Shown here: positions 1 through 64,000 of the stretch, piece after piece
How positions within the stretch are numbered: position 1 is the first letter of the stretch
Layout of the letters: each line of letters begins with the position of its first letter
NCBI RefSeq assembly: GCF_901765095.1
Contig: NW_021963017.1
Span: 110,253-174,252, forward strand
Direction: 5' to 3'
Source of the DNA: Microcaecilia unicolor
Taxonomy: Eukaryota
DNA: 64,000 bases
Program-made: the position numbers and the translations under genes
The notes under the pieces: model-generated
The model's database searches: none
What the model was told of the DNA's origin: nothing
Seen by the model: only the letters and a program-made list of their open reading frames with translations

Positions 1-524
1 CACTCCTTCGGCATCATTCACAGCGGCTTGCACCACGCCGGTTCCTCTAGGGCAGGTCGCGATGAAGCGATCCAGCGTCTGGAGAGGCGTAGAGGTGAGG
101 AGCACCGACAGCGTATTCCTCACCACACCTTTTCTCTTAGTGTGAGGCATTAGGTTTCTCTCCGATTTGTAATTTCAAGGAAAGAGAACAACATCCAGCA
201 GCACCAGAGCGTTCAGCCTCGAGTGTGAGTCACCATCTTGGACACGCCCCCCTTGATGCTGCCTTTAACTCCTAACCCTCTAGGGTGGCATTTTCTGAAA
301 TACTACCCGTTCCACACGCAGGGCCCAAGAGGCAGGCAGTGCTCCAGAGTCTCAATGCGTGGATGAGACGATGGTGCAGGGAGGAGGGTTCTAGATTTGT
401 TAGGAGCTGGGCAACATTCTGGGGAAGGGGGAGCCTATTCCGAAACGATGGGCTCCATCTTAACCAGGGTGGGACCAGGCTGCTGGCGTCAGCATTCAAA
501 AAAAAAAAAAAAAAAAAAAAAAAA
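1..524 (+). mobile_element. Frameshifted 3' part of a LINE ORF1 carrying an SGNH / PAF-acetylhydrolase-like esterase domain (...WATFWGRGSLFRNDGLHLNQGGTRLLASAF). Followed by an A34 homopolymer (481-524).
   Basis: The DGLHL..GG..LA block is typical of the esterase ORF1 of CR1/L2-clade LINEs. An in-frame poly-Lys follows. Confidence 0.5.
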
Positions 525-539
525 GAGAGCAGCTTTTAA

Positions 540-3500
540 ACTAGATATGGGAGAAAGGCCGACAGTCACAAAACAGCGCATGGTTCGGGATAAGGTATCT
601 TGCAAGGATACCTCACAAACAAGGAAGGTAGGATTTCTGGATACTGAGGTTGCACAGAAGATGGGAAATCAATAGTGTCAAGCACTAAGCATCATGCAAA
701 TAGGAACAACAAACATACTCTGAAATGTCTATATGCAAATGCTAGGAGTCTAAGAAATAAGATGGGAGAGTTGGAATATATTGCACTTAATGAAAAATTG
801 GATATAATAGGCATTACTGAGACCTGGTGGAAGGAGGATAACCAGTGGGACACTGTCATACCGGGGTACAAAGTATATCGTAGTGATAGGGTGGACCGCG
901 ACTGGTGGAGGGGTAGCATTGTATATTAACGAGAGCCTTGACTCAGATAGATTACAAATTCAGCAGGACACAAATCACACCTTTGAAACACTGTGGGTTG
1001 AAATTCCATGTAGAAAAGGGAAAAGGACAGTGATAGGAATGTACTACCATCCGCCTCGCCAGGATGAGCAGGAGGATGCAGAAATGACACAAGGAATCAG
1101 AAACACAAACAAAATGGGAAATGCGATAATAATGGGTGACTTCAATTACCCAAATATAGACTGGGCAAATGTGACATCGGGACACGCTACAGAGGTACAA
1201 TTCCTTGATGAAATCAAGGATAGCTTTATGGAGCAGCTGCTGCAGGAGCCGACGAGAGACGGAAAAATTCTAGACTTGGTCCTTAGTGGAGCGCATGATC
1301 TGGGGAACGTTATGGTACTGGGGCCACTTGATAACAGTGATCATAATATGATCAGTTTTGATATCAACCTTGAAGTAACTATACATAGGAAGTCAAATAC
1401 GTTAGCGTTTAGCTTTAAAAAAGGAGACCATGATAAAATTAGAAGAACGGTTAAGAAAAAACTTAGAGGGGCAACTGAGAGGATAAAAACTGTACAACAG
1501 GCATGGATGCTATTCAAAAATACCTTCCTGGAGGCCCAGGCCAAACATATTCCGCGAATTAGAAAAGAAAGATGGAAGTCCAAAAGACAGCCGGCGTGGT
1601 TAAAAAGTGAGGTGAAGGAAGCTAATAGGGCTAAAAGAAACGTCTTCAGAAAATGGAAGAAGGAACCATCTGAAAATAACAAGAAGCAGCATAAGGAGTG
1701 TCAAAGCAAATGCAAGGGGCAGATAAAGAAGGCCAAGAGGGATTACGAAAAAAAGATAGCAGTAGAGGCAAAAAAAAAAAAAATAGTAAAAAAAATTTTT
1801 CGTATATTAAAAGCAGGAAGCCTGCAAAAGAATCGGTTGGGCCGCTGGATGATCGAGGGGTAAAAGGGGAGATCAAGGAAGACAAAGACGTAGCGGAGAA
1901 ATTAAATGAATTCTTTGCTTCGGTCTTCACCAAGGAAGATTTGGGTGGGATACCGGTGTCGGAAATGGTATTTCAAGCGGACGAATCGGAGAAACTTACT
2001 GAATTCATGGTAAACCTGGAGGGCGTAATGGGGCAGTTTGGCAAACTGAAGAGTAGCAAATCACCTGGACCGGATGGTATTCATCCTAGAGTACTGATAG
2101 AACTGAAAAATGAACCTGCGGAGCTACTGTTAGCGATATGCAATTTATCCTTAAAATCGAGCATGGTACCGGAAGATTGGAGGGTGGCCAATGTAACGCC
2201 AATTTTTAAAAAAGGTTCCAGGGGAGATCCGGGAAATTATAGACCGGTGAGTCTGATGTCGGTGCCGGGGAAAATGGTAGAGGCTATTATTAAAAACAAA
2301 ATTACAGAGCACTTCCGAGGACATGGATAACTGAGACCAAGTCAGCACGGCTTTAGTGTGAGGAAATCTTGCCTGACCAATTTACTTCAATTCTTTGAAG
2401 GAGTAAACAAACATGTGGACAAAGGGGAGCCAGTTGATATTGTGTATCTGGATTTTCAAAAGGCGTTTGACAAGGTGCCTCATGAAAGGCTACAGAGGAA
2501 ATTGGAGGTTCATGGGATAGGAGGTAATTTCCTATTGTGGATTAAAAACTAGTTGAAGGATAGGAAACAGAGAGTGGGGTTAAATGGGCAGTATTCACAA
2601 TGGAGAAGGGTAGTTAGTGGGGTTCCTCAGGGGTCATTGCTAGGACCGCTGCTCTTTAATATATTTATAAATGATTTAGAGATGGGAGTAACTAGCGAGG
2701 TAATTAAATTTGCTGATGACACAAAGTTATTCAAAGTCGTTAATTCGCGAGAGGATTGTGAAAAATTACAGAAGGACCTTACGAGACTGGGAGGCTAAAT
2801 TGCAGATGATGTTTAATGTGAGCAAGTGTAAGGTGATGCATGTGGGAAAAAAGAACCCGAATTATAGCTACGTCATGCAAGGTTCCACGTTAGGAGTTAC
2901 AGACCAAGAAAGGGATCTGGGTGTCGTCGTCGATAATACACTGAAACCTTCTGCTCAGTGTGCTGCTGCGTATAGAAAAGCGAATAGAATGTTGGGTATT
3001 ATTAGGACAGGTATAGAAAACAGGTGTGAGGATGTTATAATGTCGTTGTATCGTTTCATGATGCGACCGCACCTTGAGTATTGTGTCCAATTCTGGTAGC
3101 CGCATCTCAAGAAAGATATAGTGGAATTGGAAAAGGTGCAGCAAAGGGCGACGAAAATGATAGCGGGGATGGGACGACTTCCCTATGAAGAAAGACTAAG
3201 GAGGTTAGGGCTTTTCAGCTTGGAGAAGAGACAGCTGAGGGGAGACATGATAGAAGTACATAAAATAATGAGTGGAGTGGAACAGGTGGATGTGAAGCGT
3301 CTGTTCACGCTTTCCAAAAATACTAGGACTAGGGGGCATGTGATGAAACTACAGTGTAGTACATTTAAAACAAATAGGAGAAAAAGTTTCTTCACCCAAC
3401 GCGTAATTAAACTCTGGAATTTGTTGCCAGAGAATGTGGTGAAGGCGGTTAGCTTGGCAGAGTTTAAAAAGGGTTTGGACGGTTTCCTAAAGGACAAGTC

Positions 3501-3835
3501 CATAGACTGCTACTAAATGGACTTGGAAAAATCCACAATTTCGGGAATAACATGTATAGAATGTTTGTACGTTTGGGAAGCTGCCAGGTGCCCTTGACCT
3601 GGATTGGCCGCTGTCGGGGACAGGATGCTGGGCTTGATGGGCCTTTGGTCTTTTCCCAGTGTGGCATTACTTATGTACTTATTCACTTGTTCAGAACCCT
3701 TATTTTATCATCCTCACTTTAATATTACCTTATCTCTTGTCTGTCCTAATTAGATTTTAAGCTCTGTCGAGCTTCATGTTCAAGTGTACAGCGCTGCGTA
3801 CGTCTAGTAGCGCTTTAGAAATGATAAGTAGTAGA
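540..3835 (+). mobile_element. CR1/L2-clade LINE ORF2 + 3'UTR, degraded. APE endonuclease ~675-1500 (YANARSLRNK..ITETW), RT ~1700-3100 (FADD box at ~2715), CR1-type C-terminus 3121-3516 (KLWNLLPENVVKAVSLAEFKKGLDGFLKD), and a 3'UTR ending in a GTAGTAGAAG-like tail.
   Basis: A series of collinear ORFs (883-1863, 1698-2330, 2358-2552, 2553-2798, 2710-3099, 3121-3516) is separated only by stops or frameshifts. The 3'UTR block recurs at 43380-43560 and the tail motif at 13760-13810. Confidence 0.8.
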
Positions 3836-5450
3836 AGTAATAGTCTTCTTTCCAGCGGAGGAGAAGGGTCAGAGGGAATCCCAAAGGACTCATCGGAAGA
3901 GAAGTACCTGGGATCTACCTCTGATTCCCATGAGCGCTCCTGCTCAGTGTCAGACACAACCTGTGTCAAGGTACTCTGACACTGGACCTGCCTCAATGCC
4001 GAGGAACGATGTCCTCTATGGCGAAGTAGAGAAGTCTATGCCCAATCTGACTGCAGCGAAGCTCCCTCCACCGACGTTGAAAGGGAGTCGACCTGGGTGG
4101 CAGGCGGCACCAGAGTCGGAGACCTCACCACAGGAGCTGGGCCAGATACCACTACAGCAGATGGCACCAGAGGCACAAGCACCCCCAATACCGAAGCTGA
4201 TTGTCGCAGTAAGCCTTCCAAAAGTTCTGGAAACAAGGCCCAGATACGACTGTCAAGAGCCGCCATCGGAGAATGCTGCGGAGCCGGTGGAACAGGCGGT
4301 GTCAGAATCTGTGGGGGCTCAGGAGTAGGTACCGGGCTGCCAAGAGACCGACTCACTGGCACCTCCTGTACCGAGAGGGAGCGGTCCTCTTGGCACCGAC
4401 GCTTCTCGGGTGCCGACTCAACGCCCCACAGCTCCCGGTACTGTAAGTCGAAGAAGAATGATGACGATGCTTCTTAGCCTTCGCTCGACAACCATCATCA
4501 AGACTCCTCAATACTGAAGAGGAGGATGTGGAATCCTCATGTCTCCTCGGGGCCGGGGGGCCTGCATAACAGGAGGCCTTCGAGACAGGTGGAGGCCTCG
4601 AGACAGGTGGAGACCCACTCAACGCCTCACTACTCCCAGCGCGAGTGGGTCTCCCAGCAGCCATCACCTCTCTCCTTGACGTCGATGCTCCTATCAATGC
4701 CGACGCTGCCGACCTCGGTACCAATGTCGATGTGGAAGGACCGGACTGAGCCCCAAAAGGTTTTTCTCGTTGGGCTTCTCGAGACACTTGGGTCCGTTTC
4801 TTCATACGAAGACACAGACTACAAGCAGCTGGGCTATGGTCCAGCCCAAGGCACTGGATACACCAGGCATGGGTATCTGTACCTGAGATGGTCTGGTTGA
4901 ACAGAGTACAACGTTTGAAGCCGCTGGGTGTCTTCGATGACATGGAAGAAAAAACGGCTTCGACGAAATCAAACAACGCGATTGTGCCAAAAAGAAAAAG
5001 CACAAAAAAAGGAGAAAAACCCAACTGCGCGGCTCAAAGGCCGGCCACATCGAAAAAGAAAGGAAACTTTAACAGGGAAAAAAAAAGTAAAAGAAGTACG
5101 GGAAAACTACCAGAAACTAGATTTTTTTTACATATATATTTAAAAGAAAAGAAAAAGACAAAAGAAATAAAGAATTAAAGAGGTGAGAATCTCACAGTAG
5201 TAGTTCTTCCTGGGCCTGAGAGAGGAGCGTCATGAAAACGAAATGCAGCTCACTGTGGATAGTAAAGAACGGAAGAGGCACACTCGTGTGGTGGGTGGAA
5301 AGTTGTTCGCGCATGTGTGGTTCGCGTTGCTCACGTGACAGAACTCTCTGGAAAGACTATTATTTTGCTTGCAAAATTTTTTCCCCGATTCTTGGGCCGC
5401 CGCTGACGTCGACCCACTTGTGAGAACAAGCAGCCTGCTTGTCCTCTGAG
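3757..5450 (-). mobile_element. DIRS-like family A 5' fragment: terminal motif ccacTTGTGAGAACAAGCAGCCTGCTTGTCCTC at 5415-5450 and a gag-like ORF (4353-5024, C-X2-C...H...C-X2-C-like motif). Segment 3900-4350 is an inverted duplicate of the same gag region.
   Basis: 4450-5450 is collinear with 47100-47790. 3900-3995 equals the reverse complement of 47000-47095. The shared peptide AQCQTQPVSRYSDTGPAS is on + here and on - in the other copy. Confidence 0.55.
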
Positions 5451-5934
5451 AAAAAGGTTTTATATACAGAAAATCTTTTGTAAAATATCCCCCCTCCCAT
5501 ATGCAATAAAACTGATTTCCTCATTAGATCAGTGATGTACAGCTTTAGTAGCTATATTAGTCCAGGAGAAAATGAAATTTTTCTGGGCTGAGATACATTA
5601 TTTTTAGGGTCTTTTAAAAAGTTCTTAAAATCTATAAAACATTCCATGAAAAGAATGGGGTAAGTTTAATATCTAACAACTTTTAAGAAAATTGATTTTA
5701 TGATTTCAAGAAATTGCACAAATTTGAGGTGTACTTGAAGGTTTGGGTTAGTATACCGCACCATAAATGCTCACATAAAAGTCCTGTATAAGAATATTTG
5801 TGTAAAGATGCTTGTCAATTGTTTTTACTGCAATTAAACAAGGAAAAGAAAAATGGGGATGAGGATCTTGTTGCAGCTGCTGAACCCCCATTATGATTGG
5901 GGGTGGGGGAGATGTATTACATCAAAGCCAAATT

Positions 5935-6135
5935 ATTTAAACCAGTAGTTCCCAAAACTGGGCCTGGAGGCACCCCAGTCAGGTTATCAGGATATCCACA
6001 ATGAATATTCATGAAAGAGATTTGATGCAGTTGCATGCACTGCCTCCACTGCTTGCAAATCTTCTCATGAATGTTCATTGTGGATATCCTGAAAGCCTGA
6101 CTGGCTGGGGTGCCTTTAGGAACAGGTTTTGGAAC
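5935..6135. repeat. Palindromic ~200-bp MITE (termini CAGTGTTTCCCAAGTCCAG...; core GGATATCCACAATGAATATTCATGA).
   Basis: Internally self-complementary. Related copies at 8500-8645, 8820-9010, 10715-10915 and 11195-11350. Confidence 0.6.
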
Positions 6136-6949
6136 CACTGATCTAAACAAAAAAAAAGGTAGAAAATAATGTTTTTGCACACGATTTTAATATATGAATG
6201 TGCAGCACATCTGATGTCTTCGTATTTTGCACTGTATAGGACGACATGCAATTATGCTTCTATTTCTACAGTGTGGCACTGTATGCAGAGCTTGGCTTCT
6301 TGAGGTTCCCAGCTCAGTTTTTGTTTGCACGTTTCTATTTCTAATTAAGGTCCTTTACTTTGTATTTGGCAAGCATCTGTCTGAGGTTATATGCAACTGA
6401 GGTAAAGAATTCTGCTACCACTGTTTGTTTTGTGTAAGGAGTTATAGCAGTTTAGTTTGCCCTGTTTTCTTAAGAAGCGCTTTGGTGTTCTAGGGACCAG
6501 TGTAATATGCGCTATGCTGCCTTTTCATGGGCTCTCTAATCTACTGCAGGGGTGGAGCAAATGTGTGGGTGGGTGGGTGGTGGGTGAGGGGAAGTCCTTG
6601 CGGATCATTCTTCCCTCAAAGGCAGTCCTACACTTTGCATATGAATACTGGCATTTTTTTTGTTCTTTACAACTCAAGTTGGAAAAAATTATGAAAATGG
6701 GGTTCAAGAATATTCATTCTTCTGTGGGCAATATAAATCTCAGAAAATGGAATGGGACGAAACACCGCAATGGGAAAAAGAATAAAAGACATATCAATTT
6801 GAAAAATGGGCCAGATCAGACCAGGGGTTCAAGGGAAAGAAACCCCTCAGAAACTGGCCCAATGCATTTCTATGGGAGAAGCAGTTCCATTTTCTGCCGT
6901 TAGAAACTTACATACAGTGAATCATAGAAGTTAGGGAATTCCTCCTTTT

Positions 6950-7260
6950 AAACTGCCTCCACCTCCTCCCCCCCCCCCCCCAACAAAAGAAAACAAAACC
7001 CAAACTACCCCTTCCCACACTTGTCCCACCACTCAAGCTGGTCTCACCCCCAAAAAATTACCCTACCACTTAGAGAACCAACACACATATAAATACACAT
7101 ACACACAAACAATCATGCAAGCACAGACACACCACATACAACCATTAATTCGCACATACACAAACACGTCCATATACACACAGAACATGTACAGACATAC
7201 CAGCCCACACAGAAAGCAGAAAATCATACAAAAGCAAAGATTACATGCACATACACAAAT
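6950..7260. repeat. Low-complexity tract: C21 homopolymer, then a CA/ACACA-rich imperfect microsatellite.
   Basis: ccccccccccccccaacaaaag... followed by acacatataaatacacatacacacaaacaatc... Confidence 0.7.
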
Positions 7261-7289
7261 ACAAAGACTTCAGGAATAATTCCATGAGG

Positions 7290-7850
7290 TATGCTCGGCA
7301 TGCTTTTCCCTGCTCAAGCCATTGGTGAGGCACAACTTGGGAGTACTTTGTGTTCAATTTTGGAAGCTGTAGCTTGCTAAGGATATGAAAATATTTGAAA
7401 CGGTTCAGAGGAAAGTGACAAAATATGGGGTTTGCATCAAAGAGGTATGAGAAGGCATTTGAAAACCTGAGTATATATCCACTAGAAAAAAAATAGTAGG
7501 GACAGGAAAGACATGCATTAATTTAAAACATGATACAGATATTTAACTACTTGAAAGATATTAATATACAAACAAATCTTTTCCAGAGACAGGGAAGCAG
7601 AAAAACTAAAGGATATGAATTGAGGTTGCAGGGTGATACACTTTAGACTAAAATCAAGAAATACTTTTTCCTCAGAGGGTGGTGGACACCTGAAATATCC
7701 TCCCAGTGGAGGTAGTGGAGACAAAAAAAAAAGGGACAGAATTCAAAATGTGTGGGATGAACACAGAGTATCCCTAAATAGAAGGGGGAAGGTATCAAAA
7801 CAAAACTTAAATGACCTCATGGCTGTTAATGTATTATGATGGGCAGGACT
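7290..7850 (+). mobile_element. CR1-clade LINE 3' fragment (degenerate ORF2 C-terminus; the FSSEGGGHLKYPPSGGSGDK segment corresponds to KLWN.LP..VV.A.S...FKKGLD).
   Basis: Collinear with the 3' end of the element at 3060-3520 (LEYCVQFW-like, YEERL..L..LE.R). Confidence 0.55.
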
Positions 7851-7889
7851 GGTGCTTTAACAGCAACTCCAGCACTGCAGAAAAAAGGC

Positions 7890-8050
7890 CAGTGCCAGGC
7901 AGACTTCTACGGTCTGCGTCCCACTTCAGGCACAGGCAGCTCCTTGTGACTCTGGGCAAGTCACTTAACCCTCCATTGCCCCATGTAAGCCGCATTGAGT
8001 CTGCCATGAGTGGGAAAGTGCGGGGTACAAATATTAAAAAAAAAAAAAAG
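7890..8050 (+). mobile_element. tRNA-derived MIR/CORE-type SINE with an A-rich tail (8033-8049).
   Basis: Core ctctgggcaagtcacttaaccctc. A related copy at 51425-51570 has a tRNA-like head (gggagtggagtagttgtttaatggttagagc...ttcaaatc). Confidence 0.5.
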
Positions 8051-8311
8051 ACAGATCAAAATCAAGTATATGTATTTTACACCACATTCATAATTGTTGG
8101 GAGTGCAGGTGCTATGTGACTCAATAGGAGAGAGGAAGACATCTTAAAGCTGAACTTAGCAAGTAATATGGTTAGTTAAACCATGAATTGATAATGAATG
8201 TGACTGTTGGGCAGACTAGATAAAACCTGCAGGTCTTTACCTGCCATCATCTACTATGTTACTTGTGTTCCATTAAAAGGCACTGTGTACACATATGCTA
8301 ACATCAGTTAC

Positions 8312-8444
8312 CTGAGAGTTTCCAATGCTTGCTCTCTCTCTTCACGAAGTTTTGCCAATGAGGCATTTTCTATCTTAAATCTTTCAATTTCCGTTTCTAA
8401 CTCAACCAACTTCTTCTTCAAAAGCTGGGACCGAAAAGTGTCTC
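8312..8444 (-). CDS. CENPJ: CENPJ coiled-coil exon (phase 1 in, phase 2 out): (G)[43 protein letters not shown](R).
   Basis: Acceptor gtgtgtttacag|GAGACAC and donor CTCTCAG|gtaactgatg. Phase fits the 1600-nt exon. Matches human [42 protein letters not shown]. Confidence 0.75.
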
Positions 8445-8499
8445 CTGTAAACACACCATAAAACTTTTAGTTATTCAACGTTCTGAAGAAAAGTATGAT

Positions 8500-8645
8500 C
8501 CACAATCCAGGAGAGTGTTTCCCAAGTCCAGGCCTGCCTCTATCATATCCAAATCTCTTTCATGAATATTCATTGTGGATATCCTGAAAACCTGACTGGC
8601 AAGCAGTACTCCAGGACCGGACTTGGGAAACGCTGATCTAGGAAA
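8500..8645. repeat. MITE copy (partial), same family as 5935-6135.
   Basis: Shares ...catgaatattcattgtggatatcctgaaaacctgactggcaag...gacttgggaaac. Confidence 0.55.
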
Positions 8646-8819
8646 AAAATACTCCAAAAAACAATGTATTTCTCTTTCAGCAATTAAAATAATCAAAACT
8701 AAAAATGCTAAAGCTTACACAGAAACAGAGAAGACAGCAGATAAAAGATTTCATGACCTATCCAGTCTGCCCATCCATACTATTTGCTATCCCTTCCTCT
8801 CCCTTAGAGATCCTATATC

Positions 8820-9010
8820 ATTGATTCCCAAACCAGTCCTAGGAGAACCCCAGCCAGTCAGGTTTTCTGGACAGCCACAATGAATATACATAAGAGAAAC
8901 CTGTATGCAGTGGAAGCACTGCATGCAAATTTCGCTCATGAATATTCATTGCAAATATCTTGAGAACCTGACTGGCTAGGATTCCATCAGGGCATGTTTG
9001 GGAGCCACTA
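8820..9010. repeat. MITE copy, same family.
   Basis: cagccagtcaggttttctggacagccacaatgaatatacat...catgaatattcattgcaaatatcttgagaacctgactggc. Confidence 0.55.
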
Positions 9011-9394
9011 TCCTACGTACTTGCCCCAAGCTTGCTTGAATTCAGATACAGTCTGTCTCCACCACCTCCACTGAGAAACTGTTCCACAAATTCACTACCC
9101 TTTCCATAAAGAAGTATTTCCTCAGGTTACTCCCTATTCCCTTTCACCTTCATCCTATGCCTTCTCATTCCAGAACTTCTTTTCCTCCTGTGCATTTATG
9201 CCATGGGGGCATTTAAATAGCTCTATCATAACTAAAAACTAACCTGTTTAAAAAGGCATATCCCACAGATCCAACTTAAATGCCTAATCTCTGCAACACA
9301 ACCAAACTACGGCACATAATGGACATAACACAACTCTTCTGTTCTCCGATTCCCTAATGTGGCTGTGCCACATGAACTTGATCTTACCACAACA

Positions 9395-9540
9395 TCACCC
9401 TGTATTTGTTAACACCGGAGCCTGCAAAGGCCTCTCCGGTATTATGTAAGCCACATTGAGCCTACAAATAGGTGGGGAAATGTGGGATACAAATGTAACA
9501 AATGTAACAAACAAATAAATAAATAAAATAAATAACTCCC
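9395..9540 (+). repeat. SINE 3' tail fragment (gtaagccacattgagcctac...gggaaatgtgggatacaaat) followed by an (AAAT)n microsatellite.
   Basis: Same tail as 7985-8030. The reverse complement is present at 34085-34150. Confidence 0.4.
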
Positions 9541-10199
9541 CTCTCCCGCCTTTCTTCCAGAGTATACATATTGAGATCTTGAAGTTCGTCTCCTTACGCT
9601 TTATGACAAAGACCATTGACTATCTTAGCAGCCCTCTCTACAGACTCTATCCTATGTGTATCTTTTTGAAGGTGCAGTCTCCAGAACTTTACACAGTAGT
9701 TATAGTTAATTAAAATTTGCTATACCACCTCCACTAACTAGTAGATGAAGGCAGTTTACAATCTATAAACAAAAATCATGGAAAAAAAAAAACTAAAGAC
9801 TTATACAGGAGAAATATCCCCGTTTCCCTGCTGGACATTCCTCTCCCTATCCATCCAAACATCTTTCTGGCTTCTGCCATCACCTTTCCCTTCAAACTTC
9901 TACATGCCTTGGCACCAGATTATCTACATCCACACTTTATATTCAGCTATGCTTTGAGAACAAGATGTACTAGTACTGTTACTCTTTTCCATCATAAAAA
10001 GGTAAAAAGAGATTACATCTCTTTGAATTAGGGTTGGCATTTCAAGCAGCAAGATTATGGACTGTGATTTCACCTATATTTAAATCTTCTCAGTCCTATA
10101 TTCTTTTTAGGAAAAATTTGAAAACCCTCTTGTTTCAGAAATATGTATCTCATGCTAATTGCTGATCTTATTTCTTTTTTCTTAATAATTGAAATTATT

Positions 10200-10700
10200 A
10201 TTATGCCCCTTCTTCCCAGTTAAATGAAACTGGCTTCTTAAAAAATTGTAACCCGCTTAGAACTGCAAGGTAATAACGGGATAGAAAACCGATTTACCAT
10301 TACCATCATCAGACAGGATCACCCCTAAGTCCTGCTCTTCTTCCATGCAAAAAAGTACTTTACCTCCTAAACTGTACCACTCCTTCAGGTTTTTGTAGCC
10401 TAAATACATGACTCTGCATTTTGTATCAAAATATCTTAGTTGCCAAATTCTAGACCAACCTACAAGCTTTGCTAGATCTCTTCTCTTGTTATCTACATCA
10501 TCAGGTCTGTTTACACTGTGCCAAATTTTGGTTATCATCCACAAACAGGTAAACCTTGCCAGACAGCCCTTTCACAATATTGGACCAAGAACGAAAAGGA
10601 ACATTATCAGTGTACTCCATTTAGCACTACCCTTCGCCACCATCCACTCACCAGTTTCTAACCCAGCCATTCACTTTAAGGCCCAAATCAAGGGAACTTA
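10200..10700 (-). mobile_element. CR1-clade RT fragment (LAKLVGWSRIWQLRYFDTKCRVMYLGYKN...DLGVILSDD).
   Basis: Track ORF 10257-10544(-) matches the CR1 RT C-terminal region (W.M.FN..KCKV.H.G..N..Y...G..L...E.E.DLGV). Confidence 0.6.
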
Positions 10701-10714
10701 ATTTACAGACATCG

Positions 10715-10915
10715 CCTATACCAGTGTTTCCCAAGTCCAGTTCTGGAGTACCCCTTGCCAATCAGGTTTTCAGGATATCCACAATAAATATGCATGAAAG
10801 ATTTGTATATAATGGAGGCCGTGTATGCAAATCAAGTTCATGCATATTCATTGTGGATATCCTGAAAACCTGACTGGCAAGGGGTACTCTAGGACTGGAC
10901 TTGGGAAAACACTGG
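10715..10915. repeat. MITE copy, the most intact, with both terminal inverted repeats (CAGTGTTTCCCAAGTCCAG / CTGGACTTGGGAAAACACTG).
   Basis: Perfect-looking palindrome around the cattgtggatatcctgaaaacctgactggcaagggg core. Confidence 0.65.
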
Positions 10916-11194
10916 CCTATACAGAACTGTGTCAAAGGCTTTGATATAATCTAAGTACACCACGTCAAGCATACTCTCTCTGATTAAAATCATAACTTAC
11001 TGCACAAAAGGATTTTAAAATGACAAAACAAAATGAGATTTTAGAAACAGACATCCTAGCAAAATAAGAATTCTTTTCATGGTCTACTAAATGAAGATCA
11101 CTAAGCTAAAAACCACATTCTGTCTCAGCCATGTGGCAGATAACCAAGTGTAAGTTTAGAAGAAATGAGTGTTTCAATCAACTAGTACCTAGGT

Positions 11195-11350
11195 CTTCAC
11201 TCCTAGTCCTTGAGGGCTGCTGAGTTAGGTTTTCAGGATAACCCTGAGGAATATGAATGAGACAAACTCCCTCTTCTGTATACAAATTGCTATTGCATAT
11301 TAATTAGGGATATCCTGAAAACCTGACCTCTTGGCAGTCCTTGAGGAATG
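11195..11350. repeat. MITE copy (diverged), same family.
   Basis: gttttcaggataaccctgaggaatatgaatga ... ggatatcctgaaaacctgac. Confidence 0.45.
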
Positions 11351-11530
11351 GGAGCAAAGATCAAGTATCTAGTATTTCACTTATAAGATACTGTGGGTAG
11401 ATAAAATGTGATAAAAATCCAGTCTACAATACCTTGCTGTTTACAGAAGCTATTCTGCATTTAAGGTGAATCACAATCATGACAACAAATATCACAAAAT
11501 AAAACTATTTATATGATATTTATGTTTTAC

Positions 11531-13130
11531 CTTTTGTTTCTTCTTGTCCTGGTCTGAATCTAGTATCTTGTACCATATGCGAGTCACATTTCTGTTTAGG
11601 CTTTAGTGCAGGAAACAGTTTCATCATTAGATCAGATGTAAGAGGACTACTTGTAATGCTATCCATCCTTTCTTGAGGTTGTTCATCTTTCTTTATCGAA
11701 GCAACCTTCCTTTTTATTACTTTATCTGGGATAGATGTTCCATTTTGTGCTTTGTCTTTACTAGTGTAGATCTCTGTTACAAGAAGCTGCTCATTCTCTT
11801 CAAGGTCAGCCCAGGTTCTGTCATCATCAAATCCAGCATCATTTCCATTTAAAATGGATGTGCTGGAGTTAAGTATAGCAGCTTTTTTTTCACTTTTGTT
11901 TTCTGACATGCTGAAATCCTCATTATTGTAATCTTCTTGGTCTGATAAGTCAAGATCCTGGTCCCTGCTTTTACACTCTTTACTAATATTTTTGGAAGGT
12001 ACTTGACAATCATAGTTGTTTGGGTTATCTTCCCTATTGGTAAAAAGTAACTCCTCTGTGTTGTATTTTTCATTTATTACAGTGGTATCAAGGTCATCTT
12101 CAGAGTTAGAAGTTAACACACTATTTCTCTCATTTGCTTTTGTATCCAACTTACCACTTTTTAATGATGGGTTGTCCGTGCAAGATGCTTGAAATAACTT
12201 ATCACTTGAATTATGACATTGTTCATTCAGTGTACTACTAGATGTCTTAAAATCAGGGTTTGATCTTGTTATATCATTGTCAGCTTTGTTTGCTTGTGTG
12301 GCATGCTCTCCCTGTTTAGTTTTGCTATCGGTAGCTACAGAATTCAATAGACTTGCATGATGATGCTGCTGTCCTAATTTAACAGGAGTAGAAGACATTC
12401 GTCGACCTTTATTAATTTGCTGATCTTGAGCCAATAGTTTAAATACAAATGAGGAATTACTAGAGAAGGATACGTCTTCCGCAGCCTGTTCGAAGAGCAG
12501 AAATTCATCTAATTCCAGGCTCTCTTTTTCCTTTTCTTTTTCCCATGTTTCAGATCTCTTCTGGAATGAAAGCTCAAAAGAATATTCTGGGTTTTTTGAA
12601 GGCACATTTGTAGAATACATGGATGTCAACACTGTAGGTGTCAGAAGCTTTTCAACTCCATCCAAATTTTTTCTTAGCCTGCTGTCAACATCAAATACCT
12701 GCCTTGCATGTTCCATATCATCTTTGTTCGTTTCTAGCTTGCTGCTTATTTCTGATCGAAGAGAATTTCTTAATTGTCCATCAAGTTTATTCTCCGACAG
12801 CTCATGTATTGTGAGTGGAGAGGGATTCTTTGTATTTATGTTTTTAAGCACCATTATCTTCTGAGTAGATATAGCAGGACTGTTTTTTGGTTTAACTATC
12901 TGATTAAAAATTGTAACTACATTTTCAGAAAGCTGTTCCTTGCTTACAGGTGTACTTTTCCTCTGTAACTGCGGTCTCTCCATTTTTGCTGCATTTTTGT
13001 CCTCAGTTCTTTGTTGAGTCACCGCTTTGCTTTTTGATAATTTAGATTTAGCATCAGTAAACCTAGCTAGGCCAGCTCCACGTTTCAAAAAAGGTCTCTT
13101 CACCACAGGTTTAACTATTGGTTCCAGGCT
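11531..13130 (-). CDS. CENPJ: CENPJ large central exon, 1600 nt (phase 0 in, phase 1 out). Begins SLEPIVKPVVKRPFLKRGAGLARF (PN2-3/tubulin-binding region motif). Contains the ETWEKEKEKESLELDEFLLFEQAAEDVSFSSNSSFVFKLL and DDDRTWADLEENEQ blocks and ends ...RPGQEETK(G).
   Basis: 528-codon open frame (track ORF 11520-13106, which starts at a GTG). Acceptor gattttag|AGCCTGG at 13130 and donor ACAAAAG|gtaaaaca after 11531. Several blocks are near-identical to human CENPJ exon 7. Confidence 0.85.
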
Positions 13131-13744
13131 CTAAAATCAAATCATGACGTAAAGATTATATTAGATCATTTAATCAGTTCATATAAGGACTATATTTTCA
13201 TTAATATATAAATCAAAATAGGATATAATTTCTAACTCATTTTCCTTTCACAAAACATAAGATTATATAATGGAATCTAGCTAAACACCATGATTAAACA
13301 TTACTACTGCTACAATAGTAGTGATTCCTGGAAAAATCAATAGATTAAGTACTACTATACTTTTTCCTCTCTTCTTGAATTTCATTTTAGAAGATTCATT
13401 CAGTCCTTTTCATATCTCAACTGGCACTTAAGACTTCTACAACATAACATCATTACCACTAAAAGCAGAACTTCCCAAATTGTGGGTCATGACCCCATAC
13501 TCACATTTGGGGTCACAACTTAGGCAGGCCCTCCATAAGAAATCACTGGTCTACACCACCAGTAGGTCATAGCTACAGAAACATTCATATGCACTGTCAT
13601 AGTGTCAGAGAGATAATTTTTGTACATCCTGCCCAAAGTGGTCAGGGATATGCAGCCCTCAAATTTTTCTTTTTAGTATTTTATTTCATTATATAAATTA
13701 ATTTTATATGCATTAAACTGAATTACATGCATAAAAGAAGTGTC

Positions 13745-14400
13745 ACCAGGAGAACATCTTATACCCTGTATACTACTACTACTAATAGCATTTGTATAGC
13801 GCTACCAGACTCACGCAGCGCTGAACACTTGACATAGAGAGACAGTCCCTGCTCAAAGAGCTTACAATCTAGGTAGAACAGATAGACAAGACATAGAACG
13901 GGCAAAGGAATTAATGGGTAAAGAGGAGGAGGGCAAATGAGTAGTGGTTAGGAGCCAAAGGCAGTAGTGAAAAGGTGGGCTTTCAGCATAGATTTAAAAA
14001 CAGGAAGAGATGGAGCTAGACGTATGGGTTCGGGAAGACGGTTCCAGGCATAAGGTGCTGCGAGACAAAAGGAATGAAGTCTGGAGCTAGCGGTGGAGGA
14101 GAAGGGGGACGACAAGAAGATTTGTTCAGAGAGCGGAGTTCAAGGGAAGGAATGTGGGGAGAAACAAGAGAGGAGAGGTAGTGAGGAGTCATAGAGTGGA
14201 TGCATTTAAAGGTCAGTAAGAGGAGTTTGAACTGTATACGGAAGCGGACAGGGAGCCAGTGAAGTGATTTGAGGAGTGGACTAGTGTGGGCATAACGATT
14301 CTGGCGGAAAATAAGTCGTGCTGCAGAATTCTGGACAGATTGAAGAGGAGAGAGATATACTCCAGGATATAGCAATCTCGTGGGAAACCCATATTGCTGT
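13745..14400 (-). mobile_element. L2-clade LINE 3' end (ORF2 C-terminal block ...LQSVQNSAARLIFRQNR.AHTSPLLKSLHWLPVRFRIQFK...), 3'UTR and a (TAC/TAG)n tail at ~13745-13765.
   Basis: Track ORF 14016-14375(-). The same AARLI...HWLP block follows the RT at 34344-34661(-). The tail motif agcgctgcgt...agcgcta is shared with the 3' end of 1-3835. Confidence 0.5.
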
Positions 14401-14489
14401 AAATTGTGAAATGTGTGACTTGTCTTCCTATATTTGTTTTATTTTATTTTTTTACTATAAGTGAAGCACAGAGCATATCCAGAGTCCCC

Positions 14490-15118
14490 GGCCCAATTCT
14501 TCCAAGGAGGTTGCAGAACAGTGAAGATGTCTAAAGGAAAGAAAATTATCAGGTAACACATAATTTCTCCTTCCCTTAGTATCTAGCTATACTGTTCTGC
14601 ATATGTGGAATATTCTGAAACATGTCTACTGGGCAGGAGAAGACAAGGCTTCCCGAATGATGGCTCTGCAAACGTCCAAACAGTCCTTGGCCAATCTGTA
14701 CAGTCTGACAAAGAAATGGAGTTGCCACTTGACAATCTATTCTGGAGCCACAGCCCAGGCCTTTACCAAGGATGTGGTCTGAGCATGTGTGGAGTGGACC
14801 TTCAGGTCCCAAGGCACTGGATGATTCTTGCAAATGTAGGCACTCTCAATAGCCACCTTAATCCACCTTGCAATGGATGCCTTAGAGGCCACCTGGGCCC
14901 CTCCTAGGGCCATGAAAAAGAACAAAGACGTGATCAGAGAGGCGAAAATCGTTTCCTTCAGGTACCAGAGCAGCGTACTCTGGATGTCCAGCTTTTGGAG
15001 TCTCCTGTCACAAAGGGCAAGCAAACTTTCTGATTCAAATGGAATAGAGAACAACCAAGGTGTCGAAGGGCAGAAAACAGGAGCACCCCTCCATGGAACG
15101 TCACAGAAATCAACACGA
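14490..15118 (-). mobile_element. DIRS-like family B 3' end: tyrosine-recombinase C-terminus (...SKASIARWIKVAIESAY...LKVHSTHAQ) plus terminal hairpin repeats (ttgcagaacagtg / cactgttctgcat, aaagaaaattatcaggtaa). Interrupted at 15118/15119; continues at 18417.
   Basis: Track ORF 14737-15132(-) is homologous to 52102-52320(-). The terminal block recurs at 62500-62590 and, inverted, at 60697-60740 and 62150-62195. Confidence 0.55.
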
Positions 15119-18100
15119 GCAGAGGGTGACAAACTGACTCCAAGCCTGGGACATGATATGCAAAAATCCTTTATTCAGTAGCACCAGATGAATGACCAGA
15201 CATGGGTTCATGTTTCGACAGATGCAACTGCCTGTTTCAGAGGTTAGAACAACTGTGTATAAAAGTGACATGACCATAAGAACAAATGTATTATAAAACT
15301 TATTACATTGAAAAGCAAAAACTCATTAAAGGTGCAATTAAAAATTGCAAAATTACAATAAAAACTGCAATAAGCAGCAGTATTCAATTAAAAACATATA
15401 AGTATTAAAAAGTGTACTGGATAAACTATTCCGTCTCATTAAATTGTGTCTAAACACTTATAAAAGATGAAGGAGATATATATGAAACAGCACATGGAAA
15501 GGTATCCAGCATAAAAGGAATACACCTCTTCGGCTGTTAAAATACCCCTTGATGATGGCAAGGGAGACAACTTCCTTAATGTCTTGCCGTAGAGAAGAAG
15601 TGGTATCCAAGTTCAGAACTATGAAGTATTGTCTGTCAGCTGTCTTTCAATTTCCGCCATAAAATCACTGCAATTTTGTATCACGATGCCTCCACCATTA
15701 TCTGCTGGCTTGATAACTATTTCACTATTTATGGCCAAGTCTCAAACGGCTGCGTCTTAACTCTGTAAAGATTATAAAAACGCTGTTTCTTTTTCTTCTC
15801 TATCATGGAGGCTTTGCATTGGATACTTATACTGAATGCATTAATCAGGGGATCCATGGAGCCAGGCGGGATCCACTGTGAGGGATTTTTGACCACAAAG
15901 ATATCAGTTTGGGATGTAGGGTGGTTCTGAGAAGGCCTGGATGATCTATAATTTGCACGTGAAACAAACAGATCTACTCTGGTCTGAAATGCGTTGTATC
16001 TATCTGATTAGGTGGTAGGCATGGAAGAGATACCCTTACATAAAACATCAATTTGCATGTCTGTTAAGACTGACATCTGATAAATTGAAGATAGGACTAT
16101 CTACCTCCAGTTGTTCTTCCTCTGATGTTGGTAATTGGGATATTGAGGGATCCTGCCTCGCAGTCCTCTGGGGTAGCCTCTTCCTCTCCCTCTGGGTGGA
16201 TAAGAGTGATGAACTCGTGATTGGGAGTGGAAGCGTAGTCGTATTTGGTGTATGTCTGGTAGACCTGTCCCAGATCTTCTCTAAAAAAATAATGGGATGG
16301 ACCTAGAGAAGGAGAGGATACAGGGCCATCATGAAATGGAGGTTTACCCAAAGAGGTTATCTGCCACACTGTATCCAGGATGGATTTGAAAAGGCAAGCC
16401 ATAAACCCAGAAGTTATCTACTCACAAACAGAACAGAAAATTTCCAGATGTTGTACGTACACTGAGGTACTCCCAACATTGCAACACAGGTCCATAAAAT
16501 TATAAGGAAAAATTGGCATATCCTTGAGGGCCACAAATGTTTTAAAAACAAAAATCTGGTTGTAGCCTATTCCAGAGGAAGGAATTTAAAGGAGAAGATT
16601 GTTCCCTCCGCCTTGCCAGAATTTGCTGTGGATCCATTTGCAGACCCTATATTTGGGACACAGATTGAGTGGAAGGTGCAGCATCTGTCCACATGCACTG
16701 GAAATCTAGACCTTCACTCATCCAACAACAGGGAACGTCTACACCCTTAAACACTCCTCTAATTGTCACACAACACAAGTTCTCTATATCATCACATGCC
16801 CTTGTAATCTTCTGTATGTAGGGGAAACTAAAAGAGCCATCAAAACCTGCATTATAGAACATAAAAGTTGTATTAGCCTTTGTGTTATCGGTGCACACTT
16901 GTAGTACACTGGTATACACAGAACCACACAATCCAGGATTTGAAGTTTTTTTGTTCTCAAGCTTCACCACAAACCCTGGAGGGAACAGAATATTGACAAG
17001 CACCTCCTACAGGAGGAAAAAAGAACCATTTTTCACATGTGAACCCTGGCACCGCAGAGTCTCAGTTCAGAAATATATTATAGACCCTTTCTTTATTTGT
17101 GCATTCACATTGGTTTTTATCTGTGTGTCTTATCTACTTAAAATTTATGTATTTGGTGATGACCTTTTTATCTATTGTTCTGTATTTCAACCCTATTTGC
17201 ATCATAATCACTTATTTTACCTTTTATTTTAACCAATTTTTATTGTACTTTAACCAGTCATTTTGTCCCTTTTAACCGGGTATATTTTTAACCCACTCTC
17301 TTTAACATAGCACTCATCCATGTTCAGCATCTTATTATTATTCATGTACTCATCTTTATTCATGAACCCTTAAATCATTTAAATTGTCATCAGGCTGTAA
17401 TCTTGTTCACTCTTCAATGTGGCGGTGTTTGAAGTGCTGTTTCAAGACTACATACCAGTAAGAATCTATTCTTTTTTTTTTTTTTTTAGAAATTTTTCAA
17501 TGTATTTGCTTGCTGCAGTAACACACACCCTTTTTACAGTCCTTTCTGGCGCCTGCTTGTTATAGTGCCAGGAGCTTTTATTGTCCGGTTCATGCTAACT
17601 GGTTATGTTTGACTGGTTTAGTTTTTAACCATTCTATCCTTACCCGGTTATTTTTAACCGGTTTCATTTTACTGGCTTTAATTTAACCTGTTTCTTAGCA
17701 CTTAATATAGATTTTGGGTTTTTAGCATTTTAAACTGTGATTCATGGTTCTTTCTCCCTTTTATATCTGCAATTTGCTTTTTTAGAGTATACAGTATAGA
17801 CTTTGTATGCAGGATATTTCATTCATCGACTGCACCAGGTCATATACCATTACCTTACACAGAGGTAGGAGTGTATTTTAAGGATTCTTTTTACTTGCAT
17901 GTCTGTCCCTTTTATCAGTCCATTTCATAGTAGTTATACTCTCACACCAATGTTTTTATTACATATGTTTCTATTTTATATTACATATTTATTTATAAAC
18001 AAGACTTCTGCAACATCAAGTGCATTTATTTTATGTTGGATGGTCTCCACTCTGCTGTTTCATCTCACAAGCTTTGTCATACAAGGTTATTTCCTTTTAT

Positions 18101-18416
18101 GCTGGATAGCTTCCCATGTGCTGTTTCATATATAGCTCCTTTATCTTTTATGAGTATTCAGACACAGTTTAATGACAATATAATGAATAGTTTATGCAGT
18201 CTTTTTAATACTTGCATGTTTTTAGTTTAATAGTGTTACTTATTGCAATCTTTTAATTGTAATTTTGCAATCTTTAATTGCACCTTTAATGAGTTTTTGC
18301 TTTCAATGTAATACATTTATAATAAAAATCCATGCCGGGTCATTCATGTGGTGCTACTGAATAAAGGATTTTTGCATATCATCTCCCAGGACTGGAGTCA
18401 GTTTGTCACCCTCTGC
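15119..18416. mobile_element. Unclassified ~3.3-kb element bounded by ~400-bp terminal inverted repeats (15119-15540 and 18040-18416, ~85% identical, one ~70-bp indel). Inserted into the DIRS-B recombinase gene. Internal ORFs (16097-16402, 16647-17003, minus strand) have no recognised domain.
   Basis: Reverse complement of 15119-15140 = 18395-18416 (gagtcagtttgtcaccctctgc); arm similarity continues ~400 bp inward. DIRS-B homology resumes exactly outside both arms. Confidence 0.5.
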
Positions 18417-19527
18417 GCACATGGAATGGAGACAACACCTTAGGAAGAAAGGAAGGAACCTTGTAAAGGGAAACTAAGTCCTCCATAAAGTCGAGATAAG
18501 GGTCACGACATGACAGACCCTGCAGCTCAGAACTTTTTGTGCCGAGGTAACTGTGACCAAAAAAACAGTCTTGAGAGTAAGGTCCTTAATAGAGGTCAAC
18601 TGCACAGGCTCAAACAGAGCCTCCGCAAGTACTCAGAAAACCAGGTTGAGGTCCTCACAAGGGACGTGCAGGGGGCGGGTAGGGGGCGCAAATGCGCCAC
18701 ACCTTTCATGAAAAGGGCCACCTTGCCATGCAAGGCCAGGGAGGTGCCCTTCACATTACCCTGAAGAAAGACCAGCTACTTGGACCCTCAGGGAGCCCAA
18801 TACCCTGACAGAAGGTAGGGATGTGGAAGACTTCTGAGAGTGCAGCAGAGTACAAACTACTGTGGGAGAAAAATCACACTTCTTTAAGCACTTCCTCTCA
18901 ATGGCCAGACCATAAACGAGAAGGGGTCCATATCTTCCATTTCTACTAGAACTTGCCAGAGAAGGTCCCAGCCTCTAGGCAATAAGAGATTCACTTTTGA
19001 ACAGGCACACGAGGACTGTGTGCCAAGGTCTGCGAGGCCAATCTGGGGCTACAAGAAAGATTACACGAGGATGACATGCAATCCTGTGTAAAAGACAGCC
19101 TATCAGAGATCATGGAAGGAACACATGCAGAGGTTCCACTTGTGGCCAAGGCTGGACTAGGGCATCTATCCCCCGAGAGGCTGGCTCCCTTCAATGCTTG
19201 AAGAAATGTCCCACTTTCACACTGGATCTGGAAGCCATCAGATTGACCAACAGGGGGTCCCACTAGTTCAGAATGAGCTGAAAGCTCAGCTGCCCCAGCT
19301 CCCATTCTCCCAGATCCAGGAGACAGCAACTGAGAAAGTCCACGTGCACATGAGGGTCTGCAGGTGTTTCTTTGCCCACTGACAAAGGTATGCTGCTTCC
19401 AAGGCTACTGCCTGACTTCTGGTGCCGCCATACTTGTTGATATAAGCCACGGCTATGGCAATGTCAGACATCAACCTGACCGCCTTTCCCCAAAGGAGCA
19501 GCTGGAACTCTAGAAGGACCAGATAAA

Positions 19528-19546
19528 CCCCCCCCCCCCCCCCCCC
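19528..19546. repeat. C19 homopolymer. Similar runs: C13 24865-24877, C23 29864-29886 (followed by T19), C16 51150-51165, G23 55294-55316, G18 55410-55427.
   Basis: Direct observation. Confidence 0.9.
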
Positions 19547-20499
19547 AGGTCACCTCCTGCTGAGTCCAGGTCCCCTGCACCATATGACCTAGGCAATGAG
19601 CTCCCCAGTCAAGGAGATTCACATATTCATATCCATGGTGACAAGCACCCATAGTGGGGGATCCAGCAGCACCCGTCTCAGGAGGTGAACTGGGATGTCC
19701 CCCACCAGACCAGACCGATTTTTGGCTTGGGCGAAAGTGTCTGAGGAAAGTCCTGTGAGAAGAGAGCCCACAAAAACAACGGAGCCTGCCACAAGAGCCA
19801 CATTTGAGCATCGCACACAGCACCACCTCCAGCAACACAGCCATGGAAACCAGGAGCTGCAATTGGTCCCATACTGAGGGGACCATGAGCTCATATAATC
19901 TGCGCTACTGCGCTCAAAGCTTCTCTGCCCTGTCCTCCAGGAAGGACACCATCCCCTGGGCAGAGTCAAAGCGGACTCCCAGATATTCCAGGACCGGGGA
20001 GGGAACCAGATGCCTCAAATCACAACCCAGCCCAGGTCTCCAACCAAGAGATGACCTGAAAGGTGGACAGCCTGATCTCTTTGGCTGAATCTGCCTGAAT
20101 CAGCCAGTTGTCCAGTAAAGATGTACTGTGATCCCCTGGTGATGTAGCTAAAGCAGCAACTACCACCATAACATTGGAGAAGGTGTGGGGGGCTTTGACC
20201 AGACCAAAGGGCAAGGCCCGAATGTCACGGCCTCACCGTGCTTGGCTCAGTTCCGATGCCTGACATCAGGGTCAGGTCCCGTGCATTCTTTGATGCTTCC
20301 TGCCTCTCTGCCCCTTGTTGACACACCAGTGCAGGTGCTCCTGGCATGGCTCCTGCAGGTCTCCTCCTCACTAATCATGCTGCACATGTGTGGGACTGTT
20401 TTTGACCAGCCATGGGTGGGAAGGGTCAGATGACGTCAGACGCCCAGAGATCTATTTCAAAGGACAGCTGACTCAGTTCCTTGCCTTGCAACAGGTCTG

Positions 20500-20745
20500 C
20501 TTCGGCAACTGACAGTGGTCTTCAGTTTGTGGTTTCCAGTCTTCAGTTCCAGAATCCATCCACAGCTTCCAGAGTCCATTACTGGCTTCCAGAAACCAAG
20601 GCTCTAGTGTCTGCTTCCAGCCTCCTGTGTCCAGCATACAATCCCAGGCCTCTGGGTCAGCCTCCAGCTGCCAGCGTCTTGTCTTCAGCGTCAGATGCCG
20701 GCTTCTAGCCTCCCAGGTCACTGCCAGTTCACAGCTTCCCATCTA
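20500..20745. repeat. Degenerate tandem repeat (GCTTCCAG-containing ~20-25-bp units).
   Basis: ...cagcttccagagtccattactggcttccagaaaccaagg...gcttccagcctcctgtgtccagc... Confidence 0.5.
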
Positions 20746-21249
20746 CCTTGGCCAGGGTGTATATTCCTTCCTATACTAGGCCTGTAATATGGCACTGCTA
20801 GCCCTCAGTTTTCCAGGCTTCCTGTTCTCAGCTTATTTTTATTTTCTTCCTTCAGCTGCATGTAAGCTACAGTGCTTTCTCAGTAAATGGAAAGTACATG
20901 TTACATGTCACGGTGACAGGAGGAACTGAGGCTATGCGGCCCATATATGGCAGATACAATTGGATATAACCTTGGTGCTGATGAGAGACTGAGGACCCTC
21001 CAAAGGAGTTGTTCCTGTCAGGTAGAAGGACACCAGGTGTTTCATACTACTTATTTGTTAGCTGGTTTTTACAGATAAGGAATTAGCCAATTGCCACAAA
21101 GTGTGCATGTGCACACAAGAGGAGAGAATGATACAATGGAGGAAATTGCCATTTTTGTATATTACTATATTGTGTGATGGAAGGAAACAGGAAGATCCAT
21201 ATATGATCACAAGTTAGTTTAGGAGAAATCACATGATTTAGGAGAAACA

Positions 21250-24200
21250 AAACTTACAACAATATATATGTGATGGATAAGAAAGTTTTTGCTGAGCAGT
21301 TTTGTTATTCAGTCTGTGTGTCTGGCTACAGTATGACAACCTGCTCCAGAGAGAACAATTATTTTGTATTGGCTTAGTGAGATACCAATAAAGATTTTTT
21401 TCTGGTTGCGCCTATATCTAAGTCTGATTGTCTCTCTTATTCCAGCCTCTAAGGCTGAAGTGTTTTCACCAGGGGCAATGGACAGGATTACACAAGGGTG
21501 ATTCGCCTACGGAAGACTGAACAGTCTGCCCCAACCATGGTCCAAGGGCTCAGCAAAACCTGTATGTGACACCAAAACTGCAAATAGCACCCAAGAATAC
21601 AGAAGCAAAGATAATGTTTGTGATGGGCTATGATGGGAATATGCAGATAGGCCTTAGCAAGATCCTAGGAGGTCTAGAACTTTCCCACACCCCTGAGGGA
21701 GCAAAAACATAACAACCCGTATGTACCTCGTGTAGCCACCTGAGAAGCGCTGCAACGTTGTATAGCCTAAGATCAGACAGATTGACTCCCCCCTCGCTAC
21801 CTGACGGGTGAGCTTGCTATACCCAATCCTAGCCCTGCGACCTCCCCAAATAAAGGACGATATCACTCCCCTATAGGCCCCCTCATCTTTACTATGAATC
21901 CACAGTGGCATCATTTGCAGAGCATAAAGGATCTTAGGGAACAACACCATTTTAACGAGTGCCACACGTCCTAAAAACGAAACAGGGAGATCCTTCCATT
22001 GTCGACATAGCTGTTTAATGGCCTCTAACTTGTCGCAGACATTTTTCTTGTATATATAGGTAAAGTCTAAATGCAGGTATACTCCCAGGTATTTCATAGG
22101 TCCCATTGTCAAGGCCAGAGGGAAGTCGGAGCAGCTCTTGCAGACACAATTAGCGGACAGCAACATTGCCTCAGACTTATCAAAATTAAACCTCAAACTG
22201 GAGAAAAATCCAAATTGTTGGATAAGATTTATCAAAATGGGTATCCCCCTTGTCGCCTGCCCCAGGAATATTAACATATCATCTGCAAAAAGATTGATTT
22301 TGTATTCACACTTCTCTACTCTTATTCCTGCCAAAGGCTCCAAGGCCAAAACAAAAACCATAGGCGACAGAGGGCACCCCTGTCTCGTACCCCTTTGCAG
22401 CGCAAACGACAGGGACAAAGCATTATTTATCAAAATTTGTGCTGTGGGAATCCTGTATAAAGCCAGGATCCCGTGCAGAAACTCCCCATATATGCCAAAC
22501 TGTGGCAAAACCCAAAAAAGATGGTCCCATAAAATTTTATCGAATGCTTTTTCTGCATCTAGGCTAACAATGATATCTCCCGGCTTACCCCCCCTTTGCT
22601 TGAATTGCACTCAACGCTCTTAGAATGTTAGTAGAGGCATACCTCCCTGGGATGAAGCCCAATTGGTCCTCATGCACTAGAATGGGAAGCACCTTTCCCA
22701 ACCGGGCAGCCATAATGCTAGCGAACAGTTTTATGTCCTGATTTAATAAGGAGATGGGCTGGTAGAAACACAGCAGCACCCGATCGCGGCCTGGTTTAGG
22801 CAGAACTATTATAGATGCATGTGTCATGGCACCCGTGGACTGCCCTTCTGTGCACAATGCTTCGCATACTTCGCTAAATGGCCCTGCTATCTGACCTCCC
22901 AGAATCTTGTAAAATTCAGGCCCCGGAGCTTTTGCTAGCATAAGCTTCTTTATAGCTTCTTATATTTCAAGCCCCTGAACAGACACATTCAAGATATCTC
23001 GGTGTTCTTGCGTCAGCGAGGGGAGCCTAAGGCCCTGAAAGAATGCCTCCCGTTTGTTCAAGTCACAACTCCCCGTCATACAGAGATTTATAAAAATCCA
23101 CAAACGCCTTTTGTAACTCCTCTTCCCTAGACAGTGTCTGCCCCGTTACAGATTTGATACAATTTATTAGTTGCTTAGCAGGTCTGTTTCGAACCAGGGT
23201 GGCCAGCAATCTATCCGTCTTATTCCCCCATCTGTGGAGTCGGTATTTGTATAACTGAATGTCCCTCATCGCCCGTTTATTCAAAGTGTCATTAATCTTA
23301 GTTTTTAACTCTCTGAAGGTGTTCCTAGCCGCTTCATCTCCCCACGCTGCCAATGTCCTAGCATCTTGGAGTAGGCGGAACTGGGTAAGAAGTTCCCCAT
23401 CTCCTTTTTTTCGAGTTCTGGCCATGTATTCTATAATTTGTCCTCTCATCACTGCCTTCCCTGCTTCCCACAAGGCGATCGGGTCAGATACAGATGACTT
23501 GTTATCTGTTAGGTAGTGTCCCCATTCCTTTTGGAGAAATTCCTTGAATTCTGGCTCTTGGTACAAGGTAGGATTCATGCGCCAACCCAATCTACTCCTA
23601 ACCCTCGAGAGGCTTATATCCACCCAAATCAGGCTATGATCAGAGACCACTCTCGCCTCAATCTCCGCAGAACGACTAACAGAGAAGAGAGTTTGTGATA
23701 GTAAAATATAATCTAACCTAGCCTGACATTTATGTACATGTGAGTAGAAAGTGTATTCTCTGTCATCCGGGTGTAGCACCCTCCAAACGTCCACTAGCCC
23801 CAGATCTCTTTGGAGAAGCCCTATTCCCCCTGTCCTCCATTCCCTTAGGCTGTGCTTTCGATGGATTATAGTCAACTAGTGGATCTGCCGTTATATTAAA
23901 ATCCCCTCCCACAACCAGTTGATATTCTGGCAGTGGTGCCAGAGCAGCCAACAGCTGAGAGTAGAATTTCTGGGAGTAGACGTTCGGAGCATATACCGAA
24001 CACAAAGCTACCCAGTCCCTGAATACTACCCGCCCAAATCACAAATCTTCCCTCAGGGTCCTGAACAATTTTGTGGCAGGTACTATCTAACCCTTTACTC
24101 ACGAGGATAGCTACTCCCCTTTGTCTACTGTTGTACGAAGAGTAGGCAATCTCACCCACCCAACCCTGTTTCAACTTAAGATGTTCTGGTGAAGACAAAT

Positions 24201-26350
24201 GGGTCTCCTGAAGCATAAGAACATCCACTCTTAATTGCCTACTATAATGCAAAAATTTTTTACGTTTAATTGGAGAATGAATGCCACCTACATTAAAGTA
24301 AGCTAACCATAAACTACCCATTCCCCCACACCAGGGCCATACTAATATAATACCGTAAGGACACAAAGACCCTCCAGGGCGACATCCCAGCAGTGCCGCT
24401 CCACAAGGAAAGCCATTCATGTTTCACCTGCAAGCATAGCAACCGCACTACAGCAACAAGTCTCTCATTCTTCAGCCTCAGCCCCCTATTCTTCCCCTGG
24501 AACCCCAACTTCGACCTCCCTTCCCCCCTTCCCAACTCCCCAACCTCCCTCCCCTCCCCATACCCCCATCTCACTCACTCTCAATACATCAATTTTATAC
24601 CAGACATCCCTCCCCAACAGCCTCACATGCATATCCACATCCGCACCCCCACTCATCCCGGCACAGATCCCTATGAAGCGAAACAAAATCCACACACCCG
24701 TTTCCAAACTCCCCCTCCATCCCACCCCACCTTTCGCCCTGATTGAGGCCCTATCTCCCTCAATCATGCCCAAAAAAGAAGAGCACCTAACCCCCTCCCC
24801 TGCCTCCTCCCACTGTAACCAAGGCAAATAAACAGCATGAAGTAACAAACAATCTAACAATCCACCCCCCCCCCCCCAAGGGGTGCTAACCCCTACCCAA
24901 CAATCAATGAATTAACTGCAATCAGTGACAGTACTTATTATGTCTGGATCCAACTGTCATCTCTCTGACAAAAATAGGTTCATTCGCCTCGTGTCGGCAC
25001 GTTGCTGCCGTTCATTTGTGGCACAACATTTCCGGTCAGAAACCTTCTCTGCCGTTTCAAGGGGGGAGGGGAGGACACGCACCCTCCACAACCGACCAGT
25101 GTCCTGTCAATCCCATCCCCTTAGACCCCCATGTCGGGTCCAGGAACCATTCTATACTGGAGGTGAAGTATGCGCACCCCCTCATCTCGTGTGAATATCA
25201 ATGTGCTATGCAGTATATATTTTATTCTTTGCGAGATCCGCTTACTGACCAATTCTTAAACTAATCATCCAAGCTGGAAAAACATCACTTTGCTTCTTCC
25301 ACTCTATAATCATATTTTTTAGCTTGCAACAGTCTATTAGTTGGCTAATCAAATTAAGATAACACTCCATGTCCTCCTTAACCAGGCAATCCCCGCACCT
25401 CCTCGGCCCTTTCTGGTACATTCAGTAACTTCTTCAGAAAGGCTTGTAGATCCTCTGCCTTTGTTAGAGTGAAAGTATGGTTGTTATGGGTAATCCGTAC
25501 CCTTGCTGGGTATTGGAATGCAAATTTAATTCCTTTCTCAAACAGCTTAGTACAGTACGGTGCCAACACCTTCCTCTGCTCCATGACTGACAGAAAAATC
25601 CTGGAACAGCAATATCCGATTTCCCTTAAATTCCACATTGCGCTGTTTCTTATATTGCTCACGAATTTTTGCTTTTATAGCATAATTCAGGTACCTTGCA
25701 ATGATCAGCCTTGGCCTCCCGTTGGCTTTCCTTCGCAGCCCGATGCGATGGACCCGCTCCACCTGACCCATGCCCATCTCCGGCTCTAGGCCCAGTTGTC
25801 TGGGAAGCCAGCTTTCTGTCAGCTTTCAACTCCACATCAGGGACAGACTCAGGAACACCCACAATCCTGATGTTATTCCATCGGCCCCTGTTTTACTGAT
25901 CCTCCACTCGGTCTACCAACGTACGGATTTGCGTCTCCAGTTCTCTTATACGCCCTTCTGCTGCTACCATATGATCTTCCTGAGCAGAGATACGCTCTTC
26001 TGCATGCTGTATTCTGGCCACGTGGCTGGTGATACATTCCCCGATTTCATCCATGCCTGCGAGTAACTTGGCAAGCTTATCATCCAATAACTGCGACATA
26101 TGCTTTAGGGATACTTGCACCATGTCCTCGTGCGCCGGAGCTAGGTTTTGGCTCCGCAACGGTGGGGTTGGAGGTGCTGGCAACACCGGTGACGCAATCT
26201 TGCTTTTCACCGCGCTGCCTTTCTCCTTTTCAGAGCTTTCACTGGCATTCCGCTCCTACACACCCGTTAATAACACACCATTTGTTTTTGCACACATTCG
26301 GTTGGCTCACAGGGCTACTTAACATGATATCAAGGTGCCGTAATCGTCAT
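21250..26350 (-). mobile_element. L1-clade LINE, near full length. ORF1 26210-25378 (coiled coil ...RIRELETQIRTLVDRVEDQ; CTD ...RLIIARYLNYAIKAKIREQ...KGNRILLFQDFS; ...IKFAFQYPARVRITHNNHTFT), C-rich spacer 25370-24420, ORF2 endonuclease 24420-23063 (SPIKRKKFL..LMLQETHL; ...SDHSLIWVDISL), RT 22941-21654 (LDAEKAFDKI; FADD), then 3' region.
   Basis: Track ORFs 25893-26210, 25547-25777, 25378-25662, 23896-24420, 23063-23875, 22585-22941 and 21654-22610, all on the minus strand and collinear. Confidence 0.75.
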
Positions 26351-26849
26351 TATAAGAGAAAAGACGAGATGAGGTGAGCCGAGCTAACAGACGACCGCTC
26401 AGTCCTCTGGCATCACGTGACCCCCCAGGTTTTCAATTAATATTATGGTTATATAATATCATCATTATAGATAGTATTGTGACTACCTCAACTAACTTAA
26501 TCATAACATCTGACAAAGGTCTCATTTTCAATTTTAGGGTCAAATTTTCCATGTAATCTGTCCTGTTCTCATGATGGCACACTCACAGTTAGTCACGGTT
26601 ATTAACTGGTTCAATTTTTATACTATGAGCAATGTATTTATATTCTTTCACAACTCATTGCTTTCATATTTCAGTCATAACTTCACAATACTACTTCTCT
26701 GTCTGTTCAAGTCATCTTTCTTGACCATATTAATCAAAATTAATGGTCCTCTTAATGTGATTTCTTTAAATATCAAATGACTTAATAGTCCTTTTAAGAG
26801 ACATAAATTTTAGGATCACATTGGTAAAACTGCCTCCAGATATTCTTTT

Positions 26850-28620
26850 CTTACAGGAAACCCACCTAGATGATGAGCATTATCTTCAGAAGCGTAATAA
26901 GTATTATTTAGGAGTCATTTCTCCTGCATTAGGTTAAAAAAAGAAAAAAAGGGACAGATTTTTTTTTTATAAATCCTCTCTACCACTGGTAATTAAATCC
27001 CATAGTTCTAGCACTGAAGCAGATGGGTATACGTTAACACACTTATAGAATCAATGCCAATTATATTTTGTAACATATATGTGCCTAAAGCAGATCCTTT
27101 TTTCAAAACATTACATTAGCACAATTTTCTAACAATCCTATTATTCTAAGAGATGATTTTAATCTTATACTTAATTTTATGGAAATCCAGATGTCCAGCT
27201 CCTTCCTCCAAAAGCAGATAAACCTTAAATATTATTATTCAAGAAATGAATCTCTATGACATACAGAGGCTAATCCATCCTCCTGATTTAGATTTTACTT
27301 TTTACTCACCATCACACAAAAGTCCGCTCAAGCCTAGATTATTTTTTAATTTCTAATACTTTAGTCCCAAATGTCCTATTCTCTAATATTCTAACTACCG
27401 TATTACTTAACATGGAGCCATTCAATTAAAATTAGAAATTTTACCACCACAAAATAAGAATTTTCAATAGAGGTTCAATCCCACCCTTCTCAATGAAGAT
27501 GGCTTTCATGATACTGTTAAATTTGCTATCAAAGACTTCTGTCACCATAATAGAATAGAAAAAACATCTACCTCAACTTGGTGGGATGCTCTAAAAGCCT
27601 CCATTAGAAGGGCTATTATTAGTTTTTCCATTAACTGGCAACATCAACAAAAAGCTGAACAAAATAAGCTTGAAAGTGACATTTAAAATACTTAGAACAA
27701 CATCATGCTAAAATCTCTAATTATCACATATTCCAAACTTTATTTAAACTACACAATCAATATAATATGATTTTCAACAAACAAGCAAGCCAACACATAG
27801 CGACTATAGGTGCTTCTCTTTTTTATAAATCTTTTAAAATTAACGCAAGGAACTATAATTTAAAAGCTCAAACAGCCTAAGAAAAGGACATCGATTCATC
27901 TCTAAATGATGACCAATGGAACATATTTTGGCTTCAAGGTCCACATCCATCACTGTCATCTTCAGTAATGCAATCACTACATTTTCTTCAACATCACACT
28001 CTTTGGACTCCAGTAAAAATCAATGAAAAGTGGTTTATCCAAGGAAGACTTAAGCTGGTCTTGCAAACATGGGTCTTTCATCCACATTCTTTGAATGTAA
28101 TAATATTCAACCTTTCTGGGCTGAAGTATGGATTAAAATTCTAGATATATAAAAAATTTAAAGAATCATTGTCTGTTCAATATATTATTTAGAAAGTAGT
28201 TTCTTTAGCTCATCCTCTTACAGATGAAGAAGAATCCTTACTCAATTAATGATTTCAGTTGCACTAAAAATAATAAATCAAATCACTGGAAAGACAAAAA
28301 AACATTATCCATTTACATATGGTGGAATTGGTTATTGATGCATAGGAAATATGGAAGCATTATTGTTAAACTCTCTTCCAATTGTAAACATAACCAAAAT
28401 ATTGAAAAAGCCTCCCTGAAGTGCAGGCCTGGGTTGGAGTACGCCGAACTGGCCAAACATGGTTCTCTCCCCTGGAGAAACTTCTGGAAACAGGAGAACA
28501 CCGAGAACCCTTTGACCTCAACTCAGGAAGAAGGGGGCAAGCCTCCTCCATATTATTTACCAACTTCCCCAGGCCCTCCCCAAACAGTAAACACCCTCGA
28601 AAAGGTTGTTGACTGAGGAG
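26850..28620 (+). mobile_element. Old, AT-enriched L1 fragment (QETHLDDEHY endonuclease remnant; C-terminal remnant 28224-28616).
   Basis: Degenerate L1 endonuclease and C-terminal domain motifs in the + frames. Confidence 0.4.
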
Positions 28621-30589
28621 CTTCTTGAACACAGCATCTGCAACCCAATGACAGAGTCACAGCCTGTGACGGCCCACCACAGCCGAGCACACTGACTGAG
28701 AAACCAAGAAGGCCACTCCAGATTCCAGGTGGAATACCTCAGTGGACTTCAGTAGCTGCTGCAGCCAGCACAGCATGGCACGTACCACACAGCCGCCACA
28801 GATGACAACTTGTACATTGGAGGCTCTCACTGAGAAGGCCAAGTGCAACTGCTGCTCCACTCACTTATTGTGGAGCTCCTGGAGGGCTGAGCTGCCCTAA
28901 ACGGGAACACAGTAGCTTTGGTGACAGCAGTGATGAAGAGAATCAACCTTGGGGTATTGCCCAATACTTCTCCACTTGTTCAGGGGCAAAGAAGTAAAGG
29001 CAATCAAGTGTCCAGACCCCCTTATTCTGTGAGCATCATGTGAGTGAGCCTTTTGAAGCAGAAAATGCTTCTGGGGTCCTGAAATGCCCTCCAATACAGA
29101 ATATCCCTCAGTAGGGTCCGCAGTTGGAGATATGAACATCCCAAGTGTCTCTAACCTCATCAATAAGACGAGAGAGCTCCTCACGACAGAAGAGCCAGAC
29201 CACATGGGACTGCTCCTTCTCCTTCTGGATGGGAGAGTCCTCTAGTCTGAGAGGGACCGAGGGTCAGAGAAGACATCCAGGTCCTGTCCAGATGTCCTGG
29301 AGCATTCATGATTCAGCTATGTCCTTGTGGCATTTGGCCACTGAAAGGGGGCACCTGCTGGAGACATCCAGGCCCTTAGGGGCCCCACTAGTATCTGAGG
29401 GCCCATCTTCCTCCTGCAGGGCTTGTTTGACCATTTGGGTCAGGCTCTGTAGGCAAAAATCCCCCTTGTTCCATCAGACCCCACCCCCACCCCAGAAGGT
29501 GAACCTGGAGTGGATGGCAAGGAAATGCCCCCTCCCCCCACCCCACCCTAAGACTAAAGAAACAGCAGCAGAAGAGAAACAAGCTTGGGAAATATGGGCT
29601 CTGTTCCTGCTTAAGCCATCAGGACCGTGAATCCCAACACATCAGAGCAGGGAGAGGAGGAAGCAGCTCCCCCTCCCCCTCTTCTGATGTTGGAAACAGC
29701 CCATCACAAGAGGGACAAATAGAGCCGGCAGATGTACTAATCTGCTGGCTTTACAGGCATGCTTGACCATGTGGCTAGTGCTTGTGGGCCCCGCCGTTCA
29801 AGCCACCTGAAGCTCCAATGTCTCCGCAGACCTCACCTCTCCCACTTTCTCTCTTTTCCTCCTCCCCCCCCCCCCCCCCCCCCCCCAAGGCTACTAGTCT
29901 TTTTTTTTTTTTTTTTAACTTAAACAGCCTTATTCCCTTTACATAGGAATAAAGGTAATACAGGCAAAGCCTTTTTTTTTTTCCTTAAATGCTTGGAAGC
30001 TGCAGGGGACCCCAGGGGTATTACAGCCAAACAGGGTGAATGGGCAAGGACGGTGGGGAAATGGGGACCACACCTCTTGGGCATGATCGAGCAGACTGAG
30101 CCACAAGCCTCACTCAGTAGTCGCTAACAAGCACAACTAGGGGAAGCAGAGCTGTGCTCCTCACTTGACCAGTTCTGGCCCAGGCACTGGATAACCTGAG
30201 AGTGGTCATTAGGCTCAACCAAGCTGTGCTTCTGCAGCCAGTTGAAAAGTAAGTTAAGCCAGGGAGCAGGAAGGAGCACCAGACAGCAGAACCTATCATC
30301 TGCTGAGGTAGAAAAAATACCAGATCATTTCAGGGAGCAAGAGCTAATATTGGTGAGGTCACTGGTAAAACTCAGTTTTTTTCTCTACCTTCATCTGCTG
30401 GTAGGAGACCCACTTGTGCAGAACAGTGTAGCTAAATGCTAAGGAAAAACTAAATTAAAATAAATTACACAAGTAATGAAATGAAACAGCATTCTTAGAC
30501 CTGGATGATGTGCACAATAACTGAAAAACATTCACTGGATAACAAGCATATTATCCAAATATCTTATTTCAAGCATAGCATTATGTACT

Positions 30590-30830
30590 TATGTCTCATC
30601 CAGAGAACAGGTGCAGTCAGAGAAGTGTAGGTTGACAAAGATAGAGAGATTAGAAAGACAGAAAAAGAGATAGATTAGCTAGAAAAAGAGACAGATTAGA
30701 TTAGAAAGACAGATTAGAAAGACAGAAAAGAGACAGATTAGATATTAGATAGATTAGAAAGATAGAAAAGAGATTAGATTAGAAAAATAGAAAAGAGACA
30801 GATTAGAAAGATTAGACATAGATAGATTTG
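30590..30830. repeat. Minisatellite, ~24-bp units (agattagaaagacagaaaagagac variants), about 10 copies.
   Basis: Direct observation of the tandem periodicity. Confidence 0.75.
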
Positions 30831-30969
30831 TCTTTTTATTTTTTAAATTTAGTTCAGAAGTACTAAAAAAGGAAAATGATTTAAGGATCTCCATTTTAAA
30901 GGCATCTACAAATTAACTCTTTATTGATAAATCTACAATTCCTAACATATAAAACAACTAAATGCATAC

Positions 30970-31075
30970 CTGTAGCTGGTCTCTCTGCTTCATTCGTTGT
31001 TCTTCCAGTTTTATCTGTTCATCTAGGAACTCTTCAAATGTTTGCTTTGTTTCTTTAATACCAGATAGAATGGGC
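30970..31075 (-). CDS. CENPJ: CENPJ exon (phase 2 in, phase 0 out): PILSGIKETKQTFEEFLDEQIKLEEQRMKQRDQLQ.
   Basis: Acceptor ttgaattccaaaag|GCCC and donor CTACAG|gtatgcatt. Matches human [36 protein letters not shown]. Confidence 0.65.
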
Positions 31076-31544
31076 CTTTTGGAATTCAAAACAGTCCATA
31101 ATGAGTCATATTGTAATATACCAGGGCAAATAAATTCCTCAAAAATATTTTTTCAGCTATTTTCATTCTACGCATATATTCAGAACATCACAAAATCTAA
31201 CAGCTGCATCTCTCAAACAGAGCCCTACATACTAACCTACAAAAATGTTCAAGGATTTGTACCCATTTCCACAAAATGTAGTTAATAGATGCAAATGAGC
31301 TTTTGGCTCATTTACATTGTTAGCTAAACCTGGAAAGGAATTTCTCACATATTGCCAGCCAGGAACTTAGCAGCCAGTGAAAATTAAAGGGTCCTTGGAC
31401 CCTCTCCCCCAGAGGAAGGGGGGATGCATCAACTTAGTGTTGACCTAGTAGGGTTGATACATCTCCTCCCCCAGCCTGGGGTGATACAAAATTCTACTCC
31501 CCAAAGCCCTGCACTTTAAAAATGTACTCTAGAGGTTGGCTTAC

Positions 31545-31610
31545 CTAATCCCCGCACACCAACTCGTCTCCAATGAGCCCACAGGAGGTGGGGGGAGTCT
31601 CTGAATATGG
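31545..31610 (-). CDS. CENPJ: Candidate 66-nt CENPJ micro-exon (phase 2 in, phase 2 out): (S)HIQRLPPPPVGSLETSWCAGI(R). Weak acceptor (caattaag|C) and a strong donor (GGGATTAG|gtaagcc).
   Basis: It is the only open frame near a strong GTAAGC donor that links the phases of the 35766-35625 and 31075-30970 exons. The junction gives ...AGI-R-PILSG, similar to human ...[11 protein letters not shown]. The polypyrimidine tract is poor. Confidence 0.3.
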   Translation of the reverse strand, partial: PYSETPPTSCGLIGDELVCGD

Positions 31611-32302
31611 CTTAATTGGTGTTTGATTACATGGTTCATAATTCATACTCCTGGCTAGATTACATGAACAGCCAGATCTGGCTCTCATAACTTCATGTGA
31701 AATTGATCAGATAACCTGGTCAAATTGGGCCCCAGTACATTTAAAGGTTGGTTAAGGTCCTCCAAACTTCACACAAGAAAGCTAGCTCTTGGAGACTAAA
31801 AAGATGCAATTCTACATATATATTCAAAATCAAATCAGGAAATATATGGAAAGCAATGACACACCAGAGATAAATCTGCACTCTTTGTGAGGTGCCAATC
31901 AGGATATATATCATCTCATGCTACAATAAAAAGGGACAGGAATAAGGCTTCAATAGTATTAAGGCAGGAACCAAGGGTTTGAGAACACTGTCAAACAAAA
32001 ACAGTTGGATGAGAATACAAGGGCCCTTCTAGAAGTTCTGAGAAAAATAAATGCTATAGTGGAAGCATTTCATAGCAGTCCATATTAGTATCAAATAAGG
32101 AATACTGTAGAAAGTGAACAACAGTGGTGTGTTTCCAGGCATTCGGGAGGGGGGGGGAGAAGGCAAACTTTATCACAACAAATGAGACAGAGGATGCAGT
32201 AAACAACTATAATTCAAATGAAAGGGAAGGAAGAGTCACATGATTCCTACAGTGATTAAAAAATAAAATCCTAAATGGGCTGTGAACTATAAACTATTGG
32301 GG

Positions 32303-34140
32303 CTATAGAGAATCCGAGGCCTTTTCTTCTCTAAAAATGAGAGGTGGTAGCCGTGTTAGTCCACTCTTAAGGTTATCAACAGAAATCAAACAAAATAAAA
32401 CATGGAAAAGAAAATAAGATGATACCTTTTTTATTAGACATAACTTAATACAGTTCTTGATTAGCTTTCGAAGGTTGCCCTTCTTCGTCAGATCAGAAAT
32501 AAGCAAATGTGGTAGCAGATAGTACATATAAGTGAAACATCCAAGCATTACTTTGACAGTCTGGGAGGGTGGGGGTGGGTAGGAGGTATGCATGGGGACA
32601 TCAAAGCATTTCATTGATATTTTAACAGGATGGGCGTGGGTAGGTGAGAGGAGGGTGATAAACAGAGAAATACAATTATATGGTTTATAATGGGCTAGAA
32701 AACCCAGATCTTTGTTAAGTCCTGTCTGTTGGGTGTCAAAATATTCAATCATTCTGACTTCAAAAGTCTTACGTTCCTGTATTGTTTTAAAGTTACCTTT
32801 CAGGATTCTAACTATTAAATCACTGGTGCAGTGTCCTGGTCTTGTAAAATGCTGGCCCACCGGGGTGGGAACCTGACTGGCACCGGCTATCTTCATGTGA
32901 TGTTTGTGCAGACTGAATCTTGTCTTATGCATCTGGCCTGTTTCTCCAATATAGCATCCTTCATTACATTTTTTACACTGAATGATATATACCACATTGG
33001 AAGATGAGCATGTGAAAGATTCCTTTATGTTGAATATTTTTTCTTTGTGAATGACAGTGGGGTCCTGTGAAATGTTTTGGCATAGCTTGCAGCTGGATGT
33101 ATTACAGGGAAATGTGCCCTTCTTTTCCTTTTCAGTCTGTGTTGGGAGTTTACTTCTGATTAGCTTGTGTTTTAAGTTGGGTGGCTGTCGGAAGGCAAGC
33201 ACTGGTGGGGATGGGAATATCTCTTTCAGTAATTCATCTTCCTGGAGTAGAGGCTGTAGGTCTCTTATGATTTTCCTCAGTTTCTCCAGCTCTGGGTTGT
33301 ATGTCACTTCAAGGGGGATTTTGTCTGTGGCTTTTTTTTTTCTTTGTACTGTAGCAGACTTTCCCTGGGTGTTTTGAGGGAGGAGGCAATATTCTTGGAG
33401 ATTACTTTTGGGGTTGTAGCCTGTTTGAAGGATGCAGTCAGGGTTTCAAGGTGTCTGTCTCTATCCCCTGGGTCCGAGCAGATACGGTGGTATCTTGTGG
33501 CTTGGCTGTAAATAATGGCTCTTTTTGTATGTGAAGGATGGAAGCTGGAGTTGTGGAGGTAGCTGCATCTGTCTGTGGGTTTCTTGTATATAGATGTTTG
33601 TATACATCCATCACTGATTGAGACTGTGGTGTCCAAAAAATTGACTTTTTCTGGGAAGTAGTCAATTTTGAATCTGATTGTTGGATGGTATGTATTGAAG
33701 GAATAGTAAAATTGTTTCAGAGTTTCTTCCCCTTCCGTCCAAATCATAAAAATGTCATCGATGTACCAGTAGTGTTTTAGAGGTTTGGTCTGGCATGTAT
33801 TCAGAAATGTCTCTTCCAGCTCAGCCATAAAAAGGTTGGCATATTGGGGTGCTGTCCTGGTGCCCATCATTTGTAGATAGATATCATTCTTAAAGCGGAA
33901 GTAGTTGTGAGTTAAAATGAATTTGATTAATTTTGTAATAGTTTCTGGTGAGTATTGATGGTCCAGTGTGGATGTTTTTAGGAGTCTCCCACATGCAGCT
34001 ATGCCATCCGCATGTGGAATGTTGCTGTATAGTGATTCTACATCCATATTGATAACCTTCTCTAAAAAGAAATTCCCATAAGCGTTATATTTATTTGTTA
34101 CATTTGTATCCCACATTTTCCCACCTATTTGCAGGCTCAA
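32303..34140 (-). mobile_element. Penelope-like element, 5'-truncated. RT (33304-34140: MGTRTAPQYANLFM motif B, YIDDIF motif C) followed by a C-terminal GIY-YIG endonuclease (32303-33307: C-x-C zinc module, then NVVYIIQCKKCNEGCYIGETGQMHKTRFSLHKHH).
   Basis: Two long open frames of 278 and 334 aa (one frameshift apart) with PLE-specific RT and GIY-YIG signatures. Confidence 0.75.
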
Positions 34141-34199
34141 TGTAGCTTACATAGTACCGGAGAGGCGCTTGCTGACACCAGTGTGAACAAATACAAAGT

Positions 34200-35170
34200 G
34201 ATGTTTTGGTAGGTAAAGTTCTTGTGGCACAGCCACATTAGGGAATCGTACAGCGGGAGAGTTGTGTTTTGTCCATTACGTACTTTAGTTTTGTTGTGTT
34301 GCAGAGATCAGACATTTAAGTTGGATCATTAGGATATGACTTTTTAAACAGGTTTGTTTTTAGTGTTTTCTGGAAGTTCAGGTGGTCGTAAGTCGTTTTC
34401 AAGGCTTTTGATAATGTGTGGAAGCCAGTGCGTTTTTTCTCGGAGGGGTCTGGCACTTTCAAATCGCGATTTACCAAATATCAGCCTAGCTGCTGTGTTT
34501 TGAGCGGTCTGGAGTTTCTTTATAAGTTGTTCTTTGCATCCCGCATAGATTCCGTTGCAGTAGTCTGCATGGCTTAGTACCATTGATTGTACAAGGTTGC
34601 GAAATATTTCCCTCGGCAAGAAAGGTTTTACGCGTTTGAGTTTCCACATTGAGTGGAACATTCTTTAGTGTAGAGTTCATTTGGCTCTCGAATGTGAGGC
34701 TGCGGTCGGTTGTAACGCCAAGTATTTTCAGACTGTCTGATATAGGGAGGGTGTGGTCTGGGGTGATTAAGGTTGTGGGTTTGTACGTATTGTGCTGAGA
34801 TGAGAGGATGAGAGAGTGTGTTTTTTCAGTGTTCAGTTTCAGTTGAAAAGAATTTGCCCATGAGTCCATGGTGTTCAAACAGAGTTTGACTTCACTGGTG
34901 ATTTCTGTTAGGTCATGTCTGAAGGGAATGTATATTGTGACATCGTCTGCATAGATGAACGGGTTGAGGCCTTGCTTTGATAAGGACTTGGCCAGTGGGA
35001 TCATCATTATGTTGAAAAGTGTTGGTGATAGTGGTGATCCTTGAAGTACTCCACAGTCTGCTTTCCAGGGAGGTGATATGTTTAATTTTGATTTTACTTG
35101 GTATGTTCTGGTGGTAAGAAAACACTTGATCCAGCTAAGTATATTTCCACCAATCCCGAAGTAGTCTAAG
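34200..35170 (-). mobile_element. L2-clade LINE fragment: RT (34486-35125, FIYADDVTIY) and C-terminal AARLIFGKSR...THWLPH block (34344-34661).
   Basis: Track ORFs 34913-35125, 34486-35007 and 34344-34661 on the minus strand. Confidence 0.6.
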
Positions 35171-35182
35171 AGTCTTAGTAGT

Positions 35183-35560
35183 ATGTATACGCTGGAAGAG
35201 AGGCGGGAGAAACGGGATATGATAAAGACATTTAAATACCTCAGTGGTGTTATTGTACAGGAGATGAGCCTTTTCCAAATGAAGGAAAACTCTGCAACGA
35301 GAGGGCATGAAATACTATTTCACACAAAAGGTGGTGGATGCATGGAATGGCCTCCAGGTGGAGGTTGTGGAGACAAGGACTGTGTCAGAATTTAAGAAAG
35401 TGTGAGACAGGCACGTGGGATCCATTATGAAAAGAAAGAGCTAGTAGTTACTGATGAAGGGCAGACCGGATGGGCCATTTGGCCCTTATCTGCCGTCATG
35501 ATTCTGTGTGTTAAAATGAAACCTGTGCTAACATTAATAACTCACCACCTATTAACACAG
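35183..35560 (+). mobile_element. CR1 3'-end fragment (MYTLEERREKRDMIKTFKYL... + 3'UTR).
   Basis: Typical CR1 ORF2 C-terminus (LEERR.RGDMI..FK). The 3'UTR resembles 3560-3650. Confidence 0.5.
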
Positions 35561-35624
35561 AGAAAACAGGAAAAATGCATTGTAAACACACGAACACACA
35601 CAAAATATTAAATCATCCATTTAC

Positions 35625-35766
35625 CTTTCTTCAGTGTGAGCTGTTTCTGAATATATTTTTCCATTAGTGCTTGGAAACAAATCATCATTCTCAGCATGCA
35701 GATCAGAATTAGTGTGTTCTCCAAGTGATTGATCTGGATTTGGCTCATCACAAATGGAGTTTTCAC
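35625..35766 (-). CDS. CENPJ: CENPJ exon (phase 1 in, phase 2 out): (G)ENSICDEPNPDQSLGEHTNSDLHAENDDLFPSTNGKIYSETAHTEE.
   Basis: Acceptor cattattttgtag|GTGAAAAC and donor GAAGAAAG|gtaaatgg. Phase fits the preceding exon. Acidic, disordered composition like the corresponding human segment. Not in the ORF track (no Met). Confidence 0.6.
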
Positions 35767-37559
35767 CTACAAAATAATGAAAAGTTGTCACCTTCAAGTT
35801 TAAATAGTGACTGAAAACAGTTTTTTTTTTAATATCAGAGCTCCTTCTTAAGCAGTGGATATAGCTTAGATCTTAAAGCTGAAATCCAGTTTCCCATTTC
35901 CGCACACAATTTTCCTGATGGTCTAGATCAAGGAGAAGGTTCTAAAAGATTCATGGATCCGGATCTACTATCAGATCTTCCTTGGGCTTTTTTTCCAGCT
36001 TGCTCTTACAAGATCTCCATTTACCCAGAAGTCACAACTTAAACACAGAGACATAGCCACAGTTGTCAGCCTACGGGTCTGGCACATCACACACCACTGG
36101 CCTCCCTCAGAAGAGGAGATGTCTGGAGAAGAGGGAAGGAGATTGGTTAAAATTTTGAAAAGCTGCAGGTGGTCAGGATTTAAATGTTGGTGAGGGAATC
36201 AAACAGCTTTGTTCTCTTGGGAATTGGGCGAGTTCTCCAAGACCATAAAGGTAACTAGCCCTAGATAAGCCCAATCACCACTTTAAGACCACAATCCTCC
36301 CAGCAGTTGGTCCCTCAAGGGGAAAGGGAGAACCAGCCCATAAGGACAGTCACCTGGAAGCTTCCTAAGAGTTGGTCTCCAAGCCTCTAGGAAAGTAAAC
36401 GAGGCTTCAATCACCAATATCATACTCTAAAACTGTACCAGTTCAGACATCTGCACCATCTGCCCGAGATGAAAAAAATGGCCTAATTTCCTCCCGCATC
36501 AACCTCTATAAGGAAGCAGAGTCAAAGACCTCTTTCTCTGTTTGTTTCTGTTGGTAGGAGGACATAAACCCATTCATGTGTACTAGTCTTAAAAAGATGA
36601 AAAGGAAACTTAATTTTAACAATTACAGTATTATGAGAACTTCTGTTTTGACTTTTTAGAATCTTAAGCTCTGGACACAGCATGTAGTGAAGTAGATAAT
36701 CTGTGATTTATTAGCTAAGAACTGTCACATTGGGTCAGGCCAAAGGTATCTAGCCAGGTGTCCTGCTTTTTTGTTTTTAATATCTTTATTAAGTCAGAAG
36801 CAAAAAAACTGACAATCATAAAAGGTAAATCATAACAACACATTGCAACCTATACAAAAGGATTTTGTTTACAAATAGTTGCTTAGCCTCTTTATAAAAA
36901 CACACTATTCAGAAAAAAACAAAACATAAGAGATTTGCCAGACTCAAGTTTTAACTGAAAAAACTCCCCACCCCCCTCCTCCACTGTCCAACCATCACGT
37001 ATTTAAGGGGCAGCCCCTACTCATTTTTATCTGTCAGAATTGGGATCACCCCCCTTCTACCTTCACCCAAGGGACTAGGATGGTCATCAAGGGGTAGCAT
37101 CTTCAGATGGATGCTCTACCTACCATAAGCAAAGAAGAGACTCTGTTCCATAGGTCACGATACTGGCGTTGCCCCAGTGAGGTAGAGTACCTAAGGGAGG
37201 TAAGTAACCAACTGGCCATTTCACGCATAAGGCCATACCAAACAACTACTGAGGGGGGGTGCTGTCTAAACAAGCCTGCAGAATGCATTTTTTAACAAGT
37301 AAGGTGGCTACTAGAATAAACTTACACTGTGCCTCTCCCAGCCCCTGAGGGGACCCGCGCATCCCAACGGTATTGCCGAATATGACCACTCGGGCGTGCA
37401 TAGCAAGGTATTCTCAATAGACCCCCAAAGCTCATGACCAAAGCAGTATCAAACTACCGCATTCCATAAAAGAGTATAGAAAAGTGCCCACATGAGCCTT
37501 GCATTTGACACAAAAATCATCTGCCCATAGCCCCATGACTCTCCCTTTTTGATTGGTAA

Positions 37560-38590
37560 TACAGCTTATTTTCGAAAGTGAAAGACACCCATATTTCGAC
37601 CCAAATCGGGAGATGGGCGTCTTTCTCCCAGGGGCGCCCAAATCAGTATAATCGAAAGCCGATTTTGGGCGTCTCCAACTGCAATCTGTCATGGAAACGG
37701 ACAAAGTTGACGGGGGAGTGTCAGAGACGTGGTGAAGGCGGGACTGGGGCGTGTTTATCGGCCGAGGAGAGAAGGGCGCGCTCGGCCGATAATGGAAAAA
37801 AGAAAGGTGTTTTTAGCGCGAATGTAGGTCACTTCTTTTTTTACCCTTTTTTTTTCACGAAGTCCTAAAAAAGTGCCCTAAATGACCAGATGACCACCGG
37901 AGGGAATCGGGGATGACCTCCCCTGACTCCCAAAGTGGTCACTAACCCCCTCCCACCAAAAAAAAAAAAAAGAACTGTCAAAACTTTTTTTTCCAGCCTG
38001 TATGCCAGCCTCAAATGTCATACCCAGCTCCATCGCAGCAGTCCCTGGAGCAGTTGTTAGTGGGTGCAGTGGACTTCACCCAGGTGGACCCAGGCCCATC
38101 CCCCCCTACCTGTTACACTTGTGCTGGTAAATGGGAGCAGTCCAAACCGCCCCCAAAACCCACAGTAGCCACATGTAGGTGCCCCCCCTTCAGCCATAAG
38201 TGCTATGGTAATGGTGTAGAGTTGTTGGCAGTGGGTTTTGGGGGGGATTTGGGGGGCTCAGCACCCAAGGTAAGGAAGCTATGGACTTGGAAGGTATTTT
38301 AATTTTTTTTTTTTTGTTACAAGTGCCCCCTAGGGTGCCCGGTTGGTGTCCTGGCATGTGAGGGGGGCCAGTGCACTACGAACCCTGGCCCCTCCCACAA
38401 CCAAATACCCTGGATTTGTTCATTTTTTAGCTGGGCGCCTTTGGTTTCCATTATTGCTGAAAAACGATACCGCCCAGCTCAAATCCGCATAAATCTGATG
38501 CATTTGCCTGGCACAAACCGAATTATCGAAAAAAAAGATGGACGCCCATCTTTTTCGAAAATACGGTCTGTCCCGCCCCTTCACGTGCCC
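37560..38590. mobile_element. Possible ~1-kb nonautonomous TIR element. CpG-containing inverted termini (agatgggcgtctttctc at ~37605; gatggacgcccatctttttcgaaaata at ~38545).
   Basis: Inverted complementary 11-14-mers ~950 bp apart, each with flanking cgaaa motifs. No transposase ORF. Confidence 0.25.
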
Positions 38591-39100
38591 GTTCTCGGAG
38601 ATAGACGGATTATACCCCTGTGCATAATGCGATATTGGATGTCCTTGAGTGCCACATTAGGCGTCACAGAATGAAAACTCCAAAATGCAGCCCCCAATAT
38701 GTCTACTGATACAGGATCTGTTATGTTCTTGCTCCAAGTCTCCACCAGCTGCACCAGGTAAAGGGCCTTCCTAGTGGTCCGAATCAGCTGGTGCCATTGT
38801 GACAATTTGTTTAAGCCGGGGGGGAATTTGTAAAAATAGATAATCCATTTGCGTAAAGGTTGCTTGTGCTCGGCTACCAGAATATAGTCTCTCACTTGAA
38901 GGAAAGCAAAAAATTGTGAGTTGGGGATTTGCCATGCACGCCTAGCTTGCTCAAATGAGGGAAAGGTCTCACCTCCCAACTGTCTGAAGTGTCCCAAGTA
39001 CCAATACCCATTTCTCCTCCACTGTCTAAACACAGATGCCAAAACAAAAAGGCACACAATTGCTTACAAAACAGTATATAAAAAACAATAAAGCAGTGGA
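38580..39100 (-). mobile_element. L1 ORF2 C-terminal-domain fragment (...ALKDIQYRIMHRGIIRLSP).
   Basis: Track ORF 38581-39057(-) with the L1 C-terminal LRDFQYKILHR-like motif. Confidence 0.5.
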
Positions 39101-40678
39101 ATCAAATGCATTTATTGGAATACCCGACGTGGCCATGTTTCGCCCTCAGGCTGCGTCAGGGGTACAAACTATGAAAACAAAACAAGTATAAAAACATATA
39201 TAGCCATACATAATAACAATGTCACAAACCAGAATGTTACTGGGGAAATTAGTAACATTCTGGTTTGTGTATTGCAGGGGAATGTCCTTGAGACAGCCCA
39301 TGTTTGGGCGAAACGTGCATGTCGGGCAGATGATCCCCTGAGTCCGACAAACTAAACAAACTTGAAAAGATAAGTTAATTTGAGATATTTCGCTAACTAT
39401 AAGAGGAGGCTATATATTTAAAAAGAACCGGTGAAGATATTGATGTTGTATATATCGCTAAAGCCTGAAATTGGTAGTGATTAACATCACTGAGGTTCTG
39501 GGGAAATATCTATGATATGATCTGAAGATTAAAAGCTTTGAATGTTCTGACTTATATGCTTTAGGAGACACATATCCAGAGATGGGATCAGCATCTTTTA
39601 CAATCCAGATTGTACACTGAATGCTATATGCATTTTGATCCCTCTGGGGAGAAAAAAAAAGGAGGGGGGGTAGTTAGCACTTTATGTTCGTAGGCATACC
39701 TTTTGTCCATGACAGTATTTACAAAGATCCTCTTGGGTGGTGCTTAGCAATTAAAAGCTGGCTTACTGGGCAGTGCTATACTTTCATAAATATATATACC
39801 CCGAATATTGGCTGGGGGAATTTTCCTATGATATACATGAAGCTCTCTCTAAATTCACTCAAGGTATGTTGCTACTGGGGGGTGATTTTAACCTGCCATA
39901 TGGGATGACACTAGATCAAGCTGAGGCTAGCTCAGCTTCTCGAAATTAATTTGATGAAATCATTGGATCTTTTGGATATTTGGCACTTACAGCATCCGAA
40001 ACAACAATGTACTCTTTTTACTCCTACACACAAGGTATATGTACTTGCATAGAAGTGTGCAGTAGGCAATTATGGGGACAGACTGTTGATTCACATATAA
40101 AAAGCATCCAAATTTCTGATTGTGCCCCGGTTTGGATATCTATGGGGGCCTTGGCTGAAGAGATGCGCCAAACCTTTTGGAGACTTAATACCTACTGAGG
40201 GACCCAGTGGCTTGTGCGGATATTAGAGCTGTCATGAAATGCTACCTGGACAGTAATGATAATGACACAGTTTTGGATGGAACTTTATGGGATGCTTTGA
40301 AAGCGGTGGTGAGAGGGCACTTGGTTAAGTGGGGTGCACGTAAGGAAAAAAAAGCTCAGGAGCAAATGGAGCTTAGGCTTCAAGCTCAACTAGTACATTT
40401 AGAGACAACATCCGAGATGCTCCACGGTTGAGCTTCTGAATCACTTACAGCAATGTAGAGCTGAACTGCATACCTTACAGGAAGAGAAAGTAGAGTTCAG
40501 ATGCATTTGCTTAAACAGAAGTTTCTTTGAATTTGGTAATAAGTCTGGTAGTATGTTGGCGAGAAATTTGCAGGACAAGGTGAGAGGGGCCACGATCTTG
40601 AAGATTAAAGGGCTGGATGGATCCCTACGCTACATGGATGGGGAGATTCATGAACATTTTATTCAATACTATAAGAAA

Positions 40679-42320
40679 CTAGCTCTACCCGGCCACGCGT
40701 TGCTGTGGCTCAGTCTGGTTAAATAGAAAAGAAAGAAAAGAGGAAGTGCACGTTTCTAATATGTTTAATTTCACAATGCTTGTGGGTATACAATATTTTT
40801 TGTTGTTCCATTGTGTGTGCAGAGATAAGAGATTGTCTGGTTTGCCGACTGTAGAACATGCAACATATAATTGTCCATATGAGAAGCAATCCGTGTGTAG
40901 ATGTAAACAGGTGAATTCTAAAGATTGGCCCTGAGCTTTGTTGATGGTGATTGCAAATGCCAATCGAATTGGGAATTGCAATCTCTTAAATTGAAATGGC
41001 ATATCTGCTGGAATCATAGGAATGCGAGGAATGAGGACATCTTCACCTTTGAAAGGTCCTGTCAAGACTGTTGCTTGTACGACATTGGTCATAAATTTTT
41101 TTACTGCAAGCCGCGTGCAGTTGCAAAGCTTTGGCTGGTTGATATTTCGCAACATGATAATTGGCACGCTGATTTTCAATTGCAGTACGTGCGGTGGCAT
41201 CCCTGGCAGATCGAGTGAATTGAAAAATTCTGTTGGATAATTAACCGCTTCATCTGCTTCCAGGACAGTGTCGACGGACTTGTATGTGAGTGGCTCGCTT
41301 TGAATGTTAGACTGAATAATATTGTTCAGTTCGTAGACGTCTTTGTTCTTGGCCGCAAGAATAGCTCGTTCACTCAGCGAATCGTGATTGTTATAATTGG
41401 TTAGAATATTGGGAAATACTCTCTCAACCAATTGTTCTTTTGACATCACTAAATTGGAGAAGTTATGAGGCAATGAAATTCGTCCTGAGGTCAGATCAAC
41501 CGGCACGTTTCCATTACCAATTTTCAGCAATTGATGTGACAATATCTGAGCTGATTGATCATTTTGCAATTGGACACGCATATTTGTAGTTAAGTTTAAC
41601 GTCTTTACGTGTTGCCACAAAGTAGAGCATTTTAGGCAAGCATTTATTTCGTCAGCTGGTGTGGATCGAGGAACTACAGGTAATGTTTGCCTGAAATGTC
41701 CTGCAAGCAATATTAATGTGTTCCCAAATGGTCTGATGTTTCCACACAAATCTTGCAATGATTGATCAAGAGCCTCGAGGGATTTTTTTTCGCTGTGCTG
41801 TTTCCTCAGCACATATTTGAGTTATTCTTTGTCTGTTTCGCTCGTTCGCTGATGCCCGTTCTTCCTCAGTTTGATTTGCAATTGTAGGTATATAAAAACA
41901 CGCGCGTATTCGAATGCAACTTTGTGTTGAAATTTCAAAGCAATCGGTGAAGACCTTTCAGAAATTTAAGCCACTGTCAGCCTGTCGCGTTGATTCTGTT
42001 GAGAACAAAGCAGATCTGAAGCTGCAGAACGCGATCGCCATGCTCGCAACCGTGCACCAAGTCTGGCTGCACGTCGCTGTGCTGTTTCCTCGGCACATAT
42101 TTGAGCCATTGTTTGTGTGTTTCGCTCGTTCGCTGATGGCCGTTGTTCCTCAGTTTGATTTGCAATTACTCGTCGCACTACTTCCACTCCGCGAGTACGA
42201 CAGCTGTGACATAAAAACATGCGCGTATTCGAATGCAACGTTGTGTCCAAATTTGAAAGCAATCGGTGAAGAACTTTCGGAGATTTAAGATTTTGAACAA
42301 ACGAACATTTACATTTTTAT
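40679..42320 (-). mobile_element. Helitron-like fragment. ORF 41812-40685 is the C-terminal half of a PIF1-family helicase (LILLAGHFRQTLPVV; FAITINKAQGQSLE...GQLYVACSTVG). The 3' terminus has a short GC hairpin (GCCACagcaacgcGTGGC), 9 nt, then CTAG (40682-40679) abutting host T. The host target is A|T (aagaaA|Ttatatag). The 5' end is non-canonical or truncated.
   Basis: 375-aa open frame with helicase motifs IV-VI of Helitron Rep/Hel proteins. Terminus and target dinucleotide fit Helitron rules. The split L1 codons flank it. Confidence 0.55.
41795..42290. repeat. Two direct copies of a ~180-215-bp unit (41795-41970 and 42075-42290) separated by ~100 bp, at the 5' side of the Helitron-like fragment. 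The helicase ORF's first codons (MLRKQHSEKK) lie in the first unit.
   Basis: cgctgtgctgtttcctc(a/g)gcacatatttgag...gtttgatttgcaatt...gcgcgtattcgaatgcaac...gcaatcggtgaaga...tttaag appears in both copies. Confidence 0.6.
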
Positions 42321-43319
42321 TTATATAGATTATGTAGTTAGGATCTCAATTTAAATGTTTCTGAAATTCAGGATTATCTTTCTCAGGTAATTCTCCTATG
42401 CCTCTCGGAGGTTGATCAGGCTTTTCTTGAGGCTCCCTTTCCCATCAAGAGATCTTGAAAGTGATAAAGGGGTTGGGTGGGGGCAAAACTCCGGGTTTGG
42501 ATGGTTTTAGTGTTAATTCTATGAAATGTTTGGTATGGAGGTGAGCCCCCTCCTTCTCCGGATAGGCAATTCTAGTTGGGAGGGAGGGCGCTTGGCGAAG
42601 AGCATGTGAGAGGCTGGCATTTCTGTACTTTTGAAACCGGGCAGAGATTCAGCGGTTTGTGGTTCATATAGACCGATCTCCCTTATAAATGTAGATATCA
42701 AAATTTTGGCAAAGGTGATGGCAGATAGGATGGGTCAGGTGCTTCCTACATTTATTCACCAGGATCAGTCCTGATTCCAGCCCAGAGACAAGTGACTGAT
42801 AATATCTGTAGGACGCTGAAATTACTAAGGTTGGTTAGGGACTGTGCAGAACCAGTGACCTTTCTAGCTACTGATGCAGAAAAGGCCTTTGACAGGTTCG
42901 CTTGGCCCGTTCTTTGGCAAGTTATGTTGGTTATGGCATTTGGGCCGCAACTAATTGGATGGTTACAACAATTATATGCAGGACCAATGGCTTGGATCCG
43001 TACTAACGGTGGGTACACCAACACCATTTCAATAGAACGGGATACTCAACAGGGTTGTCCCCTTTCTCCATTGCTGCACTTGCTCAATGGGTTTGGTCTT
43101 TGGGAGATATACGGGGAATTGAAGTGGGAGATGACATGCATAAGATTGCTTTGTTTGTGGATGACTTCTTATTTTATATTACCTCTCCAGGGTTGACATT
43201 GTCTCCCCACAGGATGAATCTAGATTGCGGCAGGATTTTCCTTTTTACTGGGCAAAACGTAAACTTTTGTTGTTTGGGTATTCTAAAGACTGGTGCCAGG
43301 TTTTTTTCTTTAAATTATC

Positions 43320-43560
43320 TTAGCGGAGTTTAAAAAAGGTTTGTACGGCTTCCTAAATGAAAAGTCCATAGACCGATATTAAATGGACTTGGGGGAAAAT
43401 CCACTATTTCTGGGATAAGCAGCATAAAATGGTTTGTACATTTTTGGGATCTTGCCGGGTATTTGTGACCTGGATTGGCCACTGTTGGAAACAGGATGCT
43501 GGGCTCAATGGACCTTTGGTCTTTCCCAGTATGGCAATACTTATGTACTTATGGCGACAG
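43320..43560 (+). mobile_element. CR1 3'-end fragment (AEFKKGLYGFLNEKSIDRY* + conserved 3'UTR) nested in the L1.
   Basis: 43380-43560 is near-identical to 3520-3700. Confidence 0.5.
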
Positions 43561-44882
43561 ATTTGAGATTTACTTTGTTGGCGAAAAGGTTGGTAGGGTT
43601 GTACAGCTATTTTATCATGCCTTTTTTTTCCTTTTTCAGACATTCCCAGAGGTTGTACCTCAGTCTATTCTGCGGGTTCTTCACGCGGGGATATCCACAT
43701 TCATCTACGGTGGGAAGCCCTCTCGACTTTATCAAAAAGTGACGTGGCAGGCAGTTGACCTGGTGGGCAGAGGTGTTCCCAATGTTCTTTGGTATTATTG
43801 GCCTTGAGAATTAAAGCTGATTTAGCCTGGGAAAGCAAAGATACTTACCTGTAGCAGGTATTCTCCAAGGACAGCAGGACGATTGTTCTCACATGTGGGT
43901 CGAAGTACGCAGCAGCCCAGGAATCAGGAAAAATTTTGCAAGCAAAATAATAACGTCTTTCCAGAGAGTTCCAGGAACTGCGCATGCACGAACGACTTCC
44001 CACCCGCCGTGTGAGCGTGCCTCTTTAGTTTAATCAAAAAGCATAAAAACAACAACAACTCCAAAGGGAAGGAGGGCAGGTTTGTGAGAACAATCAGCCT
44101 GCTGTCCTCGGAGAATACCTGCTACAGGTAAGTATCTTCGCTTTTTCTGAGGACAAGCAGGCTGCTTGTTCTCACATGTGGGGTATCCCTAGCAACCAGT
44201 CTCACTCAAAACAATGAACATTGGTCAACTGGGCCTCGCAATGGCGAGGACATAACAGATTGACCTGAAACCAAAATCAACTAACAGAGTACAGCCTGGA
44301 ACAGAATCAAAATGGGTCTAGGGGGGGTGGAGTTGGATTCTAAACCCCGAACAGATTCTGCAGCACCACCTGCCCAAACCGACTGTCGCATCAGGTATCT
44401 TGCTGAAGGCAGTAATGAGATGTGAATGTGTGGACTGATTACCACGTTGCAGCCTTGCAAATCTCTTCAATGGAGGCCAACTTTAAGTGGGCCACTGACG
44501 CAGCCATGGCTCTAACATTAAGAGCTGTGACATGATCCTGTAGAGTCAACCCAACTTGGGCATAAGTGAAGGAAATGCAATCCGCTAACCAATTAAAAAT
44601 TGTGCGTTTTCCGATGGCGACTCCCCTCCTGTTGGGGTCGAAAGAAACAAACTGGGCGGACTATCTGAAGGGCTTTGTCCGCTCCACGTAAAAACGCCAA
44701 TGCTCTCTTGAAGTCCAAGGTATGCAAACTGCTTTCACCAGGCAGGTATGAGGACGGGGAAAAAATGTTGGCAAGACAATTGACTGGTTCAGATGGAACT
44801 CAGACACCACCTTCGGCAAGAACTTAGGGTGCATGCGAAGGACTACTCTGTTCTGATGAAACTTGATATAAAGGTGCATGAA

Positions 44883-45080
44883 CTACCAGGGCCTGAAGCT
44901 CACTGACCCTACGAGCTGAAGTAACAGCCACCAAGAAATGACCTTCCAGGTCAAATACTTCAGATGGCAGGAATTCAGTGGCTCAAAAGGAATTTTCATC
45001 AGCTGGGTGAGAACGACGATGAGATCCCATGACACTGGTGGAGGTTTGACCGGGGGCTTTGACAAAAGCAAACCTCTCAT
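44883..45080 (-). CDS. DIRS-A tyrosine recombinase N-terminal core-binding segment (PPPVSWDLIVVLTQLMKIPFEPLNSCHLKYLTWKV); the catalytic part appears truncated.
   Basis: The W.L..VL..L...PFEPL motif is shared with 61484-61708(-) and resembles 52410-52829(-). Confidence 0.4.
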   Translation of the reverse strand: MRGLLLSKPPVKPPPVSWDLIVVLTQLMKIPFEPLNSCHLKYLTWKVISWWLLLQLVGSVSFRPW

Positions 45081-45368
45081 GAAGCAAACAACTAAAGGCT
45101 GTCCAGAGATAGGCTTACCTTCTACACGGCGATGATAAGCACTAATGCACTAAGGTGAACTCTTACAGAGTTCATCTTGAGACCCAACTCTGACAAGAGT
45201 AGAAGGTATTCAAGCAGGGTCTGTGTAGAACAAGAAAGGGGATCTAGGGCCTTGCTGTCACACCAGACGGCAAACCTCCTCCATTTGAAAGAGTAACACC
45301 TCCTGGTGGAATCTTTTCTGGAAGCAAGACTTGGGAGACACCCTCTGAAAGACCCAAGGAGGCGAATT

Positions 45369-45866
45369 CTAAGCTCTCAACATCCAGGCCGAGAGAGCCA
45401 GGGACTGGAGGCTGGGATGTAGAAGCGACCCCTCATTCTGAGTGATGAGGGTTGGAAAACATTCCAATCTCCACAGTTCTTCAAAAGACAACTCCAGAAG
45501 AAGAGGGAACCAAATCTGATGCAGCCAGAAAGGAGCTATCAGAATCATGGTTCCATAATCTTGTTTGAGTTTCAGCAAACTCTTCCCTATTAGAGGTATG
45601 GGAGGATATGCATACAGAAGGCCTGATCCCCAATGCAGGAGAAAGGCATCCAACGCTAGTCTGTCGTGGGCCTGAAGCCTGGAACAGAACTGAGGGACCT
45701 TGTGATTGATCTGATTGGTAAAAAGATCCACAGAGGGGGTGCCACACGCTCGGAAGATCTTGCGGACAACGTCCATGTTAAGTGACCACTCGTGAGGTTG
45801 CATTACCCTGCTCAGTCTGTCGGCCAGACTGTTTACGCCTGCCAGATAAGTGGCTTGGAGAAACAT
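45369..45866 (-). CDS. DIRS-A RNase H C-terminus + conserved DIRS/Ngaro downstream domain (YLAGVNSLADRLSR...VDLFTNQINHKVPQFCS...LIAPFWLHQIWFPLLLEL).
   Basis: N..AD.LSR RNase H end and the VDLFA..N..LP.F.S...APPW..Q.WFP block. Confidence 0.5.
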   Translation of the reverse strand: MFLQATYLAGVNSLADRLSRVMQPHEWSLNMDVVRKIFRACGTPSVDLFTNQINHKVPQFCSRLQAHDRLALDAFLLHWGSGLLYAYPPIPLIGKSLLKLKQDYGTMILIAPFWLHQIWFPLLLELSFEELWRLECFPTLITQNEGSLLHPSLQSLALSAWMLRA

Positions 45867-46707
45867 GCAGTGATGGCGTGCCCAAAGCTACATCTGGACG
45901 GCTTCCTGACAAAGAGGGCAAGATCCGGTGCCCCCTTGCTTGTCGGTATAATACATGGCAACCTGATTGACTGTCTGAATCAATATGACTTGGTTGGACA
46001 GCCGGTCTCTGAAAGCATTTAGAGCATTCCAGATCACTTGCACTTCCAGGAGATTGGATCTGAAGACCTTTCTCCTGAAAGGACCAAGCTCCTTGAGTGT
46101 GAAGCCCATCTACATGAGCTCCCCACCCCAGGAGGGATGCATCCGTCGTCAGCACTTTTTGTGGCTGAGGAATTTGGAATGGACGTCCCAAGGTCAAATT
46201 GGGCCAAATCGTCCACCACTGCAAGGAATTCCGAAAGTCGGTGGACAGTTGGATCACATCCTCTAGACTTCCCGCAGCTTGATACCACTGGGAAGCTAGG
46301 GTCCAATGAGCTGATCTCATGTGTAGGCGTGCCATGGGAGTCACATAAACTGTCGAGGCCATGTGCCCCAGAAGTCTCAACATCTGCCGAGCTGTGATCT
46401 GTTGAGACGCTCGAACGAAGGACACTAGGGACAGGAGGTTGTATGCCCTCGCCTCGGGGAGATAAGCTCGAGCTGTCTTTGTGTTCAACAGTGCTCCAAT
46501 GAATTCCAATTTTTGAACTGATTTGAGATGGGACTTTGAATAATTGATTACGAACCCCAGTAGTTCTAGCACCTGAATAGTTATTCGCATGGACTGTAGA
46601 GCGCCTGCCGAGGTGCTCTTCACCAGCCAATCATCGAGATAAGGGAACACATGCTTTCCCAGTCTGTGCAGCGACGCAGCGACTACCACCAAGCACTTCG
46701 TGAACAC
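45778..46707 (-). CDS. DIRS-A RT / RNase H ORF (309 aa: ...FPYLDDWLVKS..., INYSKSHL, ...LEFIGALLN..., ...TTDASLLGWGAHV...).
   Basis: YxDD box, the KS.L...FLG-type motif and the TDAS..GWGA RNase H start. Confidence 0.55.
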   Translation of the reverse strand: MFTKCLVVVAASLHRLGKHVFPYLDDWLVKSTSAGALQSMRITIQVLELLGFVINYSKSHLKSVQKLEFIGALLNTKTARAYLPEARAYNLLSLVSFVRASQQITARQMLRLLGHMASTVYVTPMARLHMRSAHWTLASQWYQAAGSLEDVIQLSTDFRNSLQWWTIWPNLTLGRPFQIPQPQKVLTTDASLLGWGAHVDGLHTQGAWSFQEKGLQIQSPGSASDLECSKCFQRPAVQPSHIDSDSQSGCHVLYRQARGHRILPSLSGSRPDVALGTPSLHVSPSHLSGRRKQSGRQTEQGNATSRVVT

Positions 46708-46918
46708 TCTGGGCGCAGATGCCAGACCAAAGGGCTGTACACAATACTGAAAGTGCTGAGTTCCCAGCCGAAATTGAAGCTACTTCCTGTGAGCTGGGAG
46801 TATCGAGATGTGTGTATAAGCATTCTTTAAATCCGGAGAGCATAGCCAATCGTTCTCCTGAATCATGGGAAGAAGTGTGCCTAGGGAAACCATCCTGAGC
46901 TTTTCTCGAACCAGATAA

Positions 46919-47419
46919 TTATTCAGGCCACCCAGGTCGACTCCCCTTCGACATCGGTGGAGTGGGATTGGGCATCGACTTCTCGACATCGCCACAGAGG
47001 ACATCGTTCCTCAGCGTCGAGGCAGGTCCAGTGTCAGAATACCTTGACACAGGTTGTGTCTGACACTGAGCAAGAGCGCTCGTGGGAATCAGAGGAAGAT
47101 CCCAGGTACTTCTGATGAATCCTTTGGGAGGCCTCGAGACAGGTGGAGATTCACTTGACGCCTCACTGCTCCCAGTGCGAGTTGGTCTCTCAGCAGCCAT
47201 TACCTCTCTCCTCGACGTCGATGCTCCTGTCGATGTCGACGATGCCAACCTTGGTACCAATGTCGATGTCGAGGGTCCGGACTGAGCCCCAAAAAGCTTT
47301 TCCCATTGGGCTTCTTGGGACGCTTGGGTCCGTTTCTTCATACGAAGACAGACTACAAGCAGCTGGGCTATGGTCGGGCCCAATCTGTACCTGAGATGGT
47401 CCGGTTGCACCGAGTACAA
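46919..47419 (-). CDS. DIRS-A gag-like ORF (166 aa).
   Basis: Homologous to the second copy at 4353-5024(-). Confidence 0.4.
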   Translation of the reverse strand: MYSVQPDHLRYRLGPTIAQLLVVCLRMKKRTQASQEAQWEKLFGAQSGPSTSTLVPRLASSTSTGASTSRREVMAAERPTRTGSSEASSESPPVSRPPKGFIRSTWDLPLIPTSALAQCQTQPVSRYSDTGPASTLRNDVLCGDVEKSMPNPTPPMSKGSRPGWPE

Positions 47420-59251: not shown

Positions 59252-59752
59252 CTGCTCTAGTTTTTGCAAAAGAGGATCATTATGAATTTCTTCTCCGGGA
59301 CTTCCTAAATCACCAGTCCTAATGTCTTCCCATTCAATTGGGGCATCTTTAAATATCATGGGTCCCTTCTTAGCCCAATGTGATGCTCTCAATGGGTTTA
59401 CTGTTTCCACTGTGTCACTTTCTTCATAAAAACAGTTAGCCTCTGAAATTTCTTCTTCATGAAGAGAGTCTTCATTTATAGAATTGCCACTGCCTGAGAT
59501 AAGAACGGATTTTATCTGGGAATTAACTGAGATGTTTCCACTTCTACACAGTGGGCTCTCGCTAATTGTTTCCAGAGCAGAAAAGGAAGGATTAAGTATA
59601 ACTCCAGCTCGCGAAGCGCTGGACATCCACTGTGTTATAAAGTTCTGTTCAATATTCAGATCTGAAGTGGTAGGCATTTTGAAAAATTTGGCTCCAGTCA
59701 GTTCTACCACATAAACGGCATGATTTGCAGCATTCCAATTGGCTTTACATGT
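59252..59752 (-). CDS. CENPJ: CENPJ first coding exon. Acceptor ...gatcagtag|ACATGT; 5'UTR 59752-59678 containing short uORFs; start ATG 59677-59675 (ttcaaaATGc); donor CTAGAGCAG|gtaaga after 59252. Encodes [32 protein letters not shown]...DPLLQKLEQ.
   Basis: Open frame from ATG to a canonical GTAAGA donor. N-terminus aligns with human [35 protein letters not shown] and the end with DPLFKKLEQ. The track ORF 59180-59710 begins at a GTG, not ATG. Confidence 0.75.
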
Positions 59753-60689
59753 CTACTGATCTTCAAAAGAGTACCTAAAGAAATAAAATACAAAAGATAG
59801 TTAGTTATTACTGAATATACCTAACATACAATTGTGTCAAAAATGTGGTATTAGCACAGAGGACAATTTCAAGGAAGTGAAGATAAAACGAGGTCTGGTA
59901 GATTCTATATTATCTACCATCTTATTCTGTGGTTTTAAGACACTTTAATATCATGATGGTATCACTCCCAACATGTCTACCACGTTTACTGCATCTCACT
60001 CTGTTAGCTTATACAATCTTATAAAGCAAGGTTCTGATTAGAAGCAGTTATCACCCACAATGAGTACAAAAATTAAATGCAACACATATCCGTACTTCAA
60101 ATTATAATTTTGCAGATTTAAACTGAAACGCAACACATTATATCTGTGCATAAAATTATAATTTTGAAGATTTAAAACAAGCTCTTGAGACTTCCAGGTG
60201 ACCTCATTGGTTGATGGTTGCCTAAGCCTAGAGCTCCTGGTGAGGAACCCCTGATCTGCAAGAATCTTGATATCGCAGCCTGATGGAGTATAAAATGAAG
60301 GCATCCTATTAATGGCATGCAGATCTGTCATTGCAGACAGAAGGATGTGGAAGGGCTATATGGAGTAATGGCTGGAACCTCTGAAGGCACAGCAGCAACA
60401 AATCTTGAGTTGGAAATCTCTTCAGAGGTGTGGCATTTAGAGTGGAAGCAAAAACTTACCAAGGGAAAACTTTGTGAGATACTTTTAGAGCTGCAGCTGG
60501 CATTTAAAAAAAGATTGGTAGCAACAGCCCAAGAGCTGACTAGCCTACTTAATTAACTGAGCTCAGATAGAGCAATGTGAGTTCCCATTTCCTCATGTGA
60601 CTCCTCGCGTTCCTCCAGCTCATGTTCTGCCAGCATATGGAGGAGGCAGAATGCAAGCTGGAGGAGCCTGAGGAATCATATCAGAAAGG

Positions 60690-62200
60690 GAGAAATGTCT
60701 TCTTACCTGATAATTTTCTTTCCTTGAATCATAGCAGATGAACCCAGAAACAAATGGGTTATGACCATTTACCAGCAGATAGAGATAGAGTACAAGTACT
60801 AAACTCTGACAGATAGGATGGTAAGCAGCTAGTCAGCCACTATTTCTCATAAAAATGCGTTACGAAAGAACATGCCAAACAAAACTTCTCCTTCCTCATA
60901 GAAAGGAGGAATAATATATGAACAGGAACTTGAAGAAACCTGAACCTGTAACAACAATCCCCAAACAGAAAAAGTGAACACCTAACCCAGAAGGTCGTTG
61001 AGGGAGGGCCTCCAGATTTATCTGCTGTGATTCAAGGAAAGAAAATTATCAGGCAAGACAAATTTCCCCTTCCTCATCATCAGCAACAGATAAACCCAGA
61101 GACAAATGGGATGTAGCAAAGCAGTCCTTATGCTGGGCAGGTGACAAACACCAGCAGAAAGTACTGATGCTCCAAAGTATATGCCTCCAAGTACTATAGT
61201 AGAACTTGATGTCGAAAACATGCAAAGATGCAAAATCCACATCACATGCCTCCCTGCTAATGAATGGAAGGAACAAAGGCTGATTAATGTGAAAAGATGA
61301 GGTGAATTTCAGCAAGGAGGACAGCACAGTTCTGGATTCAGAAAAGGTAAGGAATGGATCTCTGAAGGATAAGACCTGAATCTAAAAGATTCATCTAGCC
61401 AAAGTAACCACTACAAGCAAAACAGACTCTAAGGTTTTAAGGTCCTTGACAGTAGCTTTCTTCAAGAGCTCAAAGGGAGACTTCTAAAGGGCCCTGAGAA
61501 CCAGTTTAAGATTCCAAACAAGGGAAGGAGCACATAGAGGAGGCTTAAGAAGACTGACTCCCCCACTAAGAAAATGCACCACATCAGGGTAAGAAGACAA
61601 GGAAGAATGGGCCAGATAGCCACAATAACATTCCAAGGCAGCCACTTGAACCCTTAGAAAGTTGTAGGCCATACCCTTTTCAAAAACTTCTTGTAAAAAA
61701 AAAGCCAAAATTTGATGTAAAGATTACTGAAACGTGGAAATGGCCCTTTCCCAACAAAATGCTTGAAATACTCTCCATACCCAAGCATATGCAAAAGATG
61801 TGGAATGCTTCTTAGCCAGAAGTAAAGTAGTAATCAAATCCTCAAGATATCCTTTTCATCCTTAGTTGCGACCTGTCAAGATCCAAGCTGTAAGACCAAC
61901 TAGGGACCGCAGGTGATGACTTGGACAGCGCAGCTTGCTCCGCACTTACCAGGTCCAGATTGTGGATCTGGGAACCTGGGAATCACCCGTTAGGCTCAAT
62001 CAAGCTGTGCAGCCTCAGCCTGCACTGCTAGGAGCTAGGCCAAGCATCAGGAGCAACAGCCTGAACAACCTACCATCTGCTGGAGGTAGGGAAATACTGA
62101 AGTTTTCCAATCAGCACCAGCCCACATACCTGCAACGTCACTGGAATGGAGAAATTATGTATTACCTGATAATTTACATTCCTTTAGGCAACTACACTGT
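60690..62200 (-). mobile_element. DIRS-like family B 3' region: recombinase N-terminal segment (61484-61708: ...LLKPPLCAPSLVWNLKLVLRAL) plus an inverted/direct terminal-repeat complex (60697-60740 inverted vs 61020-61060; direct 60745-60772 vs 61093-61120).
   Basis: Shares the aaagaaaattatcaggtaa / ttacctgataattttc terminal block with 14530 and 62530. Confidence 0.4.
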
Positions 62201-62479
62201 TTTCCACAGGAGTTTTACCAGTGACCTTGCCAGTATTATCTAGTGGTGCTCCCTGGAAATATCCAGTATACATCTGCCAAAGTAGCAGAAGGTCCCTTTT
62301 TGTAACACACCCATGCCCCATCAACTACTGCAGCTACAATGATAATCAAGCAAACATAACACCACAGAGTGGCACTCACTACCCTGCATACTCAAGGATA
62401 TGGAAATATCAAGGGAACCCGTTTTGCTGTAAATTATAATATGTATAATTTTACTCTTTTTTTTTTTTGTCTGCATACC

Positions 62480-63200
62480 CAGATTCCCAGGTCCAAATCT
62501 TCTGAAGGCAGGTTGCAGAAAAGTGCAGCTAACTAAAGAAAATTATCAGGTAAGACATCATTTCTCCTTCCTTAGTGTTTAACTACACTGTTCTGCACAA
62601 GTGGGTTGTACCGAAGCAAATTTACTGGGCGCGGGAAGACAACCCATCCCCCATACATGACGGATCCAATACATAGTACTTGCCAACTGAATGGAGCGAC
62701 GATCACATTGCTGCTCTTCAAATCTCTTCAGGAGCCACTGCCCAAACCTCTGCCCAGGAAGCAGCTTGAGCCAGTGTTGAGTAGGCCTTGAGGCCCTCAG
62801 GCACAAGACGATTCTTGCAATACCCACCTTGATCCACCTTGCAAGGAGGCCTTAAAGTCTACCTGGCCCTCCCTAGGGCAATAAAAAAAGAACAAAGAGG
62901 TGATATGAAAGGTGAAAATGATCCGTCTCCTTCAGGTACTTTAACCACGTCCTCTGGACATCCAGCTTGTGGAGTCTCTGATCCACAGAACAATGGAACT
63001 TCCTGATTCACAAAGAAGAAGAAACCACCTTATTGAGAACAGAAGGAACCAGGGAAACAGAAACAGAGTCATCTGCAATAGATACAAGTCCCAAAAAGAC
63101 AGAGCCTACAGATCAGAAACATTTCAAGCCAAGATGAAGGCGACCAGAAAAACTGTCTTGAAGTGAGATCTTTAAAGGAGGCGGAGTGCAGAGGCTCAAA
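62480..63200 (-). mobile_element. Another DIRS-like family B 3' end (terminal block 62500-62590 plus ORF 62579-62827).
   Basis: 62500-62960 is collinear with 14500-15010 at roughly 75-80% identity. Confidence 0.45.
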
Positions 63201-64000
63201 TGGCAGGAAGCCCAATGCCAGACCCTGCTGTAAGAAACCCAGAATATTGGGAACCTGAGCCGACCAATGGGTCAGAGACTGTCCTGCACGCCAGGTTTCA
63301 AAAACCTTCTACACCTAAGGCAGAGATATTGAGGACTTCCAAGAGCAGAGTAATGTAGAAACCACCACTGGAAAGAAACCGTGCTTCTCTAACTTTATTA
63401 TTTAAAAACTTAATATACTGCTTTAGTTGTAGGCAACTCAAAACATTAAGAACATAAAAGTAGAACTCCATAAAATAAGGAAGCAAGTAATCAACATTCA
63501 TTCAATAAGGGGAAGAACAACCATCCACATGATAGCAATTATCTGTTCTCTGTTGCCGTGTCTTAACTCCCCCAGATAGTGCCCTGAAAGGAGCTCAACC
63601 GAAAGGACCTCCCTAAACTGGAGGCCTGGGTCAGACCATTCTGGGTTGGCCAGAAACAGCCCACTCCCCTGAGCAACCTCTAAAAGCATGGAACCACTAG
63701 GAGCTCTTAGGCAATTTTATGTAAACTGCTTTGAACAAACTTTGGTATTGTATAGGCAGTATATAAGTATTTTAATTAAAAATGAGATAAAGCAGAAAGC
63801 CTGTGATCCATTCACAGGCTCTGCCTCATTCTGTTGCAATGGCTTCCTGTTAGACTAGAAAACTATACACAGTACTGGGGACTGTGAGTGCAAACTGTGC
63901 TGCTGCCTTCATGCTTTGGATAACTGTGGATAACTGCTCTGGTGGAAGAGAGTCTGCCAAACCTAGCATGCTGCGCACCGAGTCCCACAAGTAGATGCTC

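Follow-up and report, generated by a model that had tools for sequence, protein, structure and literature searches.

An inverted-repeat block within a DIRS recombinase gene

Within a 64,000-nucleotide stretch of Microcaecilia unicolor DNA (hereafter the window), a block of ~3.3 kb (15119-18416), bounded by inverted arms of ~420 bp and ~377 bp with identical outer termini, interrupts a decayed DIRS-type element of the minus strand in its tyrosine-recombinase gene. It was unclear which kind of element this block represents and how it acquired its inverted arms. As described below, it is very likely a dead composite insertion of a Penelope-like retroelement (PLE) consisting of two partial copies arranged head-to-head and probably of the Neptune type. 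The features of the locus are as follows.

14490-15038, minus strand: left flank, with the recombinase C-terminal part (FHLNQ... to HSTH..., stop near 14740) and downstream DIRS sequence (tblastn, P0155 aa ~337-463 and P0158 aa 667-776 = 15038->14692)
15039-15118, minus strand: recombinase codons ~307-334 present a second time in decayed form, left member of a candidate long target site duplication (TSD) (alignment of P0155 with the left flank begins at aa 307)
15119-15540, minus strand: left arm, best read as the 3'-terminal ~420 bp (3'UTR/pseudo-LTR end) of the minus PLE copy (inverted repeat with 18040-18416; immediately follows, in the sense direction, the PLE coding remnant on the minus strand)
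15541-16200, minus strand: PLE N-terminal domain (NLS..KGxS..P and the PADNGGG 'DKG' motif; tblastn, P0116 aa 8-95 = 16070->15795 and aa 110-153 = 15753->15622, E=3.5e-16)
16201-16324, no strand: interval with the putative head-to-head joint of two PLE copies, placed only to this interval (minus coding last detectable at ~16203, plus coding first detectable at 16325)
16325-17093, plus strand: PLE C-terminal ~260 residues, comprising the thumb end (RGY), a linker with a C-x2-C remnant, and the GIY-YIG endonuclease, to the C-terminus (tblastn, HMMER)
17094-18039, plus strand: unique 3'UTR/pseudo-LTR of the plus copy, AT-rich, with a T16 run at 17472-17487 and a 14-bp repeat at 17596-17663 (contiguous from the ORF end to the right arm; TRF)
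18040-18416, plus strand: right arm, best read as the 3'-terminal ~377 bp of the plus, 5'-truncated PLE copy (inverted repeat with the left arm)
18417-18510, minus strand: right-hand member of the recombinase duplication (..CRDPYLDFMEDLVSLYKVPSFLPKVLSPFHV; tblastn and comparison of copies)
18511-21250, minus strand: right flank, with decayed DIRS RT, RNase H, (methyltransferase region), and recombinase N-terminal half (tblastn and Pfam of relatives; homology verified only to ~20217)

At the DNA level, the left flank is 71% identical to 62473-63010 of another DIRS-type copy in the window and the right flank corresponds to 63020-63200, the two being collinear. The flanks are also collinear with amphibian DIRS-type proteins (E down to 1e-58), with RT, RNase H, methyltransferase, and recombinase on one strand, which agrees with the proposal of an initial annotation that the insertion splits a single DIRS unit in its recombinase coding region. 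In the right flank, tblastn aligned P0154 aa 52-116 to 20217->20041 and aa 252-671 to 19622->18519, as well as P0153 aa 52-589. Pfam analysis of the flank relatives detected RVT_1, RT_RNaseH, Dam, Phage_int_SAM_1, and Phage_integrase in the correct order, several of them below Pfam cut-offs. The Phage_integrase match of P0153 covers residues 537-709 and the break falls at about residue 589. This DIRS copy is full of stops and frameshifts, so that the inactivation which the initial annotation ascribed to the insertion may have had another cause, and Pfam found nothing in conceptual translations of the flanks. With a ~3.3-kb block lying inside the recombinase coding region, the insertion is younger than the DIRS copy, as previously suggested, and the relative chronology of the locus is clean: DIRS first, PLE second.

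The similarity of the inverted arms is far above chance. Their global alignment contains 306 matches and 29 mismatches; the arms noted earlier are real, with an identity of 91% in aligned columns. The segments 15119-15208 and 18327-18416 (inverted) are 92% identical (E=1.7e-31) and 15289-15520 and 18091-18324 (inverted) are 85% identical (E=1.7e-69). The two arms differ by an ~80-bp indel, 15209-15288 being missing from the right arm, which itself has an internal 66-bp duplication (18029-18129). The first 23 nt are common to both arms (GCAGAGGGTGACAAACTGACTCC), and no match to this terminus was found in the metagenome contigs scanned. Further copies of the family would be expected to terminate in ...GTTTGTCACCCTCTGC. 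The predicted RNA folding of the arm terminus is not unusually stable (z=+0.49), and no direct pseudo-LTR was detected in the block.

The block contains mirror-image PLE remnants

Intact PLE polyproteins from newt, axolotl, and fish aligned to the block in mirror image by tblastn, with the N-terminal domain on the minus strand and the C-terminal part on the plus strand. The minus-strand remnant (15541-16200) has many stops and frameshifts and ends ~10 residues short of the RT 'LPKIHK' motif. Its DKG motif aligns to PADKGG of five PLE proteins and the NLS..KGxS..P block aligns too. The plus-strand remnant was matched by P0116 aa 481-607 and 596-741 (E=1e-17) and by P0005 aa 369-623 (E=6e-20), and it also aligned with a second PLE in the window (E=1e-8). 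It encodes a GIY-YIG endonuclease with two Cys (CPC) between GIY and YIG, 16710-16901(+) reading ..VLYIITCPCNLLYVGETKRAIKTCIIEHKS... An exhaustive HMMER search with this 64-aa stop-free stretch as the query yielded 613 relatives at E<=1e-3; these carry RVT_1 together with GIY-YIG (PF01541), and the match is C-terminal in relatives of 600-800 aa. The relatives come from Lissotriton, Ambystoma, Xenopus, and teleosts. In alignment A1, the invariant columns are PAD.GG, RGY, C..C, and CPC.L.Y.G.T.R..EH, with a gap of ~290 columns across the RT. Residues ~200-480 of intact PLE proteins, which hold the RT core (LPKIHK ... YIDD), have no counterpart in the block. The loss of the core is explained by the 5' truncation of one copy (at about residue 481) and the internal deletion of the other. 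Therefore, the block belongs to the PLEs by descent, through homology on either side of the RT, and is a defective remnant rather than a functional element. Its class assignment depends upon the domains flanking the RT.

These results also explain the ORFs of the block. The two minus-strand ORFs reported initially (16097-16402 and 16647-17003) both exist, but the conclusion that the block lacks RT or nuclease motifs is wrong, as the strand opposite 16647-17003 encodes the PLE-type GIY-YIG endonuclease with its 613 relatives and the ORF itself is the antisense of this domain. The ORF at 16097-16402 spans the head-to-head joint, is partly antisense to PLE coding sequence, and had no match in an exact-protein look-up. 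Likewise, the element class is no longer unknown, given the PLE N-terminal domain on the minus strand left of 16070 and the GIY-YIG domain on the plus strand. Pfam gave no match in any of the six raw frames of the block. It was silent on both the block and the DIRS flanks because these copies are too decayed, and relatives were used instead. The region between the plus-strand ORF end and the right arm (17094-18039) resembles no other sequence in the window. As the coding remnants each point outward to their own arm, the arms are best read as two PLE 3' ends, and with PLE 3' ends at both of its outer ends, the unit therefore mimics a terminal inverted repeat (TIR) transposon.

A recombinase segment is duplicated at the flanks

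The initial annotation placed the end of DIRS homology at 15118 and its resumption at 18417. The splitting of one DIRS unit stands, but the two flanks do not simply join up, as each side of the block carries the same ~28 recombinase codons (~80-90 bp). The two flanks may conceivably derive from different DIRS copies, but among six copies of this segment, the extra one on the left is nearest to 18421-18510 (score 31 vs. 0-12; 1/2000 shuffles), the copy in the right flank. We also considered the left 80-bp segment as a PLE 'tail', which was rejected, as the segment has no similarity to the block and is significantly DIRS-like. The junctions themselves (ending in ...CAACACGA on the left and beginning with GCACATGG on the right) share no common short direct repeat, just as the annotation had reported no clean TSD. 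The flank duplication may be a long, decayed TSD. It should be noted that its copies are 80% identical with 28 gap columns vs. 91% for the arms, i.e., the duplication is much more decayed, which is awkward if both arose from one event. We lean slightly against the fuller proposal that the ~80-90-bp duplication is a genuine TSD and the locus an in vivo fossil of a PLE integration, with GIY-YIG nicks ~85 bp apart and reverse transcription primed from both.

A model for the composite and its rivals

For a head-to-head PLE composite, the plus copy (16325-18416) would be 5'-truncated and would keep the thumb end, the Cys linker, the GIY-YIG endonuclease, and a 1.3-kb 3'UTR, while the minus copy would run from ~16200 down to 15119, with its N-terminal domain joined to the terminal ~420 bp of the 3'UTR. 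The internal deletion of the minus copy (~2.6 kb) would have removed the RT core, the endonuclease, and most of the 3'UTR. We envision a single event in which the GIY-YIG nuclease would nick the DIRS recombinase gene and reverse transcription would start at the 3' end of the PLE RNA, primed on both target strands. The two cDNAs would then extend toward each other and be joined midway. One of them may have skipped template in a jump or may have derived from an RNA that was already deleted, and nicks ~80-90 bp apart would account for the duplicated recombinase segment. As a separate observation and a candidate microhomology, GGT.TATT.CCTTTTATG occurs on both sides around the deletion joint (~15527-15545).

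Parts of this model resemble known systems. In LINE-1 twin priming, cDNAs primed on opposite target strands meet midway to yield an inverted 5' segment. The meeting of two opposite-strand-primed cDNAs is shared with our model, whereas the second LINE-1 primer anneals internally, so that the inverted part does not have the 3' end of the element at its outer edge and no terminal inverted repeat forms; the outer ends of the block are the same 3' terminus. Penelope is, like the block, a GIY-YIG retroelement with inverted repeats of copy-specific size arising via an inverted partial copy, and partial copies and small deletions are common. In contrast, a Penelope unit usually encloses a partial tandem, with direct pseudo-LTRs and an ORF that is intact, while the block has no surviving RT and no visible direct pseudo-LTR, and its inverted repeat is held to ~420 bp by the internal deletion. 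The block displays PLE hallmarks in its 5' truncation and in terminal repeats derived from partial copies, namely its inverted arms. Head-to-head is the most frequent PLE arrangement (PMC3846280). The same study describes a derivative of Adineta vaga Pen2 that lies between inverted pLTRs and has undergone a microhomology-mediated deletion internally; like the block, it is a defective PLE with inverted terminal copies, in-frame stops, and an internal deletion. In A. vaga, the copies show TSDs of 8-10 bp or no TSD and pLTRs of ~200 bp (PMC3846280), as compared to arms of ~400 bp and an apparent duplication of ~80-90 bp at the block. A related locus (L001) has the same head-to-head topology in pristine form, with an inverted copy (3283-6173) adjoining a tandem array that ends at 14308 and inverted arms that are 100% identical.

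Could the locus have required two events, either independent PLE insertions in opposite orientation at one spot or one PLE whose structure was altered afterward when copies underwent inversion or deletion? The mirror structure would then arise in either case with no need for both-strand priming. Insertion of one PLE copy into another is known, the large internal deletion of the minus copy could be post-insertional, and the greater divergence of the flank duplication would fit parts that need not share an age. However, both outer ends are complete 3' termini abutting the same DIRS gene with no remnant of a first copy outside the second, a second insertion must have hit the 5' junction of the first exactly, and the single-unit inverted layout is the documented norm and is intact in L001. 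We consider this history improbable.

The remaining candidates are less probable still. A non-autonomous cut-and-paste DNA transposon with ~400-bp TIRs and captured PLE fragments, as the initial annotation implied, would accommodate the long inverted arms with identical termini that bound the unit, and no other class-defining enzyme is intact. Yet no transposase or DDE signal is present in any frame, six-frame Pfam being empty, and PLE sequence, in sense or antisense, explains the two ORFs. Mirror-image remnants facing the arms fit PLE 3'UTR ends and are not explained by random capture, and in place of a short TSD of fixed length there is a duplication of ~80-90 bp. We judge such a transposon very unlikely. 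Since DIRS1-type elements have inverted terminal repeats (PMC8557442) and the window holds many DIRS copies, one might also take the arms for DIRS repeats and the locus for a pair of DIRS fragments facing in opposite directions. No other part of the window contains the arm sequence, although at least four further DIRS copies are present there, as the annotation had remarked of the copies at 52 and 62 kb, and therefore the arms are not DIRS repeats. Furthermore, the flanks together make up a single RT-RNase H-recombinase unit, collinear and on the same strand, and the arms are contiguous with PLE rather than DIRS sequence, making this interpretation scarcely credible.

Family relatives and clade of the element

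In an indexed protein search, the frameshift-corrected PLE peptide had a single match (P0001), and a search with profile A1 gave 12 PLE proteins with a best identity of 36%, none of them from the host. No further copies of the arm family were retrieved by the protein searches or the metagenome-contig scan. Therefore, contiguity and mirror symmetry, rather than a consensus, are the grounds for assigning the arms to the 3' end of the element itself. The PLE of the block is probably a canonical one with a C-terminal endonuclease and of the Neptune type. Two Cys between GIY and YIG (CCHH) are a criterion for canonical EN+ PLEs (PMC8557442). The Neptune clade of fish and amphibians is described in PMC8557442, citing Arkhipova 2006, as canonical EN+ PLEs in which the endonuclease is C-terminal and the linker reads CX2-5CxxC. 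Both Neptune-clade PLEs and the block have an N-terminal DKG domain, CPC between GIY and YIG, and, in the block as a remnant, a linker Cys motif upstream of the nuclease, and the closest relatives of the block PLE are amphibian and teleost, as for this clade. In the linker, the relatives read GHFPCGSCSVC (C-x2-C-x2-C), while GHRLSGRCSIC in the window keeps C..C and has lost the first Cys. Unlike Neptune-clade PLEs, the block has no RT by which a phylogeny could place its clade, and no hammerhead was found in it. Its insertion site is not a (TA)n microsatellite, whereas the related L001 element sits in (TA)n. Canonical PLEs are said to carry a hammerhead ribozyme universally. Rfam gave no hammerhead match in the whole window at the gathering threshold or in the block at E<=10, nor any other credible family, and a core motif scan of both strands of the block found none, while the same scan recovered a hammerhead-like core beside the second PLE. 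The hammerhead of the block may have been lost by decay or may have been located in a part that was not retained.

Implications for PLE integration

What appeared to be a new TIR-bounded class is a well-documented inverted-copy PLE architecture and its value is mainly as a correction: the locus is ordinary, a defective member of a known PLE type. Such PLEs are often missed in annotation, whether automated or by eye, because they have lost the RT, encode the nuclease on the strand opposite the visible ORFs, and are too decayed in their frames for Pfam to score. The sole non-routine feature is the long, decayed flank duplication. TSD length variation is said to follow variable nick spacing, and in vitro work with a PLE protein has shown cleavage and extension of both target strands (PMC11167929). 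If the duplication is a true TSD, it would match this activity on both strands, which has so far been observed in vitro only, with an Anolis element, and would extend PLE TSD lengths well past those of the A. vaga copies. The locus is a further natural example that is consistent with both-strand priming in PLE integration.

Insertion of the block into a DIRS-type recombinase gene

The ~3.3-kb block at 15119-18416 is flanked by sequence whose minus-strand translation matches amphibian proteins, the best being Rhinatrema bivittatum LOC115085256 (E=1e-58), followed by relatives from Xenopus tropicalis and dendrobatid frogs. These relatives carry, in order, RVT_1, RT_RNaseH, a Dam-like methyltransferase, Phage_int_SAM_1, and Phage_integrase (several of these Pfam matches are under the Pfam cut-offs, yet collinear), which is the DIRS architecture. 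tblastn of the DIRS relatives was collinear, placing RT, RNase H, and the N-terminal recombinase half on the right flank (20217 to 18412, minus strand) and the C-terminal recombinase half, through the HSTH/R motif, on the left flank (15126 to 14692, minus strand). The break falls near residue 589 of the DIRS-type protein P0153, within its Phage_integrase match (537-709). The flanks are also collinear at the DNA level with the DIRS copy at 62473-63010/63020-63200. Therefore, the block interrupts the recombinase gene of a DIRS copy and is younger than the copy it interrupts, as the initial annotation had proposed. The split copy contains stops and frameshifts throughout and gave no direct Pfam match. 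At least four further DIRS-type copies are present, all on the minus strand (44355-46893, 52024-52565, 61163-61900, and 62380-63422), the one at 44.4-46.9 kb being the most complete (residues 1-717 of the relative P0154, RT through recombinase). This DIRS density, together with the best protein matches, indicates that the host is probably an amphibian, and it may be a caecilian.

Directly past the DIRS right end is a LINE-type RT ORF (21654-22610 and 22585-22941, both minus strand; RVT_1 E=2e-19), in whose region a spurious-looking short match to the P0154 N-terminus occurs at 21575-21700. Just left of the split copy, a 119-aa ORF (14016-14375, minus strand) has no Pfam match and presumably resembles the C-terminal tail of a CR1/L2-type LINE ORF2 (..LQSVQNSAARLI..LHWLPV..RIQFK..). 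A 528-aa ORF at 11520-13106 (minus strand) has the appearance of a large host exon. A weak match of its first residues to PF25779, the tubulin-binding region of CPAP, falls short of the cut-off (E=0.0024), suggesting that a CENPJ/CPAP-like gene lies beside the transposon nest.

The block is a defective Penelope-like element

Repeat finder and self-BLAST recovered the inverted arms at the coordinates first annotated (left 15119-15540, right 18040-18416), with 92% identity between 15119-15208 and 18327-18416 (E=1.7e-31) and 85% between 15289-15520 and 18091-18324 (E=1.7e-69). Global alignment of the arms gave 306 matches and 29 mismatches (91% in aligned columns), with ~80 bp (15209-15288) found in the left arm only; the right arm has a 66-bp internal duplication at 18029-18129. 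The first 23 nt of the two arms are identical (GCAGAGGGTGACAAACTGACTCC), and self-BLAST found no further arm sequence within the 64-kb window.

Pfam matched none of the raw six-frame translations of the block, so protein relatives were used for its classification; the empty scan agrees with the earlier observation that no transposase motif is recognisable. A nuclease motif had likewise been thought absent. However, the plus strand near 16760-16870, opposite the annotated minus-strand ORF 16647-17003, reads YIITCPCNLLYVGETKRAIKTCIIEHKS, a GIY-YIG core. In an exhaustive HMMER search, the stop-free 64-aa stretch 16710-16901 (plus strand) had 613 protein relatives at E<=1e-3 (best identity ~60%); in those of 600-800 aa the matching part is C-terminal, and the relatives carry RVT_1 and GIY-YIG. 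These Penelope-like element (PLE) relatives come from Lissotriton, Ambystoma, Xenopus laevis, Coilia, and Misgurnus. One PLE protein relative aligns to both strands of the block, through residues 137-230 on the minus strand (E=1e-9) and 568-638 on the plus strand (E=3e-6). tblastn of five PLE relatives against the window gave the following map, relative to the intact PLE polyprotein P0116.

PLE coding segments in the block
16070 to 15795, minus strand: N-terminal part, residues 8-95 (E=3.5e-16 with the next segment)
15753 to 15622, minus strand: N-terminal part, continued, residues 110-153
16325 to 16696, plus strand: C-terminal part, residues 481-607
16653 to 17093, plus strand: C-terminal part to the last residue, residues 596-741 (E=1e-17)

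The RT core (residues ~200-480 of the PLE relatives) had no tblastn match anywhere in the block. Accordingly, when the window PLE peptide is aligned with PLE proteins, it spans the N-terminal domain to ~10 residues before LPKIHK and restarts at the RGY motif; invariant columns include PAD.GG, RGY, C..C, and CPC.L.Y.G.T.R..EH. From the tblastn map, HMMER relatives, and alignment, the element, initially of unknown class, is a defective PLE. PLE nucleases are set apart by two Cys between GIY and YIG, while an additional CX2-5CxxC linker motif distinguishes Neptune and Nematis from Penelope/Poseidon (PMC8557442). The linker reads GHFPCGSCSVC in the relatives and GHRLSGRCSIC in the window copy, and by this Cys motif we take the element as probably Neptune-type. 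Both minus-strand ORFs of the initial annotation are present; the plus-strand nuclease map shows that 16647-17003 runs antisense to the nuclease domain, and 16097-16402 straddles the joint of two PLE copies.

The block's C-terminal fragment also matches the C-terminal ORF of a second PLE in the window (131 residues, E=1e-8). This 5'-truncated element (32303-34140, minus strand; tblastn to PLE proteins, E down to 4e-51) belongs to a different family and has no DNA similarity to the block.

ORFs of the second PLE
33304-34140, minus strand: RT (RVT_1)
32303-33307, minus strand: linker and GIY-YIG, VVYIIQCKKCNEGCYIGETG

A putative hammerhead-like core at 32466-32491 (minus strand; CUGACGA-A-GAAGG-GCAA-CCUUC-GAAA, extra A at the stem II junction) lies ~200 bp past its coding end, the expected place for PLE ribozymes; it had no Rfam match at E<=10 and a fold z-score of -0.64.

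Arrangement of the two PLE copies

Both coding remnants face outward, with an arm next in sense on each strand, and they join head-to-head between 16203 and 16325.

Anatomy of the block
16325-18416, plus strand: plus copy, ~260 C-terminal codons followed by 1.32 kb of 3'UTR
18040-18416, plus strand: right arm, the final ~377 bp of that 3'UTR
~16200 down to 15119, minus strand: minus copy, N-terminal domain followed immediately by the final ~420 bp of 3'UTR (left arm)

Thus, the arms are best read as the 3' ends of two PLE copies in opposite orientation rather than as TIRs to which a transposase binds. This assignment is based upon contiguity and mirror symmetry, because protein searches with window peptides or profile and a metagenome contig scan for the 23-nt terminus retrieved no other copy of the family. 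Missing from the minus copy are the RT core, nuclease, and ~950 bp of 3'UTR, a gap of ~2.6 kb left either by an internal deletion or by a template skip. Short similar sequences (GGT.TATT.CCTTTTATG) at both parental positions of its deletion joint (~15527-15545) suggest possible microhomology, as read from the locus itself. The plus-copy 3'UTR includes a T16 run (17472-17487) and a degenerate 14-bp repeat (TAACCGGTTATTTT, 4.6 copies, 17596-17663). The block contains no direct pseudo-LTR (pLTR), and Rfam and a motif scan detected no hammerhead ribozyme in it; the hammerhead is reportedly universal in canonical PLEs, and here it has likely decayed or gone with the upstream pLTR, which is missing.

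The block shows the inverted-copy structure characteristic of PLEs. One study (PMC3846280) reports head-to-head as the arrangement seen most often, describes a derivative in which inverted pLTRs flank an internal deletion mediated by microhomology, and gives target-site duplications (TSDs) of 8-10 bp or none for the Adineta vaga copies. In another (PMC11167929), a purified PLE protein cut and extended the two target strands, in contrast to R2 or L1. A related locus (ENA ERZ25069865, ctg4679), encoding a protein (P0162) 28% identical to the window peptide, has the same topology, but is pristine. Its inverted copy (3283-6173, 2,891 bp) abuts head-to-head a plus-strand tandem array (period 3,239 bp, end at 14308), and the unit 3283-14308 lies within a (TA)n tract. 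Inverted repeats of 2.9 kb, 100% identical to each other, bound this unit, and the outer end of each is a PLE 3' end. On one side only, ~85 bp of unique sequence separates the right PLE end from (TA)n, which could be a one-sided extension or displaced target.

Inverted arms might otherwise indicate a TIR DNA transposon, but this is disfavored: no transposase signal was found, the PLE remnants mirror each other and point outward, and no short TSD is present. That the arms are instead DIRS terminal repeats is excluded, since none of the window's other DIRS copies has them, as initially noted for those at 52 and 62 kb, and since they run directly into PLE sequence. Opposed copies could also arise from two PLE events at separate times or by rearrangement afterwards, but the second event would have to land exactly on the 5' junction of the first, and a single unit of documented architecture is more economical.

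A possible long target-site duplication

As first annotated, no clean short TSD is visible (...CAACACGA|GCAGAGG... vs ...CCTCTGC|GCACATGG...). In tblastn, however, the alignment of the DIRS-type protein P0155 reaches residue ~334 (..FLPKV..FH) on the right flank and begins at residue 307 on the left flank, so ~28 codons occur twice (15039-15118 and 18421-18510); in the window's other DIRS copies the segment occurs a single time. When six copies of the segment were compared, the right-flank piece was the nearest to the left extra piece (score 31 vs 0-12; 80% identity in aligned columns, 28 gap columns), a score reached by 1/2000 shuffles. The left piece was also considered as a PLE "tail", which was rejected because it has no similarity to the PLE itself.

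The simplest reading, which we hold at about even odds or slightly better, is a long TSD, as two target nicks ~80-90 bp apart would duplicate the recombinase segment. In the literature, PLE TSD length is said to depend on how far apart the two nicks lie. Against a TSD of the same age as the arms, the duplicate is far more decayed (80% and 28 gap columns vs 91%). The flank has a higher GC and CpG content than the arms. Gene conversion can homogenize inverted arms, and either this or the flank composition may account for the unequal decay. Overall, the feature is real but no new class, being a defective PLE that lies within the recombinase gene of a DIRS element. The sole mildly unusual point of the locus is its apparent target duplication of ~80-90 bp.

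Follow-up and report, generated by a model that had tools for sequence, protein, structure and literature searches.

Background

The closest described system to the locus reported here is Helraiser (Helibat1), the canonical Helitron of vespertilionid bats (PDB 7lcc; PMC4778049, PMC5876387), whose Walker A lysine is K1068 (PMC4778049) and whose transposition is modelled with the top strand as the single-stranded intermediate (PMC5876387). A second point of comparison is the group of horizontally transferred animal Helitron families Heligloria, Helisimi, Heliminu, and Helianu (Thomas, Schaack & Pritham 2010, PMC2997563).

Within the window—the whole 64,000-nucleotide stretch of DNA that was analysed—the minus-strand sequence at 40679-42329 is, with a probability of about 90%, a non-autonomous copy, with complete ends and an internal deletion, of a canonical (Helraiser-type) animal Helitron. 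Like Helraiser, its family encodes a RepHel protein (the open reading frame in the window corresponds to Helraiser residues 1150-1461, and those of a termite relative to residues 67-282 and 548-848), has 5'-TC and CTAG-3' ends and, about 11-13 nt short of the latter, a GC-rich palindrome, inserts between A and T without duplication, and has a parent of about 5.2-5.3 kb. Unlike Helraiser, it constitutes a separate family whose protein alignment is clearly homologous yet divergent; Rep and helicase motifs I-II are missing from the window copy, which also contains an internal tandem duplication. The resemblance to Heligloria and its companions lies in a patchy spread over bats, other vertebrates, insects, and other invertebrates at 80-98% nucleotide identity, and in copies that are mostly fragmented or non-autonomous (PMC2997563); in contrast, the termite, emballonurid bat, spider, and crayfish are absent from the host list of that study. 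HeligloriaB, with fragments in bat, lizard, lamprey, salamander, and snake, is the obvious candidate for the window family.

Termini and extent of the element

Element coordinates refer to a 5,221-bp copy from the termite Cryptotermes (L002, positions 4474-9694), which encodes Rep and Hel; further copies come from the bats Cnephaeus (L003) and Saccopteryx (L001). Five collinear blocks of this reference cover nearly all of 40679-42329, in the order 1-121, 676-915, 41-128, 710-803, and 4128-5221. The element and its ends are:

40679..42329, minus strand: whole Helitron copy, 1,651 bp, from 5'-TC at 42329-42328 to CTAG-3' at 40682-40679
42211..42329, minus strand: left terminal sequence, reference 1-121 at 92.6% identity, beginning TCTATATAAATAAAAATGTAAATG
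40692..40709, minus strand: subterminal 3' palindrome, GCCACaGC-aac-GCGTGGC, with a 7-bp stem and one bulge, 13 nt before the 3' end
40682-40679, minus strand: 3' terminal CTAG, then host T (complement of the plus-strand a at 40678)

A preliminary description, made from the letters alone, had ended the element at 42320 and reported a 5' end without the canonical TC. Homology to independent copies (two bats and the termite) runs 9 bp further, up to 42329, where the element strand opens TCTATATAAATA; the canonical TC is kept in the termite and Cnephaeus copies and is TA in Saccopteryx. The 5' junction on the element strand is A|TCTATATAAATAAAAATG, the A being the complement of the plus-strand t at 42330. 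Comparison among copies therefore shifts the 5' boundary from 42320 to 42329 and leaves the 3' boundary where it was.

One reading of the earlier boundary was that the Helitron fragment is truncated or composite on its 5' side, lacks a canonical 5' end, and has unrelated direct repeats of ~200 bp ahead of it. In its favour are the missing initial TC at 42320, an L1-like frame that stays open with that boundary (YYKK|LYR-LCS), and the existence of the repeats; nevertheless, three independent copies are homologous as far as 42329, opening with TC after A, and the repeats are built from the family's own reference 41-128 and 710-803, which makes this reading very improbable. We rejected 5' truncation given that both termini are canonical, the first 30 nt of the window copy matching at 30/30 positions in the termite and 29/30 in Cnephaeus (27/30 in Saccopteryx).

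At the other end, the described 3' hairpin and CTAG|T terminus recur in other copies. The element strand at 40709-40679 reads GCCACAGCAACGCGTGGC-CGGGTAGAG-CTAG|T, and the form common to copies is ...GCCACAGCAACGCGTGGCCGGGTAsAGCTAG|T. Seven of the eight other copies end in CTAG, the exception being CTAA in Saccopteryx, and all of them lose homology at this end, with T as the next base (AT after the mutated CTAA in Saccopteryx). Identity over the last 30 nt is 29/30 for Cnephaeus, 28/30 for the termite, 27/30 for both L004 and L005, and about 25/30 for Saccopteryx. Yang & Bennetzen and Thomas et al. assign copies to one family when the last 30 bp are at least 80% identical, and to one subfamily when the first 30 bp are; the window copy reaches at least 80% at its ends against the bat and termite copies, placing all of them in the same family and subfamily. 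Both termini are common to the Saccopteryx, Cnephaeus, and Cryptotermes copies, whose flanks are unrelated, and the 3' end is also common to Trichonephila, Procambarus, and three metagenome contigs.

The GC-rich palindrome GCCACaGCaacGCGTGGC, 13 nt from the end, is conserved among copies: it is the same or nearly the same in L003, L004, L005, and L007-L009, with a damaged stem in L001 and L002. The hairpin folds about as stably as shuffled sequences do (-5.8 kcal/mol, z = -0.57), and we take it as real from its position and its conservation across copies, not from folding energy.

Membership of the Helentron/Helitron2 type, which has terminal inverted repeats and T|T insertion, would fit a right flank that starts TTT. 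However, no terminal inverted repeats join the element ends, nearly all copies examined have 5'-TC/CTAG-3' ends between A and T, and the protein is nearest to Helraiser, a canonical Helitron; the chance of such membership is virtually nil, and we rejected it on the missing inverted repeats and the A|T flanks.

Insertion into an L1-like LINE

The element interrupts an L1-like LINE that lies antisense within a CENPJ intron:

39684..40678, plus strand: left part of the interrupted L1-like LINE, endonuclease/linker region, ending ...HEHFIQYYKK
42330..43333, plus strand: right part of the interrupted L1-like LINE, LCS*DLNLN..., then reverse transcriptase

The right part contains an RVT_1 match at 42792-43196, and both halves are collinear by tblastx, at the protein level, with a second L1-like copy at 21654-24420. 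On the plus strand the host site is ctataagaaA|Ttatgtagt, splitting the L1-like ORF at YYKK|LCS, and removal of 40679-42329 restores this LINE frame; the uninterrupted target site would read ...tataagaaattatgtag.... On the element strand, the flanks are ...CATAA| before and |TTTCTT after. Insertion took place between host A and T, without target-site duplication. The preliminary description was right about an A|T insertion inside L1, whereas its site (aagaaA|Ttatat, splitting YYKK|LY) was 9 bp off; the error looked plausible because both frames are open, the extra 9 bp amounting to three codons, LYR. A search within the window yielded no DNA-level paralogous empty site. An L1-like reverse transcriptase ORF has at most 40% identity to anything in the protein collection. 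The CENPJ exon shows 38-46% identity to birds and 35% to gorilla, from which we conclude that the host is not a mammal.

The helicase remnant

Coding capacity in the element is dominated by one reading frame:

40685..41812, minus strand: 375-aa remnant ORF, Pfam PIF1 1.2e-20, Pif1_2B 6.5e-15

The Helitron helicase motifs attributed to this ORF at the outset are present and align to Helraiser: GHFRQTLPVV, FAITINKAQGQSLE, and GQLYVACS pair with GDFRQCLSIV, FAMTINKSQGQTLD, and GQLYVAFS, respectively, with GDF changed to GHF in the window. Residues 10-325 (40838-41785) represent the C-terminal portion of a RepHel helicase (PIF1 and Pif1_2B domains). The alignment to Helraiser transposase 1150-1461 (E=4.2e-55) begins C-terminal to the Walker A lysine K1068; the Walker A region itself is missing. 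Members of its own family share 74-80% amino-acid identity with the ORF. The profile search that had been suggested as a check returned PIF1 and Pif1_2B but not Helitron_like_N. No record of the exact 375-aa ORF came up in public assemblies, and neither a 98-aa ORF within the repeats nor several neighbouring ORFs had a Pfam match.

The case for a cellular PIF1-family helicase, with the ORF as its pseudogene or one of its exons, draws on Pfam, which gives PIF1 and Pif1_2B only, and on the many database homologues labelled by their sources as 'ATP-dependent DNA helicase PIF1-like'. On the contrary, the best cellular PIF1 scores 5e-9, so that the Helraiser match is better than any cellular one by 46 orders of magnitude; the non-coding termini flanking the ORF are kept across phyla; the Rep domain is on the same element in termite and spider; and a vertebrate-termite DNA identity of 89-93% would be impossible under vertical gene inheritance. 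A cellular origin has next to no chance, and we rejected it on the missing full helicase core with Walker A, the closest relative being Helraiser, and the DNA identity to the termite. The ORF is Helitron-derived, as first proposed, and in the original label of Helitron-like fragment the first half holds on the strength of these scores, but the second does not, both canonical termini being present.

Internal deletion and tandem duplication

Between the left end and the helicase remnant, the copy is rearranged:

41965..42201, minus strand: reference 676-915 segment, 87% identity, comprising the end of the 5' leader and the first RepHel codons (RVIANQTEEQR...AARL...)
41790..41970, minus strand: repeat unit 2, where a partial tandem duplicate joins reference 41-128 to 710-803
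41788..41790, minus strand: large internal deletion junction, where reference 710-803 stops at 41790 and reference 4128 resumes at 41788

Repeat unit 1 (42074-42289) falls within the 676-915 segment plus part of the left end. One direct-repeat block measures 94 nt (93% identity) and the other 79 nt (90%); the spacings are 284 and 319 bp. Two direct repeats had been described correctly, but as lying ahead of the element; they are internal to it, and what had been read as truncation or a composite 5' region is a partial tandem duplication of the family's left end and first RepHel codons. Both units share essentially the same internal deletion (reference ~122-675), with a 35-bp difference at the junction, and the duplication is thus later than that deletion.

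A second, 3.3-kb deletion (reference 804-4127) takes out the zinc-finger region, the Rep HUH domain, and helicase motifs I-II. With the Rep (HUH, Helitron_like_N) domain and the ATP-binding motifs of the helicase both absent, the window copy could not move autonomously. The copy is dead and a repeat of ordinary kind; its family still qualifies as a canonical Helitron, and non-autonomous copies are usual for Helitrons. For annotation, the repeat is routine, being a canonical but non-autonomous Helitron whose ends are well defined. The bat copies carry other deletion breakpoints, 1-248|3503 and 1-255|3611. Private substitutions are distributed over codon positions 1, 2, and 3 as 19:10:14, and this spread, together with the GDF to GHF change and the missing Walker A region, points to neutral decay.

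Relatives in distant hosts

The termite copy carries the parts that the window copy has lost. One of its ORFs, with Helitron_like_N, matches Helraiser 548-848 (E=1.2e-67); another (L002:5304-6056, starting at reference 831) matches residues 67-282 (E=8e-17); and a full PIF1 domain is also present. The Rep domain is found on the spider copy too. DNA identity to the window copy is 92.6% for Cnephaeus, 90.9% for Cryptotermes, and 89.1% for Saccopteryx, and most differences among the window, bat, and termite copies are private to a single copy, which suggests that they are related in a star-like manner.

We infer that the family probably reached the host vertebrate lineage by horizontal transfer, given copies that are 89-93% identical in DNA in two bat families and a termite, and a host that is a non-mammalian vertebrate. 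Assembly contamination could also generate near-identity across phyla, and the closest protein matches do include metagenome and raw-read assemblies of unknown origin. However, the bat, termite, spider, and crayfish copies sit inside contigs of 0.6 to 221 Mb; each comparison copy has its own flanks, deletion breakpoints, and private substitutions; and the window copy interrupts a host LINE within a host gene intron, leaving contamination scarcely credible, and we rejected it. Viral contigs, considered as potential vectors of transfer, contained no match in scans for both termini, and searching the literature for the terminal sequences retrieved no paper bearing on them. Horizontal transfer would make this a clean added case of a cross-phylum process already described for Helitrons, in which a single family gains as hosts a non-mammalian vertebrate, an emballonurid bat, a termite, a crayfish, and a spider, with core copies ~90% identical.

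Proposed history of the copy

The parent was an element of ~5.2 kb encoding a Rep(HUH)-PIF1 helicase transposase, of which the window copy retains the left end and first RepHel codons, the partial tandem duplicate, the last ~320 helicase codons, and the right end with its hairpin and CTAG. Mobilisation must have been in trans, with an autonomous relative supplying RepHel. If this protein works as in Helraiser, it would nick the top strand at the 5'-TC and peel it off 5'->3', with peeling stopping at the hairpin/CTAG and the strand being pasted between A and T with no target duplication; the target was the linker region of the L1-like LINE, antisense in the CENPJ intron. Neutral decay would have followed insertion, and G>C changes, mostly AGA>ACA, may have been acquired in a burst on the top strand at or before it.

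A strand-biased G>C excess

This burst was analysed in a single copy, the one in the window, where G>C on the element strand accounts for 19 of 47 copy-specific substitutions and C>G for only 2 (p=2e-5). The changes cluster at AGA (TCT on the plus strand), where 8/20 sites are changed, as against 1/16 for TCA. C/G mismatches reach 45% in the element versus 7.6% in other repeats of the window, and the flanks carry no signal comparable to the element's G>C excess. The pattern looks like a footprint of single-strand editing or damage.

APOBEC-type clusters consist of C>G and C>T changes at TpC on single-stranded DNA, produced via uracil excision and REV1 (COSMIC SBS2/SBS13, yeast models). The burst resembles them in being strand-coordinated, within about 1.6 kb, and in placing C>G at T-C-T on a single strand, as many as 40% of the motif sites being changed. 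It differs in being nearly all C>G with few C>T, in strongly favouring TCT over TCA, unlike human A3A/A3B, and in affecting not the strand presumed to move in Helitron transposition but its complement. With the top strand as the intermediate, as in the Helraiser model (PMC5876387), its deamination would give C>G or C>T there, the opposite of what is observed; the observed direction would need either exposure of the bottom strand (for example, at the donor site) or a guanine lesion with AGA preference. We know of no guanine lesion with such a preference.

Single-strand-specific editing or damage during rolling-circle transposition, for example by a TC-specific cytidine deaminase, with uracil excision and then bypass by REV1, on the bottom strand exposed as the top one peels away, is an unlikely, though not negligible, explanation of the AGA>ACA burst. 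The most likely cause of the burst, speculatively, would be deamination of TCT cytosines on a briefly single-stranded bottom strand, then uracil excision and placement of C opposite the abasic site. If true, it would be the first evidence of hosts editing Helitrons and would provide a sequence mark separating donor copies or intermediates from ordinary copies; a burst recurring in other copies would be a direct read-out of the exposed strand in eukaryotic rolling-circle transposition, and of host attack. We found no report of a one-strand, motif-specific G>C burst in Helitrons.

Other causes, whose combined chance we put at somewhat short of even, are an artefact of sequencing or assembly; a germline process acting on the region, for instance an asymmetry coupled to transcription in the CENPJ intron or clusters of mutations from break repair; and guanine damage on the top strand (such as oxidation of the intermediate). 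That one copy only was examined leaves room for all three. An artefact sits poorly with the data, since a consensus error would be strand-symmetric, unlike the 19 to 2 split, and since other repeats in the window lack the excess of C/G mismatches. In favour of these other causes, the top strand of the element coincides with the CENPJ strand that is not transcribed, on which guanine lesions left unrepaired would build up. Against a regional process, the plus-strand TGT:ACA ratio is 56:26 in the element but 12:24 and 17:11 in the adjoining 1-kb flanks, and repeats 1-1.7 kb to the right have C/G mismatches at just 2/39 and 1/27. Of these causes, we rejected the sequencing artefact and a regional asymmetry linked to transcription. 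Guanine damage is favoured over bottom-strand deamination in that the top strand is the known single-stranded intermediate (PMC5876387). Conversely, T-C-T on the opposite strand suits a TC-specific deaminase, whereas AGA suits no guanine lesion that we are aware of. Inside the element, repeat unit 2 was spared the G>C changes seen in unit 1, which counts against the proposed reading of the copy.

Termini and insertion site

The window contains a single instance of the 3' sequence GCCACAGCAACGCGTGGCCGGGTAGAGCTAG (40709-40679, minus strand), and homology among the bat and termite copies ends exactly at ...GGGTAsAGCTAG, followed by T (CTAA in Saccopteryx). Three further copies from metagenome contigs share this end, which bears out the hairpin-CTAG terminus proposed in the preliminary description, and the A|T target site was likewise observed at the junction. 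On the 5' side, homology starts with TCTATATAAATAAAAATGTAAATG, preceded by A, with TC mutated to TA in Saccopteryx. Because homology to other copies begins there, sequence comparison places the 5' end at 42329 with a canonical 5'-TC, and not at 42320 without one, as first described. The 9 bp previously given to the host (ttatataga, LYR) are therefore the first of the element; as they form exactly three codons, the L1-like frame is open under both 5' boundaries, the correct reading across the insertion being YYKK|LCS instead of YYKK|LY. Neither terminal inverted repeats nor a target duplication were found at the element. A palindrome lying 13 nt from the 3' end (GCCACaGC-aac-GCGTGGC) is kept in most copies compared, and its folding energy of -5.8 kcal/mol is no better than that of shuffled sequences (z=-0.57).

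Internal structure

The copy in the termite Cryptotermes secundus (L002 4474-9694; 5,221 bp) is close to complete and has three ORFs. Used as a reference, it accounts for nearly all of the window element in five collinear blocks.

ORFs of the termite reference and its blocks in the window
Termite N-terminal ORF: match to Helraiser, the bat canonical Helitron, at 67-282, E=8e-17
Termite Rep ORF: Helitron_like_N; match to Helraiser 548-848, E=1.2e-67
Termite helicase ORF: complete PIF1
42329-42211, minus strand: reference 1-121
42201-41965, minus strand: reference 676-915
41970-41885, minus strand: reference 41-128
41883-41790, minus strand: reference 710-803
41788-40679, minus strand: reference 4128-5221

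The window copy still has its left end, together with the opening codons of RepHel (RVIANQTEEQR...), and both are partly tandem-duplicated. The two direct repeats reported earlier do exist, as blocks of 94 nt (93%) and 79 nt (90%) further upstream on the element strand, but they represent this partial duplication of the element's own sequence and not a truncated or composite 5' region. A deletion of reference 122-675 is common to both repeat units, save for a 35-bp difference at the junction, and a second deletion, of 3.3 kb, has removed the zinc-finger region, Rep, and the helicase ATP-binding motifs, leaving the last ~320 helicase codons and then the right end. What had been called a fragment is a real canonical Helitron copy, full-ended, internally deleted, and non-autonomous; as an element type, it is of an already known kind. 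The bat copies are also deletion derivatives, but their breakpoints are different (1-248|3503 and 1-255|3611), and these deletions are of independent origin. More deletion derivatives, ending CTAG|T, occur in metagenome contigs (L007, L008 on WNFK01190612.1, and L009 on WNFK01081615.1), presumably eukaryotic DNA in those samples; one metagenome example joins reference 584-1737 to 5097-5221. Comparison with the termite reference found no further pieces of the family in the window.

The homology of the window copy, its two termini, the A|T junction, and the loss of Rep are established, and the steps of its transposition can be proposed by analogy with experiments on Helraiser (PMC4778049, PMC5876387). 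RepHel protein supplied in trans would nick the top strand at A|TC and unwind it 5'->3' until terminating at the hairpin/CTAG; the freed strand would then be joined into an A|T site, and the complementary strand made by the host.

The helicase reading frame

Window 40685-41812 (minus strand) is a 375-aa ORF. Of the profile search suggested for it, the PIF1 part was positive (PIF1, 1.2e-20; Pif1 2B domain, 6.5e-15), whereas Helitron_like_N gave no match in Pfam. Among all PDB sequences, its best match was Helraiser (7lcc, residues 1150-1461, E=4.2e-55), and cellular PIF1 helicases reached only 5e-9, confirming that the ORF is closer to Helitrons than to cellular PIF1. The three helicase motifs recognized previously align with GDFRQCLSIV, FAMTINKSQGQTLD, and GQLYVAFS of Helraiser. 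Given that the ORF begins downstream of the Walker A lysine (K1068 in Helraiser; PMC4778049), reads GHF where the conserved motif is GDF, and carries private substitutions distributed 19:10:14 over codon positions, it is a remnant and not a gene.

Relatives and inferred horizontal transfer

A protein search with the ORF recovered about 1,700 homologues, the closest (74-80% amino acid identity) from the bats Saccopteryx leptura and Cnephaeus nilssonii, the termite Cryptotermes secundus, the spider Trichonephila clavipes, the crayfish Procambarus clarkii, and unnamed assemblies. We compared DNA at the loci of five of these. Between the window element and the bat and termite copies, DNA identity is 89-93%; in the shared 1.09 kb, the figures are 92.6% for Cnephaeus, 90.9% for Cryptotermes, 89.1% for Saccopteryx, 86.0% for Procambarus, and 76.3% for Trichonephila. 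Because differences among the four closest copies are mostly private (window, 4.3%; Saccopteryx, 5.5%; termite, 3.2%; Cnephaeus, 1.7%), these copies appear to radiate from nearly one sequence, in hosts spanning vertebrates and insects. Contamination is an unlikely source of the cross-phylum similarity, as each copy is embedded in a long contig between flanks of its own. The pattern matches the one that Thomas et al. 2010 (PMC2997563) reported in Helitrons and is a known phenomenon. No copies of the family were found in the viral contigs scanned.

The Saccopteryx copy (L001 7132-9120, chromosome CM072138.1) is from an emballonurid bat and has a deletion breakpoint of its own, with both ends recognizable (5' TA, 3' CTAA). 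Outside Vespertilionidae, annotated Helitrons were treated as false positives in a recent survey (PMC10162687). The Cnephaeus copy carries a ~280-bp insertion in the helicase region relative to other copies (L003 10193-10472).

A strand-specific G>C burst

The window copy has 47 private substitutions in the 3' 1.09 kb. On the element strand, G>C accounts for 19 of them and C>G for only 2, whereas each of the other three close copies has 0-2 G>C and an ordinary spectrum rich in transitions. At all but two of the G>C sites, the spider and crayfish outgroups have G or A and not C, which makes C the derived state. Changes are enriched in A-G-A context (8/20 AGA sites vs 7/109 other guanines; p=3e-4), and the C/G-type share of private substitutions is 45%, compared with 7.6% in all other repeat pairs of the window (p=6e-12). 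From termite reference to window, the whole element shows 30 G>C (14 at AGA) vs 5 C>G. The burst is seen especially at 40815-42290, minus strand; without the 19 changes, private divergence falls to 2.6%.

Errors in the sequencing consensus should be strand-symmetric, which is at odds with the observed asymmetry (p=2e-5). A regional germline process should mark the flanks too, yet TGT:ACA on the plus strand is 56:26 in the element and 12:24 and 17:11 in the adjacent 1-kb flanks; repeats 1-1.7 kb right of the element also lack the C/G excess. Timing is indicated by the two repeat units (41790-41970 vs 42074-42289; 6/18 differences C/G-type): the burst is later than the tandem duplication, since five G>C changes of unit 1 are missing from unit 2, which has none of its own. 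Unit 2 keeps several AGA sites. A change to C never creates a stop codon, which helps explain why the ORF is still open despite heavy mutation.

Viewed as T-C-T>T-G-T substitutions restricted to a single strand and affecting up to 40% of sites, the changes resemble cytosine deamination on single-stranded DNA, which would be followed by uracil excision and insertion of C opposite the abasic site. As the strand that Helitrons transfer is the complement of the affected strand (PMC5876387), the pattern is better accounted for by exposure of the bottom strand at a donor site than by editing of the strand that travels; an as yet undescribed guanine lesion on the latter may instead be the cause. Our literature search found no report of such editing on Helitrons. 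The burst is the only part of these results likely to surprise a specialist, and it rests on a single copy.

Genomic setting

The flanks of the Helitron are an L1-like LINE (plus strand), collinear in similarity with a second, better preserved copy. For this second copy, no protein in a large collection exceeds 40% identity, so the host's LINE families seem unrepresented there.

Features surrounding the element
42792-43196, plus strand: RVT_1 match (Pfam) in the flanking LINE
21654-24420, minus strand: second L1-like LINE, with Exo_endo_phos and RVT_1 ORFs
59180-59710, minus strand: CENPJ N-terminal exon, matching bird CENPJ residues 3-135
11520-13106, minus strand: large central exon of CENPJ (CPAP), matching the bird central region
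5933-6150, 8826-9003, 10721-10915: ~200-bp palindromic repeats (related pieces, 8550-8671 and 10715-10926)

Because the CENPJ exons enclose them, the LINE and the Helitron lie within a CENPJ intron, the Helitron being co-oriented with the gene. CENPJ exon sequence is only 38-46% identical to birds and 35% to gorilla, which, with the low LINE identity, suggests a vertebrate host that is neither mammal nor bird and is missing from the protein collection. The ~46 kb of repeat-filled intron suggests a large genome. Other retroelement ORFs lie at 32303-34140 (minus), 45369-46707 (minus), and 883-2330 (plus). They include a reverse transcriptase ORF followed by a GIY-YIG-like ORF (VVYIIQCKKC...YIGETG), Penelope-like by eye; a reverse transcriptase/RNase H pair, DIRS-like by eye and with no Pfam match; and a CR1-like endonuclease-reverse transcriptase (Exo_endo_phos_2). 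The self-complementary repeats form a MITE-like family (72-86% mutual identity) that clusters around the large CENPJ exon.
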